A stretch of DNA of 64,000 bases from Alphaproteobacteria bacterium (GTDB lineage: Bacteria; Pseudomonadota; Alphaproteobacteria; Rickettsiales; UBA8987). Location of the stretch: the NCBI GenBank assembly GCA_031426355.1, contig JANPLD010000045.1, positions 11,121 through 75,120 of the forward strand, given 5' to 3'. A program made the position numbers and the translations under genes. Within the stretch, counting starts at the first letter, position 1. Each line of letters starts with the position of its first letter. Below are positions 1 through 64,000 of the stretch, piece by piece. Below the pieces are notes generated by a model. The model was not told the origin of the DNA and searched no databases. It was given only the letters and a program-made list of their open reading frames with translations.

Positions 1-2
1 TT

Positions 3-392
3 AATAATGAAAAACCTGATGTAACGATAATTTCCTACGGAACGAGATTGCAGGAAGTTCTTATCGCCATAGAAAATCTTCAAAAAAATAATATCAGCGT
101 AGCTGTGATTGATGCAAGATTCGCAAAACCCTTAGATGAGCAATTGATAAAAGATTTCGCTGAAAGATCAAAACTCGTGGTTACAGTTGAAGAAGGTTCG
201 GTGGGTGGCTTCGGGTCTTTCGTGGCAAAACTTCTGACCGATAATGACCTGATAAATAATGTAACAAAATTCAGGCAAATGGTACTTCCTGATATTTTTA
301 TCAATCATGATGAACCTTACAATATGTATAATATTGCAAAACTTAACGCGAAGGATATAGAAGAGTTAGTAAGAAATATTTTGGAAAAATGA
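3..392 (+). CDS. dxs: 1-deoxy-D-xylulose-5-phosphate synthase, C-terminal part (gene starts before window)
   Basis: Frame open from base 3; DVTIISYGTRL, VIDARFAKPLD and VTVEEGSVGGFGS are typical DXS C-terminal motifs. Confidence 0.93.
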   Translation, partial: NNEKPDVTIISYGTRLQEVLIAIENLQKNNISVAVIDARFAKPLDEQLIKDFAERSKLVVTVEEGSVGGFGSFVAKLLTDNDLINNVTKFRQMVLPDIFINHDEPYNMYNIAKLNAKDIEELVRNILEK

Positions 393-1591
393 GATTTATA
401 AAAACTGCGTTTTTATTATCGGCTTTATTATATACTACCGTTTCCCTTGCGGAAAGTAGGCCGCAGTCACAGAACCAGCAATATAAAACGACGAAAACAC
501 CATTTGCGATCGGGCAATCAGGTGTAACGCAAAAAGTTATCAAAAGGCCTGTAGTAACTCAAGCGAAAAAAGTTGAAGCGCAACTTAATATTCCAAAACC
601 TGCAAGTTTGAATCAGGGTTATAATCAGGTAAAGCAGATAGTTCAGGTAAAAAAACATCAGGAAAAAACTGCTGCAATAGCAGAGAAGGAAAAACCAAAA
701 ACAAATATCCAGGTACAGCAGCACGGTGATACTGTTTTTGATTTTATCGAAAGAAGTAACGCCGAAGAAAATAATAAAGCTGGTTTACAAAAACCTATTG
801 CTCAGAAAGCGCAACTTGCAAAAGTTGCTCCAAAATATGCACCTAAAGCTATACCAATAATAGCACCGGCAATTGCCAAAGCTTACGTAAAAAAACTCCG
901 CAAGGCAGTAGTGGTTATTGATCCCGGCCATGGTGGTAAAGATCCTGGCGCTACTGGTAAACTTGGCAATAAAGAAAAGAACGTAGTTCTTGCATATAGC
1001 CGCGCCCTTCGTGATGAACTTAATAAAACAGGCAGGTACATCGTTCGCATGTCCCGTGATAATGATACTTTCGTACCGCTTCCGAACAGGGTAAAAATGG
1101 CGCGTAAATTTGGCGGCGACATTCTTATATCGATCCATGCCGATTCAAATCCTAATAAGGAAACGCGTGGGTTCTCAATCTATACTATCTCAAAGAACCG
1201 AGTTGACAGGGAAGCAAAAAAACTCCTCGCCCAATCTGATTATGAAGAGGTCGTGCGTGGTATTCAGCTAAAAGGCCAGTCAAACGATGTTAAGCAGGCT
1301 ATCATTGATTTTGCGCAGGTACAGACCAAAGACGTTTCAGATGAATTATCCAGAATATTCGCAAAAAACCTCGGCCGTAAAGCAAAGCCACTTCCTAAAT
1401 CAAACCGCGAAGCTTCCCTCGCAGTCTTAACCGCGGCCGATTTACCATCAGTATTGGTAGAACTTGGATATCTTTCCAACACTTATGAAGAAAGGCTGCT
1501 GGCAACTTCTCAGCACCGCCAGAAGATTGTATTATCTATGGTTAGTGCTATAGATGAGTATTTTAAAACCTACGATTATTTATTAGAATGA
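389..1591 (+). CDS. amiC: N-acetylmuramoyl-L-alanine amidase (Amidase_3)
   Basis: Signal peptide; VVIDPGHGGKDPGA, ISIHADS and VLVELGYLSN zinc-amidase motifs; ATGA overlap with dxs. Confidence 0.9.
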   Translation: MRFIKTAFLLSALLYTTVSLAESRPQSQNQQYKTTKTPFAIGQSGVTQKVIKRPVVTQAKKVEAQLNIPKPASLNQGYNQVKQIVQVKKHQEKTAAIAEKEKPKTNIQVQQHGDTVFDFIERSNAEENNKAGLQKPIAQKAQLAKVAPKYAPKAIPIIAPAIAKAYVKKLRKAVVVIDPGHGGKDPGATGKLGNKEKNVVLAYSRALRDELNKTGRYIVRMSRDNDTFVPLPNRVKMARKFGGDILISIHADSNPNKETRGFSIYTISKNRVDREAKKLLAQSDYEEVVRGIQLKGQSNDVKQAIIDFAQVQTKDVSDELSRIFAKNLGRKAKPLPKSNREASLAVLTAADLPSVLVELGYLSNTYEERLLATSQHRQKIVLSMVSAIDEYFKTYDYLLE

Positions 1592-2520
1592 ATTTAGCCC
1601 TTAATATAAAAAATCTTAATAAAACCTATACTTCGAAATTCTTGAAGCAGAATAAAACTGCGCTTGATAATATCTCACTTGAAATACCACAGGGATCGTT
1701 CTTCGGGTTGCTCGGGCCAAACGGCGCGGGGAAATCAACCCTGATAAATATTATAGCCGGGCTTGTGATCAAAACCTCCGGCAATGTTGAGATAAACGGT
1801 ATTGATCTTGATAAAGAACCGGAAAAAGTTCGTGCTTCGGTTGGCATAGTGCCGCAGGAAGTTGTGATAGACCCATTCTTCAATGTTTATGATACGCTGG
1901 AATATTATGCGGGATATTATGGTATCCCAAAAGGCCAGAGAAAAACTGATGAAATATTAAAAGCATTGAACCTTATAGATAAAAAAGATTTTAACCCGCG
2001 CAGATTATCAGGTGGTATGAAGCGCCGCCTGCTTATCGCTAAAGCCCTTGTTCATACTCCACCGATAATAATACTGGATGAACCAACAGCCGGGGTAGAT
2101 GTTGAACTCCGCCAGCAATTATGGGATTATGTGAAAGAACTTAACAGGCGGGGTACAACCATTTTGTTAACTACCCATTACCTCGAAGAAGCCGAGCAGT
2201 TATGCGATAAGATAGCCGTAATAAACCATGGCAAGATCATCGCCAATGATACAACGCAGAATCTTAAATCCACCCTTGGTGTAAAAAAGATAATATTCAA
2301 ATTCTCAAACCAGATATCTTCTGAACCTGACTTCCTGAAAAATACTTCTTACGAGAAAACTGATAATAATTACGCCATTAAGATAACTTATAATAAGGAA
2401 GATTCTTTAGATAAGATAATCTCAGGCTTTACTAACTCAGGCCTTATCATAAAAGATATAACTTCGGAAGAATCAGACCTTGAAGATGTATTTAAGATAT
2501 TAGTGAATAAAAAATTTTAA
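1588..2520 (+). CDS. ABC transporter ATP-binding protein (YadG/DrrA-like)
   Basis: Walker A GPNGAGKS, signature LSGGMKRR, Walker B IILDEPT, H-loop TTHY. Confidence 0.93.
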   Translation: MNLALNIKNLNKTYTSKFLKQNKTALDNISLEIPQGSFFGLLGPNGAGKSTLINIIAGLVIKTSGNVEINGIDLDKEPEKVRASVGIVPQEVVIDPFFNVYDTLEYYAGYYGIPKGQRKTDEILKALNLIDKKDFNPRRLSGGMKRRLLIAKALVHTPPIIILDEPTAGVDVELRQQLWDYVKELNRRGTTILLTTHYLEEAEQLCDKIAVINHGKIIANDTTQNLKSTLGVKKIIFKFSNQISSEPDFLKNTSYEKTDNNYAIKITYNKEDSLDKIISGFTNSGLIIKDITSEESDLEDVFKILVNKKF

Positions 2521-3158
2521 AGATATCTCCACCAATGTTCTTCATTTAGTGAGAATATCGGGCTGTAATGATATATCTTCTTATCACGTATCACGCTGCT
2601 GATCTGGTTATCCAGTATAAATATGTCATCTCCGCTATAGACCGCCAGAACCGAATGATAAGCTCCAAGGTTATTATCATATAATATAAGTACCCTCATA
2701 TCATCTGCGGAAAATCCAAGCGCTTTAAGTGATAGATATTTTATTATTGCATAATCTTCGCAATCACCTGTCTTAAACAGAAATTCCCCCGGCGATTCCC
2801 AGTAATCTTCGAGTCCCCAATTGTCCATATCAATAGTATATTTCTTTTTATTAATGTAACTGTTGATCTTCTTTAACTGCGTCATCTTCTTATTTTTCGA
2901 AAGGGAACTGACAAAATCCTGCCATGATTTTATATTACAGTAAAAGTCCTTTTTATTCTTTAAACATTTCTTTTCGTAAACATCTTTCTCTTCAGAGTGT
3001 TTTTTCAGCGCATCAACCCATTTGGGAAATTCACTTATACCGTCATTCTCAGTCTCATTTTTATTGAAAAGTTTGGGATTTGCGTAACAATTGGCGCAAA
3101 GAAAAATTACGTTAAGGAAGATTATTAGTGCAAAAATATTGTAGGCTATTAATCTCAT
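2517..3158 (-). CDS. Transglutaminase-like cysteine peptidase (BTLCP/C93, LapG-like), periplasmic
   Basis: Signal peptide; D-x2-NWGLEDYWESPGEF, GDCEDYAI (Cys), YHSVL (His), ILDN (Asp) triad. Confidence 0.9.
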   Translation of the reverse strand: MRLIAYNIFALIIFLNVIFLCANCYANPKLFNKNETENDGISEFPKWVDALKKHSEEKDVYEKKCLKNKKDFYCNIKSWQDFVSSLSKNKKMTQLKKINSYINKKKYTIDMDNWGLEDYWESPGEFLFKTGDCEDYAIIKYLSLKALGFSADDMRVLILYDNNLGAYHSVLAVYSGDDIFILDNQISSVIRDKKIYHYSPIFSLNEEHWWRYL

Positions 3159-3189
3159 CCCTGTTCACATAAATTATAAATAAACGCCT

Positions 3190-5178
3190 ATGTCGGAAAC
3201 TAATAAAATCAATAAAAGTTTTCTAGTATTATCGCTTGTATATATTGCGGTTGCATCTCTTATTATAATCACGGTGTATTTTTACTCCAAGAATAATTTT
3301 GAAAAAGAGATAGCAAGGCTTCAAACTGAGATTTCCACCAATAGTGAGATAAAATTAAACAATCTGAAAAAATGGATTGTTTCAAAGCGTGATTCCATTG
3401 AATCTGTGAGTGATAATCTTTCCGTAAGAATGTATCTTTCTGAGAATAATGAAGAATCTCCATTAGATGAAAAACTTGCCCAGGAACAGTTCATCAGGAA
3501 TTACCTTGTGTCAGAAGCCCGAAAAACAGGTTTTTCCAACCCTGCCAATAATAATATAAAAGCAAATGTTACCAGTGATTCTGATTCCGCACTTGCAATA
3601 TTTAATGCTGATGAATCACAGGTTATTGCACTTGGAATGCAGAAAAATACTGACGGAATATATAAAACGATAAGTAAACCCTCCTCATACAGTAGTTACT
3701 TCAAGGTATTGTTCTCAGGTGATAATCAGAAATCATACGTAATTTTCCTTAAATCTATAAAGCACATCCAGTCTGATGGAAAGGTTGGTTATGTAATGGG
3801 TATAAAAAAGCTTGATGATGAATTTTTTGACATAGCAAACTTTCCGCCTGATAGCACAAAATTCTCAAGAACAGATATAGTAGTTAAGGAAAAAGATGGG
3901 CTAGTTCTACTAAACAGTAAAATTGGTAATGCCTATGAAAGGCTTTCATATAGTAACCAGCAACAATCTATAGCTGAGCTGGAAGCCATAAAACAAAAGG
4001 GTGATATAGTTGAGAAATTCAATAGAAAATCAGAAAAGGTTTTCTCTCTCGCCAAGAAAATATATGGCAATGTTTATATCATTTACAGTATCAATCAAGA
4101 TCTGGCGCTTAAAACGGCGAAGGATTTCCATAGAAACCTTATATTCATAACCAGCCTAATAGTTGTATCTATAGGCCTGTTAATGCTACTGGTATGGCGT
4201 CACAGCAGCTCTGTTAAATATCGCAGGATATCTTCTGAGCTTAATAAGCAAACAAATCTGTTAAAGCTTGTTACCGATAACCAACTGCAATCAATGTTCC
4301 TGCTTTCCGATAATGAAAATGTAGTTTTTGCTAACAAAACATTCCTTAATAAAAATCATCTCACTATAGAAGATGTTTTAGATAAACCTCTTTCGAACGT
4401 TGTTGGTGCAAGCCTTTCTAAGGAGTATATTGAAACCTCAAAAATAGATTATGAAAACCCTGTTATTATTACAAAAAGGGTAGGGGATGAAGGCAATATT
4501 TCTTACATACAAAGAAAATGCGTGCCGGTAAATAATATCGCAGATGAAGGCAGAACTTACCATCTGTTCGCTGAGAACGACATCACCGCTTTGATGAAAG
4601 AAAGACAAAAATATGAAGCGAATTTAAATAATGTGATCGAGACCCTAATAAGGATAATTGAGCAGCGCAGTTCTTATTTTCATAATCATTCGCAACAGCT
4701 TTCAGAGCTTAGTATTGCAGTTGCAGAATCCCTCAAGGTTGATGAAAGAATAAGGCGTGCTGTAGAGATTGCTTCTAAACTTTGCAACCTTTATCTGGCC
4801 CTTCTCCCAAGAGATCTGATAAATAAACAGAATAAACTTTCAGAAGATGAGAGAAGGATGTTTGAAGAATTCCCTAATAAAACCATTGAGATAATTAGGG
4901 ATCTTGAATTTGATGCTCCTGTAATAGAGACTCTTACGCAAATAGCTGAAAGGCCAGATGGTACAGGCCCAAGCAACTTAAGCGATTCCCATATTATTGA
5001 AAGCGCCAAGATACTTAAGGTAGTAAACGACTATATCGCAATGATAAGTGACAGGCCTTACCGCAGCAAAATGTCACCTGATATTGCTATAGACATGCTG
5101 CTAAAAGAGAAGGATAAAAAATACTCAAGCAGAGTTATCTTCGCTCTCGCTAACTATATTGATAACAAGGATAAATAG
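3190..5178 (+). CDS. Membrane protein with periplasmic domain, PAS-like region and degenerate HD-GYP domain
   Basis: Two TM helices flank a ~280 aa periplasmic region; C-terminus aligns to HD-GYP (QIAERPDGTGP, MISDRPYR) but HD is replaced by CN and HHE/GYP are altered. Confidence 0.82.
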   Translation: MSETNKINKSFLVLSLVYIAVASLIIITVYFYSKNNFEKEIARLQTEISTNSEIKLNNLKKWIVSKRDSIESVSDNLSVRMYLSENNEESPLDEKLAQEQFIRNYLVSEARKTGFSNPANNNIKANVTSDSDSALAIFNADESQVIALGMQKNTDGIYKTISKPSSYSSYFKVLFSGDNQKSYVIFLKSIKHIQSDGKVGYVMGIKKLDDEFFDIANFPPDSTKFSRTDIVVKEKDGLVLLNSKIGNAYERLSYSNQQQSIAELEAIKQKGDIVEKFNRKSEKVFSLAKKIYGNVYIIYSINQDLALKTAKDFHRNLIFITSLIVVSIGLLMLLVWRHSSSVKYRRISSELNKQTNLLKLVTDNQLQSMFLLSDNENVVFANKTFLNKNHLTIEDVLDKPLSNVVGASLSKEYIETSKIDYENPVIITKRVGDEGNISYIQRKCVPVNNIADEGRTYHLFAENDITALMKERQKYEANLNNVIETLIRIIEQRSSYFHNHSQQLSELSIAVAESLKVDERIRRAVEIASKLCNLYLALLPRDLINKQNKLSEDERRMFEEFPNKTIEIIRDLEFDAPVIETLTQIAERPDGTGPSNLSDSHIIESAKILKVVNDYIAMISDRPYRSKMSPDIAIDMLLKEKDKKYSSRVIFALANYIDNKDK

Positions 5179-5275
5179 TTAACCAGAGTTATTGATACAT
5201 TAGATACTGTATCAAATACCTGCGTAAGGCAAGTTATCTAGGTGCGAACAACAACGCAAAACCTTTGGCTAGCTA

Positions 5276-5328
5276 GATTCCCGCCTCTCGCCGCGCTAGC
5301 GCCGGCGCAGCGGGTTGCGGGAATGACA
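5276..5328. repeat. GC-rich REP/RPE-like palindrome between convergent genes
   Basis: ATTCCCGC (5277-5284) pairs with GCGGGAAT (5317-5324), with nested palindrome GCGCCGGCGC; resembles GTCATTCCCGC...GCGGGAATC-type proteobacterial REP elements. Confidence 0.65.
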
Positions 5329-5403
5329 CAGCAGTTTTGATTTTGTTTAGAGAGCTAATTGTTTTATAAGAAAGAAAATATTTTCCTTATTCGTAAAAGA
5401 TAA

Positions 5404-6462
5404 TTACTTACCGTAGATCTGGAACGCTTGGGACTGATAACCCTGAACCAAACTTGCAGGCGCAGGCTTATTATTATAATTCCTTGAGCTGTTATTAAGT
5501 GCAAAATTAATAGCCTGTTTTGTTATTATTTTATTTTGTTGCGCAACCTGCGTAACAACCGGTTTATTAATTACTTTAGCGTTATTAACAGCTACGTTAT
5601 TGATTGCAGAAGAACCACCGTTTAGTAATGCAAAATTACTATCAAGGATATTTTTCATATAATCATCACGGGTTTTTGCAGTCCTGCCGCCCATAACAAC
5701 TCCAACTAGGCTTTTGCCATTCCTTTCTGCATTAAGGGCTAGGTTAAATCCTGATGCCATTATATAACCGGTTTTACCAGCTTTCGCGCCGGCATATGTT
5801 TTCATAAGCTGGTTATGTCCACCAAAATCTTGGCGTTTATAAGAGAATGATTTAAGTGAAAGCATATTATAATAGCCAGGGAAGTCGCGTTTAAGTGCTA
5901 CCATAAGCCTCGCCATATCTTTCGCAGTAGTTACCTGTTTAGAATTAGGGAGGCCAGAAGCATTAGAAAAATTAGTATTATTCATTCCAAGATAACGCGC
6001 AGTTTTCGTCATCATTGCCGCGAAAGTATTTTCACTTCCACTGATCTTTTCTGCAAGCACAACAGCAGAATCATTAGCTGAAAGTACAACAACGCTTCTG
6101 ATAAGGTCTACAACTTTGATTTTCTCGCCAGCTCTGAGAGCAAGGTTCATTCTTGGTTGTGACGCAGCATGACGAGAAACAGTTACTGTTTCTTCCATAT
6201 TTAATCTTTTGTCCCTGAGCGCTTCAAACGTCAGGTATAAAGTCATCATTTTCGTAAGTGAAGCAGGGTACCTTTTTACATTAGCATTTGTCTGCTGAAG
6301 TATATCTCCGGTATTTGCATCCACCACAAGTGCAGCGTATTTATCAGGGTAAAATGAATTATATATATTGCTTTGCTTGGAGAAGCTGCTTTCAGAAATA
6401 AAAGTAAGACCGAGGAACGTAATTAAAGTAACAGTTGAGAACAAAAGCTTTTGTATGCGCAT
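5404..6462 (-). CDS. D-alanyl-D-alanine carboxypeptidase (peptidase S11)
   Basis: SxxK (ASLTK), SxN (SAND), KTG (KTGY); start moved to MRIQK at 6462, which gives a signal peptide. Confidence 0.92.
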   Translation of the reverse strand: MRIQKLLFSTVTLITFLGLTFISESSFSKQSNIYNSFYPDKYAALVVDANTGDILQQTNANVKRYPASLTKMMTLYLTFEALRDKRLNMEETVTVSRHAASQPRMNLALRAGEKIKVVDLIRSVVVLSANDSAVVLAEKISGSENTFAAMMTKTARYLGMNNTNFSNASGLPNSKQVTTAKDMARLMVALKRDFPGYYNMLSLKSFSYKRQDFGGHNQLMKTYAGAKAGKTGYIMASGFNLALNAERNGKSLVGVVMGGRTAKTRDDYMKNILDSNFALLNGGSSAINNVAVNNAKVINKPVVTQVAQQNKIITKQAINFALNNSSRNYNNKPAPASLVQGYQSQAFQIYGK

Positions 6463-6688
6463 AATAAAATTAACTTTGTAATTTTTAAGATTATTCAAAC
6501 AATAGCAAACAAAAATTCTGAAGACGCAAGTGCCTGCTAGAGAGAGCCTGTTTAACCCATTATACATTATAATAAAGCAAAAATCTAACCACTTATATGC
6601 TTATAACTGGAAAAACCATACAGTATGCGGTTTAAAGACCACAAATTTTCTAATTACCGAAAATTTGATTAAAATTATCAGTATATAT

Positions 6689-9634
6689 TTAATGAAAATT
6701 GGGGTTTTGACTTCTTTTTACTTCATCGGGATTTTTTCCTAAAGCCAATAAAGAAAAGTTTTTAGCACTTTCCCCTTTAAAGCCTATTCTTTTAGAAACC
6801 GCCTGTATAAGAAGAGTTTCATCAGTATTATATCCCCGCTCCCAACCACTTACTGACACATCGCTTATTCCTTTAACTACTTTTCCTGATCTTTCAAATT
6901 CTAATGATTTTGCAAAATCCACCTGGGTAATATTTGAGCCTGATTGCAAGCCTTCCCTTAGGCGTGCTTCTCTGACTATATCGCCCCATTTCAAAGCAGT
7001 TTTATTTTGCAATATGTCATTGAGCATTTCTTCCGGTGTTCTGATGGCCGGTATTGCTTCCAGCATTAATGCCGTATGATAGGCAAGGGTTTTGTCTGAA
7101 ATAAGATAGCTGACAGTTGCCCATTTTTTCTCCACATTTAAAGGAAATGAGATTTGCTTTTGATATCTTGAGAGGTTTTCTCCTATAGCTCTTATATTGC
7201 TATCTGATAATTCTTTTCCCGATCTATTTAGAAATTCTATAGAATAAGCCCTTAGTGATTCAATATTTTTTAATGATATAAGTTCAGTAAGGAAATTCCT
7301 TGGTAATTGATCTTTAAATTCATTTAATTTTTGTCCAAAATCTGTTTTTTCTTTATCACTTATAATAGTTTGATAATTCAAAATAAGTTTTGCGATCTCT
7401 TTTTCTTCACCTGAATATTTATTTATATCTATGGTGCGGTCTATATTATCAGGATTATTATATTTGAACTCATTTTGCGATTCTTCAACCTTCTCCTTAA
7501 GAAGTTTATCCAACTGTTTTAACGGTTTTTCCTTATTAACAGGATATTGAGAATAAATAAATTCCCGTATTAATTTTTTGTTAAATAGTTTTTTATATTC
7601 AGTTCTTGCTAATAATCTTTCGAAAGTTTCTAATATAGTTTTTAAATTATTAGGTTGCGGTAAAGCTCCTGTAATAACATAATTTTCTGAGCTTAGACCT
7701 CTAAGCTCACGATTAAGTTTTTTATATCCAAGCTGAGTTGCCTCCTTAAGGGCTGCAAACAAATTTTGAACTGTTGAAGGTTCCTGCAATTCAGAAATTA
7801 TAAAGGCTTTCTTATAATCTTCAAAAACTATATCACTAGCTGTATCTGATGCTTGGTTATCTAATTTTATATATTGTTCTTTAGTAGAAACTTTTTCTTT
7901 TACTAGCTTAACCAGGTTCTTTTCCTTTTCTCTTACAGTAGGTTTTGGTCTTTCCTTAGTTAATATTGGCTTTAAAACAGGCTTTTGTACAAGAGCTTTT
8001 AAGAATTGCTTTTTATCTATTTTATTATCTGTCGGAATTGCCAAGAAAATTTTTTCTGCATCTTCAATTTTTAATAAATTATTATTAGCTAAATATGATA
8101 AGGTTGCACTAGGTATATCAATGTTTTTTCTTCCAATAATTTTTAGAATTAAATTAAGCGCAATTTTAGAAGTAATTAATCCCGATTCTGTATCATTTAT
8201 AATAGACTGAATATTTTTTTTGATTTTAAATGAAAAATCATTTGAAAAAATCTCACCTGTTTCTTTCGAAAGTCCGATTACATTAGCAAATGCTAAGCCA
8301 ATTTTTTTTACTGCCTGATGGTGATACATAATTCCATCTGTCACAACTCTGTTTATATAGAAATTTACATGGTTAAAATGAAATTCCTTATCTAAAAAGT
8401 TGTTTATTAATGTATGATAATCAGCATTATTTAAAGCTCTTTGCTCAATATCAATTAAAATTAATTCTTTCGGCATAAATTGATTGTTTAAATAAGCTTT
8501 TTCCAGTCCATTAGGGCTATAAAATTTATGCCTTTGCCTTAATAAAGCTTGCAAAAGGTTTGAATCATCTCTGGTTAGTTGAAATTCCTGACTGATAGCT
8601 AATGATAATTTAAGTGCATTTGCTCTATCTGGAATGACATTATTTTCTTTTAAATAAAATTCCAAATTTCTACTGGGAAAATTATATTTGCGCGAAAATT
8701 CACTTATATTAACTTTCGCAAATATAGAGTTTAATAATGCCCCTATAAAAACTTTTGATTCCTTAAGATTATTTTTTATTTCTATAGATGTTTCTTTTAA
8801 TAAATTATGAACATTAAAATTACTTCTTCCGTAAAAGATATTTCTTAAAATTATATTTTGATTATCAGTTAATGGAAATGTATTTGCGAACTTATTAATT
8901 GTTACACTTTGAATAACTTCTGATTTTTGATTAAAAGAACGCCAGAAACTTCTATGATCTATAGGAAGTAAATCAAAAATTCTCCGATTTCCAAGCCCCC
9001 ACACTATGGATAAGGCAGGGATTAAGCTATGGTAATTAGTAATATTTCTACTTTGAAATTCGTCTAAAACCATACCAAAAGTTGGCATATGATAACAATT
9101 CTTTCCTTTATGAAGAGATGATAGTTTTAAATAAAATTGCCTATCTTTTTCTATAAAACTTTTATCCAGTGGAACAAGAAACTTTTTTGTTCTTAATCTA
9201 TCGTTTTCATTAAATTGAATTTCTCTGAAGTGGAGTTTCATAAATGATTTTTCATTTATGATGCCATAGGCTTCTAATCTATAACTGAAATATTGTGCAA
9301 GGTTATGATCAGGTAGTTCATCTCCTGTTAAAATATTTGTTATTTTAGCTAAACTTATTCTATCTTTTAAACCTATGTTATTCAAAAAGTCAGGTATATT
9401 TTCTGAGTTTAAGTGGTTATATAATTCAAGTAATTGGTCTTTAACTGAAATGCGCTCTTCAGATGACTTGGAATACATGATCCCAAGTCTATCCTGCTTT
9501 CCTTCATCTGTATATTCTTCATAATACTGGCCCTTTCTAAGATCTTCCTGAACAACTTCCTCATATTCGGCAAAAGGGTCTTCCTCATCAAAAAGACTAT
9601 CAAGATATTTCTGCCATTTAAGTTTTTTCTCCAT
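6689..9634 (-). CDS. Large hypothetical protein with C-terminal XRE-type HTH and several degenerate HTH-like segments
   Basis: 981 aa uninterrupted ORF; WGDIVREARLREGL...TQVDFAKSL...SVSGWERG is XRE-like. Confidence 0.6.
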   Translation of the reverse strand: MEKKLKWQKYLDSLFDEEDPFAEYEEVVQEDLRKGQYYEEYTDEGKQDRLGIMYSKSSEERISVKDQLLELYNHLNSENIPDFLNNIGLKDRISLAKITNILTGDELPDHNLAQYFSYRLEAYGIINEKSFMKLHFREIQFNENDRLRTKKFLVPLDKSFIEKDRQFYLKLSSLHKGKNCYHMPTFGMVLDEFQSRNITNYHSLIPALSIVWGLGNRRIFDLLPIDHRSFWRSFNQKSEVIQSVTINKFANTFPLTDNQNIILRNIFYGRSNFNVHNLLKETSIEIKNNLKESKVFIGALLNSIFAKVNISEFSRKYNFPSRNLEFYLKENNVIPDRANALKLSLAISQEFQLTRDDSNLLQALLRQRHKFYSPNGLEKAYLNNQFMPKELILIDIEQRALNNADYHTLINNFLDKEFHFNHVNFYINRVVTDGIMYHHQAVKKIGLAFANVIGLSKETGEIFSNDFSFKIKKNIQSIINDTESGLITSKIALNLILKIIGRKNIDIPSATLSYLANNNLLKIEDAEKIFLAIPTDNKIDKKQFLKALVQKPVLKPILTKERPKPTVREKEKNLVKLVKEKVSTKEQYIKLDNQASDTASDIVFEDYKKAFIISELQEPSTVQNLFAALKEATQLGYKKLNRELRGLSSENYVITGALPQPNNLKTILETFERLLARTEYKKLFNKKLIREFIYSQYPVNKEKPLKQLDKLLKEKVEESQNEFKYNNPDNIDRTIDINKYSGEEKEIAKLILNYQTIISDKEKTDFGQKLNEFKDQLPRNFLTELISLKNIESLRAYSIEFLNRSGKELSDSNIRAIGENLSRYQKQISFPLNVEKKWATVSYLISDKTLAYHTALMLEAIPAIRTPEEMLNDILQNKTALKWGDIVREARLREGLQSGSNITQVDFAKSLEFERSGKVVKGISDVSVSGWERGYNTDETLLIQAVSKRIGFKGESAKNFSLLALGKNPDEVKRSQNPNFH

Positions 9635-9769
9635 AAATCTGGGAGAGGTTATTGAAGGTTAATACTTGAGTAACATAGAGTAATATTAATTAAGGTAAAT
9701 TATCATGCAACTGATTGCTGTAATTACCAACCCGATTAGTTTTTATAATCAAATTCTAATTTATTTGTA

Positions 9770-11296
9770 TTATTTAACTACATATTCATGCCAAAGCTGC
9801 AAAATCCCTGTTTTCCAGATATAGGAAGGTGATAGTTCTTCTTTTATATCATTAAGTTCTATACTTGGTTGCTTAAGTTTTGGTATGTTGATACGTTCTT
9901 TTAATATATCCAGCATGTCAGAATTTATATGTTTCAAGGAAGTATAATTAAAATCACTATTTACATATAGCTTGGAACCCGGGACAATTTTATTATATAG
10001 ATCAAGCAGAAACTCTCCATTTTCTGTTTTAAATTCAGCTGGCATTGCAAGCGCCAATTCTATTATTCTGTTGTCTGTAAAAGGTGTGTGAGCTTCAACG
10101 CTACAACTCATAGACTGATTATCCAGATGTAAAAGTGAACTTTGATTAATAAATTTTATAAGGCTATTATTACTGCTAAAAATCTCATTCCCTCCATGTC
10201 CTGAAATGGCAACCTTCATTGAAGATGATATTTGTTTTGAGATCATATGCCATATAAACGGCTTAATCCCGGTAACCGGTTCAGACATTGCTTTGATATA
10301 GTTCTCAAGGGATTCTGTTATATTTTTTTTACTGACAAATATTTTATTATTTAAAACGCCATTTTGTTCTGCGAGCAATTCCGAATGAATTTTATTCTCC
10401 TTATCATCGTTTTCATGATGGACTGAAAAAGCTTCCAGCCCATAGTTTAAATTTTGCGCTGATAATGCGGTAACAATAGCAGATCCAGCGCCCGGCGAAA
10501 GCATTAGGCCTGATCTTACAGCAGAAACATTAATTACACTGTTTACCGAATCAGTGATTGTCTTAGTTGCTTTTTCAAGCCATTCCTTACGTGTAAGTTT
10601 TACAGGATTTGCTATGACATCATTAAAATCCTGGTAATTTTTCTGCTTAATTTTTCCATCAGGCAATATGGTCATTGCAGTTGCAGAAGGAAATTTCAAG
10701 ATACCTGAAATTATTGATAATGGTTCCGGTATAGGTTTTCCGTCCATATAATATTTAAGTGCCTCAGGAGATATTGATTTATCTATATCATTATACATAA
10801 GCATAGCCTCTAATGAGGAAGCAAATTTAAACCCTTTGTTATTAAGCGAGTAAAAAAGTGGTTTAATTCCAAAACGGTCGCGCATCACTACAAGATTACC
10901 AGTTTCAAGCTCACCGATTGCAACAGCAAACATACCATTAAAATATTTTGCGCAATCAACTCCCCAGGCATGATATGCTTTGATTATAACTTCTGTATCA
11001 CCTATGGATTTAAATTTATAGCCCATCTGAACTAACTGTTTATAAAGCTCTTGGTAATTGTGGATAACACCGTTGAAGGATACAACGAGCTTTAACTCTT
11101 CATCTAAAAAAGGCTGGGTGAAAGGTGTTGGCTCATCAGATAATTTTAACTGGCTGTGCGCTAGCGCAAAGTGTCCACCGTGATAAATTTCAGAATGATC
11201 CGGGCCTCTCGCTTTTAATTTTTCATTAACGGATCGAAGTTTGTCTATGTCTACAATATCTTTCCCAAAAATATATTCGCCCGCTATCCCGCACAT
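9770..11296 (-). CDS. AsnB/N-acetylglutaminylglutamine amidotransferase-like protein with degenerate, shortened synthetase domain
   Basis: MCGIAG Ntn start, FNGVIHNY, DTEVI, RDRFGIKPLFY; ATP loop reads LSPGAGSA instead of LSGGLDSS. Confidence 0.8.
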   Translation of the reverse strand: MCGIAGEYIFGKDIVDIDKLRSVNEKLKARGPDHSEIYHGGHFALAHSQLKLSDEPTPFTQPFLDEELKLVVSFNGVIHNYQELYKQLVQMGYKFKSIGDTEVIIKAYHAWGVDCAKYFNGMFAVAIGELETGNLVVMRDRFGIKPLFYSLNNKGFKFASSLEAMLMYNDIDKSISPEALKYYMDGKPIPEPLSIISGILKFPSATAMTILPDGKIKQKNYQDFNDVIANPVKLTRKEWLEKATKTITDSVNSVINVSAVRSGLMLSPGAGSAIVTALSAQNLNYGLEAFSVHHENDDKENKIHSELLAEQNGVLNNKIFVSKKNITESLENYIKAMSEPVTGIKPFIWHMISKQISSSMKVAISGHGGNEIFSSNNSLIKFINQSSLLHLDNQSMSCSVEAHTPFTDNRIIELALAMPAEFKTENGEFLLDLYNKIVPGSKLYVNSDFNYTSLKHINSDMLDILKERINIPKLKQPSIELNDIKEELSPSYIWKTGILQLWHEYVVK

Positions 11297-11613
11297 AATA
11301 TTCATTATTAAAGTTAATATGAATTATATGAGTATCCAAAATAAATTTCCCATAAGAACAGTAATTATATTTTCTTGATATAAAGTTGAAATGACAGTTT
11401 GATAACTTTAGATAAAGTTGCCGATCGTGAGAAGTTGCCTAAAGCACAATATGTATTTAATTAAAACGATAATGGGTTTAAAATATAGAAAAGAAATATT
11501 TATATAGCCAGCTGATACTAAATTATATTGGTATAAACCATACAAGAAAATTTTCCGACCTTGACCAGAGAAGCTTTATAAGGTATAATAGTGCTTATTG
11601 AAAATAGAAATGA

Positions 11614-11991
11614 ATGAAGATTCCGTTCGGGCGAATTTTTGGGATATTTGTGATGTTTGCTTTTATTACAGCGGCATCTTACCAGTCATTATGTGCGGCT
11701 GATATAATCCATTGTGCCCCTTGTGAAAAAAACGGGCATGAGAACAAATCGGAAACTGCCTGCAAATCATGTGAACAATCTAAAGATGTTGCGAGTTCAG
11801 TTAGCTTGACCAAATTTTCTTCTCATCACGATATAACGGAGTTTAATTATACTATTGTTGAAGAACTAGTGTTTATTTCGCCAGAATTCATCTTGCGAAA
11901 ACCACAGGAACCACCTGTTGGTTCTATCCGTACCTTTACTGAAGATATAATATCCGTAACGCCCATACGTGGCCCTTCCATCGCAGCTTAA
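11614..11991 (+). CDS. Small Cys/His-rich exported protein preceding metal efflux operon
   Basis: N-terminal hydrophobic segment; HCAPCE, ACKSCE, HH; ends IRGPS like leader genes of metal efflux loci. Confidence 0.55.
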   Translation: MKIPFGRIFGIFVMFAFITAASYQSLCAADIIHCAPCEKNGHENKSETACKSCEQSKDVASSVSLTKFSSHHDITEFNYTIVEELVFISPEFILRKPQEPPVGSIRTFTEDIISVTPIRGPSIAA

Positions 11992-12066
11992 TTAAGAGAC
12001 TTAACTTTTTATCTTTTGTGCATTTCAAATCGCGCAACTTCAAGTTTAATCCGATGGGAAATACAT

Positions 12067-13311
12067 ATGTTAAAATTCTTTTTATCCTTATCTATTATAA
12101 TATTCAGTAACGCTGCATTTGCTAAAAACTATACGGTCAAACAACTAGTGAATGAAGCGATCAGCAAGAACCATGAGATCGCTGCTTATGAAGCGGCAAT
12201 TAAAGCAACTAAAGCAAATCATTTAGTTTCAGGGAGATTACAAAACCCTGAACTTGAGTTTGGTATCGGGCGTAACAAAGTTTCTTCACCTGCTGGAAAC
12301 TCTGATGGTCTGGCTTATACCGCTTCTATTACCCAGCCGATCGATTGGCCAGGTAGGCTGAGCCTCAGGCAGGCTATAGCAAAGCGTGATGTTGAATTGG
12401 CCGAACTAGGCTTAGAGCATTTCAAATTCAATCTTGCCTCAAAAGTACGGATCCTTGCACAGAAAATTGTTGTGGGACAGTATATATCAAAAATGTCAAA
12501 ACAGAACGCTGCCCGTTATGGCAAACTTAAGGATGCGATGGATCAAAGAAAGCTTGCTGGCATTGCTCCGCAGATCGAGCTTAGTACAATAGAAGCAGCA
12601 ACTTTATCTGCTCAGTTAAAAGTGACGGAATCTGATATTAATGTGCAGGCGGATATTATGGAGCTTAAACGTATAACAGGAATGAATATAGATAAGAATA
12701 TTTCTGTAACTGGAACATCATTTAAGCTAGGTAAGCTTCCTCTTGATAAGGAGTTATTCCGTATGGCAGCAGAGAATAATTATGACATCCATATCAAGCG
12801 GTCAGAACTGGAGCAGCAGGGTTTTAAAGTGAACCTAGCAAAGAATGAGCGTTATCCGACATTTAGCACAGGGCCGTTCATTTCGCAGGAAAATGCAGAT
12901 GAAGACCAGACCGTGGTTGGCATGAATTTTTCTATTCCACTTCCGGTATGGAATAATGGTTCTGCAAAAGTAAGTTCAGCTAAAGCGCAGCAGGTACAGG
13001 CAGAAGCTAATCTGAATTTGCAGCAGCGAAATATTGAAAAACAACTGATGCAGGCCGCTTTAATATTCCGTTCCAATCAAAGCAGACTTAATGCGGCAGA
13101 TACATCATCTATCAGCAGTTCCGCGGCAGAAGCAGAAAATTATTACCAGTTGGGCAGCTTGCCTATAGCAACTTACATAACCATGCAGGATAAATATCTG
13201 GAAGCTGTTACGGCTGTAAGCAAGGCCAAGATATACGGTCTGGAAGCTGCACTGATGATAGAGGAGTTGACAGGTGCTCCCGGTAGTATCGTAAAGCTAA
13301 GGGGAAAATAA
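12067..13311 (+). CDS. TolC/CzcC-family outer membrane factor
   Basis: LQNPELE, SIPLPVWN and helical OEP repeats; start moved to MLKFF. Confidence 0.88.
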   Translation: MLKFFLSLSIIIFSNAAFAKNYTVKQLVNEAISKNHEIAAYEAAIKATKANHLVSGRLQNPELEFGIGRNKVSSPAGNSDGLAYTASITQPIDWPGRLSLRQAIAKRDVELAELGLEHFKFNLASKVRILAQKIVVGQYISKMSKQNAARYGKLKDAMDQRKLAGIAPQIELSTIEAATLSAQLKVTESDINVQADIMELKRITGMNIDKNISVTGTSFKLGKLPLDKELFRMAAENNYDIHIKRSELEQQGFKVNLAKNERYPTFSTGPFISQENADEDQTVVGMNFSIPLPVWNNGSAKVSSAKAQQVQAEANLNLQQRNIEKQLMQAALIFRSNQSRLNAADTSSISSSAAEAENYYQLGSLPIATYITMQDKYLEAVTAVSKAKIYGLEAALMIEELTGAPGSIVKLRGK

Positions 13312-13314
13312 TTT

Positions 13315-13995
13315 ATGAAATATATTATAATTACAACCATATTTTTTCTTTTCTTTAGTAGTTCTTCAATGGCGAGTGAGGAAGTTCAAGGTGATGCATT
13401 ATTTAAGAGTGGGCAAGGATTGGCTCTTACCGAAATAATGGCACAATCAATAGATCTGCAAACAACTGAAGTGGTAGAAGAAAATATAACCCCAGTGTTT
13501 TTTGTAGAGCTGCAATCATATAATAAAGGTAAAGAGATAAGCGGCTGGATAACAAGTGATAAAGCTATCCATATCAGGAAAGGTACAAGCACTACTCTTA
13601 ATACAGGTACAAAAAGCTTTAATGGCAAGGTAACTGAAATTAAAAAATCATCTTATGCCGCAGGTGGAGATTATGAGATCACTGTTCAAGCCAGCGAAGA
13701 AATAAAATCTGGAACTCCGGTCAATGCAACTTTTGTTATTCCAGTAAATAAAGGACTTCTGGTGGTTCCCAAATCATCGTTGCTAACAACGGTGGAGGGA
13801 AAATTCGTTTACGCTAAAAATGGCGATTTTTATGTTAGAACGCCTGTAAAAACCGGGAATGTCAGTAATGATAAAATTGAGATACTGGACGGTCTTTACA
13901 GTGGTGATGAAGTAGTAACAACCTCCGTGATGCAGCTGTGGCTGGCAGAGCTTCAGGCGATCCGGGGCGGTCAATCTTGCGCGGATGGGCATTAA
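13315..13995 (+). CDS. Short CzcB/CusB-like periplasmic adaptor
   Basis: LVVPKSSLL...FVY...VKTG...EILDGLYSGDEVVT membrane-proximal domain; no long alpha-hairpin apparent. Confidence 0.75.
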   Translation: MKYIIITTIFFLFFSSSSMASEEVQGDALFKSGQGLALTEIMAQSIDLQTTEVVEENITPVFFVELQSYNKGKEISGWITSDKAIHIRKGTSTTLNTGTKSFNGKVTEIKKSSYAAGGDYEITVQASEEIKSGTPVNATFVIPVNKGLLVVPKSSLLTTVEGKFVYAKNGDFYVRTPVKTGNVSNDKIEILDGLYSGDEVVTTSVMQLWLAELQAIRGGQSCADGH

Positions 13996-13998
13996 TTT

Positions 13999-16900
13999 AT
14001 GTTAGAAAAATTTATTGAGACAGGAATGAAAAATCGTATTGCAGTAATTATTGCAATGCTGGCGCTTATAGTGGTTGGTTTATGGTCTGCATCAAAGCTA
14101 CCGATAGATGCAGTGCCGGATATTACCAATCCTCAGGTGCAGATAAATACATCTGTTGCCGCACTTGCGCCGGAAGAAGTTGAGCAGCTTGTAACTTTTC
14201 CTATAGAAACGGCAATGTCTGGTATTCCGGACATGGTTGAACTACGTTCCCTTTCAAAATACGGGCTTTCGCAAGTTACAATGGTGTTCCGTGATGGCGT
14301 TGATATTTACCGTACAAGGCAGCTTGTAACAGAGCGTCTGCAAAGTATCATGGATGAACTTCCTGAAAGTGTCAGTTCTAAACTTGCACCTGTTGCAACT
14401 GGTCTGGGAGAGATATATTATTATAGCTTAGACTATACGCGGGCTGCAAAAAATAAGCCTGCTACGCGGCAAGAACAATTAATGGCATTATCACAGATAC
14501 AGCAATATCTAGTAAAGCCATTCCTCAGAAATACTAAAGGTGTTGTTGAGGTTAATACCAGCGGTGGTTATGAAAGGCAGATAGTTATCCAGCCTGACCC
14601 GGCAAGGCTTGCAATGCGTGGTCTTTCAATGGATCAACTGGCCGACATAATACGGGAAAATACCAATAATTCCGGCGGCGGCTACGTAGAAATAGGTGGT
14701 GAGCAGCTAATCGTACGTGCACCAACAAAAGTAAGTAATATTGATGAAATATTAAACCTGCCGCTGAAGTTTGCCGGAAGTGCCGAACCTATATTACTCA
14801 GTGAAGTAGCGACAATTGTTATAGGTAGTAATTTCCGTACAGGTGCAGCAACAGAAAATGGCAAGGAAGCATTGGTTGGTGCAACCATAATGCTTGCAGA
14901 TGAGAATAGTCGCCTTGTTGCAAAAGCGGTCAGGCAACGGCTTTTCGAGATACAGGAAAAACTACCAGAAGGCGTGGAAATAAAAACACTTTATGATCGC
15001 AGCGATCTTGTAAATCGTACTATAAAAACAGTTGAAAAGAACCTTGCTGAAGGTGCGATACTTGTTGTAGTCGTGCTATTCATGTTACTTGGGAACTGGC
15101 GCGCTGCATTTATCGTGGCGTTAGTTATACCATTATCAATGCTTGTCGCTATCACGGGAATGGTGAAATGGAAGCTCAGTGGAAATTTAATGAGCCTTGG
15201 CGCAATAGATTTCGGGCTTATTATAGACGGTGCAGTAGTTATGGTTGAAAACATTGTGCGAAGGCTCGGTGAAAGGCAACATCAGCTTGGGCGTGAACTT
15301 AAACCTGATGAAAGAAGAAGAGAAGTTTTGCGTTCTGCAAAAGAAGTTGCAAACCCGATGTTCTCCGGCGTTCTTATAATAACTATGGTATATTTACCGA
15401 TATTGGCTCTTCAAGGTATTGAAGGTAAAATGTTCCAGCCAATGGCGATAGTTGTGATGCTTGCCCTTGGTGGCTCACTGGTGTTAGCCCTTTTCCTTAT
15501 GCCTGTTCTTTGCTCATTTTTACTGCGTGGCAGGATTCAGGAAAGAGATAACTGGATAATAACTGCTACTAAGAGTTTTTATGAACCACTCTTGCAGTTT
15601 GGGCTTCGTAACAAAATATTGGTCATAATGCCCATGTTATTATTATTCTGCATTTCCTTATTCTTATTCAGCAGGATGGGAGCAGAGTTCATACCGCAAC
15701 TTGATGAGGGTGATTTCTCCTTACAGCTTATTCGTAGTAATAGCGCTGGTCTATCTGCATCACTGGAGCTTCAGGAAAAAAGTGAACAGGTGTTAAAGAA
15801 AAACTTTCCTGAAATTAAAGATATATTCTCACGCATCGGCACTGCGGAAGTGGCAACTGATCCTATGAACCCCAATGTAGCAGATACATATGTTATGTTA
15901 AGGCCGCGTTCAGAATGGCGGAAAATTAATGGGGATATAATTTCCAAGGAAAAACTTGGTGACCTGATGAGTAATACATTAATGAGTCAGGTACCAGGGC
16001 AAAGCGTAATGGTAACGCAGCCTATACAGATGCGTTTTAATGAAATTATGGCAGGCAGCAGGGCTGACCTAGTATGTAAGATATTCGGGGATGATTACGA
16101 GCAGCTTGAAAAACTGGCAGGGGAAGTGCTGGCCGTGATAAAATCTATTCACGGTGGTTCTGAAAGTAGTTTTGATAATATTGGTAAAAATCCTTCAATT
16201 GAAATTCATCCCAAGCGTGATGAAATGAGAATGCGAAATGTTCATGCTGATGATCTTAACCGTATTGTTGAAACGGCATTAGCAGGCAAGGAAGTTGGAA
16301 CTATGATAGAGGGTAATCGTCGCTCACACATTGTTGTAAGGCTCACTGAGCAAAAGCGTACTGACCTTGATGCGATCAAACGTCTGCCAATATACACTAA
16401 AGATGATTACATGCTTACGCTTGGCGAAGTTGCAGAAGTAAAGTTGGTTGACCAGCCAGTACAGATCGCAAGGGAAGATACACAAAGGCGTGTAAGTATC
16501 CTGATAAATGTTAAAGATAGGGATACACAAGGGTTTGTTGAACAGGCAAGCCGTATTTTGCACCAGAAAGTTAAAATGCCTGATGGATATTATTTTGAAT
16601 TTGGCGGACAGTTCAAAAATCTTGTAGAAGCAAAGCAGCGTCTAGTGATTGTTGTACCAATGGCACTACTGCTTATATTCGGACTTATCTATTTAAGCTT
16701 CCGTTCATTCAAACAGGCATTACTTATTTTTATATGCGTTCCACTGGCGATAACTGGCGGTATCTTTGCACTTTATTTACGGGGGATGCCATTTACCATA
16801 TCGGCTGCTGTAGGATTTATTGCACTTAGTGGCATTGCTGTTCTTAACGGCATTATGCTTATCAGTTTTATCAATCAGTTACGCAGTGAAGGAAGAAATG

Positions 16901-17154
16901 TACGTGAAGCTGTTGTTGAAGGAACCCTGACAAGACTACGCCCAAAACTTATGACAGCACTGGTTGCATCACTGGGTTTCGTACCAATGGCAATTGCAAC
17001 CGGTGCCGGTGCTGAAGTTCAGCAACCTATAGCTACTGTCGTAATAGGTGGTATCATAACATCGACATTTCTGACCTTACTTATAGTACCTGTACTCTAT
17101 GACTGGATCGAGAATAACTCCCGACTTAAACAACTGAAAAAGGAAATCACATGA
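13999..17154 (+). CDS. CzcA/CusA-family heavy-metal efflux RND permease
   Basis: LPIDAVPDITNPQVQI, SLGAIDFGLIIDGAVVMVEN, RLRPKLMTALVASLGFVPMA. Confidence 0.95.
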   Translation: MLEKFIETGMKNRIAVIIAMLALIVVGLWSASKLPIDAVPDITNPQVQINTSVAALAPEEVEQLVTFPIETAMSGIPDMVELRSLSKYGLSQVTMVFRDGVDIYRTRQLVTERLQSIMDELPESVSSKLAPVATGLGEIYYYSLDYTRAAKNKPATRQEQLMALSQIQQYLVKPFLRNTKGVVEVNTSGGYERQIVIQPDPARLAMRGLSMDQLADIIRENTNNSGGGYVEIGGEQLIVRAPTKVSNIDEILNLPLKFAGSAEPILLSEVATIVIGSNFRTGAATENGKEALVGATIMLADENSRLVAKAVRQRLFEIQEKLPEGVEIKTLYDRSDLVNRTIKTVEKNLAEGAILVVVVLFMLLGNWRAAFIVALVIPLSMLVAITGMVKWKLSGNLMSLGAIDFGLIIDGAVVMVENIVRRLGERQHQLGRELKPDERRREVLRSAKEVANPMFSGVLIITMVYLPILALQGIEGKMFQPMAIVVMLALGGSLVLALFLMPVLCSFLLRGRIQERDNWIITATKSFYEPLLQFGLRNKILVIMPMLLLFCISLFLFSRMGAEFIPQLDEGDFSLQLIRSNSAGLSASLELQEKSEQVLKKNFPEIKDIFSRIGTAEVATDPMNPNVADTYVMLRPRSEWRKINGDIISKEKLGDLMSNTLMSQVPGQSVMVTQPIQMRFNEIMAGSRADLVCKIFGDDYEQLEKLAGEVLAVIKSIHGGSESSFDNIGKNPSIEIHPKRDEMRMRNVHADDLNRIVETALAGKEVGTMIEGNRRSHIVVRLTEQKRTDLDAIKRLPIYTKDDYMLTLGEVAEVKLVDQPVQIAREDTQRRVSILINVKDRDTQGFVEQASRILHQKVKMPDGYYFEFGGQFKNLVEAKQRLVIVVPMALLLIFGLIYLSFRSFKQALLIFICVPLAITGGIFALYLRGMPFTISAAVGFIALSGIAVLNGIMLISFINQLRSEGRNVREAVVEGTLTRLRPKLMTALVASLGFVPMAIATGAGAEVQQPIATVVIGGIITSTFLTLLIVPVLYDWIENNSRLKQLKKEIT

Positions 17155-17594
17155 AAAAACTATATGCACTATTTGTAATAATGGCTTTAGGCATTGCACC
17201 TTTAATAGCGGTGGATGCATATGCAGAAGTAAAAGCAGGCCCACGTAAAGGTCTTATTATGGAAATCCCAGACAAAAATGCCGAATTTTTTGTTGAGAAA
17301 GACCGCAAGATAAGCATAGCATTTTATGATTCCGCAATGAAGCCTGTTGCACCTGCAAGTGAAGTAATAACAGCAATTGCAGAAGCAACATCCGGTAAAA
17401 CCAAAATGGAATTTGAAAAGCAAGGTGATAAATTTGTTTCAAAAACAGCATTACCTGAAGGAGAAAATTATCAGGTGGTAATACAAATAAAACCTTCGGA
17501 AAATGCAAAGCCTAAAAATTTCAGAATAAAATATTTATCCCATATATGTGGGGAGTGCCACAATCCTGAGTATGCTTGTATTTGTAGGCATTAA
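17151..17594 (+). CDS. Periplasmic putative metal-binding protein
   Basis: Signal peptide; C-terminal HICGECHNPEYACICRH; overlaps the czcA-like stop. Confidence 0.65.
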   Translation: MKKLYALFVIMALGIAPLIAVDAYAEVKAGPRKGLIMEIPDKNAEFFVEKDRKISIAFYDSAMKPVAPASEVITAIAEATSGKTKMEFEKQGDKFVSKTALPEGENYQVVIQIKPSENAKPKNFRIKYLSHICGECHNPEYACICRH

Positions 17595-17684
17595 TTATGA
17601 TAGATAATTAATGCGGTTTTGAACAATTAAAGAAATTTTATTGAAAAGTTAGTTTATATTTATTAACTGGAATACTACTAACAA

Positions 17685-17729
17685 TGGTGGGATCGAGAGG
17701 ATTCAAACCTCCGGCCTACGGTTTAGGAA
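17685..17729 (-). mobile_element. Site A: 3' half of tRNA-Arg(CCU), allele with CGATCCC acceptor (attR-like)
   Basis: Minus strand TTCCTAAACCGTAGGCCGGAGGTTTGAATCCTCTCGATCCCACCA; no 5' half upstream. Confidence 0.9.
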
Positions 17730-17850
17730 TTTAGATAATTCATTTATCCTAACCTATCAGGCTTTTGCCTAATCTATCATAAGCAACTGAAATGTAAAAC
17801 CAATCTTTTGCACCAGTTTTCTTCGGTCTTTACCGAGTACCCTGTATAAA

Positions 17851-17902
17851 AGTTACTATACAGTTACTAATGCAAAGTTACTAACCGGAGAAAAGTTACT
17901 AA
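17851..17902. repeat. Four AGTTACTA repeats (arm-type sites of site A)
   Basis: AGTTACTA at 17851, 17862, 17876, 17894. Confidence 0.85.
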
Positions 17903-17940
17903 TTGTACTTATCTACTTACTTTTTAGGCAAATCTTAAGA

Positions 17941-18207
17941 TTAATTTCTAATTCTAGTGTTATCTATTTCTATTGCTTTTGGTCTAAGTGGTTCCTGATA
18001 AGTACCTTCTGCCACTCTTTTTGCTATATCCTTTCCTCTTATTGCAACTTCCTCACTAGTTAAGGATATCTCGGGTGGCTCAATATTTATACCTTTATAA
18101 AAGATTATCTTGAAAGAATATAATTCATAAAATTGAAATAAAGCCTTTAAGTATGCAGGATCTTTTTCTCCGTTAGCATATCCACTTGCTTCTGGCTTTT
18201 CTGGCAT
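17941..18207 (-). CDS. Hypothetical protein, possibly C-terminal fragment
   Basis: 88 aa ORF enclosed by a 42-bp direct repeat. Confidence 0.4.
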   Translation of the reverse strand: MPEKPEASGYANGEKDPAYLKALFQFYELYSFKIIFYKGINIEPPEISLTSEEVAIRGKDIAKRVAEGTYQEPLRPKAIEIDNTRIRN

Positions 18208-18217
18208 AGGAGTTACC

Positions 18218-18259
18218 CAGTTACTAATGTAAAGTTACTAACCGGAGAAAAGTTACTAA
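18218..18259. repeat. Second copy of 42-bp arm repeat (17861-17902), one mismatch
   Basis: CAGTTACTAATG(C/T)AAAGTTACTAACCGGAGAAAAGTTACTAA. Confidence 0.92.
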
Positions 18260-18270
18260 ATACTAATATA

Positions 18271-19293
18271 TTATAATCCCAAGCCATCAGTTAGGTTATT
18301 TATTTTGCCTTTCATAACAGGGCTATATAATTTATTTACCAAAGAAGGTAGTAAAGCGTCATTGGTTACTAACTCAGATAAATTATCTCCATCCTGCTTT
18401 AAGGTATCTAAAATAGTGTTGATATTTTTTGCTATTTCAGGTGTCCAGTTTACTGCAGGATTATCCGTCATAATGCTTGAAAACCCTACTATTTCTTGAT
18501 TCTCTGCTTTAAATCCTTTTAAAAATTTTATTTCTTCAGGAGTTAAGCCTTCATTATCAAAATCTTTTAATTTCTTTATGGTATTAGCGATTTCAGTATA
18601 TTCATCGCAGCTTAGCTGTTTTTTTGGATCTAAAATTGCATTTTCTATTTTGGGTTTACGATCCATATTTTTATAGCCGCCTCTATTCGGCAGCCCTAAT
18701 TCCTTTGCAAAGCCATCGGTAAAATCTGTAACATTTTCTTCAATTCTCTGAAAACTAGCAGTAGTTTCTCTAAGGATTTTTTCCGCACTATCTTTATCAA
18801 CGCTGAACTGCTTTGCGTAGTTTTCATAGTCTCCAAATATGCCGGAAGCATGAGTAAGCTCATGAAAAAAACGCTCTATAGATGGTGAATAACTAACTTC
18901 AGGGTCAGAGGTATTTTGAGCAACCTCCTGATTAAAATTTACTACTACATAACGTATATTTTTGTGTCCAATATCTTGTGGGCGCAAAATTCCTATTCCA
19001 TGCTTTTCAGCTATTTCCTCCCGTGCAAATGGCGTTATTCCAACTGGTATGAAATCAAAGCGGTTCCTTATTTCCGGGCTGGCCTGGACACTTTCATTGA
19101 ATCCAAAAACTTCCAATTTTTCATTCCTGCCTGTACCATCATTAAATAATGCATTGTCCTTAATGTACTTAAATACATCTTGACCTTTATCGCTATTTTC
19201 AATGGTGCATAACCATGCTTCCAAAGCATCTCTTACTTCTGGTATAGCGCAATTTATAGTTATTACATCTTCCCAGTTTATTTTATCCGGCAT
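18271..19293 (-). CDS. Hypothetical protein with HExxH zinc-metallopeptidase motif
   Basis: 340 aa; FFHELTHASG followed by EENVTDFTDGFAKELG. Confidence 0.6.
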   Translation of the reverse strand: MPDKINWEDVITINCAIPEVRDALEAWLCTIENSDKGQDVFKYIKDNALFNDGTGRNEKLEVFGFNESVQASPEIRNRFDFIPVGITPFAREEIAEKHGIGILRPQDIGHKNIRYVVVNFNQEVAQNTSDPEVSYSPSIERFFHELTHASGIFGDYENYAKQFSVDKDSAEKILRETTASFQRIEENVTDFTDGFAKELGLPNRGGYKNMDRKPKIENAILDPKKQLSCDEYTEIANTIKKLKDFDNEGLTPEEIKFLKGFKAENQEIVGFSSIMTDNPAVNWTPEIAKNINTILDTLKQDGDNLSELVTNDALLPSLVNKLYSPVMKGKINNLTDGLGL

Positions 19294-19335
19294 AATTCAA
19301 ATATTATATTGGAATGTAAGTTTACCACAAAAAGG

Positions 19336-19350
19336 TTAATATGCAGTTAA
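19336..19350 (-). promoter_or_regulatory. CtrA-type box TTAA-N7-TTAAC
   Basis: Minus strand TTAActgcataTTAAC, 43 bp upstream of the 340 aa ORF. Confidence 0.5.
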
Positions 19351-19585
19351 TCTTAAGGTTTATTTGTATATGTTATTCAAATTGATCATGCCAATTAGGT
19401 TATAATTTCTTTATTTATCACCACATAGCCTGCTGTATCATAACCCACTGAAACGTAGTAATATTCCCTTGTTTTTGCCTCTGGATGCAATATCTGGTGG
19501 CTATAAGGAATTATTATAAATTATGCCGGTAGCACATATTACAAAGAAGTTTGTTGATGGAATTAAATATCAGGGGAAGCAGGAG

Positions 19586-19828
19586 TTATTCCACGACAAT
19601 AAGTCCAGCTACAAATGCCGCAATCCCTTCCGTTATGCCTAGATTTGTAAAATGCGCTAGGGTTAATGCAGGAAACTCCCAAACTGTTACGCCCTTTATT
19701 AATTCTCCAAATAAGGTATCGCGGGCGCTAACCATTTCATTTTGATACTCGCGCATTTTAGGCACCAACTCAGTAGCTATTAATTTTGTAATAGCATCAG
19801 AAACGTTGTCGTTATTTATCTCATCCAT
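19586..19828 (-). pseudogene. Hypothetical protein fragment
   Basis: 80 aa ORF back-to-back with a truncated PLD gene; looks like a C-terminal remnant. Confidence 0.35.
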
Positions 19829-19839
19829 TTCAGCGGCTA

Positions 19840-20067
19840 ATGGATGATGCTGGAATTCCTATCCGCATCAATCGAAAATATTCAATAATGCATAATAAAT
19901 TTCTGGTTATAGATGGCCATACCGTTGAAACAGGAAGCTTCAATTATAGCGCAAATGCGGAGAAACGTAACGCCGAGAATGTAATAGTGATAAGAAATAA
20001 TGCGAATCTGGCTAAAAGATACCTTGAAAATTGGCAGAAATTATGGAATGAAGGCGAGGATTATTAG
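19840..20067 (+). pseudogene. Nuc-like phospholipase D family nuclease, C-terminal half
   Basis: HNKFLVIDGHTVETGSFNYS HKD motif and NAENVIVI; N-terminal half missing. Confidence 0.85.
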
Positions 20068-20093
20068 CTATCTTGAAAAGCTAATGTCAATTC

Positions 20094-20132
20094 GGGGTCG
20101 TAGCTCAGCCGGATAGAGCGGCGGTTTCCTAA
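20094..20132 (+). mobile_element. Site C: 5' half of tRNA-Arg(CCU), GGGGTCG allele (attL-like)
   Basis: GGGGTCGTAGCTCAGCCGGATAGAGCGGCGGTTTCCTAA, then non-tRNA sequence. Confidence 0.9.
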
Positions 20133-20249
20133 TCAGTGAGTCCAGAAAGTTAGGATTTTTGGATTATCCAATAATAATAAAGGCTTATCCTTCACATCAT
20201 CATCACCATATTAGGCAATTTTTCAATTAGTAACTCTATAGTAACTTTT
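20133..20249 (+). repeat. Arm X, diverged copy of 35527-35642 (inverted); TAGTAAC at 20228 and 20239
   Basis: Both start TCAGTGAGTCCA and end TTAGTAACTCTATAGTAACTTTT; many substitutions in between. Confidence 0.9.
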
Positions 20250-20445
20250 GAGATAAGATTTCAAATTAGAGCTTAACTCTATAAGCAGATTATTATGACA
20301 TAATTCTTGCAAAATTTCCTTTAACACGCAAAAGCCACTCATTGATAAATCTGGAGTAATAATATGTTATACCGATAGCTAAGCCATCGTTTTTATAGCA
20401 CAAAAATCACTACGTTTCAATATATTAAGGCACCAAGGTTAAATA

Positions 20446-20460
20446 TTAACCTTTAATTAA
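20446..20460. promoter_or_regulatory. CtrA-type box TTAA-N7-TTAA
   Basis: TTAAcctttaaTTAA upstream of ATG 20497. Confidence 0.4.
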
Positions 20461-20496
20461 TGATTGTGTGCTAACATAATTATATACAATATATTA

Positions 20497-21646
20497 ATGC
20501 AATTAATCATTATGCCAGAAGAGTATAAATATATTTTTGATGACTCGGGAAAGTTTACCAGAATTAGAATTCCTTTAAAAGAAGGAGAAAAGAGCTATGG
20601 GTCTATAGTAATACAAAAGATGGATCTGAAATAACCTGGTTTAATTTTGCTTATCCTAATGATAGGCTACTTATTTTAACTACTGAAGAAATTCAAAACA
20701 AAGAAGAGCCTTATTATTCGCAAGGAATAAAATCCTTTAATGAAACCTTTCCAAAAATAGAATTAGATTATGATAAATTGGAGCATGTCTTTTATACAAA
20801 AATAGAAGTTGTTACGCCTGAATTAGTAGATGCTATGTATATAAATCAAGGACTAGGTAATACGGGGATCTATCAAGAATCCAGAGAAAAATATTATCAT
20901 AAAGCAAATTATGCCAGTAAAGAGTCCAGATCAGGGGAAATGGATTTTATTAATTCTGAAAAATATACAAACTTATCAAAAGATGTTTTTGATAGAAAAG
21001 AAGATGTAAACGAAGATTTTAATTCGCCAAAACTATATGTAACGATAAGTGATAAATATAAATTGGCTCATAATCCAACTAATTTTGGAAACTTCTTATG
21101 GGGAGGAGCAACTCAGGTCTTAGGATTGGGGATGGAGCTATTTATATTGGTTCCAATTATGATGGGTTTCGTAACAATAAAGAATTAGATTCAACAGATG
21201 ATCAATTATCAATTAAGGCTGGAAGAGAATATTTCCAAAGTAAAATTGGCGATAAAGCAGGAACTTTAGGTAATGATGTATTGTTAATAAATAGAGCTCA
21301 GAAAATCTATGCAAACTGTGCGTTTGGTAACTATATAAACAATGGGACTTTAAAAGATCCTAATTATAAAGTTGAAGATCCTGATATGCTGATAAAAAAT
21401 TTTGAACTTGAAAAAATGAACTCAAGTTTGAATGAAGCTATATATGCTTATGAAAGATTAAAAAAGGATAATCCTAAAATGGCAGAATCTCTTAAAGATG
21501 AGATGGGATTTCTCCTAGAGATTACTAAAGATATTAAAAAAAATAAAATAAAACTTGCAGATGTTGTTGATGGAAATTTACTAAATCAACATTATTCACA
21601 AACTAAAATTTTAGAGCAATCTTTAGGGTTAGGGCCTAGTAAATAA
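20497..21646 (+). pseudogene. Doubly frameshifted gene with toxin-44-like NFGNFLWG segment
   Basis: Three successive frames (20497-20634, open frame 20568-21188, 21098-21646); HNPTNFGNFLWGGATQVLGL resembles polymorphic toxin 44 RNase. Confidence 0.5.
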
Positions 21647-21915
21647 TTTAATTTACATTGGTAATTAAAGCCAGCCAGGCTCAAATTGTTAGATTGCAAT
21701 GCAGCATGCATACCTAAAATATGAATTATAAAAGTTAATGAAGTTAAATTTAGCTATATTCCAATTTTTCCTTCAAATACTCTGCAACCTACTAAAGCTC
21801 TACTTAATTAAAGACCACTCTGAATGATGTAAATAAAGTTAAAATTCCTATTTTTCCATGCAACTTAACAGTCCTAGTATTTATTGCTTGCTACGCTTAC
21901 ATGTACTAATAATAT

Positions 21916-22818
21916 ATGTTATATATGAAAACAGGAAAAATACATAACTACAATACAAAAAAAGGTTTTACTCTCGTAGAATTAGCAATAGTACTGGTTA
22001 TAATTGGTTTGCTTGTAGGTGGCGTACTCCAAGGTCAGGAATTGATAAAGCAGGCGCAGATCAGAAGCGTTATTTCTCAGATGTCGGAATATGACACTGC
22101 GGTAAATACCTTCCGTGCAAAATATCAACAGATGCCCGGAGATATAAATCGTGCGGCCGCTTATGGTCTTAATTGTCCCGACATTGGTGCACCATGTACG
22201 GCAGGAACTGAAAACATGTCAGCTTTTGTAAGTGATTTCCCTTTGATTCCAGATGGCTCTCAAGGTAACGGTGATGCAGATGGAAGCTTGGAAACATCTA
22301 ATAATGCTGCGACTAGTAATGCAAGATTTTCTTATTATTCTGGTGAAATAGCAAATTTCTGGGTGCATCTTTCCAATACCTTATTAATAAAAGGTGGTTT
22401 TACGCAAACTGATGATTGTGTAACCTGCGGCGTATCCCCAGAAATAAACTTCCCACCTGCTGCAGTAGGTAAAGGTATGATAGCTCTAACGGAAGGTGGT
22501 CGAATATATTATGTGCTTGGAACCTCAGGTAACTATACTACTGTTGCTTTTGCTGCAGCATCTGGTTCACCTGGAACTCTTGTCACTGATGACCTTACCC
22601 CTGACGAAGCATTCGCATTTGATTCGAAATTGGATGACGGGGCTGCAAAAACAGGTGTAGTACAAACAGTATATAGATGGAATGAGAATCCTCCATACGG
22701 ATTATTTACCCCTGTAACAGGCGGCACCGCAGTTACTGATTGCCATACCACCACTGGTGTATACAATCTTACAAATGATAGCAATTTATGCACACTTAAA
22801 GTTAGAGCTTCAAGCTGA
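21916..22818 (+). CDS. Prepilin-type N-terminal cleavage/methylation protein (pseudopilin-like)
   Basis: KKG|FTLVELAIVLVIIGLLVGGVL class III signal; PGD and D-x-KLDDG motifs. Confidence 0.9.
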   Translation: MLYMKTGKIHNYNTKKGFTLVELAIVLVIIGLLVGGVLQGQELIKQAQIRSVISQMSEYDTAVNTFRAKYQQMPGDINRAAAYGLNCPDIGAPCTAGTENMSAFVSDFPLIPDGSQGNGDADGSLETSNNAATSNARFSYYSGEIANFWVHLSNTLLIKGGFTQTDDCVTCGVSPEINFPPAAVGKGMIALTEGGRIYYVLGTSGNYTTVAFAAASGSPGTLVTDDLTPDEAFAFDSKLDDGAAKTGVVQTVYRWNENPPYGLFTPVTGGTAVTDCHTTTGVYNLTNDSNLCTLKVRASS

Positions 22819-23010
22819 TTATAACTTAATTCCTTCTTTCAGATAATCTGCAACTTTCTGTTGCTGAACGCTCAGGTGCTTAAGGTCTTGTTTAATATAC
22901 CTAGCAGTAACGGTACTTTTTTGCTGGGGGCTGATTTGCTAGCACCTCAATATCGTAGGTGATAACCCTGCGCTGTTGGCATCAGTAGTGTATGTATCCC
23001 TTATTAGCCA
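22819..23010 (-). pseudogene. Tyrosine integrase C-terminal relic 1 (frameshifted)
   Basis: Across two frameshifts: LIRDTYTTDANSAGLSP-YDIEVLANQPPAK-STVTARYIKQDLKHLSVQQQKVADYL; homologous to 24482-24626. Confidence 0.7.
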
Positions 23011-23036
23011 CTAATTATGTAGCAACTTGGACTAGT

Positions 23037-24266
23037 TCAAGATAACTGAGTAGTTAAACCAGCTCTATATTGCACTACCGGACTGGACGTAGGTGTTAGA
23101 TCTCCAATTCTGTCATTAGTTGGCTCTGGTTCACTTAATCCATTACCCATAATTTTTTTTAATTTACTGCTAACTTCATTAAAAGTTCTTTCATCTGCGG
23201 AACGCAACTCCTTGGTAAACTGGTTGAACAATCTGAGATTTTTGTTAAAAGTAGCCTGCGCTTCTCCATCAAGGGGTCTTCCCTGAAGTATATAATTAAG
23301 GTTATCATTCATCATTTGCATACCTTGCATCGCTTCACGAATATCACTTTCATTTTTAGGTGCTTTTTCAGGATTTTCTTCAGGAATTTTTATTTTTGGT
23401 ATTTTTTTATCTGTAATTATTTCAGCAGGCCTAGTTTCTTGAGTAGGTTGAACTTCTGTGGGCTTTTTATCATCGTATATATCTACAAGAGTTATTGGCA
23501 CTTTATCTTTAGTCTTTTCAGGAGTTTTTACTTCTACCACCTCTTCTTTCTTTTCAAATTTTTTTAAAGGTGGAATTTTTACTTTATCAAATTTTAACAT
23601 CTTAAATATTTTCGGGTCATCACTTATGCCAATTTTATTGAATGTAACTGAATAGTTAAATCCCGCATCACCAGCATCCACAATATAAGCCTCGGGAGTT
23701 GGTGTATAAATAATTGAATTTTTGTCAAGAACATCCGACTCAAAGGGTCTCCCAATATAATTGCCTCCAGGACTAAATACGTGTATTTCTGGAACATAAG
23801 GATATTTATTTAATTTATCATCGTATTTTTTGATAAAGAAAATTTTAGACGAATTAGCGGTTATTAATGAATAAAGCTCGTTAAGCGGCTTTGTGTCATA
23901 AGCTGATTTATCATCATTCATTAAGGTACTAAAATAATCAATACTTGGCCAGAACTCTGGATCAATATTAAGACTTGCATACTTTTGCATGTCTGCACCA
24001 TTTGAATTCGTCAGCTCAATAAGCTGGTTTGCGTTAAGTATTTGGTAAGATTTTTTTATTTCCTTGTAGGCTTTAAAATCTTTTTTTAACTGGTTTAAAG
24101 CAAATTGAGCATCATCATCAAATTTTCCATCCTGCTCAATAGCACCACCTTTTTTTCCTTTATAACCGAAAGTATTTAATACATATTGCAGCCTTAATAT
24201 ATCTGCAGTTGTTGTAGATGGATCTGTAAAATCCTTTTTTCTGATTTCATTAAAATATTTTTCCAT
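23037..24266 (-). CDS. Hypothetical protein with N-terminal peptidoglycan-binding-like domain
   Basis: DILRLQYVLNTFGY...DGKFDDDAQFALNQLKKDF resembles PG_binding_1; Pro/Glu/Lys-rich linker. Confidence 0.55.
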   Translation of the reverse strand: MEKYFNEIRKKDFTDPSTTTADILRLQYVLNTFGYKGKKGGAIEQDGKFDDDAQFALNQLKKDFKAYKEIKKSYQILNANQLIELTNSNGADMQKYASLNIDPEFWPSIDYFSTLMNDDKSAYDTKPLNELYSLITANSSKIFFIKKYDDKLNKYPYVPEIHVFSPGGNYIGRPFESDVLDKNSIIYTPTPEAYIVDAGDAGFNYSVTFNKIGISDDPKIFKMLKFDKVKIPPLKKFEKKEEVVEVKTPEKTKDKVPITLVDIYDDKKPTEVQPTQETRPAEIITDKKIPKIKIPEENPEKAPKNESDIREAMQGMQMMNDNLNYILQGRPLDGEAQATFNKNLRLFNQFTKELRSADERTFNEVSSKLKKIMGNGLSEPEPTNDRIGDLTPTSSPVVQYRAGLTTQLS

Positions 24267-24366
24267 AAGACACCCTGTTGCATTTTTGCAAAGATACCAC
24301 CTAACCTTTGGACTTCAAGCGTTATTTTATGATTTCAACACAACCTTAGGTTGTAATAACTTTTAA

Positions 24367-24382
24367 TTAGGAAACCGACGCT
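24367..24382 (-). mobile_element. Site I: 16-nt relic of a tRNA-Arg 5' half ending at the anticodon loop
   Basis: Minus strand AGCGTCGGTTTCCTAA, identical to site G over 16 nt. Confidence 0.7.
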
Positions 24383-24480
24383 GAATATTGCCGGTTGATC
24401 CGAATCGGAATATCAGCATCATCTATAGCCTCAACTGCGGGATAATCCCTCTTGGCATGAGTTTTATGTTCAATTATGAG
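24383..24480 (-). pseudogene. Second PLD/Nuc nuclease relic
   Basis: Translates ...EAIDDADIPIRINRQYS; 12 of 14 residues identical to DDAGIPIRINRKYS of 19840-20067; fused to site I. Confidence 0.8.
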
Positions 24481-24481
24481 C

Positions 24482-24626
24482 TTATATTTTAGTTCTCTCT
24501 TTCAAATAATCGGCAACTTTCTGTTGCTGTACGCTCAGGTGCTTAAGGTCTTGCTTTATGTATCCGGCAGTAACAGTGCTTTTTGCCGGACGGTGATTGG
24601 TTAGCACTTCTATATTGCTCCAGTCC
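24482..24626 (-). pseudogene. Tyrosine integrase C-terminal relic 2
   Basis: NIEVLTNHRPAKSTVTAGYIKQDLKHLSVQQQKVADYLKERTKI*, with the NH...VTxGY catalytic His/Tyr pattern. Confidence 0.75.
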
Positions 24627-24639
24627 TTTTTAACCTCAA

Positions 24640-24658
24640 CCTTACTAGGGCCTTATTT
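24640..24658. repeat. Orphan CCTTACTA arm pair
   Basis: CCTTACTAGGGCCTTATTT, same as the outer end of arm W at 27481. Confidence 0.75.
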
Positions 24659-24692
24659 TTTTCATACTCTTGTCACTAGAATGATATAGATA

Positions 24693-25145
24693 TCATCTGG
24701 CAATAAGCGATATTATATCCAGGATAATCCTGGTTTTATCTGATAATAACAGAACGTCATTACCCACCATTCCATAATATGCGTTTGCGGGCGGAGGTGG
24801 GAGCTGGGCTAATAATCCATTAGGTAACCTTCCCCAGGTTATATCTGAGGTGAGTGGCTGGCCCACTACTAATTTCTTATATTGCCCGGGAGGCATGCAT
24901 AATGGATTTTTCTTCGCTAATCCAGGAGGGCATTTTTTAACCTGAACATTATTATTATTCAGGTAAGTTACTATTATATCCCGGTCATGGGAACTGAATT
25001 TTGCCGGTCTGTCAGCGTGATGTTTTTCATGGGAATGCTTATTCTTGCCATTATTCCCGTGCTTTTCATTCTTACTATATGCAGGGTTAAAAGATAATGT
25101 AGCCAAAGCAACGGCTGCGATCATTTTTATACTAAGATTTTTCAT
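24693..25145 (-). CDS. RcnB-like periplasmic protein
   Basis: Signal peptide, His-rich N-terminus, CPPGLAKKNPLCMPPGQ, LPPPP...YGMVGNDVLL. Confidence 0.7.
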   Translation of the reverse strand: MKNLSIKMIAAVALATLSFNPAYSKNEKHGNNGKNKHSHEKHHADRPAKFSSHDRDIIVTYLNNNNVQVKKCPPGLAKKNPLCMPPGQYKKLVVGQPLTSDITWGRLPNGLLAQLPPPPANAYYGMVGNDVLLLSDKTRIILDIISLIAR

Positions 25146-25183
25146 ATGTTTACTTTGACTGTAGTGATTAATACTAAGATAAA

Positions 25184-25843
25184 TTAGTTTATAGGGCTTA
25201 TTTTTACTTCAACACGTCTGTTCTGGGCACGTCCGGATTCTGTGTTATTACTTGCTATAGGCTCACTTTCACCCCTACCATTTACATATAAACGATTAGA
25301 ATCAACACCATTGCTTATCAACATGGATGTAACTGCCTGAGCACGCTTTTCGGATAACGTTTTATTATAAGAATCATTTCCTACATTATCCGTATGCCCT
25401 AAAACTTCTACATTAGTTTGTGGATATTGGTTTAAAATATGAGCTATATCACTTAGGGTGCCATTAAATTCAGGGCGAACTGAACTGCTGTCAAACCCGA
25501 ATGTTATACTGTTAGGCATGTTTAATAGAATATCATTGCCGTCTCGGCGAACATCAACTCCCGATCCTGCTAATTCCTGGCGCATTGCATTTTCCTGGCG
25601 ATCCATATATTGTCCTATACCACCTCCTGCTAAGGCCCCAATTCCAGCGCCTATTGCACCACGCTCAAGCCTGTCTTTGGAATCTTCTCCAGTAAGGGCT
25701 CCTGCCGCACCACCTATTAAAGCACCCAGCCCTGCACCTTTATATGTTTTCTGGTTTTGTTGGTATCCCGGCCCTTGTTGGCATGAGGCCAATATACCTG
25801 AGCATATAATGGCTGAGAGTGTAATTGATGAAATACGGATCAT
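25184..25843 (-). CDS. OmpA-family lipoprotein (YiaD-like) with glycine zipper
   Basis: Lipobox LASC; GAGIGALAGGGIG; GHTDNVG, LSEKRA, NRRVEV. Confidence 0.92.
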   Translation of the reverse strand: MIRISSITLSAIICSGILASCQQGPGYQQNQKTYKGAGLGALIGGAAGALTGEDSKDRLERGAIGAGIGALAGGGIGQYMDRQENAMRQELAGSGVDVRRDGNDILLNMPNSITFGFDSSSVRPEFNGTLSDIAHILNQYPQTNVEVLGHTDNVGNDSYNKTLSEKRAQAVTSMLISNGVDSNRLYVNGRGESEPIASNNTESGRAQNRRVEVKISPIN

Positions 25844-26025
25844 GTGGGACGCCTTTAATGTTAATTATTAAACATAAATGCGCACGTATTATATAAAGAT
25901 TCCATTATTAATAGAAATTAAGAAACTGTTACACTACCGATTAAATAAATATGAAGAAAGATTTTGCTTATGGATCGCTATAATAAATAGCAGAGCGTTG
26001 AGGAACGCTCTGCTATTTGTGCGTA

Positions 26026-26481
26026 TTAGAAGCGGCCTTTTTCATTATTTCTATCATTAACCTTGTCATGGTTGCGGTTATCAGAATGCTCTTTATTATT
26101 TTTAACTCTGGAAGAGCTATCCATATCATCATCGTCAGCTAGAGTCGCACGTGCAGAAGTGCTGGATGATGTTCCGGTGTCACCGCTAGTTGAGTCACCT
26201 TTAGCGCTACTCGCACCTGTTGTCGAATTAACATCCGTTCCAACGTTGGTGTTTACACCGGTACGGGCTGTATTTGAGCCTGTCCTAATACCGCCATTGA
26301 TACGTATATTGTCACCTGTAGTAACTCCACTATTTAACCTGGTATCAACGCCCGTATTTACACCAGTTGTCGTGTTAGTTGTTGAAGTGGCACTAGTACT
26401 TTTATCAGCAGCAATTGCCGCATCAAAGGAAGTTAGCGCTGTAGTAACAGCTAAGGCTAAAGCTATAAATTTAATTTTCAT
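26026..26481 (-). CDS. Secreted low-complexity T/G/S-rich protein
   Basis: Signal peptide; repeated TGV(N/D)T units. Confidence 0.55.
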   Translation of the reverse strand: MKIKFIALALAVTTALTSFDAAIAADKSTSATSTTNTTTGVNTGVDTRLNSGVTTGDNIRINGGIRTGSNTARTGVNTNVGTDVNSTTGASSAKGDSTSGDTGTSSSTSARATLADDDDMDSSSRVKNNKEHSDNRNHDKVNDRNNEKGRF

Positions 26482-26631
26482 ATATCCTCTCAGATTAGTT
26501 AACCCCTATAATCACAAAATGCCTAATTATATTTATATAAATTATCTATGTGGTTATCTGCAGAAATAATAAAATTACTTAACAGTCTTTTGCATTGATA
26601 GTTTGTTATTATAACGAATTGCCTGATGATA

Positions 26632-27125
26632 TTATATCATCCCCACCACCAACAGCAAACCAATGGCCAGCAAGAGAACAGCAATTATCCTCTGAATTGA
26701 TGGTATGGTAATTTTCTTCAGGTAATACTTACCCATAATCGCTCCAGCAAATGCTGAGATACAGACAAGTGTGATTAATAAACTATTTCCCTTCTCCGCA
26801 ATTACTGAAAAGCTCAGCCCGTATATTATTATTCTGGCTATATCAACCAGTGCGGCAATAGCAGAATTGGTTGCTACAAAAGCATTTTTATCAAGATTCA
26901 GATGAACCAGGAATATACTTCTAAAGGCTCCCTGATGTCCTGATAACCCTCAGAAGAAACCACTTAATGCACCACCAGCAGGAAGCCATTATCTTGTGGA
27001 TAACAAACTTATTCTGAACCAACATGAACTCTGCTATGGCAAAGGCTACCAGTAATATCCCAACAAGCAGCTTAACTATAGTAATCTCAGCATTAACTCC
27101 TAAAAGAGAATAACCATAGGCTTTA
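26632..27125 (-). pseudogene. TauE/SafE (TSUP) membrane transporter fragment with frameshift and in-frame stop
   Basis: WLPAGGALSGFF*GLSGHQGAFRSIFL...FVATNSAIAALVDIAR; not in the ORF track. Confidence 0.75.
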
Positions 27126-27314
27126 TCAATATGGGCAATTTCTGTTAAGACATGTGAAAAACATAGGCCGGAACAATTGCCAATAATAAATTATATTAGT
27201 GGTGGCCTTGAAAACCCTATAATACGAAAAGAGGTATGCCTGATACTTGAAGGTGGCGAAATTGCATTTAGAGAAATAGCAAAACGCTTGAGAGTAAATT
27301 TTACATAGATTATT

Positions 27315-27359
27315 TGGTGGGAACGAGATGATTCGAACATCCGGCCTACGGTTTAGGAA
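27315..27359 (-). mobile_element. Site D: 3' half of tRNA-Arg(CCU), CGTTCCC allele (attR-like)
   Basis: Identical to 33133-33177 and 34131-34175, inverted. Confidence 0.92.
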
Positions 27360-27499
27360 AGCCAAGCCTCTGATTTTAAAAGCTTATATGGTCTTTTTAA
27401 ACTGTAACTCCAAACGGAGTTTAAACCAAAAAATCTCCAAATCTTGTTTTATACAATACTAGCCCTTTTTTAAACCGCAACCTTACTAGGGCCTTACTA
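27360..27499. repeat. Arm W; CCTTACTA at 27481 and 27492; diverged inverted copy of 33992-34130
   Basis: CCAAGCCTCTGATTTTAAAAGCTTATATGG...AAACCGCA(A/G)CCTTACTA shared, with scattered substitutions. Confidence 0.92.
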
Positions 27500-27562
27500 A
27501 TTGCAACTGAATTTAAGCTACGAAATATTATCTGCTGAACCTGTTTTGATCAAAATTAAATA

Positions 27563-30500
27563 TCATGTCATTTCAGTTTTGGTTAGCCAGTAATTTATTT
27601 TCTCTATAACGTTTTCTTTTTTGACGGGTTTATTCAGATAATCATCCATGGCAGATTTCAGGCATTTCTCCTTGTCACCCTGCATGGCATCAGCGGTTAT
27701 AGCAATAATAGGTATGTGTTTTTTGTTACCTCTATTTTCCTCTATTTGCCGTATTTTTTCCGTTGCTTCAAAGCCATCCATTTCGGGCATCTGGCAATCC
27801 ATAAGAATGAGATCATAATTAAATTTATTGAACATATCTATTGCCTCGATACCATTTGCGGCTGAATCTGCTCTGCACCCAAGTGTCTTTAGGAAGTTCA
27901 TTATCAGCATGAGGTTAACTTTCATGTCTTCGACCACTAATATGCGGTATCTGGAGTAATCTATATCAGTATTATTTTTTGTTATATTGCTGCGTTTATT
28001 ATTACGCCTTATATCTTCTATATGTTGTCTGGTAAGAAATCTTATTTTGCAATTATTTTTTCTTGAATCTACCAGAAGTGAGATCATATCTTTTAAATGT
28101 ACCGGTTGCAAAGGCTTTAACAGGAATCCCTTAAACCCTGCTTTTTCCATATCACTGTAAGACCTGTATTTTTCAGATGAAAGTGTTGAGGTAAATAATA
28201 TCATTATTAAATTTTTTGCCCATTCTTGTGATGCTATAAGCTCTGCAAGTTTTGAGCCGTTCATGTCTGAAAGTTCATAATCTATTATCGCAACATCATA
28301 AGGCTTGCCGTCGCTAGCAGCTTTTTGCAAGGCATTCCACACTTCTTCGCCTTCCGCGAATATATCGAAATTGGTTTTAAGATTTGTAAAGAGATTGGTA
28401 AGTATCTCACGATTTGGTTTATAATCATCTACAGCTGCTATTCTGATCTTGGAGAAATCAACCTCGGGAATTGAAGTGATCTCCTGAGCTTCACCTTTTT
28501 CTAGAGTTATGTCCAAATAAAAAGCAGAACCCTGATTGATAGCACTTCTTACTCCGATATTACCGTTCATCATTTCCACGAGTTTTTTGCTTATAGAAAG
28601 GCCAAGTCCGGTGCCGCCGAATTTTCTGGTAGTAGATTCCTCTGCCTGCGCGAATTTATTGAAAATATATTCAAGTTTATCTTCTGGAATACCAATACCT
28701 GTATCCTCTATTTCAAAAAATAACCTTATCTTATTTTCTTTCCTTTCACTTCTTACCCGGAGTAACACATGTCCTTTGGAAGTGAATTTGATAGCATTTC
28801 CTGCAAGGTTAAGGATTATTTGCCTCAAACGTCCCGGGTCACCTATATAATATTCTGGTATATCAGGGGAATAATCTACCAGAAGCTCTATTTCTTTTTC
28901 CTTCGATTTAAGCAGAAGCATATCCATAACATCATCAATGACTGAACTTAGAGAAAAGTTTATATTATCAAGTTTCAGTTCACCGGCTTCGATTTTTGAG
29001 AAATCCAGTATGTCGTTAATTATATCAAGTAAGTTCTCTGAGGATTTTCTTACTATACTTGCCCAGCCTTGCTGTTCCTTATTAAGTTCAGTATCAAGCA
29101 GAAGGTTTGTCATACCCAATATGCCGTTCATGGGTGTTCTTATCTCATGGCTCATACTTGCTAGAAAGTCTGATTTTGCCTGATTTGCCGATTCGGCAAT
29201 CGTTTTCATCTTTTTGAGGTTATCTTTTGATTGCTCACGTTCTATAACCTGTACCAGCTGGTTTGCCGCATCCTTCATTATATCAAGCAATTCCTGAGCA
29301 GGCTCATCAATATGCGGGGAGAAGAATTCAAATACATATTCTACATTACCATTTATAATTACCGGACATGCAAGTCCTGACTTAACCCCAAGTGATAACG
29401 CCATTTTTGCCCGAGGGAAATTAGGGTCTTTGGTTACATCCGGTATCCATAAAGTGTCATGTTTTTGCCAGACTCTTCCGGGTAGCCCTTCTCCTTTTGA
29501 GAATTCTTTTGCCTCTGATATTTCCCTGAAAGTTCTATAATATTCTTTATTTTCCTTAAACCAAATACCGGTGGAACGAAGTAATTCTTTTTCATGGTCC
29601 AGAATGTAAGCATGGCCAACCGGCCATTTCATGAATTCACACAGGTTTTTAATAATATCCCTTATTGCTTCCTCAACATTTGAGGCAAGGTTAGCAGTTG
29701 TTGCAATGCTACGTAAAAGGGCAACTATCTTTGCTTCTTTTTCGGTACGCTTTTTTGCCTGTAATGCAAGTTTTTCTGCCTGTTCTTTTTTTGTAAGATT
29801 TCGATAGAGGAAGATAAAAATAATTATCAATCCTAATAGGGCGACAATACTGGAGTAAAGAACCAAAGAGCGTTTAAGCCTATGATTTGCCATGCGTTCC
29901 TTAAGAAGTTTGAGGAACATTTCTGCAGTTTCATCATAAAGGATTTCATATAAATTGATAGTATCGCTGGCTATCTTAAACATTTCAGAGGATGACAGAG
30001 TTTTTTTGTTCCTGAAAAATATCTGGTCAAAATAGCCAAGTAATTCTTTCAGTTTAGGTTCTATCATTTTGTTATGATAGTTAATGAACTGCAAGGTGTC
30101 TTTATTTGCCACGGATGCACGTTCCAGCGCATTTTTAAGCTCACCTTCAAGAACTATCAGGCGGTTATATAATAACTGTAAATCCCTTATATCCCGTTTT
30201 TTCCAGTTATTTGGTTGTTTGCCTGAAGCAAGTAAACCTGTGGTAATACCACGTAACCTTCCCATAGTTTCCATTAGCTTAGGGGTAATATTTACTGAAG
30301 CAGTTGAAAGATAATCACCGACCAATTGCGGATCGTTGGAAAGGTTAGCGTTATCTGCAAGGTCTTCCATAAAATGGAGGAGGGAATCTATAGTTTTGGT
30401 ATAATGTCTGAATTCCTCTATTGCTGTATGATTATCTTTTTTATTTAATAATAGCAGAACATTATTTTTTAGATTTTTCCAATTAGTGCTTACTAGTAAT

Positions 30501-31552
30501 TCCTTTCCAAAAGACTCATCTATTTTAGCTGTTCTTACGATAGATTTTTTTACTTCTTCTCTTTTGGGTGTAAGTTTTTCTGCTGCTGATTCATCACCAT
30601 TTCTTGCGGCATAGGTAAGACCTCTCAATTCCATTATACGCTGAAGAAAATCAGTTAAGGAATCATGATATAATACTCCGTATTCTTCCTTTTTTGCGAA
30701 TTCTATATCAAAATCAAGGTTTGTAATAGCTTGATATACTATGGTAGCTAAAGGAAGCGAGAAAAGTGCGGCACAGCCAACCATCAGGAAAAGTCGGTAT
30801 GAGATGGCAAATGTAAATATTACCAGAATAAGTGTGGTAATTGATATGATTGCTATTGCGAGGGCATCAAAACTCTGGTTAGTGCCGAAAAGACAGTCAG
30901 GAAAAGGAATAAAGACGGCTGCGGTCATCCCTGTATAATGCATGCCACAGATAGCGATACCCATTACTAAAGCTGCAATAATCCTCCATGTGATCTGTCC
31001 TTTCCCGCTATGTCTTCCTAGAGTGAATATTATCCAGAGTGCCGCTGCTGATGCGGTAATTGCTATGATGATTGAAAGGATAAAAAGAGAAGGGATATAA
31101 CGCATCTCTGCCCGCATTTCCATAGCTGCCATACCAGTATAATGCATGGAGCTGATACCGAAACCGAGCAATATGGCACTGATAATTATTCTTGTTATGG
31201 AAAGTTTTGCCGCCTGAATTATTTTCAATACGAAATAAGCGACACCTATGGCAATTATCATAGATAATGCGGTTAGCCACGGGTCATAATGCACTGTCAT
31301 ATTCATCTTATAGGCAAGCATCCCTATAAAATGCATTGACCATATACCGCTTCCTAGGGCAAAGGCACCAGTCCAATGGAATATACGTTTTTGTTTACTG
31401 TTAGATGCATTAATAAGCCTTGTTGCAAGAGTTAATCCTGCGTATGATCCGAAGGATGCAACAATATAAGAGGCCAGTATCAGAAGAGGGATATACATTC
31501 CCTTTTCTGAATTTAAAGGAATATTTCCCGTGATAAAAAAAGATTCAAGCAT
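27563..31552 (-). CDS. Hybrid sensor histidine kinase: MHYT, periplasmic helical sensor, GAF, HisKA, HATPase, two REC
   Basis: [24 protein letters not shown]; [15 protein letters not shown]; GGTGLGL; two receiver domains; start uncertain (31498-31606). Confidence 0.92.
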
Positions 31553-31655
31553 ATAGTTATATTGCTGACGATGCGAATTAATAGCAATAATTATTCTTAT
31601 ATTCAATTATTAGTTGAAGTTTGGTAAATTATTATTTATTAGCAGGACACTTAAT

Positions 31656-32090
31656 ATGGTTGAATTAAAAGAAATAGACATAAACGCTTTTAAAAAAGCT
31701 ACCGCAAACAGGAACAGAAGAAATAATCTGCTTATCCTGATTGTGGAAGATCAAAGATTTTCAAGGATCCTGTTAAGGAGCTACCTTTCAAAGGAATACG
31801 AAGTGATAGAGGCTTCGGATGGTGAACAGGGACTTGTTGAATATATGACAAGATCACCCGACATAGTTTTTCTTGATATTGAGCTTCCAAAAGTAAATGG
31901 CCATAAAGTTGCGGAGCTTATTTCAAAGCTGGATAAGGATTCATTCATAATCATGGTTACTGCCAATAATCACACTTCAGACGTTATGAAGGCGAAAGAA
32001 AATAATGTGAAGGGATTTATAGTAAAACCATATACCAAGGCCAAAATTAATGAGGCGGTGGAGATATTTTTAAAGCAACATTTGAAATAA
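31656..32090 (+). CDS. Single-domain response regulator (CheY-like)
   Basis: ILIVED, FLDIELP, MVT, FIVKP; AGGAC before ATG 31656. Confidence 0.88.
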   Translation: MVELKEIDINAFKKATANRNRRNNLLILIVEDQRFSRILLRSYLSKEYEVIEASDGEQGLVEYMTRSPDIVFLDIELPKVNGHKVAELISKLDKDSFIIMVTANNHTSDVMKAKENNVKGFIVKPYTKAKINEAVEIFLKQHLK

Positions 32091-32095
32091 ATATC

Positions 32096-32419
32096 ATGAC
32101 AATTGACCTGACAAATCTAAGGGGTATGACTGGCGGTGATAAAGAGCTTGAAAAAGAGCTTTTTAAGGAGTTCGTATTGTCCGGAGATAAACTGATCGCA
32201 GAACTAAAAAAGAGTTTAGCCGATAATTATAATGAATCATGGTGTACGGTTTCTCACGGGTTTAAAGGAATAGCACTTAATCTTGGAGCTGAAAACCTTA
32301 GTGAGTTATGCAAGAAAGCACAAATGAATGATTCTCCCACCAATGCGGATAAACAAAGTCTGCTTACGCAAATAGAATTAGAATATAATAAAGTGAAAGA
32401 ATTGCTTGGTAGTTTATAA
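32096..32419 (+). CDS. Hpt phosphotransfer protein
   Basis: SHGFKGIALNLGAENLSELC Hpt motif. Confidence 0.88.
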   Translation: MTIDLTNLRGMTGGDKELEKELFKEFVLSGDKLIAELKKSLADNYNESWCTVSHGFKGIALNLGAENLSELCKKAQMNDSPTNADKQSLLTQIELEYNKVKELLGSL

Positions 32420-32460
32420 AGATAACAACTTTAAGCTTTGCAATAAAGTTTAGAGTCGTA

Positions 32461-32479
32461 ACCTACTAACGCCTTACTT
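32461..32479. repeat. Orphan degenerate CCTTACTA arm pair
   Basis: ACCTACTAACGCCTTACTT followed by TTTCTCATACTCT, like 24640-24670. Confidence 0.55.
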
Positions 32480-32534
32480 TTTCTCATACTCTTCCTTTTT
32501 ATAAGAATATATGGTATAATGTATTGCGAATGTT

Positions 32535-32816
32535 TTGGCAGCCATTAGGTCTGGGTCATTCAGTACAATATATGCGCAATCTATGTGCAAGGAATTTGTT
32601 AAAAGATCATTACATGATCCTGAATCAGCGGATTTTGAATCTAGTAAAACTTATCCTGTTACCGAGGAAGCAGGAGGAATATTCACAGTCGAGGTTTCAG
32701 TAAGAGCTAGAAATGCCTTTAATGCAATGAGGAATACCATAGTTTCTTGCAAAGCAAAAAGGGAAGAAAGCGGGTGGACATTACTTAATCTTGAAAACCT
32801 AAATAATGAAAAATGA
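32535..32816 (+). CDS. Hypothetical protein, possibly fragment of a mobile-element gene
   Basis: CKEFVKRSLHDPESADF...VRARNAFNA; TTG start; overlaps the next gene. Confidence 0.45.
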   Translation: MAAIRSGSFSTIYAQSMCKEFVKRSLHDPESADFESSKTYPVTEEAGGIFTVEVSVRARNAFNAMRNTIVSCKAKREESGWTLLNLENLNNEK

Positions 32817-33033
32817 CCTGAAGAAAATTATTGGTAAAAGGATTCAGACTTTCCGAAAACAACTAGGAATGACCCAAGAAGAACTAGCGGAAAAGATAGA
32901 TAAAACCGTTGAAACCGTTTCCAATATAAAAAGAGGATTAAAATTGCCGGGTCTGCTGACTTTAGAAGAGATAAGAAAAGCCTTGAAGGTCAATCTTAGT
33001 GAGCTTGTAGATATAAATACCGATAAAAAGTAA
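32806..33033 (+). CDS. XRE-family HTH regulator
   Basis: IGKRIQTFRKQLGMTQEELAEKID...VSNIKRG. Confidence 0.88.
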   Translation: MKNDLKKIIGKRIQTFRKQLGMTQEELAEKIDKTVETVSNIKRGLKLPGLLTLEEIRKALKVNLSELVDINTDKK

Positions 33034-33100
33034 GACTAAATTATATTAAGACTTTAAAAATCCATTTTTTCGCATATAAACAGCGTGAGTTATACCTAAT

Positions 33101-33177
<77 letters not shown>

Positions 33178-33420
33178 TTAAATTAACTCTGGTTGTTTTT
33201 TATATTGAGCTTTTTTATCTAAATTAGATTTCAGTGCGTCACTATATATTTGCTCTGCATTATAAGGCATAAGTAAATCTTTGTTTATTATATCTTCTAA
33301 ATCTTCCTTCGTTATAACCAGAATTCCATGCTTCTCAGCATCTTCTACCTCTGTTTTAACTGCCCCTTTAGATTTTAAAGTAATAATGATAGGCAAAACA
33401 TTGTATTGATTTACATAAAG
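33178..33420 (-). pseudogene. C-terminal fragment of an unrelated (possibly nuclease-like) protein; stop abuts the tRNA CCA
   Basis: LYVNQYNVLPIIITLKSKGAVKTEVEDAEKHGILVITKEDLE, in a different frame from the TIR ORF. Confidence 0.45.
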
Positions 33421-33928
33421 CGAAACCAATTTCTTGTTGCGTCCAAACACTCTCTGAAAAGCCTTGAGTATGTATAGTAATCATTGCATCCATAGTATGC
33501 AGAGCTTTTTCTATTTCGTTTTGCCACTCTCTTGAGGGATTAATGTCTTCGTGTGCAACAAAACCAGATATATAATATGTGGCTAAAGTTTCTTTTAATC
33601 TAACTGCTTTATCTTTATGAATAGCTAAATGGCTTATAAACAAGCGAAAGTTTTTAGATTCTTGCCATATCTCCGGAGGATTAATGCCCTTAATTTCGGA
33701 AGAAAATGTATCTATTTCTAGCTCATTTGCTATAGATAAAAGCTTATTATTATTAGCATTTTTTAATGCTTCTTTAGAATATACCCATTTACTATTATAA
33801 CTTAACGGCCCACTTGGTGTAGTTAAACCAAAACTTTCTAGGAATATATCTATATCACTATAACCATAACGTGCTTGCAATTCACGACCTATTCTATCAA
33901 TTAATTTTAATCTTTGGCTTACCTTCAT
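33368..33928 (-). pseudogene. TIR-domain protein, C-terminally truncated or chimeric
   Basis: FRLFISH, GFVAHEDINPSREWQNEIEKAL, SVWTQQEIGFAL (catalytic Glu); TIR-like sequence ends at ~33420. Confidence 0.78.
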
Positions 33929-33991
33929 AAAAGCATCTAATTACAACCCCGAGTATATAAGAAAACTTTTTATAGTCTAATTAAGTTATAA

Positions 33992-34130
33992 AAGTAAGGC
34001 CTTAGTAAGGCTGCGGTTTAAAAAGGTGCTGGCCTTGTATAAAAAAAGATTTGGAGATTTTTCGGTTTAACTCCGTTTAGAGCTAGAGTTTAAAAAGGCC
34101 ATATAAGCTTTTAAAATCAGAGGCTTGGTT
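33992..34130. repeat. Arm W copy; AGTAAGG pair within 33992-34010
   Basis: Inverted homolog of 27360-27499. Confidence 0.92.
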
Positions 34131-34175
34131 TTCCTAAACCGTAGGCCGGATGTTCGAATCATCTCGTTCCCACCA
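34131..34175 (+). mobile_element. Site F: 3' half of tRNA-Arg(CCU), CGTTCCC allele (attR-like)
   Basis: TTCCTAAACCGTAGGCCGGATGTTCGAATCATCTCGTTCCCACCA. Confidence 0.92.
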
Positions 34176-34195
34176 TTATGATTTTTAAAATAGTA

Positions 34196-35401
34196 TTAAT
34201 TCCTCTGTTTTCCAGGAGTTTTAAGTTTTTCAGCTTCTTTTTGAGCTTGTTCTATTACGTCCGCTTCATATCTGGCCTTTAAAGGAGCAACATCAAGAAA
34301 ATAAAAGATTATATTTTTTTCAATAGAAGCAATTGTCGGTTTATAACCCGATTCCATTGCTACTTTAAACGCGCTAAATTTGAATTGCTCTTGCTCTTCG
34401 CTATTGAATGGTAGTTTTAGTGCTTCTCCTAAATAATATTCTGCTGTTTTGGCACATGCATTTATATGATATGTTAATGGCAAAGTAATTTTATCATCAT
34501 TGAATGCGATAGAGATTCTTCCTGCGGTAATACAATCATAAGGAAATCCGCCTTCAGTGATTTTTCCACCCACCTCTTGGTCTATCATCATAACAGCTAC
34601 CATTGAGTTGTTATCTGCTATTTTAGATTTATATTTCTTGTATGGCTCAGGAAGACTTATGGAATGGTTTGTTGTTTCAATATTTGTGTTACCAAATACT
34701 ATTCCAACATGTACAGGAAGATTCTTTGCATCCATATAGAATTTAAAATTCAGCTTATCACTTGGAAATAGGTCGTTTCCATTTTTATCCTGCGCCTGTA
34801 TAAGAAGCCCTGCATATAAAGAGGCCATAGTATTACAATCAGCAGCTCCTTTATTTTTTTGAGTAGGGTCAGATATACCTTTGTAAAAAGCCGGGTTATT
34901 TGCCACGGTTCTGGTGTGCTCAGACATAAATAAATTTGCTGCAAATAATGATTCCTTCTGCTCTTGGCTTAAACCTTCTAAGCCTTTTCCTGCACTAATT
35001 TTCCATTGGCCATATGATGATTCCTGCTGACCAAATTTTATTTTCTTTTTAGTGTATGTTGCAGGGTCATTACGAACCAAGTTATATTCATCAACCATCT
35101 TATCCCAGTTATCGTAAAAATTTTTTCTTTCTTCAGGAGTATCTAAATTTTCAAAGCCTTTATATTTCCCAGAGTTATAAATTAAAATAGGTACTAACCC
35201 ACCTTCTTTAATAAGGTCACTAACTGCATTCCTGTAATTTAAAAGATCAGCCTTAGTGCCAGACTTAAGATATTCTAAAGCTTGCTCATATTTTTCCTCA
35301 AAATTCTCCGGTGTCTTTAAGATTCTGTTCGTATTAAAAGAAATATCTTGCAAAAGTTCTGGATTTTTCTTTAACAACTCTTGAATTATTTCTTTAGACA
35401 T
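34196..35401 (-). CDS. Hypothetical protein with transglutaminase-like Cys-His core
   Basis: KGAADCNTMASLYAGLL ... PVHVGIVFG...NIETT. Confidence 0.55.
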   Translation of the reverse strand: MSKEIIQELLKKNPELLQDISFNTNRILKTPENFEEKYEQALEYLKSGTKADLLNYRNAVSDLIKEGGLVPILIYNSGKYKGFENLDTPEERKNFYDNWDKMVDEYNLVRNDPATYTKKKIKFGQQESSYGQWKISAGKGLEGLSQEQKESLFAANLFMSEHTRTVANNPAFYKGISDPTQKNKGAADCNTMASLYAGLLIQAQDKNGNDLFPSDKLNFKFYMDAKNLPVHVGIVFGNTNIETTNHSISLPEPYKKYKSKIADNNSMVAVMMIDQEVGGKITEGGFPYDCITAGRISIAFNDDKITLPLTYHINACAKTAEYYLGEALKLPFNSEEQEQFKFSAFKVAMESGYKPTIASIEKNIIFYFLDVAPLKARYEADVIEQAQKEAEKLKTPGKQRN

Positions 35402-35456
35402 AATTTCTGCTTATTCTGATTGGTTTATTACTGCACTATAATGTAACACAAAATCA

Positions 35457-35471
35457 TTAAGAAACTATTAA
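35457..35471. promoter_or_regulatory. CtrA-type box TTAA-N7-TTAA
   Basis: TTAAgaaactaTTAA upstream of the 401 aa ORF. Confidence 0.4.
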
Positions 35472-35526
35472 GATTAACAAAATAATAGGGATAAAGTATG
35501 ATTTTAAATACCGGAAATACACTATA

Positions 35527-35642
35527 AAAGTTACTATAGAGTTACTAATCAAAAAATTGCCTGATTTTGCGATGATGAGATAAGGAATAAGCCCTTATAA
35601 TGATTGAATAATCTAAAAATCTGAACTTTTTGGACTCACTGA
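35527..35642 (-). repeat. Arm X copy; GTTACTA at 35530 and 35541
   Basis: Inverted homolog of 20133-20249. Confidence 0.9.
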
Positions 35643-35681
<39 letters not shown>

Positions 35682-35738
35682 AATAGATTTGGATTCGGAA
35701 AATATACTAAACTTTTAAAAATGCAATTCTTTAGAAAA

Positions 35739-35830
35739 CCTTACTATAGCCTTACTTTTGGGTTTTCTGTATTGGATTTAAGGCAGAATAATCAGTAAAT
35801 ACAAATTGTTATAAAATTTCAACCCACTTA
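35739..35830 (-). repeat. Arm Z; CCTTACT at 35739 and 35750
   Basis: CCTTACTATAGCCTTACTT. Confidence 0.75.
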
Positions 35831-35869
35831 TTAGGAAACCGCCACTCTATCCAGCTGAGCTACGCCCCG
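35831..35869 (-). mobile_element. Site H: 5' half of tRNA-Arg(CCU), CGGGGCG allele, next to core gene gpsA
   Basis: Minus strand CGGGGCGTAGCTCAGCTGGATAGAGTGGCGGTTTCCTAA. Confidence 0.9.
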
Positions 35870-35965
35870 GACAGGCCACCTAACTATATTAAAAATAAAT
35901 CTTTTGCAACATCCGCATTATGAGGTAAATTACATATATAAAAATTAATTTAATTTTCCAAATAT

Positions 35966-36931
35966 ATGCCGAAGATTTCAGTGATAGGGGCTGGTGCCTG
36001 GGGAACAGCTTTAGCAAGGGTTGCTGCTGATAAGAATGGCGCGGTTACTATATTTGCCCGCGAAAAAGAGGTTGTTGAATCAATCAATTCAGTGCATGAA
36101 AACAGGATATTTTTACCTGATATAAAGCTTTCCTCATCAATCAAGGCGACAGGTAATATAGAAGATATAGCAGATTCTGATTTTATCCTGAATGTAACTC
36201 CTTCACAGTTTTTGCGTAGCCAATTAGCTGATCTGGTAAAGGAAAATAAAGGTCTGAAAGCCCACTTTATTATATGCAGCAAAGGAATTGAGAATGGTAC
36301 TTTAAAACTTATGAGTGAAGTTTATGAGGAAGTTACCGGTTCGAATAATTACTCTATTTTAAGCGGCCCATCATTTGCAGAAGAAGTTGCAGAGAAACAT
36401 TATACAACAGTAAGTGTTGCAGCAAAAGAGGAAAGCATTGCCAAAAAAGTAAAGGATATAATGGAACTTCCTGATTTTAAAGTTTCCATGAACCGTGATG
36501 TTGTAGGAACCCAGCTTTGCGGCTCCCTTAAAAATGTGATAGCTATAGCTTGCGGAGTAGTAAAAGGCCTCGGATATGGTGAGAATACGAAGGCTGCCAC
36601 TATTACTCAGGGTGCAAAAGAGATAGCAACACTAGCGCTATTCTTAGGTGGCAAACGTAAAACCATGCTTGAACCATGCGGTATTGGAGATCTGGTTTTA
36701 ACCTGTAATAGTGAAAAATCCCGTAACTTTTCTTTCGGGTTTGGGCTAGGACAGGGTAAAACCCCCGGTGAGCTTACTGCAGGAAAGCCTCAGGTAGTTG
36801 AAGGCGTTGCAACTGCAAGGTCAGTCTATGATATTTGCAGGCAGAGGAATATAGACCTTACATTATGCAATATGATCTATAAGGTTGTAAACGGCATAGC
36901 AGAGCCAAAAGAGATACTGAAACTGATTTGA
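35966..36931 (+). CDS. gpsA: NAD(P)H-dependent glycerol-3-phosphate dehydrogenase
   Basis: GAGAWGTALA, SKGIE, LSGPSFA, LKNVIAIACG, GIGDLVLTC. Confidence 0.95.
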   Translation: MPKISVIGAGAWGTALARVAADKNGAVTIFAREKEVVESINSVHENRIFLPDIKLSSSIKATGNIEDIADSDFILNVTPSQFLRSQLADLVKENKGLKAHFIICSKGIENGTLKLMSEVYEEVTGSNNYSILSGPSFAEEVAEKHYTTVSVAAKEESIAKKVKDIMELPDFKVSMNRDVVGTQLCGSLKNVIAIACGVVKGLGYGENTKAATITQGAKEIATLALFLGGKRKTMLEPCGIGDLVLTCNSEKSRNFSFGFGLGQGKTPGELTAGKPQVVEGVATARSVYDICRQRNIDLTLCNMIYKVVNGIAEPKEILKLI

Positions 36932-36987
36932 AACTTGCAGTTTTTCAGTTTTTCCCTAAAAACATTTAAACAAATTATTTATAAGAA

Positions 36988-38061
36988 GTGATCCTTCCAC
37001 CATCAACCATAGGTATCTTAGGCGGCGGCCAGCTTGGAAGAATGCTAGCCATGTCTGCTGCCAATATGGGTTATAAAACCCTTTGCCTAACTCCGCAAAA
37101 TAGTGAGCCAGCCCCGGCAGAGCAAGTTTGTAATGAAATTATCTATGCTGATTATACTGATGAATCCGCGCTTAAAGATTTTGCGAATAAATGTGATTTA
37201 GTAACTTTTGAGTTTGAGAATATTCCTGCAAAATCTCTGGAATTTTTAGAAAAATTGAAGCATGTCCATCCCTCATCAAAAGCAATTTACAATACTCAAA
37301 ACAGGTCAAGGGAGAGAAATTTTTTAAAGGATAACAATTTTCCTACTCACAGGTTCAGGCAATGCAATTCTGCGGAAGATATTAAATCTGCCCTTGATGA
37401 TTTTAAGATAGAAAAAGCAATACTCAAAACTACTGACTATGGCTATGACGGCAAAGGTCAGGTTAAAATAAATAAAAACGAAAATATTGAAGAAGCTTGG
37501 AAAAATTCAAAATTCTCTTCTGCAATCTTAGAAGAATTTGTAGATTTTGATTTTGAGGTATCAGTTATCCTTGCTCGCAGGCAAAACGGTGAAACGGAAA
37601 TATTTCCGATAGGTAGGAATATTCATGAAAGCGGTATATTAAGGTCTTCAGAAATTCCAATAACTCTTTCTGATAAAACAAGTGATAAGGCAATTGAGGT
37701 TGCTAATTCTATTGCGGAGAAATTAGGATATATTGGTGTTATGGCCGTGGAATTTTTTGTTCTTAAAGGTGGCGATATATATGTGAATGAGATAGCGCCG
37801 CGCGTACACAATTCAGGCCACTGGACCATGGATGGTTGCAATGTCAGCCAATTTGACCAGCATATCAGGGCAATTTGCGATTTGCCGCTTATCAAGCCGA
37901 GAGTAATTTATCCTCATATAAGAATGGAAAATATTATAGGAGAGGATATTCAAAAGCTTAGCTATTACTATTCTAGGTTGGACACGAAAGTTCATTTATA
38001 CGGTAAAAGGGAGATTAAGAGCGGGAGAAAGCTCGGCCACGTGAATTTTATCTCTGTTTAG
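36988..38061 (+). CDS. purK: N5-carboxyaminoimidazole ribonucleotide synthase
   Basis: GILGGGQLGRM, TFEFEN, GYDGKGQ, NEIAPRVHNSGHWT, RKLGHVN. Confidence 0.95.
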   Translation: MILPPSTIGILGGGQLGRMLAMSAANMGYKTLCLTPQNSEPAPAEQVCNEIIYADYTDESALKDFANKCDLVTFEFENIPAKSLEFLEKLKHVHPSSKAIYNTQNRSRERNFLKDNNFPTHRFRQCNSAEDIKSALDDFKIEKAILKTTDYGYDGKGQVKINKNENIEEAWKNSKFSSAILEEFVDFDFEVSVILARRQNGETEIFPIGRNIHESGILRSSEIPITLSDKTSDKAIEVANSIAEKLGYIGVMAVEFFVLKGGDIYVNEIAPRVHNSGHWTMDGCNVSQFDQHIRAICDLPLIKPRVIYPHIRMENIIGEDIQKLSYYYSRLDTKVHLYGKREIKSGRKLGHVNFISV

Positions 38062-38128
38062 CCTATATTGGTTGACTTTCCTGCATATATCGCTAGAAGC
38101 CTGCTTCAAACCCAGAATAATCAGAAAA

Positions 38129-39958
38129 ATGACAGAACTCCGAAATGTAGCGATTATCGCTCACGTAGATCACGGCAAAACTACTTTAATTGATAATATC
38201 CTTAAGCAATCCGGTACTTTCCGTGAGAATCAGCAGGTTGACGAAAGAGTCATGGATTCAAACGACCTTGAAAAAGAGCGTGGTATTACGATTCTCGCAA
38301 AATGTACTTCTATCAATTGGCACGATACACGTATCAATATCGTTGATACTCCAGGCCACGCGGATTTCGGTGGTGAAGTTGAGCGCGTACTTTCAATGGT
38401 GAACTCAGTTATCCTCCTTGTGGATGCTGCAGAAGGCCCGATGCCACAAACTAAATTCGTACTTTATAAAGCCCTTAAACAAGGTTTGAAACCTATAGTT
38501 ATTATTAATAAGGTTGATAGACCTGATGCTAGATGTGATGAAGTTATTGATGAGGTTTTTGACCTATTCGTTGCGCTTGACGCATCTTCTGAGCAGCTTG
38601 ATTTCCCTATACTTTACGCTTCTGGCCGTGATGGCTGGTGCGCGAAAGAGCTTACTGACCCACGCGAAAATTTAAGCCCATTACTTGACCTTATAATGGA
38701 ACACGTTCCAGCTCAAACGCTTGATACTGAAGCTCCGTTCTCAATGCTTGTAACGCTTCTGAAGCATGATCCGTTCATGGGTCGTGTTCTTATCGGTAAA
38801 ATTTACGCTGGTAAAGTTAAGGCAGGAACAAGCGTTAAATCACTTAACCTTAAAGGTGAAGTTACAGAAAACGGTAGGATAACAAAACTTTTTGGTTTCC
38901 GTGGAATAGAAATGGTGTCTGTAGAAGAAGCTTCAGCTGGTGATATTGTTGGTATTGCAGGAATGCTTAAAACTTCCGTATCAGATAGTATTTGCGATTT
39001 AACGGTTACTCAGGCTAACCCATCAACTCCTATCGATCCACCGACGATCTCTATAACATTAAGCGTGAATGATTCACCTTATTGCGGCCAGGATGGTACG
39101 AAAGTTACTTCAAACATGATCCGTGAAAGATTAATGTCTGAATCTGAGCAGAACATTGCTATCACAGTTAAGGAAACTGATGGTAAAGATGCATTCGAAG
39201 TCGGCGGAAGAGGTGAATTGCAACTTGGTGTTCTTATTGAGAATATGCGCCGTGAAGGTTTTGAGCTTTCAGTTGCCCGACCTAAAGTTCTTATGAGAAA
39301 GAATGAAGCCGGCGAAACAGTAGAACCTATTGAAGAAGTTCTTATCGACGTTGATGATGAATATTCAGGTATCGTCATCGAAAAATTATCACTCAGGAAA
39401 GCAGAGCTTAAAGATATGCGTTCAACGGGTGGTGGAAAAACACGTATCATTTTCCATGCTCCTTCACGTGGTTTGATTGGTTATCAAGGCCAGTTCTTAA
39501 CTGATACCAAAGGTACTGGTATCATGAACAGGGTGTTTAATTCATTCGCTCCACATAAAGGTGATATTTCTGCGAAAAGAAATGGCGCGCTTATTTCAAA
39601 TGATACTGGTTCAGCAGTTGCATACGCAATATTTAACCTGCAAGATCGTGGAACAATGTTTATAGGCCATCAGGATAAAGTATATAAAGGGATGATAGTT
39701 GGTGAGAATAGCCGTGATAACGACCTCGAAATAAACGTTATAAGAGGTAAACAGCTTACTAACGTTAGGTCTACCGGCGCTGATGAGATGATCAGGCTTA
39801 CCCCGGCTAAAAAGATGACTTTAGAGCAAATGATATCTTATATTGATGATGATGAGCTTGTAGAAGTTACGCCAAAATCACTTCGCCTACGTAAAAAACT
39901 CCTCGATTCCAGCGATAGAAAACGCGCTGAAAGAGGCTCTAAATCTGCTGAAGGTTGA
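38129..39958 (+). CDS. typA: Translational GTPase TypA/BipA
   Basis: [37 protein letters not shown]; start at MTELR. Confidence 0.97.
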
Positions 39959-39964
39959 TAATAT

Positions 39965-40708
39965 ATGTCTGCCCATGATATCCTGATACTTTTTCTTTCA
40001 GGCATCATGGGCGGCGCAGTTAACGCCATCGCAGGTGGCGGTACTTTCTTCACATTCCCCGCTTTTATGTCAGTTGGTTTGCCCGCAATTGTCGCAAACG
40101 CAACTAACTCACTCTCCATATTTCCCGGCCATGCAGCAGGGGTTTTGCCATATTTAAAAAAGCTTAAAAATAATTATAAGCATATACTGAAATTATTCTC
40201 GGCAGCTTTCCTTGGTGGCTTAACTGGAAGCATCCTTTTGATATATACCAGTGAAACAATATTTCGCTCTCTTGTTCCCTGGCTTATTGGCGCCGCAACA
40301 ATAATTTTTGCACTTGCACCTTACGTAAAAAAACTCCCGCATTTAAAAAATGCAGAAAATAATTTTCCGTTATTCTGGATATCAATTTTTATAATTACTA
40401 TTTACGGCGGTTATTTTGGTGCAGGGCAGGGAGTTATACTTCTTGCAGTGTTATCGTTACTGAGTTCTGAGCCTCTTAACATAATAAACATGCAGAAGAA
40501 TCTTTATGCTGTAATTGCCAATTCTTCAGCGCTAATAATGTTTGTGTTTTCCAATATGATATCATGGAATCACGGCCTTGTTGTAATGGCTGGAGCTATA
40601 CTTGGTGGATATATTGGCGGAAGATTATCGCACAAAATTCCTGCTAATTATTTACGTGTGGTAATTATTATAGTTGGCACATTACTTACCATTAAATATG
40701 CTTATTAA
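39965..40708 (+). CDS. TauE/SafE family membrane transporter
   Basis: NAIAGGGTFFTFP, YGGYFGAGQG; multiple TM segments. Confidence 0.9.
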   Translation: MSAHDILILFLSGIMGGAVNAIAGGGTFFTFPAFMSVGLPAIVANATNSLSIFPGHAAGVLPYLKKLKNNYKHILKLFSAAFLGGLTGSILLIYTSETIFRSLVPWLIGAATIIFALAPYVKKLPHLKNAENNFPLFWISIFIITIYGGYFGAGQGVILLAVLSLLSSEPLNIINMQKNLYAVIANSSALIMFVFSNMISWNHGLVVMAGAILGGYIGGRLSHKIPANYLRVVIIIVGTLLTIKYAY

Positions 40709-40814
40709 GTAACAGATAATATTAAACAAAATTTATCCAACTCAATTTTTTGTGATTAAATTTCCTTAAAGTTATTTGAATATTAAAGTAAGAAGACAAT
40801 ATAAAAATATCTAT

Positions 40815-41330
40815 ATGTCCCGCTTCTTAATTATTACTTTAACTATTTTAATATCTTCCTGCTCTTATCTTTCTGGGCCGCAAATTACAAAAAATAAAAG
40901 CGTAGAGATATTTGATTCATCAAATTCTAAGCCTGTGATGAGTAGTAATATCTCTAAACTGGATGATGAAGAAAAGGCTGCGCTGGCATATCTCTCTGCC
41001 CAGATAAATACCGAATGTAAAAATGGCTCATGTGAACTCACTAAAGCTCTCGGTTTTGAAAAGCAATGCGGCAAGGAGCATATCGCCTTTATAAAAGAAT
41101 ATTTTGACGATTTCAGAAAGTCGGACTGTAATTATATGCCTGATGATTCTGTTTCATATACATGGTATAATGAAATAAAATTCAATAGGTTGGGAGAGTA
41201 TATGAGTTTTGAGAATCAGATATCATGGGTTGTAGATGGTAAGGAATCCAGCGAAAAAGAGATCAGGAAATTTGAGATAGCTGATGGCAAAGTTTCCGAG
41301 CAGAAATTACTGTCCAATTATCAGTATTAA
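40815..41330 (+). CDS. Hypothetical lipoprotein
   Basis: Lipobox ISSC after MSRFLII... Confidence 0.65.
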   Translation: MSRFLIITLTILISSCSYLSGPQITKNKSVEIFDSSNSKPVMSSNISKLDDEEKAALAYLSAQINTECKNGSCELTKALGFEKQCGKEHIAFIKEYFDDFRKSDCNYMPDDSVSYTWYNEIKFNRLGEYMSFENQISWVVDGKESSEKEIRKFEIADGKVSEQKLLSNYQY

Positions 41331-41434
41331 ATCTCTTATTAAAATCAAAGGGATAAAAAATAGTTTTTATAGGGGTTTATTTCCAGTCAAAATTTGGTTA
41401 TAAGCACTCACGAAAATCTGCCATAAAAAATCAT

Positions 41435-42571
41435 ATGAAATTTAAATTCAGATACTTAGCTGCAATTATTGTTATTTTACTGATTGCGGGCGTAGTCTAT
41501 CGCGTATTCTTCTCATTCCCCTCTTTCCCGCAAGGCCCGCAAGGCCCGGTTCTGGTTGGAATAGTAACTATCAAGGCAGAAAAGGTCAGGATATGGCGTG
41601 AATTTTCCGGTATGCTTGAAGCAACTGATATGGCTGAAATCCGCCCTCAGGTTACTGGCCGTATTGATACTATAAATTTTGAAGAAGGTTCTTATGTTAA
41701 TAAAGGCGATGTGCTTTTTACAATAGATCCTAGGCTATATTATGCTGAGTTCAAAAGTGCAGAAGCCGCGCTTAACTCTGCAAGATCGAACTTTAAAACT
41801 TTCCAGAGTGATTTGAAAAGGTCTGATTCCCTAATAAAAGAGAAGGCCATATCAAGCCGTGAGTTTGAAGGAAAAAGAAATGGTTTTGAAAGCGCTTCTG
41901 CTATGCTTAAGGAAGCTGAATCAAAATATAAAATATCTGAACTTAATATCGAATATTCTAAAGTTCTGGCTCCGATATCGGGAAGAATAAACCGCGCTGA
42001 AGTTAAAGTCGGTAACCTTGTGGCACCAAATGTCGATATAGTTCTCGCGACCATAGTTGCTGATGAAAAATTATATGCAGAATTTTCTGTTGATGAGCAA
42101 TCTTATGTAGAGTTCCTCAATGAGAATAAACTTGAGGACGATACTAAAATCCCTGTGAAGATCCAACTTACCGGAGAGGAAAAACCTTCCCGCGAGGCCG
42201 TGCTTAAATCTTTTGATAATGAGATCAGCCCGACTAATGGAACTGTCCGTGCTCGCGCCGAACTTGATAATAAAGATGGTAAATTACTTTCAGGACTATT
42301 TGTAAAAGTTTTCCTTGGTAATGCTAAAAAGGCAAACCAGATACTTATAACTGAGAAGGCGATTGGTACTGATCTTGATAAGAAATTTGTATATGTGGTT
42401 AATAAAGAGAACAAAGTTGAATATCGTGAGATCAAGCTTGGTGGTTATTCAGATGGTTTAAGGATAGTTAAATCAGGTTTGGCTGATGGGGAAAGGATTG
42501 TAGTTAATGGTAATCAGTCAGTTCGTCCCGGTGTTGAGGTAAAAGCAGAAGAGCCTACAATTCAGAAATAA
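41435..42571 (+). CDS. RND efflux periplasmic adaptor (MexE-like)
   Basis: EIRPQVTGRI, APISGRI, GTVRARA, IGTDLDKKFVYV. Confidence 0.93.
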   Translation: MKFKFRYLAAIIVILLIAGVVYRVFFSFPSFPQGPQGPVLVGIVTIKAEKVRIWREFSGMLEATDMAEIRPQVTGRIDTINFEEGSYVNKGDVLFTIDPRLYYAEFKSAEAALNSARSNFKTFQSDLKRSDSLIKEKAISSREFEGKRNGFESASAMLKEAESKYKISELNIEYSKVLAPISGRINRAEVKVGNLVAPNVDIVLATIVADEKLYAEFSVDEQSYVEFLNENKLEDDTKIPVKIQLTGEEKPSREAVLKSFDNEISPTNGTVRARAELDNKDGKLLSGLFVKVFLGNAKKANQILITEKAIGTDLDKKFVYVVNKENKVEYREIKLGGYSDGLRIVKSGLADGERIVVNGNQSVRPGVEVKAEEPTIQK

Positions 42572-42576
42572 TCACA

Positions 42577-45500
42577 ATGAACATTTCAAAGTTTTTCATA
42601 GACAGGCCAATATTTGCGGGGGTGTTATCACTTTTTGTTTTTATTGTTGGTATCATATCTATACCATTGCTGCCAATATCTGAATATCCTGAAGTAGTGC
42701 CGCCCTCTGTTGTTGTGCGAGCAGTTTACCCTGGGGCTTCACCAAAAATTATCTCTGAAACAGTTGCAACCCCGCTTGAAGAGCAGATCAACGGTGTTGA
42801 GAACATGCTTTATATGTCATCTCAGGCGACCTCTGATGGAGTACTTGGAATAACAGTTACATTCAAACTCGGTACTGATCCTGATCTTGCCCAGCAATTA
42901 GTCCAGAACAGGGTTGCACAGGCACTTCCGCGTTTACCAGATGAAGTTAGAAGGCTTGGTGTAACAAGCGTAAAAAGCTCGCCTGACCTCACCATGGTCG
43001 TGCATATACTCTCGCCTAATGACAGATATGACAGTCTCTATCTCCGTAACTACGCTCTGATCAACGTAAAAGACAGGCTCACCAGAATAAGCGGGATAGG
43101 GCAGGTTGAGATTTTCGGCGGTGGTGATTATGCTATGCGCTTATGGCTTAATCCGCAGAAACTTGCAGAAAGAAACCTGATAGTAGATGATGTTATAAAT
43201 GCTGTTCGCGAGCAGAACGTTCAGGTTGCCGCAGGCGTGGTTGGTTCTTACCCTTCCGAAAAGGATGTTAATATTCAGCTGACCGTAAATGCTAAAGGCA
43301 GGCTTCAAAGCGTTGAAGAATTTGAAAATATAATAATTAAGGTCGGCAGTGATAAATCCCTTGTGAAGCTGAAAGATGTCGCGCGGGTTGAACTTGGCGC
43401 ATCTGATTATTCACTACGTTCACTGCTCAATAATAAATCTGCCGTCGGTATGGGTATATTCCAGGCCCCGGGCGCAAACGCGCTTGAGATATCCGATCAG
43501 GTTCGCGCTACCATGAAAGAGATCAAGAAAACGATGCCTGAAGGTGTATCATACGATATTATTTATGATCCTACTGCATTTGTGCGCGATTCAATAAAAG
43601 CGGTTATCCATACATTGCTTGAGGCCATAGCGCTGGTTGTTCTCGTCGTTATAATCTTCCTCCAAACTTGGAGGGCATCTTTAATACCATTACTCGCGGT
43701 GCCTATTTCAATCGTAGGAACTTTCGCGCTTCTCCATGCATTTGGCTTCTCAATAAATGCGCTTTCACTTTTTGGTTTGGTACTTGCCATAGGTATCGTG
43801 GTGGATGATGCCATAGTTGTAGTTGAGAACGTTGAAAGGAATATTGAAAAAGGTCTCTCCCCGCGTTTGGCAACTTATCAGGCGATGAAAGAAGTTAGTG
43901 AACCTATTATCGCGATATCATTGACACTTTGCGCGGTGTTCATTCCTATTGCATTCATCAGTGGCCTTACAGGGCAATTCTATAAGCAATTTGCTTTAAC
44001 TATTGCAATATCAACAGTTATATCTGCATTCAACTCACTTACTTTAAGCCCTGCACTTGCAGCAATATTACTCAAAGGCCATGATGAGCCTAAAGACTGG
44101 CTGGCTATTAAAATGGATAAGTATCTAGGCGGATTTTTCAGGGGCTTTAACCGCTTCTTTAAAAATTCTTCTGATAAATACTCAACGAATGTAACAAGGG
44201 TTCTCGGGCGAAAATCTATTGCTATCGGGGTGTATCTTGTTCTTATTGTAGTTACATATTTTGGTTTCAAGCTTGTACCTCCGGGATTTGTACCAACTCA
44301 GGATAAACAATATCTTGTGAGCTTCGCGCTTCTTCCTGATGGCGCAACCATTGACAGAACAGATGAGATCATAAGAAAAATGTCTGACATAGCTTTAAAG
44401 GATCCTGGCGTTGAAAGTTCAGTCGCATTCCCGGGCCTTTCTATTAACGGTTTTACCGTTAGCTCTTCAGCCGGTATAGTTTTCGTTACACTAAAACCAT
44501 TTGATAAGAGAAGATCGTCTGACCTTTCAAGCATGGCTATCGCGCAGAGGCTGCAAGGCCAGTTCGGCGGAATAAAAGAAGCATTCATTGCAATATTCCC
44601 GCCACCACCGGTAATGGGTCTTGGCACCATTGGCGGCTTTAAATTGCAGATTCAGGATAGAACTGATCTTGGCTATGAAGAAGTTGATAAGGTCGTGAAG
44701 GACATAATCGCAAAATCTTCCAAAGTACCTGAATTAATGGGCGTGTTCTCAAGCTATAAGATCAACGTTCCGCAGCTTGAAGCAGTTGTTGATAGGGACA
44801 AGGCAAAACAGCTTGGCCTTTCTATTACCGATGTATTCAACACAATGCAGGTTAACCTTGGTTCACTTTACATCAATGATTTCAATAAGTTCGGTAGGAC
44901 ATATCAGGTGATAGCGCAGGCCGATAAGGAATTCCGTTCTAACGCGTCAGATGTATTGCAGCTTAAAACCAGAAATAACCAAGGTGAAATGATACCTCTG
45001 GGATCTGTTGTGCAAATGAAGGAAAGTTACGGCCCTGAAAGTTCTACAAGGTATAATGGTTATAGAGCGGCTGATCTTAACGGCTTCCCGGGATATGGCT
45101 TTTCATCAGGTCAGGCTGAAGAAGCAATGGCAAAACTCCTTGATGATAATCTTCCTAAGGGGATGACATTCGAGTGGACCGATCTGACATATCAGCAGAT
45201 ATTATCAGGCAATACCGCGCTACTGGTATTCCCACTTTGCGTATTACTCGTATTCCTTGTTCTTGCCGCTCAGTATGAAAGCCTTACACTTCCATTTGCA
45301 ATTATCTTGATAGTTCCAATGTGCATACTCTCAGCAATATTCGGTGTCTTCTTATGGGGGGGTGATAATAATATTTTCACTCAGATAAGCCTCTTCGTGC
45401 TTGTCGGGCTAGCCTGCAAGAATGCCATTTTGATAGTTGAATTTGCGCATGAGCTTGAGAAGCATGGTAAATCCATAATCGAAGCTGCGGTTGAAGCATG

Positions 45501-45717
45501 TAAGTTAAGGCTTCGTCCTATTCTTATGACATCTTTCGCATTTATCATGGGTGTTATACCTCTCATACTATCTTCCGGCGCCGGTGCAGAGATGAGGCAA
45601 GCTATGGGTGTTGCAGTATTTTCTGGAATGTTAGGTGTTACCTTCTTCGGACTATTCCTGACCCCGGTTTTCTATGTATTACTAAGAACTCTTGCTGAAC
45701 GCGTGAGGAAAAAATGA
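42577..45717 (+). CDS. HAE1 RND efflux permease (MexF/OqxB-like)
   Basis: FFIDRPIFA, LPISEYPEVVPP, IGIVVDDAIVVVENVER, LRPILMTS. Confidence 0.96.
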   Translation: MNISKFFIDRPIFAGVLSLFVFIVGIISIPLLPISEYPEVVPPSVVVRAVYPGASPKIISETVATPLEEQINGVENMLYMSSQATSDGVLGITVTFKLGTDPDLAQQLVQNRVAQALPRLPDEVRRLGVTSVKSSPDLTMVVHILSPNDRYDSLYLRNYALINVKDRLTRISGIGQVEIFGGGDYAMRLWLNPQKLAERNLIVDDVINAVREQNVQVAAGVVGSYPSEKDVNIQLTVNAKGRLQSVEEFENIIIKVGSDKSLVKLKDVARVELGASDYSLRSLLNNKSAVGMGIFQAPGANALEISDQVRATMKEIKKTMPEGVSYDIIYDPTAFVRDSIKAVIHTLLEAIALVVLVVIIFLQTWRASLIPLLAVPISIVGTFALLHAFGFSINALSLFGLVLAIGIVVDDAIVVVENVERNIEKGLSPRLATYQAMKEVSEPIIAISLTLCAVFIPIAFISGLTGQFYKQFALTIAISTVISAFNSLTLSPALAAILLKGHDEPKDWLAIKMDKYLGGFFRGFNRFFKNSSDKYSTNVTRVLGRKSIAIGVYLVLIVVTYFGFKLVPPGFVPTQDKQYLVSFALLPDGATIDRTDEIIRKMSDIALKDPGVESSVAFPGLSINGFTVSSSAGIVFVTLKPFDKRRSSDLSSMAIAQRLQGQFGGIKEAFIAIFPPPPVMGLGTIGGFKLQIQDRTDLGYEEVDKVVKDIIAKSSKVPELMGVFSSYKINVPQLEAVVDRDKAKQLGLSITDVFNTMQVNLGSLYINDFNKFGRTYQVIAQADKEFRSNASDVLQLKTRNNQGEMIPLGSVVQMKESYGPESSTRYNGYRAADLNGFPGYGFSSGQAEEAMAKLLDDNLPKGMTFEWTDLTYQQILSGNTALLVFPLCVLLVFLVLAAQYESLTLPFAIILIVPMCILSAIFGVFLWGGDNNIFTQISLFVLVGLACKNAILIVEFAHELEKHGKSIIEAAVEACKLRLRPILMTSFAFIMGVIPLILSSGAGAEMRQAMGVAVFSGMLGVTFFGLFLTPVFYVLLRTLAERVRKK

Positions 45718-47225
45718 AAAAACTTCTTACCATATCACTACTTGCATCAACCTTGCTAACATCATGCAACCTTGCGCCTGAACTTGTTAAGCCTGAAGTT
45801 TCCACGCCTGAGGAATTCAAATGGGTGAATGCTGATGATAAATCCCCGATTAATGATGGTAACTGGAAGCTTGTAGAATTATCTGAGAAAAGCGAAAGAG
45901 GCGAATGGTGGAAAATATTTGCCGATGAGAAATTAAATGAGCTTGAGCAGAAGGCGTTTGAAAACAACCTAGAGCTGGAAATTGCAGTTTCAAGAGTGGA
46001 GCAAGCGAGAAGTTTGGCTGAAAGAACGCGTGGTTCGTTATTCCCCTCATTAAACATTGGCGCAAGCCCGACAAGATACCAGCAGTCAAATGCATTCACA
46101 GGCTTAGCCCCAACTGCTGACCCTGTTGAAAGAACGATCTACCGCGCTGATGCAACGCTGGCATATGAACTTGATCTGTTTGGTCGTTTGAGGAATGATC
46201 TTGCTTCCGCAAATTTTAATGCTGATTCAGCAGAAAATTCTATGAAGTCAGTTCTTCTATCACTTCAGGCAGATGTAGCTACAAATTATTTCGCACTCAA
46301 AACGATTGATAGGGAGCGTGATATAGTTTCCCGCTCTATTAAACTCGGTGTTGAAGCGGAAAGAATAATCAAAAAGAAATTTGAGATAGGTGATGTTTCC
46401 AAGCAGGATTATATGCGCGCAGTTGCAGCACTTGCAGGTTATCGCGCCCAGCTCATCGGGCTTGAGAGATCGCGCGCGGAACTTGAAAATGCCCTTGCGG
46501 TTCTGGTTGGTGAGAACCCTTCTGAGTTCAAGATAAGTGAGCTTTCATTTAATGAGATGCCGCCAAAAATCCCATCAGGCCTACCATCAAACCTTCTTGA
46601 AAGAAGGCCAGATATAAATTCAGCAGCAGATAAAGTTGCTGCTGCAAATGCAAAAATTGGTGTTGCTCGCGCAGCGTTCTTCCCGACCATAAGCTTAAGC
46701 GCAAATGGCGGCTTTGAATCAAATGAAATTGAAGACCTATTTAAATGGTCATCAAGAACCTGGACACTTGGCCCATTATTTGGAACCATGGTATCACTCC
46801 CTATATTTGAAGGCGGGAAGGGTGTTGCAAACCTTGATCTCTCCAAAGCCGGATACAAAGAGTCAGTTGCAAATTACAGGCTTACTGTTCTTAACGCATT
46901 TAAAGATGTGGAAAATAGTCTGGTTGGTATAAGAAAGCTTTCTGAGCAATCAGAGCAACAAAAACTTGCCGCTGATTCAACTGAAGAGGTCGCAAGATTA
47001 TCAAGGTTAAGATTTAAAGAAGGTTACGCAGATTTCCTTGAAGTTGTTGATGCTGAAAGGGATTCACTTGCACAACAGCAGAATTTAAATTCTGTTCAAG
47101 GCGCCCGCTTCACAGCAACTATCTCTCTAATAAGAGCTCTTGGTGGTGGCTTTGATGTTCCAATTCTTCCAGGTGTTGATGATGATATCCTAAAACCAGT
47201 TGTAACTATCAAAGGCCAGAATTAA
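45714..47225 (+). CDS. NodT/OprN-family outer membrane lipoprotein
   Basis: Lipobox LTSC; YELDLFGR, LLERRPDI, IRALGGG. Confidence 0.93.
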   Translation: MKKLLTISLLASTLLTSCNLAPELVKPEVSTPEEFKWVNADDKSPINDGNWKLVELSEKSERGEWWKIFADEKLNELEQKAFENNLELEIAVSRVEQARSLAERTRGSLFPSLNIGASPTRYQQSNAFTGLAPTADPVERTIYRADATLAYELDLFGRLRNDLASANFNADSAENSMKSVLLSLQADVATNYFALKTIDRERDIVSRSIKLGVEAERIIKKKFEIGDVSKQDYMRAVAALAGYRAQLIGLERSRAELENALAVLVGENPSEFKISELSFNEMPPKIPSGLPSNLLERRPDINSAADKVAAANAKIGVARAAFFPTISLSANGGFESNEIEDLFKWSSRTWTLGPLFGTMVSLPIFEGGKGVANLDLSKAGYKESVANYRLTVLNAFKDVENSLVGIRKLSEQSEQQKLAADSTEEVARLSRLRFKEGYADFLEVVDAERDSLAQQQNLNSVQGARFTATISLIRALGGGFDVPILPGVDDDILKPVVTIKGQN

Positions 47226-47251
47226 TTAAAACGTCGCTTATAAAGCAAAGC

Positions 47252-47926
47252 TTAGAAATAAACTTTAATAAATTCTGAAATAAGCCCGATTACACCGCCG
47301 AACACGCCGCCCCATACAACAAGCCAGCCTAAATGCTCGTTTATCATATCGTGAATAATTTCCTTCACCATTTGCGGTGTAAGTTCATTAAGCCTGTCGT
47401 CAATCAAGTTTTCAATATCTTTTGAAAGCAATTCTGACTTCATTATTTCACCCGAATGATTTGCCAAAAAATTATCTATGAATTCATTGCATTTCTTTAT
47501 CATCGGTTCCCTGAATGATGAAAGAGCTGATTTACCACCAAACATCGAAAGCATCCCGCCGATCTGCGATTCCATTATTCCTTCAATAATATTTTCAAAC
47601 AGGATGTTATAATCAAGCTTCTCTTTTATTGATCTGCTAAGGTTCTGGCTTGAAGAATCTATTAGTGCGTTAACCCTTTGTTCGCTAAAAAACTGCCCGA
47701 TCATCATTTTTTTGATGGCCGCCTTAAACTCCTCAAATTTATTAGGTATAATTCCTGAGCCATACAGAAGGGGAATCTTCTCAAAAAGCATATATATGGC
47801 GATCCAGTTAGTGAAAGCCCCGGAAAGTGCGAATATGCCTGTGGCAAATATATAATTGCCGTAATACGGGCTGTAATATCCTAAAATCGCAATTAAAACA
47901 GATAGTAAGTTGGTTGCTAGACTCAT
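47252..47926 (-). CDS. DUF445 family protein
   Basis: GAFTNWIAIYMLF, GSGIIP, HLGWLVVWGGVFGG. Confidence 0.85.
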   Translation of the reverse strand: MSLATNLLSVLIAILGYYSPYYGNYIFATGIFALSGAFTNWIAIYMLFEKIPLLYGSGIIPNKFEEFKAAIKKMMIGQFFSEQRVNALIDSSSQNLSRSIKEKLDYNILFENIIEGIMESQIGGMLSMFGGKSALSSFREPMIKKCNEFIDNFLANHSGEIMKSELLSKDIENLIDDRLNELTPQMVKEIIHDMINEHLGWLVVWGGVFGGVIGLISEFIKVYF

Positions 47927-48141
47927 TTTTGTACAATAATTTAAGGTGAGAATAGCCTGCAAAATATCTATATTACTTGACTACGCAAGGTTTTAGTATA
48001 AATTATTGCCTGAGTTTTGTTGCTAAACTCTTTGAGTTGATAATCTACTGAATATCCGATGTTACTGTCTGATTTTAAGTTCCTGTTATTTGCCGGAGAG
48101 TTACTAAGAACTCGATTAACAATCAATAACAGGTAATTAAT

Positions 48142-48348
48142 ATGGCTACCGGTACAGTAAAATGGTTCAACTTCACAAAAGGCTTCGGTTTTATTCAACC
48201 TGATGATGGCGGAAAAGATATTTTCGTTCACAAATCAGCTCTTGAGCGTGCTAACATCCGCAGACTCGACGAAGGTCAAAAAGTTTCTTATGAACTCGCT
48301 ACTGAGAAAGGTAAAACTTCTGCAGTTGAGCTCAAAGTTGCAAACTAA
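48142..48348 (+). CDS. cspA: Cold-shock protein
   Basis: [22 protein letters not shown]. Confidence 0.95.
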
Positions 48349-48375
48349 TAAATAGTTTCACTTAAAATATTTTTT

Positions 48376-48406
48376 AAAGGCTGGTAGTTTTTACCGGCCT
48401 TTTTTA
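48376..48406. terminator. Rho-independent terminator between convergent cspA and doxX-like genes
   Basis: AAAGGCTGGTA / TACCGGCCTTT stem plus T-run. Confidence 0.8.
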
Positions 48407-48847
48407 TTGCCTGTTTTTGGCTACAGATTTTTTGATCAAATGATCAACCGAGAAAATTCCTGCACCCCTTGCAAGTAAAACCCCAAGCAATACTGCCCAG
48501 TAGAAATGGTCATCATGCATAAAGTAGGTGAATTGTATAACGGCCGTCATCATCAGTAATGGTATAACTGCAAACCTAGTAGCTAAACCAATTACCAAAA
48601 ACACTGAACAACCTAATTCAAAAATAACTGCCGAAATGGCGGCAATTAGAGGTGGCAGGAATGGAACTGGATGTTCAGTCGTAAACAGCATTATAGCCGA
48701 ATCAAAATCAGAGATCTTCAGGTATCCTGATTTCCAGAATATATTTGCGACCCATAATCTTATTATCAGTAACAAAATGCTTTCCAGCTTGGATGCATAC
48801 AAAATGAATTGGGTCACAAATTTTTCTGCACAATTAAAGAATTTCAT
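48404..48847 (-). CDS. DoxX family membrane protein (BufD-like)
   Basis: RLWVANIFWKSG, ELGCSVFLVIGLATR, GAGIFSVD. Confidence 0.88.
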   Translation of the reverse strand: MKFFNCAEKFVTQFILYASKLESILLLIIRLWVANIFWKSGYLKISDFDSAIMLFTTEHPVPFLPPLIAAISAVIFELGCSVFLVIGLATRFAVIPLLMMTAVIQFTYFMHDDHFYWAVLLGVLLARGAGIFSVDHLIKKSVAKNRQ

Positions 48848-48876
48848 AATTTTATTTATTTGTTATTTTGTAGTAG

Positions 48877-48902
48877 TTCGCCATTAAGAAAACTAAGGTT
48901 AC
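48877..48902 (-). promoter_or_regulatory. SigF/ECF16-type promoter for doxX
   Basis: Minus strand GTAACC-N16-CGAA. Confidence 0.75.
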
Positions 48903-48905
48903 AAA

Positions 48906-49451
48906 TTGAAATTAAAATTTGAAATAGAGCTTGAGCAACTATTCATAAGCTCCTGTAATGGAAACAAAGAAGCATATAGGAAATTTTTTAACCTGCTCAC
49001 AATTTACCTTAGGAAAATACTTTCGCAAAAGATATTTAAGTCAGTTGATGTTGAGGATGTGATACAGGAGATACTCGTATCAATACATAAATCCAAACAC
49101 ACTTATGATGGCAATCGCCCCTTAAAACCTTGGATAAATGCTATCATAAGTTACCGGGTAAGTGATTATCTAAGGGAGCATTATAGTGAGAATGACAACC
49201 AGAAAATATCAATAGATAAGTTTTTTGACATAGAGGACGAAAATTCTGTAACCGATCTTACTGATAATAACGAAGACATAATTAAAGCCCTTGATAAACT
49301 TAACGCTAAACAGAGATCTGTAATTGAACTTATGTACCTGCAGGATTTAAGCGTAAAAGAAGTTTCTAAAATATTAAAGATGAATGAATCAGCAGTAAAA
49401 GTTACTGCTCACAGAGCTTATAAAATTTTAAGGGAATATATTAAGAGATGA
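48906..49451 (+). CDS. ECF sigma factor (SigF-like)
   Basis: VEDVIQEILVSIH, WINAIISYRVSD, region 4 VKEVS...SAVKVTAHRA; TTG start. Confidence 0.9.
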   Translation: MKLKFEIELEQLFISSCNGNKEAYRKFFNLLTIYLRKILSQKIFKSVDVEDVIQEILVSIHKSKHTYDGNRPLKPWINAIISYRVSDYLREHYSENDNQKISIDKFFDIEDENSVTDLTDNNEDIIKALDKLNAKQRSVIELMYLQDLSVKEVSKILKMNESAVKVTAHRAYKILREYIKR

Positions 49452-50086
49452 AAAATAAGACTGAAAATATAATTGAGTCACTGGTATCTGATAACTCTGT
49501 AAAAAATAGATATAGCCCGCTTAAGATATTATTAAAATGGGTGTTATTATCTGCTGCTTATATTTTTATTCTGTTAGAATTCCTTGGTTACAGGGCTGAT
49601 TTAAATATCCTAATAAAAGATCCTAATTACCTGATCGAGCTTTCAAGCCTTGTGCTAATGATTTTTTTCTCAGCTTTAGCCTTCTCATATTTGGCTGTTC
49701 CTGATTATAAGCAGAATGCATTTTCCATTATTGCACCCGTAATACCCGTAGGCTTTCTGATCGGAACCCTAATATTCCTATATTTTTATCCACCTTCATT
49801 AAATCATGATTCCCACGAAGGTATGATGTGCCTTGCCTGCATATCATTAAGTTCGCTTCTCCCCGCTGCCTTTTTATTTTATGAAATAAGAAAATATGCG
49901 GCTCCTACTAAACTTGGCCTGATAGGATATATGTGCTTATTATATTCCGCATCCCTTGGCAGTTTTGCGCTTAGACTTAGTGAACCAACAAATTCTATTA
50001 TTCACCTGATTATGTATCATTATCTACCGCTCTTTGTAATTGCAGGAGTAGGTTCTATAATTTCAAGAAAATTATTAAGATGGTAA
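49448..50086 (+). CDS. NrsF (DUF1109) anti-sigma factor
   Basis: Six TM segments, CLAC, AP-T, YCMLY...HLIMYHY-like terminus; coupled to the sigma gene. Confidence 0.85.
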   Translation: MKNKTENIIESLVSDNSVKNRYSPLKILLKWVLLSAAYIFILLEFLGYRADLNILIKDPNYLIELSSLVLMIFFSALAFSYLAVPDYKQNAFSIIAPVIPVGFLIGTLIFLYFYPPSLNHDSHEGMMCLACISLSSLLPAAFLFYEIRKYAAPTKLGLIGYMCLLYSASLGSFALRLSEPTNSIIHLIMYHYLPLFVIAGVGSIISRKLLRW

Positions 50087-50100
50087 AAAATAATTTACTT

Positions 50101-50125
50101 GTAACCTTTTTAAAAATCTGGCGAA
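50101..50125 (+). promoter_or_regulatory. SigF/ECF16-type promoter for the DUF2282 precursor
   Basis: GTAACC-N15-CGAA, 54 bp upstream of ATG 50180. Confidence 0.72.
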
Positions 50126-50179
50126 CATACATACGGAACTTAAATTATTAAGTTTCTTAACAATTGATGGGAGAACACT

Positions 50180-50452
50180 ATGAACAAACTTTTCACAACT
50201 GCTGCAATCGCCGGAATTATGGCTGCAACATCTATAGCTGCTCACGCTACTGATGCACCTGCTAAAGCTGAAGACACTACTGCTAAAGTTAAATGTCTCG
50301 GTATTGCTAAAGCTGGTAAAAATGATTGTAAATCTGCAAATGGTTCACATTCTTGCGCTGGTCAGTCTAAAACTGATAAAGATGCAAATGAATGGTCTTA
50401 TGCTGCCTCTGCTGATGAGTGCATGAAAGAAGGTGGAAAAGTTGCTCAGTAA
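50180..50452 (+). CDS. DUF2282 precursor peptide (bufferin BufA1-like)
   Basis: Signal peptide; KCLGIAKAGKNDC...HSCAGQSKTD...C..EGG. Confidence 0.92.
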   Translation: MNKLFTTAAIAGIMAATSIAAHATDAPAKAEDTTAKVKCLGIAKAGKNDCKSANGSHSCAGQSKTDKDANEWSYAASADECMKEGGKVAQ

Positions 50453-50475
50453 TTAATTTAATTTAATTATTTATT

Positions 50476-50507
50476 GCCCGGTCATTGTAAGGTGTCCGGG
50501 CTTTTTT
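50476..50507 (+). terminator. Hairpin/terminator after the precursor gene
   Basis: GCCCGG...CCGGGC followed by TTTTTT. Confidence 0.75.
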
Positions 50508-50509
50508 AT

Positions 50510-51328
50510 ATGAATAAATTTGGATATAAAAATCTTGGATTTGGCTTAGGGCTTAGGGCAGATCACTATGAACATGTTCTTGAGAACAAACCGGCAATTG
50601 ACTGGTTTGAAATAATCACTGAAAATTATATTGAGACCCATAAAGGCTACTGGGAATTTTTGTCTGAAATAAGAAAAACCTATCCACTAGTTATGCACGG
50701 TGTTTCACTTTCTATTGGTGGCACTGATGAGATTAATTTTGATTATCTAAAAAAAGTTAAAGCACTTGCAACCCATATTTCCGCTGAATGGGTATCTGAC
50801 CATTTATGTTTTACCGGGGCAGGCGGGCATAATACCCATGATCTTCTCCCCGTTCCCTACAATAATGAAATTCTTCATCATATCGTTGAGAGGATAAAAA
50901 ATGTTCAAGATTTTCTAGGAAGAAAGATATTGCTAGAAAATCCTTCAAGCTATCTTGAGTTTAATTCCTCCAATATGCCGGAGGATGAGTTTATGGCCGA
51001 GCTTGCTGTGAAAGCTGACTGCGGTTTGCTTCTTGATCTAAATAATATTCATGTAAGTAGCTTTAACCATAATTTTTCAGCAGAAAAATATATTGATACC
51101 ATTCCCGCAAAACATATATGCCAGATACACCTGGCTGGGCATCTAAATAAGGGCGACATAATAATTGATACCCATGATAACCACGTGATAGATGAGGTCT
51201 GGAAGCTTTATAAATATACTATTTCTACTAAAGGAAAAATTTCTACTATGGTGGAATGGGATGATAAGATACCGGAGTTCAATATTCTTGAAGCGGAAAT
51301 AAATAAGGCAAAGAAATTCTGTGAATGA
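50510..51328 (+). CDS. DUF692 multinuclear non-heme iron oxidase (BufB-like)
   Basis: GLGLR, HGVSLSIG, SDHLCF, LLENPSSY, LLDLNN, QIHLAGH, DTH, VEWD. Confidence 0.95.
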   Translation: MNKFGYKNLGFGLGLRADHYEHVLENKPAIDWFEIITENYIETHKGYWEFLSEIRKTYPLVMHGVSLSIGGTDEINFDYLKKVKALATHISAEWVSDHLCFTGAGGHNTHDLLPVPYNNEILHHIVERIKNVQDFLGRKILLENPSSYLEFNSSNMPEDEFMAELAVKADCGLLLDLNNIHVSSFNHNFSAEKYIDTIPAKHICQIHLAGHLNKGDIIIDTHDNHVIDEVWKLYKYTISTKGKISTMVEWDDKIPEFNILEAEINKAKKFCE

Positions 51329-52106
51329 TTTTAAACATAATCTTTTGTCTTTATCTGATGCTGTCATTTCCGGCGATGGCAGGCTTGTTATTGATGGCCT
51401 AAAACAAAACTCAAGAATATCAAAAGCAAAACAGCTTTCTGTTTATACTGAAGGATATATTGAAAGACTCTTAAAAGCGGTGGAATCAGACTTCCCAACT
51501 CTTATTTATTATTTTGAAAAATATAAAAATAGAAAGGAGCTCCAGAATATAATTCTTTCATTCATAAAAGAAAATCCATCAAGGTCATATAATCTGGATA
51601 AATACCCTCTCGGGTTTTATAATTTCTTCATTAAAAATTGTAATGATGAATTTGCAAAAGATTTGGCGCTACTTGAGCATAATATAATTGAAGTTTTCCA
51701 AGCGCCCGATTCTGATTCCCTACTGCCGCAAAAACTTGCCAACCTTTCTGAAGAGCAGTTAGCAAACACAAAGTTCAAATTAAGAACAGCGAGTTGTTTA
51801 AGGGAGTTTGATTATAACGTAGAAAAATTCCTTTCTGATTTTCGGGCTGAAATATTTTCTGATCCTATAAAAGTAAAGACCTGTTTATTCATTTGCCGTC
51901 ATAATAATGAGGTTATAAGACACCTTATTAATAGTATCGAATATTTAATATTAAAAGAAATAGGGCAGGGTAATAGTTTTTCTGAATCTCTTAATAAGGT
52001 TATAGAGCTATCTCCTTTAGCCGAAAATATAGTTGCTCAAAACCTGCAATCCTGGTTTTCAAAATGGTTAATCGAAGGCTTTTTTGATACCCAAGTTATA
52101 TTATAG
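51321..52106 (+). CDS. DUF2063 partner protein (BufC-like)
   Basis: LSVYTEGYIERL...DFP...FIKENPSRSYNLDKY; overlaps the DUF692 gene. Confidence 0.85.
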   Translation: MNDFKHNLLSLSDAVISGDGRLVIDGLKQNSRISKAKQLSVYTEGYIERLLKAVESDFPTLIYYFEKYKNRKELQNIILSFIKENPSRSYNLDKYPLGFYNFFIKNCNDEFAKDLALLEHNIIEVFQAPDSDSLLPQKLANLSEEQLANTKFKLRTASCLREFDYNVEKFLSDFRAEIFSDPIKVKTCLFICRHNNEVIRHLINSIEYLILKEIGQGNSFSESLNKVIELSPLAENIVAQNLQSWFSKWLIEGFFDTQVIL

Positions 52107-52182
52107 CTATAGAATTCAGTTGGTTAATTTAATCCAAGCTATAGGTTAAAATATTATTTAAATTTTACTAATATTGTTGATT

Positions 52183-52198
52183 TTAACGAATAATTAAC
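52183..52198 (+). promoter_or_regulatory. CtrA-type box TTAA-N7-TTAAC
   Basis: TTAAcgaataaTTAAC, 40 bp upstream of ATG 52238. Confidence 0.5.
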
Positions 52199-52237
52199 CT
52201 ATTATAGCTAAATGATGTAATATAACCTAATACTTAT

Positions 52238-54139
52238 ATGACCCGCAATAACTCAAGCATTAAATCTAACGAATCTTCTATAAAAGCAGATTCTACAAAA
52301 AAAGTTGATGAGTCAGAATTAAAATCAAGTAGCTGTTATAATAATATAAGTGTTAACTCTACTATCAGACCGGCCAATAATGCAGCAGTTACTGACCCTA
52401 TGGTTAATAAATCCAGTGAGACAACTGCTCAAGTGGCAAAAGTTGCATCGCAACTAACATCTCAGCCTTTAATTCCTTTGGCGCATGCAAATCAAGCTTT
52501 AGGTGGAGTATCTGCGCAACAAGTTGTAAATTCTAATGCAACAATATCTGCGGCTGCAATACAATCTACCAGTGCAGCAGCGATTGTAGCTTCTGCAGTA
52601 ATGGATAATATAAGAAGTATTACCGATGAGATCAAAAAAACTATAAATGATTATAATACAGCTATATCAAGTCTTGGAAGTTCAAACTCTTCAGCAAATA
52701 CACTTGATAATATTTCTGCAAGTTTTAAATCTTTATTAAGTGATCTACTTACAGATTTTTCTAAATCATTAACTAGTACGGTTGAAACCAAAGCTGATGA
52801 TGCGGTCCAGGATTCCTCTGACCCAACAGATTCTACTGTAACTCCCCCGGATAATCATGAGGGAAGTAATTCTACAGATGATTCTTCAGGTGGAACAGAA
52901 CAGCCTCCGGCCTCAACACCTGCAGATCCAGCACCTATTGTTCCTCCTGTAACTAATCCCCCAGCTTCCGAGGAAGAGGAAGATACAACTCCAATATTTA
53001 ATCCTCCCTCACAAGATAACAATTCTACTGAAACTCCAGTATCAAATCCTCCTACATCTGTAAATGATGCTCAAGCCGCGGTAGATCAGGAAGTTCTAGC
53101 TCAATACTTACAAAAAGAGGAAATTAGATATAGTGAAAATGGTAACCCTGCTTTCTTGGGAAATAGCGATCTTCTTTCTAAGCTTGGTATTATTGAGTTT
53201 TATAAAACAGTAGATAATTCCGGTAATGGCGAAGATACTATTAACGATCCAGGTAATGAGGTTTGGAAAATTATGGATGATTGGACAAATCAAGGCATAG
53301 TAATTAAGCTGAACATACCTGCTTCCGAGATAGCTTCTTTAAAACTCGTCGATTATCAGCTTTATAATTCCGGTGCTGAAAAGATAGATATTAATTATCA
53401 GGTTGTACAATATCAGGGTGCTAATTATTTATATATTCCTAATGAGAAAACTGCAGGCTTATCTAATCTTTTAGGCAGTGCAGAAAGCGCCTTCCTTAAA
53501 TTCCAATATGGTACTGGTGATAGCGCCAAAGCAATAGGTGTTGAAGTGGTTGGTATTGCTGCCCTTTGTGAAGGTAGCGTATTCAGGGTACCAGATAAAG
53601 CTACCGTTAACACGGATGGAATACAGCATGTTTATCTTACTTCAAATGATGCAGTTACATCAGGTGTAAGTACTATAGCTGTTGTTACAAACTTTAAAGT
53701 ATATGATATCAATGGAGCTTTATTAAAAGATTTCGGTTCTGCAATACCTGCATTTGCTAAAATTTCAGCCGATGGTTTAAGCTTGGATATTGATCCTACA
53801 AAAGGAGAAATGCCTGGCTGGATAAACCAGAAAGAAATAGTTACAATAAAATTTAATTATGCTGATGATTTATTATCACATGATACCAGAACAACTGGTC
53901 AAATAGATGTGGTGAAAACGGAAGTTTACAACCAGATGATTAAAGAAGTTATCCATGGCTCAGCCTCTGAAGATGGTGTGTTAAGTGATGAGGTAAATAC
54001 AGCTGCATTTCATCTTTCTTCGGATTCTAACCCCGTAGTAGGAATTTCCCATGATAATTCCGTAGCGGAGCATGTAGTTGATACATTCTCATATGACCAT
54101 GTTGATATACCTCAGTATGAGCCATATATAATTATGTAA
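52238..54139 (+). CDS. Hypothetical protein with S/A-rich N-terminus, Pro-rich linker and Ig/cadherin-like repeats
   Basis: ISADGLSLDIDPT...IVTIKFNY resembles VCBS/cadherin-like modules; no clear signal peptide. Confidence 0.55.
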   Translation: MTRNNSSIKSNESSIKADSTKKVDESELKSSSCYNNISVNSTIRPANNAAVTDPMVNKSSETTAQVAKVASQLTSQPLIPLAHANQALGGVSAQQVVNSNATISAAAIQSTSAAAIVASAVMDNIRSITDEIKKTINDYNTAISSLGSSNSSANTLDNISASFKSLLSDLLTDFSKSLTSTVETKADDAVQDSSDPTDSTVTPPDNHEGSNSTDDSSGGTEQPPASTPADPAPIVPPVTNPPASEEEEDTTPIFNPPSQDNNSTETPVSNPPTSVNDAQAAVDQEVLAQYLQKEEIRYSENGNPAFLGNSDLLSKLGIIEFYKTVDNSGNGEDTINDPGNEVWKIMDDWTNQGIVIKLNIPASEIASLKLVDYQLYNSGAEKIDINYQVVQYQGANYLYIPNEKTAGLSNLLGSAESAFLKFQYGTGDSAKAIGVEVVGIAALCEGSVFRVPDKATVNTDGIQHVYLTSNDAVTSGVSTIAVVTNFKVYDINGALLKDFGSAIPAFAKISADGLSLDIDPTKGEMPGWINQKEIVTIKFNYADDLLSHDTRTTGQIDVVKTEVYNQMIKEVIHGSASEDGVLSDEVNTAAFHLSSDSNPVVGISHDNSVAEHVVDTFSYDHVDIPQYEPYIIM

Positions 54140-54164
54140 TTTAAAAAAATTTCTCCCAGAAAGG

Positions 54165-54196
54165 AAAAGCCCAACCATTTGGCGGGGCTTTTTTCT
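54165..54196. terminator. Terminator between convergent genes
   Basis: AAAAGCCC...GGGGCTTTTTT. Confidence 0.75.
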
Positions 54197-54217
54197 TTGA
54201 GTGGTATAGTTGTAAAA

Positions 54218-54514
54218 TTAGCTTTCTTTCTGTTTTGAAAGAACTTTAACCATCTTTTTCTTTTCAGAATCCCACCTGTATTGCGTAACTATAACTTTTG
54301 TTCCGGTAGTTATTATATCACCATTTTCCATATGGATAACATCATAACCTTTTTGTAAAGATTCCTTTATTATCTCCTGGCATGAATCAATATAGAATTC
54401 ATCCTGCATAAACTGTTCAGATTCGCCTTTGCCTTTGGTTTTAGGCAAATTACTTACCATATCTTTAATTGAATCAACCATCTTTCTTTCCTCCATTATT
54501 TTTTCTGAAAGCAT
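54218..54514 (-). CDS. DUF2671-like protein
   Basis: LQKGYDVIHMENGDIITT...QYRWDSEKKKM resembles the Rickettsiales DUF2671 family (from memory). Confidence 0.65.
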   Translation of the reverse strand: MLSEKIMEERKMVDSIKDMVSNLPKTKGKGESEQFMQDEFYIDSCQEIIKESLQKGYDVIHMENGDIITTGTKVIVTQYRWDSEKKKMVKVLSKQKES

Positions 54515-54992
54515 CTAATGCCACAACATTAGATCCACTTTTCTTATTGCCGTCTTTAGTTATTTTGCCAGATTTCTTAGGCGTTTTACTTGAGGAGTTT
54601 TTGCTCTTAGGTTCATCTTCCTTCGCCTCTTCAATTATTATAGTATTGAATTGCAGGCCAAATTTAACGCTTGGATCAACAAATGATACTAAGGCAGAAA
54701 AAGGAACTGTAAGATTCTGTTTTACATGATCAAAGCTGAGCACCAGTGAAAAATAAAGCTCTTCAACTTCCAGATCAAAGAACTGGTGTTGGATAACTAT
54801 CGTCATTTCCTTGGGATATCTTTTGCGAAGCTCATCAGACATCATCACGCCTTGTGCTTCAGTTTTAAAAGTAATGAAAAAATGATGTTCGCCCGGCAGG
54901 CCTATCTTCTGGATTTCCAGCAAAACATTGCGCACTACATCGTGCATCGCTTTATCAATAAGTTTTGCGTAATCTATGTAATTCTCAGTCAT
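54474..54992 (-). CDS. sspB: SspB-family ClpXP specificity factor (alpha type)
   Basis: GLPGEHHFFITF, YPKEMTIVIQHQF, FVDPSVKFGLQF, NVVALDAFRK. Confidence 0.92.
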   Translation of the reverse strand: MTENYIDYAKLIDKAMHDVVRNVLLEIQKIGLPGEHHFFITFKTEAQGVMMSDELRKRYPKEMTIVIQHQFFDLEVEELYFSLVLSFDHVKQNLTVPFSALVSFVDPSVKFGLQFNTIIIEEAKEDEPKSKNSSSKTPKKSGKITKDGNKKSGSNVVALDAFRKNNGGKKDG

Positions 54993-55090
54993 TCTAAGAT
55001 TTTTTATTATGTCGTGTTTATTAGATTTTAATTACTAAGACAAGGCCTTCTTTTTTATGAATCTATTGCATCAATATAATAGGTGGATTT

Positions 55091-56002
55091 TTATAGCCCC
55101 ACTAATCCATTTGCAAAATCCTGTGGATCAAAATTCCTAAGGTCATCAATTTTCTCCCCAACCCCTACGGCATAGATTGGCAATTTAAATTTATCTGCAA
55201 GTGCTACCACTACACCTCCTTTTGCCGAGCCATCAAGTTTTGTTACTATAAGGCCAGTTATTTTTGCAACTTCACTGAAGGTTTCTGCCTGTGAAACTGC
55301 ATTTTGGCCGGTAGTTGCATCTAAAACCAATATCGTATGATGGGGCAGGGTCTCATTATGTTTTTTTAAAACTCTGGATATTTTTGCCAGCTCCTCCATC
55401 AGCTGTTTTTTATTTTGTAATCTTCCCGCAGTATCAATTAGCAGAACATCAACATTTTGTTTTATTGCTTCCTCGTAAGCCTGGAAAGCAACGCTTGCCG
55501 GATCCTGATTTTCTTTCCCCGAAAAAAATATTGCGCCACTTCTTTCCGCCCATTTTTGTAATTGCTCCACTGCTGCCGCACGGAAGGTATCACAAGCCGC
55601 TATAACGATTTTCTTATTTTCTGATATATACTTTGATGCAATTTTTCCAATGGAAGTAGTTTTGCCAGTGCCATTCACACCCACAAACATTATGCAGAGC
55701 GGTTTTTCAATTATTTCAATATCAAGTGAACCTGTGCACGGCTTTAATATCAGGTTTATCTCTTCAGCTAAACTTTCCTTTATCTCCTCTTCGCTTATTT
55801 CTTTATCAAACTTTTTTGCCTTAAGCCCCTTTATTATTTTCGCAGATGTGGCAACTCCAAGGTCAGAAGTAATAAGCAGCCCTTCCAGTTCTATAAGAGT
55901 ATCTTCATCAAGGGTCTTCTTGGTAAATATCCCCGTTATACCATTGCTTATAGAGTTAGCGGATTTGCTTAAACTTTCTTTTATTCTGGAAAAGAATTTC
56001 AT
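55091..56002 (-). CDS. ftsY: Signal recognition particle receptor FtsY
   Basis: GVNGTGKTTSIGK, DTFRAAA, DTAGRLQ, TKLDGSAKGG. Confidence 0.96.
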   Translation of the reverse strand: MKFFSRIKESLSKSANSISNGITGIFTKKTLDEDTLIELEGLLITSDLGVATSAKIIKGLKAKKFDKEISEEEIKESLAEEINLILKPCTGSLDIEIIEKPLCIMFVGVNGTGKTTSIGKIASKYISENKKIVIAACDTFRAAAVEQLQKWAERSGAIFFSGKENQDPASVAFQAYEEAIKQNVDVLLIDTAGRLQNKKQLMEELAKISRVLKKHNETLPHHTILVLDATTGQNAVSQAETFSEVAKITGLIVTKLDGSAKGGVVVALADKFKLPIYAVGVGEKIDDLRNFDPQDFANGLVGL

Positions 56003-56003
56003 T

Positions 56004-56627
56004 CTATTGATTCATATTTATTTCTAAAAACTTTTTTAAATCATTAAAGGCTTTTGCCCGGTGTGATATCGAATGTTTGAATTCCGGCTCCATCTCAGCA
56101 AAAGTTTTATCATAAGTGTTCGGTATGAATATAGCATCATAACCAAATCCTTTATCACCTTTTGGTGGAAATGTTAATTTTCCAAAAACCTTTCCTTCAA
56201 ATATCTCATATTTACCATCAGGAAAATATAAGCATAAAGCACAAACAAAATAAGCTTTAGGCATTCTATTTATATCAACATTTCTTGTTGGCACATCATT
56301 TTCATTAAGTGCGTCTTCAACTCTTTTCATGGCAAGATTAAAATCTTTTCTCTCTCCAGCCCACCTTGCAGAATAGATCCCTGGAGATCCATCTAGTTCA
56401 TCAACGCATATTCCAGAATCATCGGACATGCATATAAAGCCAGTTTTCTCGGAATAATATTTTGCCTTAATAAGTGCATTTTCTTTAAAGGTTGACCCCG
56501 TTTCCTCAGGTTCCGGATAATCATATTCGCCAGCAGAGATAACCTTTTCTATGCCGTAGGGCTTAAGCAATTCTCTTATTTCCTTAACTTTTCCGCTATT
56601 ATTGCTCGCTATCAGTATTTCCTTCAT
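56004..56627 (-). CDS. rdgB: Non-canonical purine NTP pyrophosphatase
   Basis: ASNNSGK, ENALIKA, DDSG, PGIYSARW, GFGYD, SHRAKA. Confidence 0.94.
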   Translation of the reverse strand: MKEILIASNNSGKVKEIRELLKPYGIEKVISAGEYDYPEPEETGSTFKENALIKAKYYSEKTGFICMSDDSGICVDELDGSPGIYSARWAGERKDFNLAMKRVEDALNENDVPTRNVDINRMPKAYFVCALCLYFPDGKYEIFEGKVFGKLTFPPKGDKGFGYDAIFIPNTYDKTFAEMEPEFKHSISHRAKAFNDLKKFLEINMNQ

Positions 56628-56917
56628 TCAAACCTGTTTATTGATTCTACTATAATAATTTGTATTAAGAGTTATCTGCGAAGCTTGTTTTACCTATTGG
56701 AAACTTGCGGAAACACAAGCAAAATGAGCTAATTTGACTATAAGTGTAATTTTAGCTTGAATCTTTGGCGGAAATTACTATTTTCCGAACTTCCTAGCGA
56801 TATTATGATAGTATTAGTTTTGATATTGTCATATTTTTGATAGTTTTTTAACTTAAGTTTCTTTGTGTTTTGATCATCTGGTCAGCTCTTAAATTAACAA
56901 AAGTTTCAAACTAATTT

Positions 56918-56992
56918 GGCCCCGTTGTCTAGCGGTTAGGACATCGCCCTTTCACGGCGGTAGCACGAGTTCGAATCTCGTCGGGGTCACCA
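56918..56992 (+). tRNA. tRNA-Glu(TTC)
   Basis: GGCCCCG/CGGGGTC acceptor, anticodon arm TCGCC-CTTTCAC-GGCGG, TTCGAAT loop, CCA. Confidence 0.93.
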
Positions 56993-57105
56993 TTTCACTG
57001 TTCACACAAATTCATAATTGTTCGCCAAAGCTTTGCACATAAAGGCTTTCAAGCCGTTTAGTGTTCATCGTAATTCGTAGGCACTCACCCAAAATCGCAA
57101 AAAAT

Positions 57106-57157
57106 TGTGGTATATTTGGTGGCATGAAAAAAAATGCCGTAAAAATATGCCACCAAT
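57106..57157. repeat. Integrase arm-type repeats
   Basis: TGTGGTAT, TTGGTGGCAT and inverted ATGCCACCAA between tRNA and integrase. Confidence 0.65.
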
Positions 57158-57318
57158 TTCAGCATATAGAAAAATTCTTTTATTAAGCCCTTGATTAAGA
57201 TGCCCAAAAAATATATACTTTTTTGTGTAACCATTTGAATTTACACGCTATTTTGTTCATAGGCGTTCATATTTGTTCATGTATGACCGTTTTATTAAAA
57301 ACAAATAAGGAGAATAAT

Positions 57319-58527
57319 ATGAAATATAATCGACTTACACATATTGAGGTAAAAAATGCCAAGCCAGAAGATAAAGACTATAAAATATCTGATGGTAATA
57401 ACCTGTATCTATACGTTATGAGTTCAGGCAGCAAGATCTGGAGGCTCAACTATAGTTTGGATAATAAAAGGAGGCAGGTTCCATTAGGAAAATATCCTGT
57501 TGTCAGTCTTGCGGATGCCAGAGAAAAAACTTTAGAGATTCAGAAATTAGTTAATGATGGAATTGATCCTGTAGATAATAAAAGAAAGGAGAGGCTGGAC
57601 AGGCAGCTTAGCCATGAGAATAACTTTGAAGCCATAGCTAAAGAGTGGCATAAGAACAAAAAACATACATGGCAGCCTAAACATGCCGACGTAATATTAA
57701 ACAGGTTATCAACAAATATATTCCCTATTATTGGCAAAAGGCCGATCAATGAAATAAAGCCTGTTGAGTTGCTGCACGCCATCAGACCTATAGAGGAAGC
57801 TGGTAAACATGAAATGGCGCATAGAATGTTGCAGACGGTAGGGCAGATACTTCGTTATGCTGTAGCATCAGGCAGAACAGACAGAGATGTCTCACAGGAC
57901 TTAAAAGGCGCATTAAAGCCTGTTGTAAGCAAAAACTACGCACATCTTAAAGAGTCGCAACTCTCAGAATTCATCCATAAGCTGAACAGATATGATTCTG
58001 AGTATAAAGGCAATTTATTAACTAAGCATGGCTTCCAGTTGCTTATATTAACATTTGTAAGAGGTGGTGAACTGCGCGGTGCTAAATGGGAAGAATTTGA
58101 TTTTGATAAAAAACAATGGCGCATACCTGCTGAAAGAATGAAAATGAATGAACAGCATATTGTTCCTCTATCTAATCAAAGCATTACCCTGCTTAAGAAA
58201 ATTCATAAGATAACAGGTAATAGCTATGGTAACTTAGTTTTCCCAAGTTTCAAAAACCCCAGAAAGACTCTGAGCGAAAATACTTTTCTAAGAGCCATTG
58301 ATATAATGGGATATAAGGGAATAACTACAGGTCATGGCTTCCGTTCAACGGCATCTACTATTTTAAATGAAAATGGTTTCAGGGCGGATATTATTGAAAG
58401 GCAGTTAGCCCATTGTGAACGTGATCAGGTTCGTGCCGCTTATAACCACGCTCAATATTTACCGGAACGCACACAGATGATGCAATGGTGGGCAGATCAT
58501 CTGGAGAAAACCGGGATGAAAGTTTGA
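57319..58527 (+). CDS. P4-family tyrosine integrase with N-terminal arm-binding domain
   Basis: DGNNLYLYV...KIWRLNY, LGKYP.VSLADAR, TFVRGGELRGA, HGFRSTAST, QLAH, AAYNHAQY; AAGGAG before ATG 57319. Confidence 0.95.
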   Translation: MKYNRLTHIEVKNAKPEDKDYKISDGNNLYLYVMSSGSKIWRLNYSLDNKRRQVPLGKYPVVSLADAREKTLEIQKLVNDGIDPVDNKRKERLDRQLSHENNFEAIAKEWHKNKKHTWQPKHADVILNRLSTNIFPIIGKRPINEIKPVELLHAIRPIEEAGKHEMAHRMLQTVGQILRYAVASGRTDRDVSQDLKGALKPVVSKNYAHLKESQLSEFIHKLNRYDSEYKGNLLTKHGFQLLILTFVRGGELRGAKWEEFDFDKKQWRIPAERMKMNEQHIVPLSNQSITLLKKIHKITGNSYGNLVFPSFKNPRKTLSENTFLRAIDIMGYKGITTGHGFRSTASTILNENGFRADIIERQLAHCERDQVRAAYNHAQYLPERTQMMQWWADHLEKTGMKV

Positions 58528-58566
58528 TATGTTAGGTTTAAGATTAATTAAAATGTGTGAGGGAAA

Positions 58567-59436
58567 ATGAGCAAAAAAACAATTCATGAAAGTTTTTATA
58601 AGTGGACAGATAAACAATATCTTAAACATATATCAGAAGAAACCGTTGATAAGGTTCTTCAAGACTTAAAACTTAATCCTGATGAGATAGTTTTAAAAAA
58701 AGACAAAGAAGCAAAAAGCCGTAATGAGACTGAAACATTAAAGAATCAGGTTTGGAGTTTTCTAGCCACGATCATTGGGGCATTTGGTAATAAATCTGAC
58801 ACTGAAATTGGCATTAATGCACAAAATTTATGCGGCATATCGGAGGGAATCGAAAGGGAATTATCTAGTATTATCCGTACCCTTAGAAAATTAGAGTATG
58901 AAAATTTATATTCTAACAACTCTTCATCACCGGAATTTAAAATAGCTAATAAAATAAGAGAAGCTTCCCATAAAAAAGTTTCAAAAAAATATAAGCCTGC
59001 ATCTGATAATATCAAAATACAAGAATATGAGAAAAACGGATATTGGGGTAAATATTGCCCTTTTGATAAAGAACTTCCCGTAGTGTTAGAGTTGCTTGAG
59101 AAAATAAATCTCTATGTAAAAAATGCCAATAAAGAGTTTTCTATGGAAATTTTTGGCCAAGGACGGAATAAAAAATCAAAAGATGATCATGACAACCTGA
59201 TATACGGAATATGCCTATTTTACAAACAATATACAAAAAAAGCTCCAAAAGTTAGTAACTCAGGATCCAGTACGGAAACTAGGGTAATAAAAGGTGATAT
59301 AATAAATTTACTGCAAACAATTCTGCCTAACACTGGTTATAATGGATCAGTTAGCAACGCCGCGTTGGAAAAGAAGATTAAACGTATGAAAAAAGACGAT
59401 ATTTATAAAGATCTTTGGAAAGATGATAAAAAATAA
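58567..59436 (+). CDS. Hypothetical protein
   Basis: 289 aa ORF, no recognised motif. Confidence 0.6.
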   Translation: MSKKTIHESFYKWTDKQYLKHISEETVDKVLQDLKLNPDEIVLKKDKEAKSRNETETLKNQVWSFLATIIGAFGNKSDTEIGINAQNLCGISEGIERELSSIIRTLRKLEYENLYSNNSSSPEFKIANKIREASHKKVSKKYKPASDNIKIQEYEKNGYWGKYCPFDKELPVVLELLEKINLYVKNANKEFSMEIFGQGRNKKSKDDHDNLIYGICLFYKQYTKKAPKVSNSGSSTETRVIKGDIINLLQTILPNTGYNGSVSNAALEKKIKRMKKDDIYKDLWKDDKK

Positions 59437-59561
59437 TTTTAGGGACAGTAAATATAAAAAAAATATCTTTTAGTGTCGGGTTAGTAAGCAAGCCGCAATT
59501 ATAATATCTTCTATTGGTAGCAACGATTTAGCTATTTTAACCAACCAATAGGAGAATAAAA

Positions 59562-59774
59562 ATGACTGATATATCTAACCAAATATCATATACCTTAAAA
59601 GAAGTATGTGACAAGGCCCGATTAGGGAAAACCAAGCTTTACGAAGTTATCAACTCAGGAGAATTGAAAGCCAAGAAATGGGGAAATAGAACCATTATTC
59701 TTGCGTCTGACCTAGAGGCCTTCCTTTCCAAGCTGGAATCTTACCCTGTTAAGACGGAGGTAAGCCATGCGTAA
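59562..59774 (+). CDS. AlpA/excisionase-like HTH protein
   Basis: YTLKEVCDKARLGKTKLYEVINSGELKAKKWGNRTII; AGGAG RBS. Confidence 0.88.
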   Translation: MTDISNQISYTLKEVCDKARLGKTKLYEVINSGELKAKKWGNRTIILASDLEAFLSKLESYPVKTEVSHA

Positions 59775-60135
59775 TATAGAATCTAAAAACAATATTCTGT
59801 CTTTTAATAGAAAGAAGAAAAGTGATCCTAAAAAAGTCATAAAGAAAAAAAACGAATCAATTAAAAAAATTGATTTCAATACTGGTAAACTTTTTACTCT
59901 TGGGGAAGTCCTATTACCTAATCTTGAAGAATTAGGTAATGCAAGGGGTTCACTACCTAATCAACCTGAAAAGTTTGCTATACGTATCAAGATTCAAGAC
60001 AAAATGGATGATATCTTACAGCGTCAGTTTGATAAGCTTAATTGTTCTGGGCCTTATGTTACATTTGATATAGACAAACTACCCCGTCCCGAAAGCCTGC
60101 CAAAGAAGAAAAAGAATGAGGAAGATCATGTCTAA
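59767..60135 (+). CDS. Hypothetical protein
   Basis: 122 aa; overlaps neighbours on both sides. Confidence 0.5.
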   Translation: MRNIESKNNILSFNRKKKSDPKKVIKKKNESIKKIDFNTGKLFTLGEVLLPNLEELGNARGSLPNQPEKFAIRIKIQDKMDDILQRQFDKLNCSGPYVTFDIDKLPRPESLPKKKKNEEDHV

Positions 60136-60280
60136 TATTGAATCTACAATCACTATTTTAACTCTTAATCGCAAGGATAGAAGGGCAACTAAGAAGTTTA
60201 GAAAACAAAATGACGGCTCTATAGAAAAACTCCCATTCTCTGCAGGGATAAAGTATTGGTTACAAAATCATCTATCTTAA
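60128..60280 (+). pseudogene. Possible N-terminal stub of a replicase/primase-polymerase-like gene
   Basis: MSNIESTITILTLNRKDRRATKKFRKQNDGSIEKLPF; coupled to the previous gene and colliding with the 3' end of the endonuclease. Confidence 0.35.
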
Positions 60281-61190
60281 ACAGATAAAAATTAAAGTTT
60301 AATGGAGCAGAATATTCTGGTCCACTTGCTTGATACCCCTCAATAAACAACATTTTACTTAAACTATTGTCCTGAGCTTTTTGTATGGCGTGCGAAATAT
60401 CGTGCTCACTATATTTTTTATCTTTAATTTCAACTCCAAAAATATTCAAATCATCAGCTGTAATATCAATATCACAAATCTCCCTTGAAGATGAACCGGC
60501 CTGATTGCTTGGATGTACAACAATCTTTATATTTGGCTGCACCGAATATAAAGCTTTAAGCAAAGCACCAACAACTATAGTTGAAGTCTCTCCTTCCAGA
60601 GATTTAGACAAAAATTTATTTATTAGGATTTTTATTTCATTAGAGTTATCTACGCTACCAACACCTACTGAAGTTTCTCTAAAAGAACTGCGTGCTGGTC
60701 GGTTTAATATATAAAAGATACAATCTTTAAGAGCCTGCAAAGCATTCTTCTCGGAGATATTTTCAAAAACTTTAATCACATTATTTAAAGCTTTCAAATC
60801 CTCACCCTTTCTTACAGCATTATTGTTAGATAAATGTGTAAATCGTGCAGGTTTATTTAAAAATGGCTCATTAGATCCGCCTAATTTCTTTTCAAAAAGA
60901 TCTGTTTCATTAGGAACAATAACCTTATGACATAGGCTTCTAGCATCATAAGCACCTTCTAATGGTGCCCCAGCCTGTAATGAAAGAGGATTAACTTTTG
61001 GATTAGAAACTTTTGCTAATAAACCGGTTACTAAAATATATCTGAAAGTAAGATGGTTACCTTTTATAACTGCTGCAATTTCTTCGTGATTTTCTGAAGA
61101 AGGCTTATATAGCTTTAGTTCATAAGAAACATCTTTAACTGCTTCTTTTAAGATATTCAGAGCAACTTTATAATCAACTTTTTGTATCAT
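60219..61190 (-). CDS. SacI-family type II restriction endonuclease
   Basis: YILVTGLLAK, DARSLCHKVIVP, LGGSNEPFLNKPAR, SSREICDID, VEIKDK. Confidence 0.82.
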   Translation of the reverse strand: MIQKVDYKVALNILKEAVKDVSYELKLYKPSSENHEEIAAVIKGNHLTFRYILVTGLLAKVSNPKVNPLSLQAGAPLEGAYDARSLCHKVIVPNETDLFEKKLGGSNEPFLNKPARFTHLSNNNAVRKGEDLKALNNVIKVFENISEKNALQALKDCIFYILNRPARSSFRETSVGVGSVDNSNEIKILINKFLSKSLEGETSTIVVGALLKALYSVQPNIKIVVHPSNQAGSSSREICDIDITADDLNIFGVEIKDKKYSEHDISHAIQKAQDNSLSKMLFIEGYQASGPEYSAPLNFNFYLFKIDDFVTNTLSLQRMGVFL

Positions 61191-61267
61191 TTTAGATTAA
61201 AGTTTTTAATTTAGAAAAAAACGCGTTATAGTTCCTTTATGAGAAGATACAGGTTTTACAGGTAACT

Positions 61268-62338
61268 ATGCAAGCAATATCACTTTTTTCTGGTGCCGGA
61301 GGAATGGACATTGGCTTTAAAAGAGCTGAGTTTGATACTGTCTGGGCCAATGATTTTGATTCCATAGCTTGCGAAACGTTTGAAGCTAACGACTTAGGTA
61401 AAATTGAATGCGGCGACTTTAAGCTACTGCTACCTCAATTGAAAAGATTTCAAGGTATAGATTTAATTTTTGGCGGCCCTCCTTGCCAAGGCTTTTCAGT
61501 AGCCGGAAAAATGGATCCTAACGATGAAAGAAGTAGCTTAATAAATAGTTTCATTTCAGCTGTCGATATCGTTCGTCCACAAGCTTTTGTAATGGAGAAT
61601 GTTAAAGCATTAGCTACTCTGTCGAGGTGGGAGGAATTAAGAAAAGATATTATTAAACGTTTAGTAAGATTAGATTACTCAGTAGATTTATTAGTATTAA
61701 ATGCCACTGAATTTGGTGTTCCTCAAAAAAGAGAAAGAATGTTCCTTATAGGCTTCTTGAATAAATCTGCTTCATTGACACTTAATTCGACTATCCTAAA
61801 ACAGAGAAATAAAGCTATAACTGTTAGAGAAGCATTAAGCCATTTAGGACCTGCTGGATCTCCAACAAATCCAAGAATATGTACCGCAGTAATTACTTTA
61901 GCTGCAAAGCCCATTATGCGTAAGTCACCTTATGCCGGAATGATTTTTAATGGAGCTGGCAGACCAATTGATATTGATGGGTACGCATTAACTTTGCCCG
62001 CATCCATGGGAGGAAATAAAACTCCAATTATAGACGAAAAAGTACTGCAAGATCCTAAGGCACATAATTGGATTGAAGAATACCACAGTTATCTCAAAGG
62101 AGGCGGCACTCCATATGACTGGAAATCTACACCAGAACACTTACGTCGCATGACTGTAGACGAAGCCTTAGCTTTGCAGACTTTCCCAAGAGATTTCATA
62201 TTAACAGGAAAGAAAAGTGCCTGGTACCGAATGATTGGTAATGCTGTCCCTTGTAACCTAGCTTATTCCGTTGCCACAGCAGTGCGTGAATGTTTAGTAA
62301 GTTCAAGAGTAATATATAAACAAGACCAAGCAGCTTAA
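61268..62338 (+). CDS. DNA (cytosine-5)-methyltransferase
   Basis: FSGAGG, GGPPCQGFS, ENV, QKRERMF, IGNAVP. Confidence 0.95.
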   Translation: MQAISLFSGAGGMDIGFKRAEFDTVWANDFDSIACETFEANDLGKIECGDFKLLLPQLKRFQGIDLIFGGPPCQGFSVAGKMDPNDERSSLINSFISAVDIVRPQAFVMENVKALATLSRWEELRKDIIKRLVRLDYSVDLLVLNATEFGVPQKRERMFLIGFLNKSASLTLNSTILKQRNKAITVREALSHLGPAGSPTNPRICTAVITLAAKPIMRKSPYAGMIFNGAGRPIDIDGYALTLPASMGGNKTPIIDEKVLQDPKAHNWIEEYHSYLKGGGTPYDWKSTPEHLRRMTVDEALALQTFPRDFILTGKKSAWYRMIGNAVPCNLAYSVATAVRECLVSSRVIYKQDQAA

Positions 62339-62555
62339 GCTAAGGAATTGGTTTTAAATCAAGTTACGACTATAATAGTTATCTTTAATTCGCACGCGCT
62401 CGCCCGTATATTCTTATATTAACTGGCAAAGTCGCTGTAACTGGCTTAAGGGTTCATATTAGCGCTATCTCTTATATCTTTGAGGCACTTTAAGTATTAG
62501 AATTATCATTATTTTTAATAAAATTAATATTATTTTGCTCAAAATTATGCTATTA

Positions 62556-62570
62556 TTAAAAATAGGTTAA
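62556..62570. promoter_or_regulatory. CtrA-type box TTAA-N7-TTAA
   Basis: TTAAaaataggTTAA just upstream of ATG 62586. Confidence 0.4.
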
Positions 62571-62585
62571 TTTCTTGGGGATAAT

Positions 62586-63977
62586 ATGTTTGGAAAAAGG
62601 TTTTTATTTAGTAAATTCTTGAATGAAAGGAATTTCGAAAATGTTGTAGAGAAAGATTATAATCATAAATCCCACAATATTTTCAAGCATATAGGTCATG
62701 ATATGCCATCTATAATAATAAAATCCCCTGCAATAATTCATGATCAGGCAATAGCTCCTGTCCAGTCACTTGAAGAAATTATGGAAAAGATAATTTTAGG
62801 AAGTTCGCATTTTTCTACCGTTATGCAGAATACAGCGCAAAGTATTCCACAGCAATTACACATTAACCACTCTGTACAACCACCAATAATTAGCCTGCCA
62901 ATATTTTTAAATATGCCTGATATGGATTGGAATGATCAAACCAATAATTTTACTGATGGCAATAATTATCAAAATTCGGATAATAATATTATTGATATTA
63001 ATAACGATGCCCCAATATCTGTAGTAGGATCCGGTTTTTTAAGCGTTAACTCTTCTGTTGTTATTCCGCCAGTTATCAATCCCACGCCGCCTATTTCAAG
63101 CTTATCTCCTCCAGCACTCCCTTTAAATGGTTTAATTCCATATCTTGACTTTTCAACTGGTGTGATTGAAGAATGGCCTCATGATATCGCAACTGATCCC
63201 GGTTATACTCATAATGGCCAGGTTATTGATTTATTTGAAGAATCAGGTGGACGTCTGAAGTCGGTTCTTATTACAACTCATAATATGACAAGCCAGTCAG
63301 TGGAAACTATTGCAGTTAACCCATCTGAAATGGGTAGTAATGCCTACTGGACTATTAAAAATGCTATTATAACCGGTGATAATTTTACCAAGTCGCTTAG
63401 TTCTGAAGAAGTAAGCCAGGTATTCAAACCTGCGGCAGGTACAATAATAAGGATAGATTATGATAAACTTTATGAACTGAGTGGTTTGTCACCTTTGAAT
63501 GATAAGCAGTTCCACATTAATTTTGAAAAATTGTTTTATGATCCGGAAAAAGACCCTAATCATGCGTCTATTGAGCATGATGTAATAAGGGGTAAGCTTG
63601 AATATATAAAATCCAACTTTGATTACAATGTTGATAATGATTATTTTGAAACCATAGATCTTAATAATTTCATAGCAAATGTGCTGGTAAACGATGGTGA
63701 TGAAAATGGTACGATAGGACAGGGCATAATAGCAGCAATTAACTCAGTTAAGATTAATGGCGAAGTAGTTGCTACTTTTAACGGCGGAAACATAGATCAA
63801 TATGTAACATTTGAAGGTCAGAATATAACCTTCAGTGATACTCAGGTTAGTAATCTCTTTGCTGAATTCGGTCATTCCGCTGATCCATATATAGCAATAG
63901 ATTATACGGCCTATTATAATGGCCACTCAGGTAAAGGAACTTTAGGAATTGTTTATGATGTTGATCATGATGGTTAA
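62586..63977 (+). CDS. Hypothetical protein with Pro-rich linker and C-terminal Ig-like module
   Basis: NVLVNDGDENG...INSVKING...IDYT resembles bacterial Ig-like repeats. Confidence 0.55.
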   Translation: MFGKRFLFSKFLNERNFENVVEKDYNHKSHNIFKHIGHDMPSIIIKSPAIIHDQAIAPVQSLEEIMEKIILGSSHFSTVMQNTAQSIPQQLHINHSVQPPIISLPIFLNMPDMDWNDQTNNFTDGNNYQNSDNNIIDINNDAPISVVGSGFLSVNSSVVIPPVINPTPPISSLSPPALPLNGLIPYLDFSTGVIEEWPHDIATDPGYTHNGQVIDLFEESGGRLKSVLITTHNMTSQSVETIAVNPSEMGSNAYWTIKNAIITGDNFTKSLSSEEVSQVFKPAAGTIIRIDYDKLYELSGLSPLNDKQFHINFEKLFYDPEKDPNHASIEHDVIRGKLEYIKSNFDYNVDNDYFETIDLNNFIANVLVNDGDENGTIGQGIIAAINSVKINGEVVATFNGGNIDQYVTFEGQNITFSDTQVSNLFAEFGHSADPYIAIDYTAYYNGHSGKGTLGIVYDVDHDG

Positions 63978-64000
63978 GCATTCCTGTCTTATTCCCTCTA

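Follow-up and report, generated by a model that had tools for sequence, protein, structure and literature searches.

The window analyzed here, the whole 64,000-nt stretch of DNA, contains between gpsA and an acrB operon an 18-kb locus in which seven tRNA fragments accompany one intact tRNA gene. The intact gene, E (33101 to 33177, plus strand), was called as tRNA-Arg(CCT) by ARAGORN and matches Rfam RF00005 with a bit score of 65.7. It is the genome's only intact tRNA-Arg(CCU), since neither Rfam nor ARAGORN found another, and it supplies the tRNA-Arg(CCU) function in the cell. With E as the blastn query, an orphan 3' half of 45 nt was found at 17685 to 17729 on the minus strand (A; 91% identity; E value, 1.5e-11) and an orphan 5' half of 39 nt at 20094 to 20132 on the plus strand (C; 95% identity; E value, 9.5e-13), together with matches at D, F, G, and H and one further match of 16 nt (24367 to 24382). 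The genome also contains two tRNA-Arg(UCU) genes, which may decode AGG, and tRNA-Arg(CCU) is therefore possibly dispensable here.

The same core, TTCCTAA, is present at A, C, D, E, F, G, H, and the 24367 fragment. It lies at 17723 to 17729 on the minus strand in A and at 20126 to 20132 on the plus strand in C, so that the two cores are inverted to each other, as an earlier note on this DNA had stated. The heptamer by itself shows no excess over chance (19 observed versus 17.5 expected); the tRNA halves far exceed chance. Non-tRNA flanks adjoin the core at A, C, D, F, G, and H, and a tRNA is rebuilt at neither junction. The arm motif GTTACTA/TAGTAAC occurs 25 times against 6.1 expected, a count reached in 0 of 100 shuffles, and clusters at 17852 to 17901 by A and at 20228 to 20245 by C, which bears out the earlier assignment of such arms to both sites. 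At A, four TAGTAAC repeats, 120 to 180 nt from the core, are followed by a spacer of about 120 nt, the core, and the 3' half. C and G each have a 5' half and core followed by a homologous non-tRNA arm ending in a TAGTAAC pair, 95 to 113 nt from the core.

A carries what we call allele 2 (A68, G52-C62, and the T-loop TTTGAAT) and forms with its core an attR-type junction (P1 arm-core-B'). The P1 arm of this family 1 att site (17730 to 17902, minus strand) has an exact 11-bp period in one of its TAGTAAC pairs, and a second copy of the arm-site cluster, with three TAGTAAC sites, 97.6% identity to 17861 to 17902, and no core, was found at 18218 to 18259 on the same strand. Two cargo open reading frames (17941 to 19293, minus strand) encode 88 amino acids (17941 to 18207) and 340 amino acids (18271 to 19293); the longer contains an HELTH motif (HExxH-like), and neither has a match in Pfam, NCBIfam, or PHROG. 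A doubtful integrase N-terminus relic (MPVAHITKKFVDGIKY...; 19520 to 19639, plus strand) weakly matches profile positions 1 to 25 (hmmsearch E value, 0.7). Adjoining C is a truncated Nuc/PLD-like gene (19840 to 20067, plus strand), of which the C-terminal 75 amino acids with the HxK motif are left, a C-terminal 40% fragment covering positions 66 to 132 of 132 in PF13091 and 98 to 161 of 162 in phrog_12711. C is likewise allele 2 (T5, C17) and forms an attL-type junction (B-core-P'1 arm), its P'1 arm (20133 to 20249, plus strand) ending in the TAGTAAC pair with an 11-bp period. Among 400 genomes of the order, the core with the P'1 arm was found at C and G only.

A second arm family, built on TAGTAAGG, marks the remaining junctions. 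D (27315 to 27513, minus strand) and F (33979 to 34175, plus strand) are family 2 attR-type junctions in which a P2 arm with a TAGTAAGG pair is followed by the core and a 3' half, that of D being identical to E's. H (35682 to 35868, minus strand), which adjoins gpsA, is the attL-type counterpart, with a 5' half bearing a 1-nt deletion, the core, and a TAGTAAGG-pair arm (P'2 arm, AAGTAAGGctaTAGTAAGG). G (35526 to 35681, minus strand) was defined from blastn and its flanks as a family 1 attL-type junction with T5 and T27 in its 5' half; it lies 149 nt past the H core, at the spot expected for the family 2 island's own tRNA. Within each arm type, identity between the two copies is only 86.5% (the C 5' half plus P'1 arm against the matching region at G, over 156 bp) and 90% (D against F, over 199 bp). 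Arm-site pairs of both families are confined genome-wide to this locus, save one chance pair in a coding region. Two further relics lie between C and D on the minus strand. An integrase C-terminal relic (22822 to 23010) has 62% identity to residues 331 to 391 of the integrase of a related island in G017 and contains an in-frame stop. A scrambled relic (24367 to 24657) consists, in order, of a family 2 arm-site pair, an integrase C-terminus (24485 to 24652; 82% identity to residues 348 to 391 of the G017 integrase), a PLD fragment, the 16-nt tRNA 5' fragment, and the core.

The earlier note had assigned A and C to one allele and predicted that crossing over between them would rebuild a tRNA gene. 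The acceptor pair T5-A68, common to A and C and compensatory relative to A5-T68 in E, agrees with this assignment; G likewise has T5. At position 27/43, C with A gives G-U, as in E, and G with A gives U-U. The assignment rests on positions 5/68 and 27/43 because ARAGORN calls a tRNA whichever 5' half is joined to a given 3' half (16 of 16 combinations) and is uninformative as a guide to which halves pair. In silico inversion of 17730 to 20125 yielded, as predicted, a 77-nt tRNA-Arg(CCT) by ARAGORN with 7/7 acceptor pairs, along with an attP-like arm(4 sites)-core-arm(2 sites) junction. The inversion would alter a gene product, in silico rebuilding a tRNA-Arg(CCU) cloverleaf, albeit one with C56T. 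The worry that this allele may be impaired was justified: no other tRNA-Arg(CCU) copy or half examined, whether at this locus or in relatives, has the TTTGAAT T-loop of A. Other marks of decay are the 1-nt deletion in H and G27T in G. The geometry proposed for further events also holds, G and A, and H and D, being direct repeats on the minus strand and H and F being inverted.

What found no support was the proposal that the present layout is one state of a rearrangeable locus that switches tRNA copies; A and C are recombination junctions whose exchange would give an attB (a whole tRNA) and an attP-like site, but the locus retains integrase relics only, the PLD gene is truncated, and E is intact. 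The remains of the cognate integrase in the window are relics of 25 to 60 residues (C-terminal, 44 to 61), including the doubtful N-terminus, and they show that an integrase was formerly present in the element. A family profile search turned up no intact cognate integrase, whether within the window or across the metagenome-assembled genome (MAG), which is 98% complete and a draft of 136 contigs, so that a copy may lie on an unbinned contig; the top match in the genome was a truncated pseudogene with 120 bits, versus 409 to 658 bits for true members. When other integrases of the genome were considered as partners for the relics, the ten PF00589-bearing open reading frames (tblastn) matched only the unrelated P4-like integrase at 57199 to 58524 of the window. 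Because the enzyme able to flip them appears to be gone, A and C are very probably scars and not a working switch, and under either of the histories weighed below the segment from 17730 to 20125 should no longer be able to invert by site-specific recombination.

The arrangement is supported by contigs assembled independently from the source metagenome. A 16,152-nt Logan contig starts 13 kb to the left of the A-to-C stretch and continues free of differences past A and along the whole 2.4-kb segment into the C 5' half, and a second contig (20103 to 20785) joins C's allele-specific base to the P'1 arm; their depths are 8.6 and 6.4. The source run's Logan contigs contain no inversion joint and only the present orientation, at about 8x, in contigs that drop rare variants. 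They end at the C 5' half, where words of 30 to 34 nt are common to other organisms' high-depth tRNA-Arg genes. The longest exact repeats at the locus, 46 to 49 bp, are below read length. The junctions predicted in the earlier note were found in none of 400 genomes of the order, IMG/VR, or the JGI metagenomes: the attP1 junction is absent from IMG/VR, the core-plus-P'1 junction and the allele 2 T-arm/acceptor are absent from the JGI metagenomes, and an intact TAGTAAC-type island was found in none of the three collections. A low-depth opposite-strand joint of 33100 to 35632, considered as a rearrangement product, proved to be a contig of 570 nt that belongs to a different locus or organism. It carries two tandem tRNA-Arg 5' halves and an arm whose first 11 nt are those of P'1; the source community thus includes relatives of the element.

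Comparison with related islands revealed the architecture from which such junctions would derive. The G017 island (L013) measures 9.45 kb, is bounded by a 5' half-core-P' arm at one end and a P arm-core-3' half at the other, and encodes a 397-amino-acid integrase (PF00589 plus Arm-DNA-bind_3), a Xis-like HTH protein, a VapE primase, and a complete, inverted tRNA-Arg(CCU). In Kordiimonas (L020) and a Rickettsiales MAG (L027), the order is orphan 5' half, P' arm, complete tRNA, island body, int, and orphan 3' half, and the orphan halves form a pair that is distinct from the tRNA of their island. All three islands thus have a complete tRNA-Arg(CCU) between orphan halves, with a tRNA at neither junction, and in Algihabitans (L019) int adjoins the orphan 3' half. 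Arms of the TAGTAAGG/TAGCAAGG type belong to the G017/L027 integrases, and the TAGTAAC arms are unlike them. The architecture of G recurs in L020, L027, L014, and L015; in the latter two, ladders of orphan 5' halves precede a complete tRNA, as H and then G do here. The int-PLD-tRNA unit occurs twice in the window, and of eleven IMG/VR loci with PLD homologues none has an adjoining tRNA and one has a distant integrase. Synteny with two same-genus genomes left the ancestral empty site unreadable because gpsA-purK, the acrB homologue, and tRNA-Arg(CCU) are at three separate places in one of them (G002); a pilin-like gene was the sole recurrence near gpsA.

A is an attR-type and C an attL-type junction of tyrosine-integrase islands that are now extinct, and we consider it probable that both are fossil att scars left by nested integration. 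Lambda/P4-like tyrosine integrases would have exchanged strands within the 7-nt anticodon loop, TTCCTAA, of tRNA-Arg(CCU), and because the island shares only the core, the gene would be split into an orphan 5' half followed by a P' arm and a 3' half preceded by a P arm. Each island would bring a complete tRNA-Arg(CCU), which would become the landing site for the next, and the 18 kb from gpsA to the acrB operon would be the decayed remains of such integrations piled on one another, at least three or four in number. For the order of these events, we infer that a TAGTAAC-type island entered an earlier island's tRNA, giving G as attL and A as attR; that this island's own tRNA lay downstream of int-PLD, in the opposite orientation to the att sites and some 2.4 kb from attR, as in the G017 island; and that a second TAGTAAC-type island split that tRNA to produce C, whose partner junction would have been deleted later. 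A and C would then look like partners only because the island-borne tRNAs from which they come share an acceptor stem. Position 27/43 speaks against this order in suiting C with A slightly better than G with A. Nested integrations alone cannot yield the site order (H G F E D B24 C A); at least one extra inversion, deletion, or transposition is needed because the H-D and G-A pairs, matched by arm type and allele, interleave. An event-by-event reconstruction of the eight sites likewise found no nested series that fits without added inversions or deletions.

The same scars might instead record a single historical event in cis, in which an intact attP (P1-core-P'1) recombined with the island's own inverted tRNA-Arg(CCU), 2.4 kb away. 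The tRNA downstream of int-PLD would have been a perfect attB, the inversion would have destroyed both sites, and A and C would be true partners. The inversion in the earlier note would then exactly undo this past event, whose product has stayed fixed since the loss of the integrase. The shared T5-A68 and a G27-U43 pair as in E agree with this history, as do the coherence of the preinversion module (attP and the two cargo genes, then int and PLD, then the tRNA), its resemblance to the int-to-tRNA order and inverted tRNA of the G017 island, and the demonstrable use of island-borne tRNAs as attB by later islands. However, a chromosomal attP requires entry as a dimer or another route, since a self-inverted free circle could not integrate; G, which has T5 too, and A make up an ordinary attL...attR pair in direct orientation; and the self-inverted module was found in none of the relatives. 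We regard such an event as unlikely, and rather less likely still the fuller claim that a split-and-replace island lost its att site and tRNA in one step and was fixed so in the chromosome. That the sites are fossils of one kind or the other is very probable.

A live locus, in which 17730 to 20125 and other blocks still flip and tRNA copies are switched, would have the correct geometry and well-preserved arm sites seen here, and the 570-nt contig with its P'1-like 11 nt shows that the element has relatives in the same metagenome. It is nevertheless very improbable, given the lack of an intact cognate integrase in the window and the 98%-complete genome, source-run contigs without the inversion joint, the absence of the predicted junctions from all collections searched, and a rebuilt tRNA that would carry C56T in a cell already served by E. 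A misjoining of the MAG contig at short tRNA repeats, giving an arrangement found in no cell, is conceivable for a metagenome assembly, and the Logan contigs are interrupted at the C 5' half, but full agreement of the 16,152-nt contig, the linkage of the C-specific base to the P'1 arm at similar depth, and exact repeats shorter than the reads make it scarcely credible. The chance that the halves are functional split tRNA genes, transcribed apart and joined in trans as in Nanoarchaeum, is negligible: the halves do break exactly within the anticodon loop, but the break is flanked by integrase arms with arm-type repeats and not by a complementary leader and trailer, the halves in H, A, and G are decaying, E is intact, and integrase islands bound the same pattern in relatives.

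A live switch would have been a new mode of tRNA regulation; the evidence points to a fossil instead. P4-like small islands in Rickettsiales, Kordiimonas, and Algihabitans follow a split-and-replace strategy proven in 2024 for actinophages only, and serial overwriting of their island-borne tRNAs produces ladders and scrambled arrays of half-tRNAs. Recognition of this pattern guards against misreading such arrays as split tRNA genes or switches and allows island ends to be placed precisely in intracellular bacteria about which little is known. On the reading of A and C as a self-inversion, an island with its own copy of the target tRNA is liable to recombine with itself; this could account for scrambled tRNA-half arrays like the present one, and if it is general, the position of the replacement tRNA, inverted or distant, would set the rate of island domestication.

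Tyrosine recombinases drive invertible promoter and gene switches such as the fim switch (FimB/FimE) and shufflons, which resemble the A-C segment in having a short inverted core around a few kilobases. Unlike these, the segment has no adjoining recombinase gene and shows no sign of a second orientation, and its sites are att junctions with tRNA halves, not dedicated inverted repeats. The tripartite integrative and conjugative elements (ICEs) of Mesorhizobium reportedly undergo integrase-driven chromosomal inversions between inverted att sites. They are alike in that recombination of inverted attL/attR-type sites flips the intervening DNA and restores attP and attB, but they have intact integrases and excisionases and both states have been observed, whereas here the recombinase is lost and one state is seen.

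Insertion by an integrase into the anticodon loop of a tRNA gene, arm-type sites, and fragments that mark the ends are also features of classical tRNA islands, for which Islander (PMC4383910) describes tRNA-targeting islands, P4-type integrases, anticodon-loop sublocation, and displaced tRNA fragments at island ends. Classical islands displace 3' fragments only, because their attP has the 3' part of the tRNA and the gene is regenerated; by contrast, orphan 5' halves occur here and a tRNA is found at neither junction. That last feature, a tyrosine integrase with an arm-binding domain, and arm-type site pairs are shared with tRNA-dependent lysogeny, shown in 2024 for actinobacteriophages (Fionnbharth/subcluster K4, cluster L, and others; Guerrero-Bustamante & Hatfull, mBio, PMC10865867). 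The actinophages are phages with virion genes, whereas the elements described here are P4-like small islands (int, Xis-like HTH, VapE primase, and effector-like cargo) of Alphaproteobacteria, including Rickettsiales, that target the anticodon loop of tRNA-Arg(CCU), and the copies in the window are dead relics. By analogy, these split-and-replace islands appear to match the tRNA-dependent lysogeny of the actinophages.

ARAGORN found two tRNA genes in the window, one tRNA-Glu and one tRNA-Arg(CCT); the latter, E (33101-33177, plus strand), is the sole tRNA-Arg(CCT) among the 37 tRNAs detected genome-wide. A blastn search of the window with E as the query recovered seven further pieces of this gene spread over 18 kb: the 3' halves A (17685-17729, minus), D (27315-27360, minus), and F (34130-34175, plus), the last two identical to E; the 5' halves C (20094-20132, plus), G (35643-35681, minus), and H (35831-35864, minus); and a 16-nt 5' fragment at 24367-24382 (minus). 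The anticodon loop TTCCTAA forms one boundary of every piece. In the window this 7-mer alone occurs at chance level (19 matches versus 17.5 expected); the tRNA halves are well beyond chance (blastn E values of 1e-11 to 1e-21). GTTACTA is found 25 times versus 6.1 expected, with clusters adjoining A, C, and G. Only E scores as a tRNA with Rfam.

Orienting the pieces in the tRNA sense and comparing their flanks revealed two kinds of junction and two families of arms. In family 1, the 5' halves C and G are followed by a homologous 117-nt arm carrying a TAGTAACnnnnTAGTAAC pair (attL type; 86.5% identity over 156 bp), and A is of the attR type, with four TAGTAAC repeats. In family 2, H is of the attL type and D and F are of the attR type (D versus F, 90% identity over 199 bp), with TAGTAAGG pairs as the arm site. 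At the junctions compared, the element-side sequence next to the core has no tRNA similarity, which identifies them as attL-type (B-core-P') and attR-type (P-core-B') junctions. The attP of the corresponding integrases has only the 7-nt core in common with the tRNA. E and F are direct repeats 998 bp apart, and 33178-34130 holds only a TIR-domain open reading frame (ORF) (33368-33928, PF13676), which is probably the cargo still left from an almost completely deleted family 2 island. D forms a perfect 46-bp inverted repeat with the 3' half of E (33132-33177), and the 5.8 kb between D and E contains small ORFs and a hybrid histidine kinase of the MHYT/GAF type; this block could be inverted by homologous recombination with no need of an integrase.

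An apparently intact 9.45-kb island splitting tRNA-Arg(CCU) was found in G017, a metagenome-assembled Rickettsiales genome of the same family but another genus (locus L013; G017:C3, CAYRJW010000003, 6403-15932). From end to end, it consists of 5' half-TTCCTAA-arm (AAGTAAGGtaatGGTAAGG), a gene for a DUF2806 protein, a complete tRNA-Arg(CCT) in inverted orientation, genes for a VapE primase and an Xis-like HTH protein, a 397-amino-acid integrase (PF00589 and Arm-DNA-bind_3), an Ank/Sel1 protein, and arm-TTCCTAA-3' half. Integrase homologues taken from Kordiimonas (OZ001196.2), Algihabitans albus (NZ_CP159482.1), and a Rickettsiales metagenome-assembled genome (MAG; JANQJY010000049.1) are 37 to 63% identical and belong to one family, which thus also occurs in free-living Alphaproteobacteria. 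The Kordiimonas and Rickettsiales MAG loci share the order orphan 5' half, P' arm with an arm-site pair, complete tRNA-Arg(CCT), island body, integrase, P arm, and orphan 3' half, and their orphan halves match each other (e.g., CCAGA/TCTGG), unlike the island tRNA (ACAGA/TCTGT). In A. albus, the integrase and the orphan 3' half are 120 nt apart. Serial integration into the tRNA of the previous island predicts ladders of 5' halves, as seen at two further loci, L015 (G030:C7, about 8514-8890) and L014 (G024:C30, 8495-8738), where a complete tRNA is preceded by one or two orphan 5' halves at a spacing of 130 to 150 nt, each followed by a near-identical 113- to 130-nt arm. Such ladders are the hallmark of island-borne tRNAs being overwritten in series, and H, the P' arm of family 2, and G form a ladder of the same kind in the window.

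Domain searches detected no integrase domain in any ORF between 17 and 36 kb of the window. What is left are relics: 24485-24616 matches residues 348 to 391 of the G017 integrase (82% identity), 22822-23004 matches residues 331 to 391 (62% identity, with a stop codon), and the family profile yields a doubtful 25-residue N terminus at about 19520-19639. The best profile match genome-wide (120 bits), and thus the genome's nearest relative of the tRNA-Arg-targeting integrase family, is a truncated pseudogene on contig C95 (1185-2096), with 304 codons followed by stop codons and an adjoining tRNA-like sequence. The remaining integrases of the genome score 37 to 77 bits, compared with 409 to 658 bits for true family members. 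A separate island (56918-58524) comprises tRNA-Glu(TTC) (56918-56992) followed by an intact 442-amino-acid P4-like integrase (57199-58524). This integrase shares 44 to 47% identity with two further integrases encoded in the genome and is not related to the relics.

The earlier note described A and C as inverted halves of one allele with GTTACTA arms, whose recombination would rebuild a tRNA and an attP-like junction, and inferred that the present layout is one state of a rearrangeable locus. The description is accurate by blastn and in silico inversion. A and C share the compensating pair T5/A68 (A5/T68 in E), and inversion of 17730-20125 yields a 77-nt cloverleaf called tRNA-Arg(CCT) by ARAGORN, which accepts all 5' by 3' combinations and so does not discriminate between pairings. 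Six positions separate the rebuilt tRNA from E, namely two compensatory pairs plus T17C and C56T. At the second junction, four TAGTAAC sites are followed after about 120 nt by the core and, about 95 nt further on, by two TAGTAAC sites. The att junctions and their geometry stand, and a live switch is not supported: the cognate integrase survives in the window only as relics, the family profile matches no intact member elsewhere in the genome, the Nuc/PLD-like (PLD) gene is truncated, and the halves are decaying (H has lost 1 nt, G carries G27T, and A carries C56T). TTCGAAT is kept in every other copy read in the window and relatives, among them a 3' half in the Rickettsiales MAG that has the same GGAGG/CCTCT T-stem. 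The arm copies have diverged to 86 to 90% identity. The segment also holds a 340-amino-acid orphan ORF (18271-19293, minus) with a HELTH (HExxH-like) motif and no matches in Pfam, NCBIfam, or PHROGs; it may be metalloprotease-like effector cargo.

The source, a freshwater-sediment metagenome (X1), was examined as assembled Logan contigs. One 16,152-nt contig spans A and the entire segment and reaches the 5' half at C with zero differences, and a second carries the C-specific base plus the family 1 P' arm; the gap between them stems from 30- to 34-nt words common to tRNA-Arg genes of other organisms. These contigs support the layout against misassembly. No inversion joint was present in the Logan contigs of the run, data that do not reach minority orientations, and none of the predicted junctions occurred in 400 genomes of the order, IMG/VR, or JGI metagenomes. 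A 570-nt X1 contig matched at 35632-35682 (3.3x depth) belongs to another locus or organism of the sample. In it, two tRNA-Arg 5' halves stand in tandem at a distance of 130 nt, and the first 11 nt of its arm (tcagtgagtcc) equal the start of the family 1 P' arm, so the community seems to harbor relatives of the TAGTAAC-type element. X1 contigs give almost zero depth at 24968-32700, where the word index finds the stretch complete in the run; the depth rests on about 90% of the run, and the contig concerned is probably in the other 10%. This is no evidence of a mis-join.

The inverted arrangement of A and C can be read in two ways. The tRNA of the G017 island lies downstream of the integrase, inverted relative to the island att sites, and an integrase-PLD-tRNA unit is present twice in the window, once as the doubtful integrase N-terminal relic, a PLD C-terminal fragment, and C, and once as an integrase C-terminal relic, a PLD fragment, and the 16-nt fragment at 24367. 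The simplest reading, which we consider probable, is a nested integration in three steps. A TAGTAAC-type island would have been bounded by G as attL and A as attR, a pair of direct repeats separated by 17.9 kb; this island would have borne a tRNA of its own, inverted and 2.4 kb from attR; and a second TAGTAAC-type island would later have split that tRNA, producing C, the partner of which would since have disappeared. A single recombination in cis between the island attP and its own tRNA, of which the proposed inversion would be the exact reverse, gives a slightly better fit at position 27/43 (G-U when C is paired with A, U-U when G is) but requires an attP resident in the chromosome, and we regard it as unlikely. 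The site order H G F E D 24367 C A is fully explained neither by nested integration nor by the cis event; because H-D and G-A interleave, further rearrangements must have happened. No synteny at this locus was found in the same-genus genomes compared. A pilin-like gene with an N-terminal methylation motif (21916-22818, plus) has three tandem paralogues in one such genome (L039; G002:C3, 13455-16117), 3 kb from gpsA; relative to gpsA, their orientation is opposite to that in the window, which weakly suggests an inversion of the pilin-bearing segment in one lineage.

Lysogeny that depends on a phage-borne tRNA, termed tRNA-dependent lysogeny, was demonstrated experimentally for mycobacteriophages in 2024: the common core is short, the tRNA is left unrebuilt, and its loss is complemented by the phage tRNA (PMC10865867). 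The authors suspected its occurrence beyond those phages, and the same idea has been raised for some prophages in a Sinorhizobium paper (PMC12429752). The islands described here follow that strategy; unlike the mycobacteriophages, the carriers are small P4-like islands and the hosts are Alphaproteobacteria. The locus in the window is a graveyard of tRNA-Arg(CCU) islands of the split-and-replace kind, within this already known strategy.

Follow-up and report, generated by a model that had tools for sequence, protein, structure and literature searches.

We favour, with moderate confidence, the interpretation that the integrase, PLD nuclease and tRNA fragments described here, which lie in a 64,000-nucleotide stretch of DNA (the window) from an uncultured Rickettsiales bacterium, are debris without function at a hotspot of integration into tRNA-Arg(CCU). 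The relics point to a clade of integrases whose small, primase-bearing islands appear to use tRNA-replacing integration at tRNA-Arg genes.

Two integrase relics were identified on the minus strand. Relic 1 (24482-24616) consists of codons 348-391 and the stop codon (24482-24484); in tblastn, positions 24485-24616 aligned at 82% identity (E 4e-18) with residues 348-391 of the G017 integrase, which is intact and 397 aa long, and just the segment bearing the catalytic Tyr (VTAGY) is kept. Relic 2 (22819-23004), which the first-pass annotation had correctly placed at 22819-23010, consists of codons ~331-391 and the stop, with one frameshift. Positions 22822-23004 aligned with residues 331-391 of the same integrase (62% identity, E 2e-16), and the stop (22819-22821) abuts that of a convergent pilin-like gene (21916-22818). 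The relics are 84% identical to each other over 103 nt and represent the last 44 and 61 codons, respectively, of ~397. Both retain the nucleophile Tyr motif (VTAGY/VTARY) and the homology of the catalytic C-terminus to tyrosine recombinases; they are genuine tyrosine-recombinase remains of the DUF4102/P4-like clade. Their 3΄ ends fall exactly at the stop codon, with homology gone at most 3 nt beyond it. The rest of the integrase (a complete PF00589 and the N-terminal PF13356) was absent from the window (tblastn) and from the assembly, and no AlpA, primase, integrase N-terminus or cargo of the G017 and L022 islands was found in the window. Because the whole assembly contained neither an intact integrase of the relic clade nor an intact PLD, activity here is unlikely; the relics are pseudogene debris, probably without function. 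An independent Logan contig from the source run covers 21675-24623 with zero differences, and relic 2 and PLD copy c are therefore not artefacts of the MAG assembly.

PLD copy b (19780-20067, plus strand) retains ~95 C-terminal codons of a gene for a Nuc-like PLD endonuclease, including an ORF of 75 aa (19840-20067). Its homology reaches back to ~19780-19795, and the sequence upstream of 19840 is degenerate. Copy b matches positions 66-132 of the 132 in Pfam PLDc_2 (E 2.8e-14), with the HKD motif present as HNKFLVID, lacks the N-terminal ~80 codons and the signal peptide, and is 54-72% identical in tblastn to intact PLDs of relatives. As had been described for this diverged paralog, its stop lies 26 nt before a 5΄ half of tRNA-Arg(CCU) (20094-20132, plus strand; ‘GGGGTCG’ allele), which ends in the anticodon loop TTCCTAA at an attL-type junction; the junction string consists of the PLD 3΄ end, the 26-nt spacer and GGGGTCGTAGCTCAGC. 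This 5΄ half shares 91% identity with the intact tRNA (33101-33177) and sits in a 156-nt repeat, the second copy of which is at 35526-35681. The P΄ arm of a second kind of element follows (20133-20249, plus strand), with AGTTACTA-type arm repeats at 20221-20249.

PLD copy c (24382-24501, minus strand) contains PLD codons ~70-108, without the HKD motif, and matches residues ~70-108 of intact PLDs (tblastn against the G010 PLD, E 1e-5). It is 80% identical to copy b over 45 nt and, relative to it, has a ~231-nt deletion that fuses codon ~108 to tRNA nt 23, so that the string AGCGTCGGTTTCCTAA (24382-24367) stands directly after it. This 16-nt tRNA-Arg(CCU) 5΄-half remnant (24367-24382, minus strand) covers tRNA nt 23-38 including the anticodon loop, matches the 5΄ half at 35643-35680 at 16/16 positions and is followed by unrelated DNA. 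The two copies start at similar codons (~80 in b and ~70 in c), and neither has a full PLDc_2 domain with HxK(x)4D, copy b being partial with the motif kept and copy c having lost it. Since they are 95- and 40-codon fragments without an N-terminus, both are, judging from their sequences, almost certainly inactive.

The sequence features reported by the first-pass annotation are thus all present at the coordinates given, and far beyond chance. It had further stated that the row of integrase, PLD and 5΄ half occurs twice; this holds for the order of PLD and 5΄ half and for the integrase 3΄ end, whereas the full row was found only once (24616-24367). The adjacency of PLD and tRNA 5΄ half is real, has two instances and, with 116 PLD-homolog loci compared, was found in the source genome only.

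Upstream of relic 1 lies a P-type arm pair (24613-24660, minus strand; AAGGCCCTAGTAAGG + TTGAGGTTAAAAAGG, the pair itself at 24627-24660), a remnant of an attR without its spacer, core and 3΄ half. The pair aligns with the attR P arms at sites d and f in the window and in the relatives G017, L057 and L022, and the homology to attR ends at ~24613. Because a P-type arm in this orientation is reversed relative to a native arm-integrase pair, the junction between the arm and relic 1 is a scar. The compact row 24660-24367 would then be composed of four unrelated scraps, joined by deletions and at least one rearrangement, a history that is shown in part: 34-48 nt of a P arm, codons 348-391 of the integrase, codons ~70-108 of PLD and nt 23-38 of the tRNA. 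The layout at copy c could not be derived by deletions alone from any observed architecture.

Intact homologs of the relic integrase (52-83% identity) were found in related Rickettsiales and other alphaproteobacterial MAGs. In line with the earlier expectation they are recombinases, with both PF13356 and PF00589, and nearly all loci with sufficient flank are at a tRNA-Arg gene (CCU in G017, L022, L057 and L058; UCU in L060 and L023; CCG in L148). L149 is an exception, with a tRNA-Lys nearby; in L059 a T-arm match of unconfirmed Arg identity lies directly upstream of the integrase, and further contigs are too short to judge tRNA linkage. The islands are 7-10 kb long and share a module of integrase, ~210-aa ORF, AlpA (HTH_17) and Prim-Pol/primase. 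They split the host tRNA-Arg in the anticodon loop via a short core of 8-18 nt (~9 nt in G017 and ~18 nt in L058), and the host halves stand 7-10 kb apart. Both attL and attR are readable in G017, L022 and L058, each as one tRNA half joined to arm DNA; attachment is inside the tRNA gene at a short common core, and regeneration of the split tRNA at one junction, as in the classical Islander/Williams model, is absent from these three islands. A complete, element-borne tRNA-Arg is present in L022, L058, G017, L060 and L148; in five cases such a tRNA lies 16-60 nt behind the P΄ arm pair and just within attL, and in L022 and L058 it differs in sequence from the host halves, which co-vary. The attL sides of L060 and L148 have the same order as those of the other three: 5΄ half, core, ~75 nt, arm pair and complete tRNA. 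A model suggested by G017, in which elements carry a 5΄ half only, was ruled out by the matching 3΄ halves that were found. Integrase and element tRNA share orientation in G017 and L057. L023, a distant relative (39% identity), has a tRNA-Arg 22 nt beyond the end of the integrase, which reads straight toward it, and a displaced 5΄ half lies upstream. An IMG/VR search with the integrase returned two matches only, at 41% identity, and thus gave no evidence that the islands are recognised viral satellites.

These loci bear directly on the model of the first-pass annotation, in which the right end of the founding element was a contiguous row of integrase, Nuc-like PLD and tRNA 5΄ half, the element supplied the 5΄ half together with a promoter, and copies b and c are deleted copies of that end. 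The model accounts for the common order and orientation in copy c, for the succession of PLD and 5΄ half in two diverged copies, for the similar PLD truncation points and for the exact 3΄ end kept by both integrase relics; the arrangement in L023 also speaks for it. However, none of the 14 intact integrase loci (243 kb) contains a PLD gene. Where the model places the nuclease and tRNA after the integrase, intact elements have the ~210-aa ORF, AlpA and primase, and G017, L022 and L058 bring a complete tRNA-Arg while both host halves stay split, contrary to the proposed supply of a 5΄ half. The wrong-facing arm pair before relic 1 and the lack of an integrase relic upstream of copy b are further difficulties. 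At PLD-homolog loci, moreover, neither tRNA-Arg(CCU), nor a 5΄ half, nor a relic-clade integrase was found beside the gene (0/116 loci; 29 + 7 + 80, with one metagenome scan, queried with the PLD protein). Of the linkages by which the model was to be judged, that of the integrase to tRNA-Arg was therefore recovered, whereas that of PLD failed to appear. We regard the model as unlikely, and the claim that these elements have a Nuc-like PLD nuclease as their signature gene is not supported and should not be carried forward.

Intact PLD homologs are ~170-180 aa long, with a single HKD and a signal peptide. The closest of these genes travel as cargo on classical islands inserted at tRNA-Cys, -Glu, -Met and -Leu, whose integrase is a different one and is found at a distance of 3-6 kb; among the closest loci (seven fetched, five read for ORFs), four of the five have a tRNA and a non-clade integrase or primase 3-6 kb off. 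The integrase of the G010 island is 22% identical to the relic clade and 53% identical to that of the window's own tRNA-Glu island. Both observations would suit an origin of PLD in an unrelated, classical tRNA-restoring island (compare G010 at tRNA-Glu and G146 at tRNA-Cys) that came to lie beside an island-borne tRNA-Arg, in which case integrase relic and PLD were never in one element and their contact is a deletion scar. In such islands, however, PLD is 4 kb from the tRNA rather than 26 nt and never beside tRNA-Arg(CCU), and the spacing at copy b resembles a native gene-tRNA junction, which leaves this origin improbable too, about as much as the contiguous row above. PLD is also common in the order (66/301 genomes), as would be expected if PLD followed by tRNA-Arg(CCU) were the ancestral chromosomal context of the host tRNA, later duplicated by rearrangement. 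This we consider highly improbable: neither of the two same-genus genomes has any PLD, PLD and tRNA-Arg(CCU) are on separate contigs in G010, and the 5΄ half abutting gpsA has no PLD upstream.

That 5΄ half (35831-35868, minus strand), decayed and displaced beside the housekeeping gene gpsA, belongs to an 18-kb array in which the sole intact tRNA-Arg(CCU) is at 33101-33177 (plus strand, ARAGORN). Next come a P΄ arm pair (35737-35759) and then another 5΄ half (35643-35680), so that the layout from 35868 to 35643 is the attL layout of the relatives L022, L058, L148 and L060. In all, the window contains five 5΄ halves and four 3΄ halves in both orientations, and its integration sites have just TTTCCTAA in common. 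Several insertion and inversion histories fit the array, and none was singled out. Synteny with the two same-genus genomes yielded no empty site; these regions are too rearranged, with tRNA-Arg(CCU), gpsA-purK and pilin genes on separate contigs or reordered, although the same comparison identifies the pilin paralogs and gpsA as core genes. A Pfam search of neighbouring ORFs (340, 409, 401, 88 and 182 aa) matched zero families and thus did not help to assign element ownership.

We propose that the tRNA brought by one island becomes a target for the next element; displaced 5΄ and 3΄ halves would therefore accumulate as insertions are nested. The PLD fragments are what is left of a gene for a secreted Nuc-like endonuclease that lay 26 bp ahead of a tRNA-Arg(CCU) carried by an island (GGGGTCG allele). 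A later insertion would have split this tRNA, leaving the attL-type junctions between PLD and 5΄ half; at copy b, the later arrival would have been the second element type with AGTTACTA arms. The fragments would accordingly be ordinary decay debris rather than a preserved ancestral gene order, a reading that we place slightly above even. It is favoured by the conserved module and the split host tRNA with a distinct element tRNA, by the attL layout common to L060, L148 and the window, by the occurrence of PLD as island cargo elsewhere with a different integrase, by the P-type arm at copy c with homology lost at ~24613, and by the lack of further integrase, AlpA or primase pieces in the window. 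Several observations count against it. Integrase, PLD and 5΄ half are co-oriented in copy c, as a contiguous ancestral unit would give; the PLD start codons are similar; both relics end exactly at the stop, which would suit a native boundary there better than deletion ends placed at random; and the reading of the L023 integrase toward tRNA-Arg and the co-orientation in G017 and L057 point the same way. The join across the repeat at 20099-20132 comes from the MAG assembly alone, the Logan contig covering 21675-24623, and this also weighs against decay debris. The parent element of the PLD-to-tRNA unit was found nowhere, and we therefore infer its architecture. That the PLD gene and a relic-clade integrase were once in the same element has, in our estimate, about one third of the probability.

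It is doubtful, and less probable than either rival origin of PLD from an island, that the order of integrase stop, PLD codons from 70 onward, 26 nt and tRNA-Arg(CCU) is the native, propagated end of an unsampled element type. If so, the integrase would read, like that of L023, toward the tRNA that its element carries; its exact 3΄ end would be functional, for example as a tRNA promoter or regulatory signal or as an element boundary; and the window would document that tRNA-replacing islands have a second architecture, in which nested insertions target the islands themselves.

With respect to known systems, we take the PLD fragments to be of the type of the Nuc-type PLD endonucleases (pKM101/Salmonella Nuc and Rickettsia Pld; Pfam PLDc_2). 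Their homologs are likewise small, with a single HKD, ~170-180 aa and a signal peptide, whereas the window copies have kept 95 and 40 codons and lack the N-terminus. The integrases resemble P4-like/DUF4102 integrases in combining PF13356 with PF00589 and in the motif that surrounds the catalytic Tyr near the C-terminus, and the islands resemble int-AlpA-primase islands and satellites in their adjacent AlpA-like HTH_17 and Prim-Pol/VapE-type primase genes. In classical P4-like islands the target tRNA regains its 3΄ part, and the rebuilt gene has the integrase as its neighbour; in contrast, both host halves stay split in relic-clade islands. The Islander-type analysis of tRNA island arrays (PMC4383910) likewise uses a model in which the island rebuilds its target, and only one kind of tRNA fragment therefore accumulates. 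As in such arrays, the displaced tRNA fragments here are former island ends from several generations of insertion; unlike in them, 5΄ halves and 3΄ halves alike have built up, in both orientations, as follows from tRNA-replacing integration at this locus. Island-mapping tools that assume a rebuilt target will mis-call such islands.

To our knowledge, tRNA-replacing integration has been described experimentally so far for actinobacteriophages only. In Fionnbharth/K4 and cluster L phages it is known as tRNA-dependent lysogeny (Guerrero-Bustamante and Hatfull 2024, PMC10865867), in which, as in the intact relatives, a tyrosine integrase recombines via a short core in a host tRNA gene. The carriers here differ in being small int-AlpA-primase islands of Rickettsiales and other alphaproteobacteria rather than temperate phages; they insert into the anticodon loop of tRNA-Arg and have their own tRNA directly behind the P΄ arm, and the window itself contains dead remains only. 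With the role of the element tRNA read from sequence, the intact islands appear to match the logic of tRNA-dependent lysogeny.

The window (contig C45:11121-75120 of a 2.25-Mb MAG with 136 contigs), whose relatives carry the label uncultured Rickettsiales, contains a single intact tRNA-Arg(CCU), detected by ARAGORN at 33101-33177 on the plus strand. Around this gene, repeat and pattern searches found copies of its halves, each broken in the anticodon loop TTCCTAA. The 5' halves were located at 20094-20132 (site b, plus strand), 24367-24382 (site c, minus strand, 16 nt only), 35643-35680 (site g, minus strand) and 35831-35868 (site h, minus strand, adjoining gpsA), and the 3' halves at 17685-17729 (site a, minus strand), 27315-27360 (site d, minus strand) and 34130-34178 (site f, plus strand). 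The arm-type repeat pairs flanking the halves were of two kinds, type 1 (GTAAGG-N5-GTAAGGTT) and type 2 (AGTTACTA). A TIR-domain ORF (33368-33928; PF13676, E 1e-9) is enclosed by the intact tRNA and a direct repeat of its 3' half (33132-33180 and 34130-34178, 100% identical, 998 bp apart). The gpsA-side 5' half is missing one base of the acceptor stem (GGGG-CG) and differs at other positions, which fits an old, displaced half that selection no longer maintains.

The first-pass annotation proposed that the founding elements carried an integrase, a Nuc-like PLD nuclease and a tRNA 5' half, and were later shrunk by deletions. All of the sequence features that it listed are present; of its interpretation, the linkage between integrase and tRNA-Arg was supported, whereas the role of the nuclease as signature gene and the idea that the element supplied the 5' half alone were not. 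Both integrase 3'-end fragments are on the minus strand: relic 1 (24485-24616) is translated as DWSNIEVLTNHRPAKSTVTAGYIKQDLKHLSVQQQKVADYLKERTKI and a stop codon, and relic 2 (22822-23004), with one frameshift, as ...RDTYTTDANSAGLSP / DIEVLANQPPAKK / STVTARYIKQDLKHLSVQQQKVADYLKEGIKL and a stop codon. Compared with the intact 397-aa integrase of the relative genome G017, to which relic 1 is 82-83% identical, the matches were 82% (E 4e-18) for relic 1 and 62% (E 2e-16) for relic 2; a search of the 2.25-Mb MAG found no intact copy of this integrase. Relic 2 is bounded on one side by a 409-aa ORF and on the other by the stop codon of a core pilin-like gene. Because an independently assembled contig (Logan, k=31) of the run containing the window covers 21675-24623 with zero differences, relic 2, the 409-aa ORF and the PLD fragment beside site c (copy c) are not MAG-assembly artefacts. 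The pilin-like gene (N_methyl motif, 21916-22818) is single copy, whereas the relative G002 (L055 13578-16111) has three tandem paralogs approximately 3 kb from gpsA; in the window the gene is inverted and 13 kb away from gpsA, and the island array thus broke this core neighbourhood.

The protein database contained 515 homologs of the integrase below 1e-30, with Arm-DNA-bind_3 and Phage_integrase domains, and we surveyed 14 intact loci. In nearly all of them the integrase is followed by a ~210-aa ORF, an HTH_17/AlpA-like protein, a Prim-Pol/VapE-type primase and variable cargo. A tRNA-Arg gene was present at almost all loci with enough flank, with the anticodon CCU (G017 and the fetched loci L022, L057 and L058), UCU (L060 and L023) or CCG (L148). 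L059 has a T-arm match immediately upstream of the integrase, a candidate tRNA-Arg; L149 has no tRNA-Arg and only a tRNA-Lys nearby, no tRNA was seen in L150, L020 and L021, and the contigs of G050 (389-aa integrase) and L019 were too short to judge linkage.

At the loci with both junctions readable (G017, L022 and L058), the intact islands carry a complete tRNA-Arg and leave the host halves split, contrary to the proposal of an element bearing just a 5' half. In L058, the host 5' half (GGGGTCG..., ~18030-18068) is separated by 9.3 kb from its matching 3' half (...CGATCCCGCCA, ~8700-8745), which is directly upstream of the integrase, and behind the displaced 5' half are ~75 nt, an arm pair and a complete tRNA-Arg(CCU) of differing sequence (GGTCCCG.../...CGGGATC). 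L022 has the same layout, and there too the host halves co-vary between themselves rather than with the tRNA of the element; in G017 the host halves are 9.4 kb apart with a complete tRNA within the island, and L060 and L148 share this structure at attL. The form of the other junction, attR, is constant: from the integrase start, ~100-270 nt lead to an arm pair with TTGAGGTTTAAAAAGG, then ~105 nt with TTTAAAA motifs, the core and the 3' half. The common core spans just 8-18 nt, and so the tRNA is rebuilt at neither junction. In the window, attR-type junctions occur at sites d and f, and the array ends on the right with the exact attL layout of intact relatives (h, a P' arm pair at 35737-35759, then g). 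Because the element-borne tRNA is a target too, nested insertion would explain the accumulation of both 5' and 3' halves.

The P arm pair and the core are separated by ~105 nt in which, even in distant relatives, (G)TTTAAAA(A) motifs are conserved, four or five in number and spaced roughly 20-30 nt apart (window 27361-27501 and 33993-34129; L018 7151-7290; L057 1540-1680); these are candidate sites for a bending protein or excisionase. In G017 (L018 7105-7150, 15259-15335 and 16596-16634), the island tRNA-Arg(CCU) is inverted relative to the split host halves and 100% identical to both (39/39 and 46/46 nt); this identity could reflect homogenisation or an invertible segment, and if the inverted cores recombined, 1.3 kb with a 349-aa ORF would be flipped and the tRNA halves swapped. 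A minimal form occurs in a Phycisphaeraceae MAG (L023 9809-11431), in which a displaced tRNA-Arg(UCU) 5' half, 150 nt, an integrase (39% identical), 22 nt and a complete tRNA-Arg(UCU) follow one another; ~110 nt upstream of both tRNA copies, overlapping the integrase 3' end, are duplicated, which suggests serial replacement.

Both PLD genes are truncated. Copy b (19840-20067) matches PLDc_2 positions 66-132 (E 2.8e-14), keeps HNKFLVID and has its stop codon 26 nt before 5' half b; copy c (24382-24501) corresponds to intact-PLD residues ~70-108 (E 1e-5) and runs directly into AGCGTCGGTTTCCTAA. Of 301 genomes of the order, 66 carry a Nuc-like PLD gene (~170-200 aa with a signal peptide), which is absent from both genomes of the same genus. 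Neither tRNA-Arg(CCU) nor a 5' half was found at 29 PLD loci (±1.5 kb), at the seven closest (56-72% identity, ±10 kb), which also lack a relic-clade integrase, or at 80 further metagenome loci (52-76% identity), which lack a close integrase relative, the sole match being 25% identical (L071). The 14 integrase loci (243 kb), in turn, contain no PLD gene. The adjacency of PLD and tRNA-Arg is so far unique to this genome. The ORFs were read at five of the seven closest loci, and in four of these the PLD is cargo of a classical island, at tRNA-Cys (G146), tRNA-Glu (G010) or tRNA-Met and tRNA-Leu (G023); a primase or a P4-like integrase of another kind is 3-6 kb from the PLD. The first-pass guess that the nuclease is island cargo is plausible, but no evidence ties it to the element type of the relic integrase. 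The G010 integrase shares 22% identity with the relic clade and 53% with an intact 434-aa P4-type integrase in the window (57223-58527), which follows tRNA-Glu(UUC) (56918-56992) as a classical island start.

The arrangement at copy b resembles a native gene-tRNA junction, with a stop codon, 26 nt and tRNA nucleotide 1, similar to L057, where a reverse-transcriptase gene ends 68 nt before the element tRNA; the join over the repeat 20099-20132 lacks an independent spanning contig, a minor caveat. Its tRNA is the GGGGTCG allele, with its partner 3' half at site a (CGATCCC), and was probably split by a type-2 element, because AGTTACTA arms come after b. Copy c shows this adjacency minus ~231 nt, deleted between PLD codon ~108 and tRNA nucleotide 23. 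There, PLD homology begins at codon ~70 and its start overlaps the integrase stop, and a P-type arm pair precedes the integrase relic, with homology to attR sites ending at ~24613. All intact elements have their integrase across the P arms and directed away from them, and the arm-integrase contact at copy c therefore cannot be native; most simply, the arm pair is what is left of the attR of a nearby element, joined through a deletion to integrase codon 348. Alternatively, integrase, truncated PLD and tRNA may have been propagated as a unit, a version of the first-pass model: both relics terminate at the stop codon with similarity gone within 3 nt, both PLD fragments start near codon 70-80 (the sequence upstream of copy b being too degenerate to fix the exact point), and the L023 integrase runs directly into tRNA-Arg with a displaced 5' half upstream. 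We consider such a unit unlikely. The integrase and PLD relics are decayed and almost certainly inactive.

The more interesting result is outside the original claim: the relic integrases belong to a clade of small primase islands, which break up tRNA-Arg and carry a tRNA to replace it. This integration logic has been published as tRNA-dependent lysogeny of actinobacteriophages (PMC10865867), which matches the split host tRNA and the element-borne complete tRNA of these islands. The mechanism is already described in phages, and the integrase clade adds a new member or variant.
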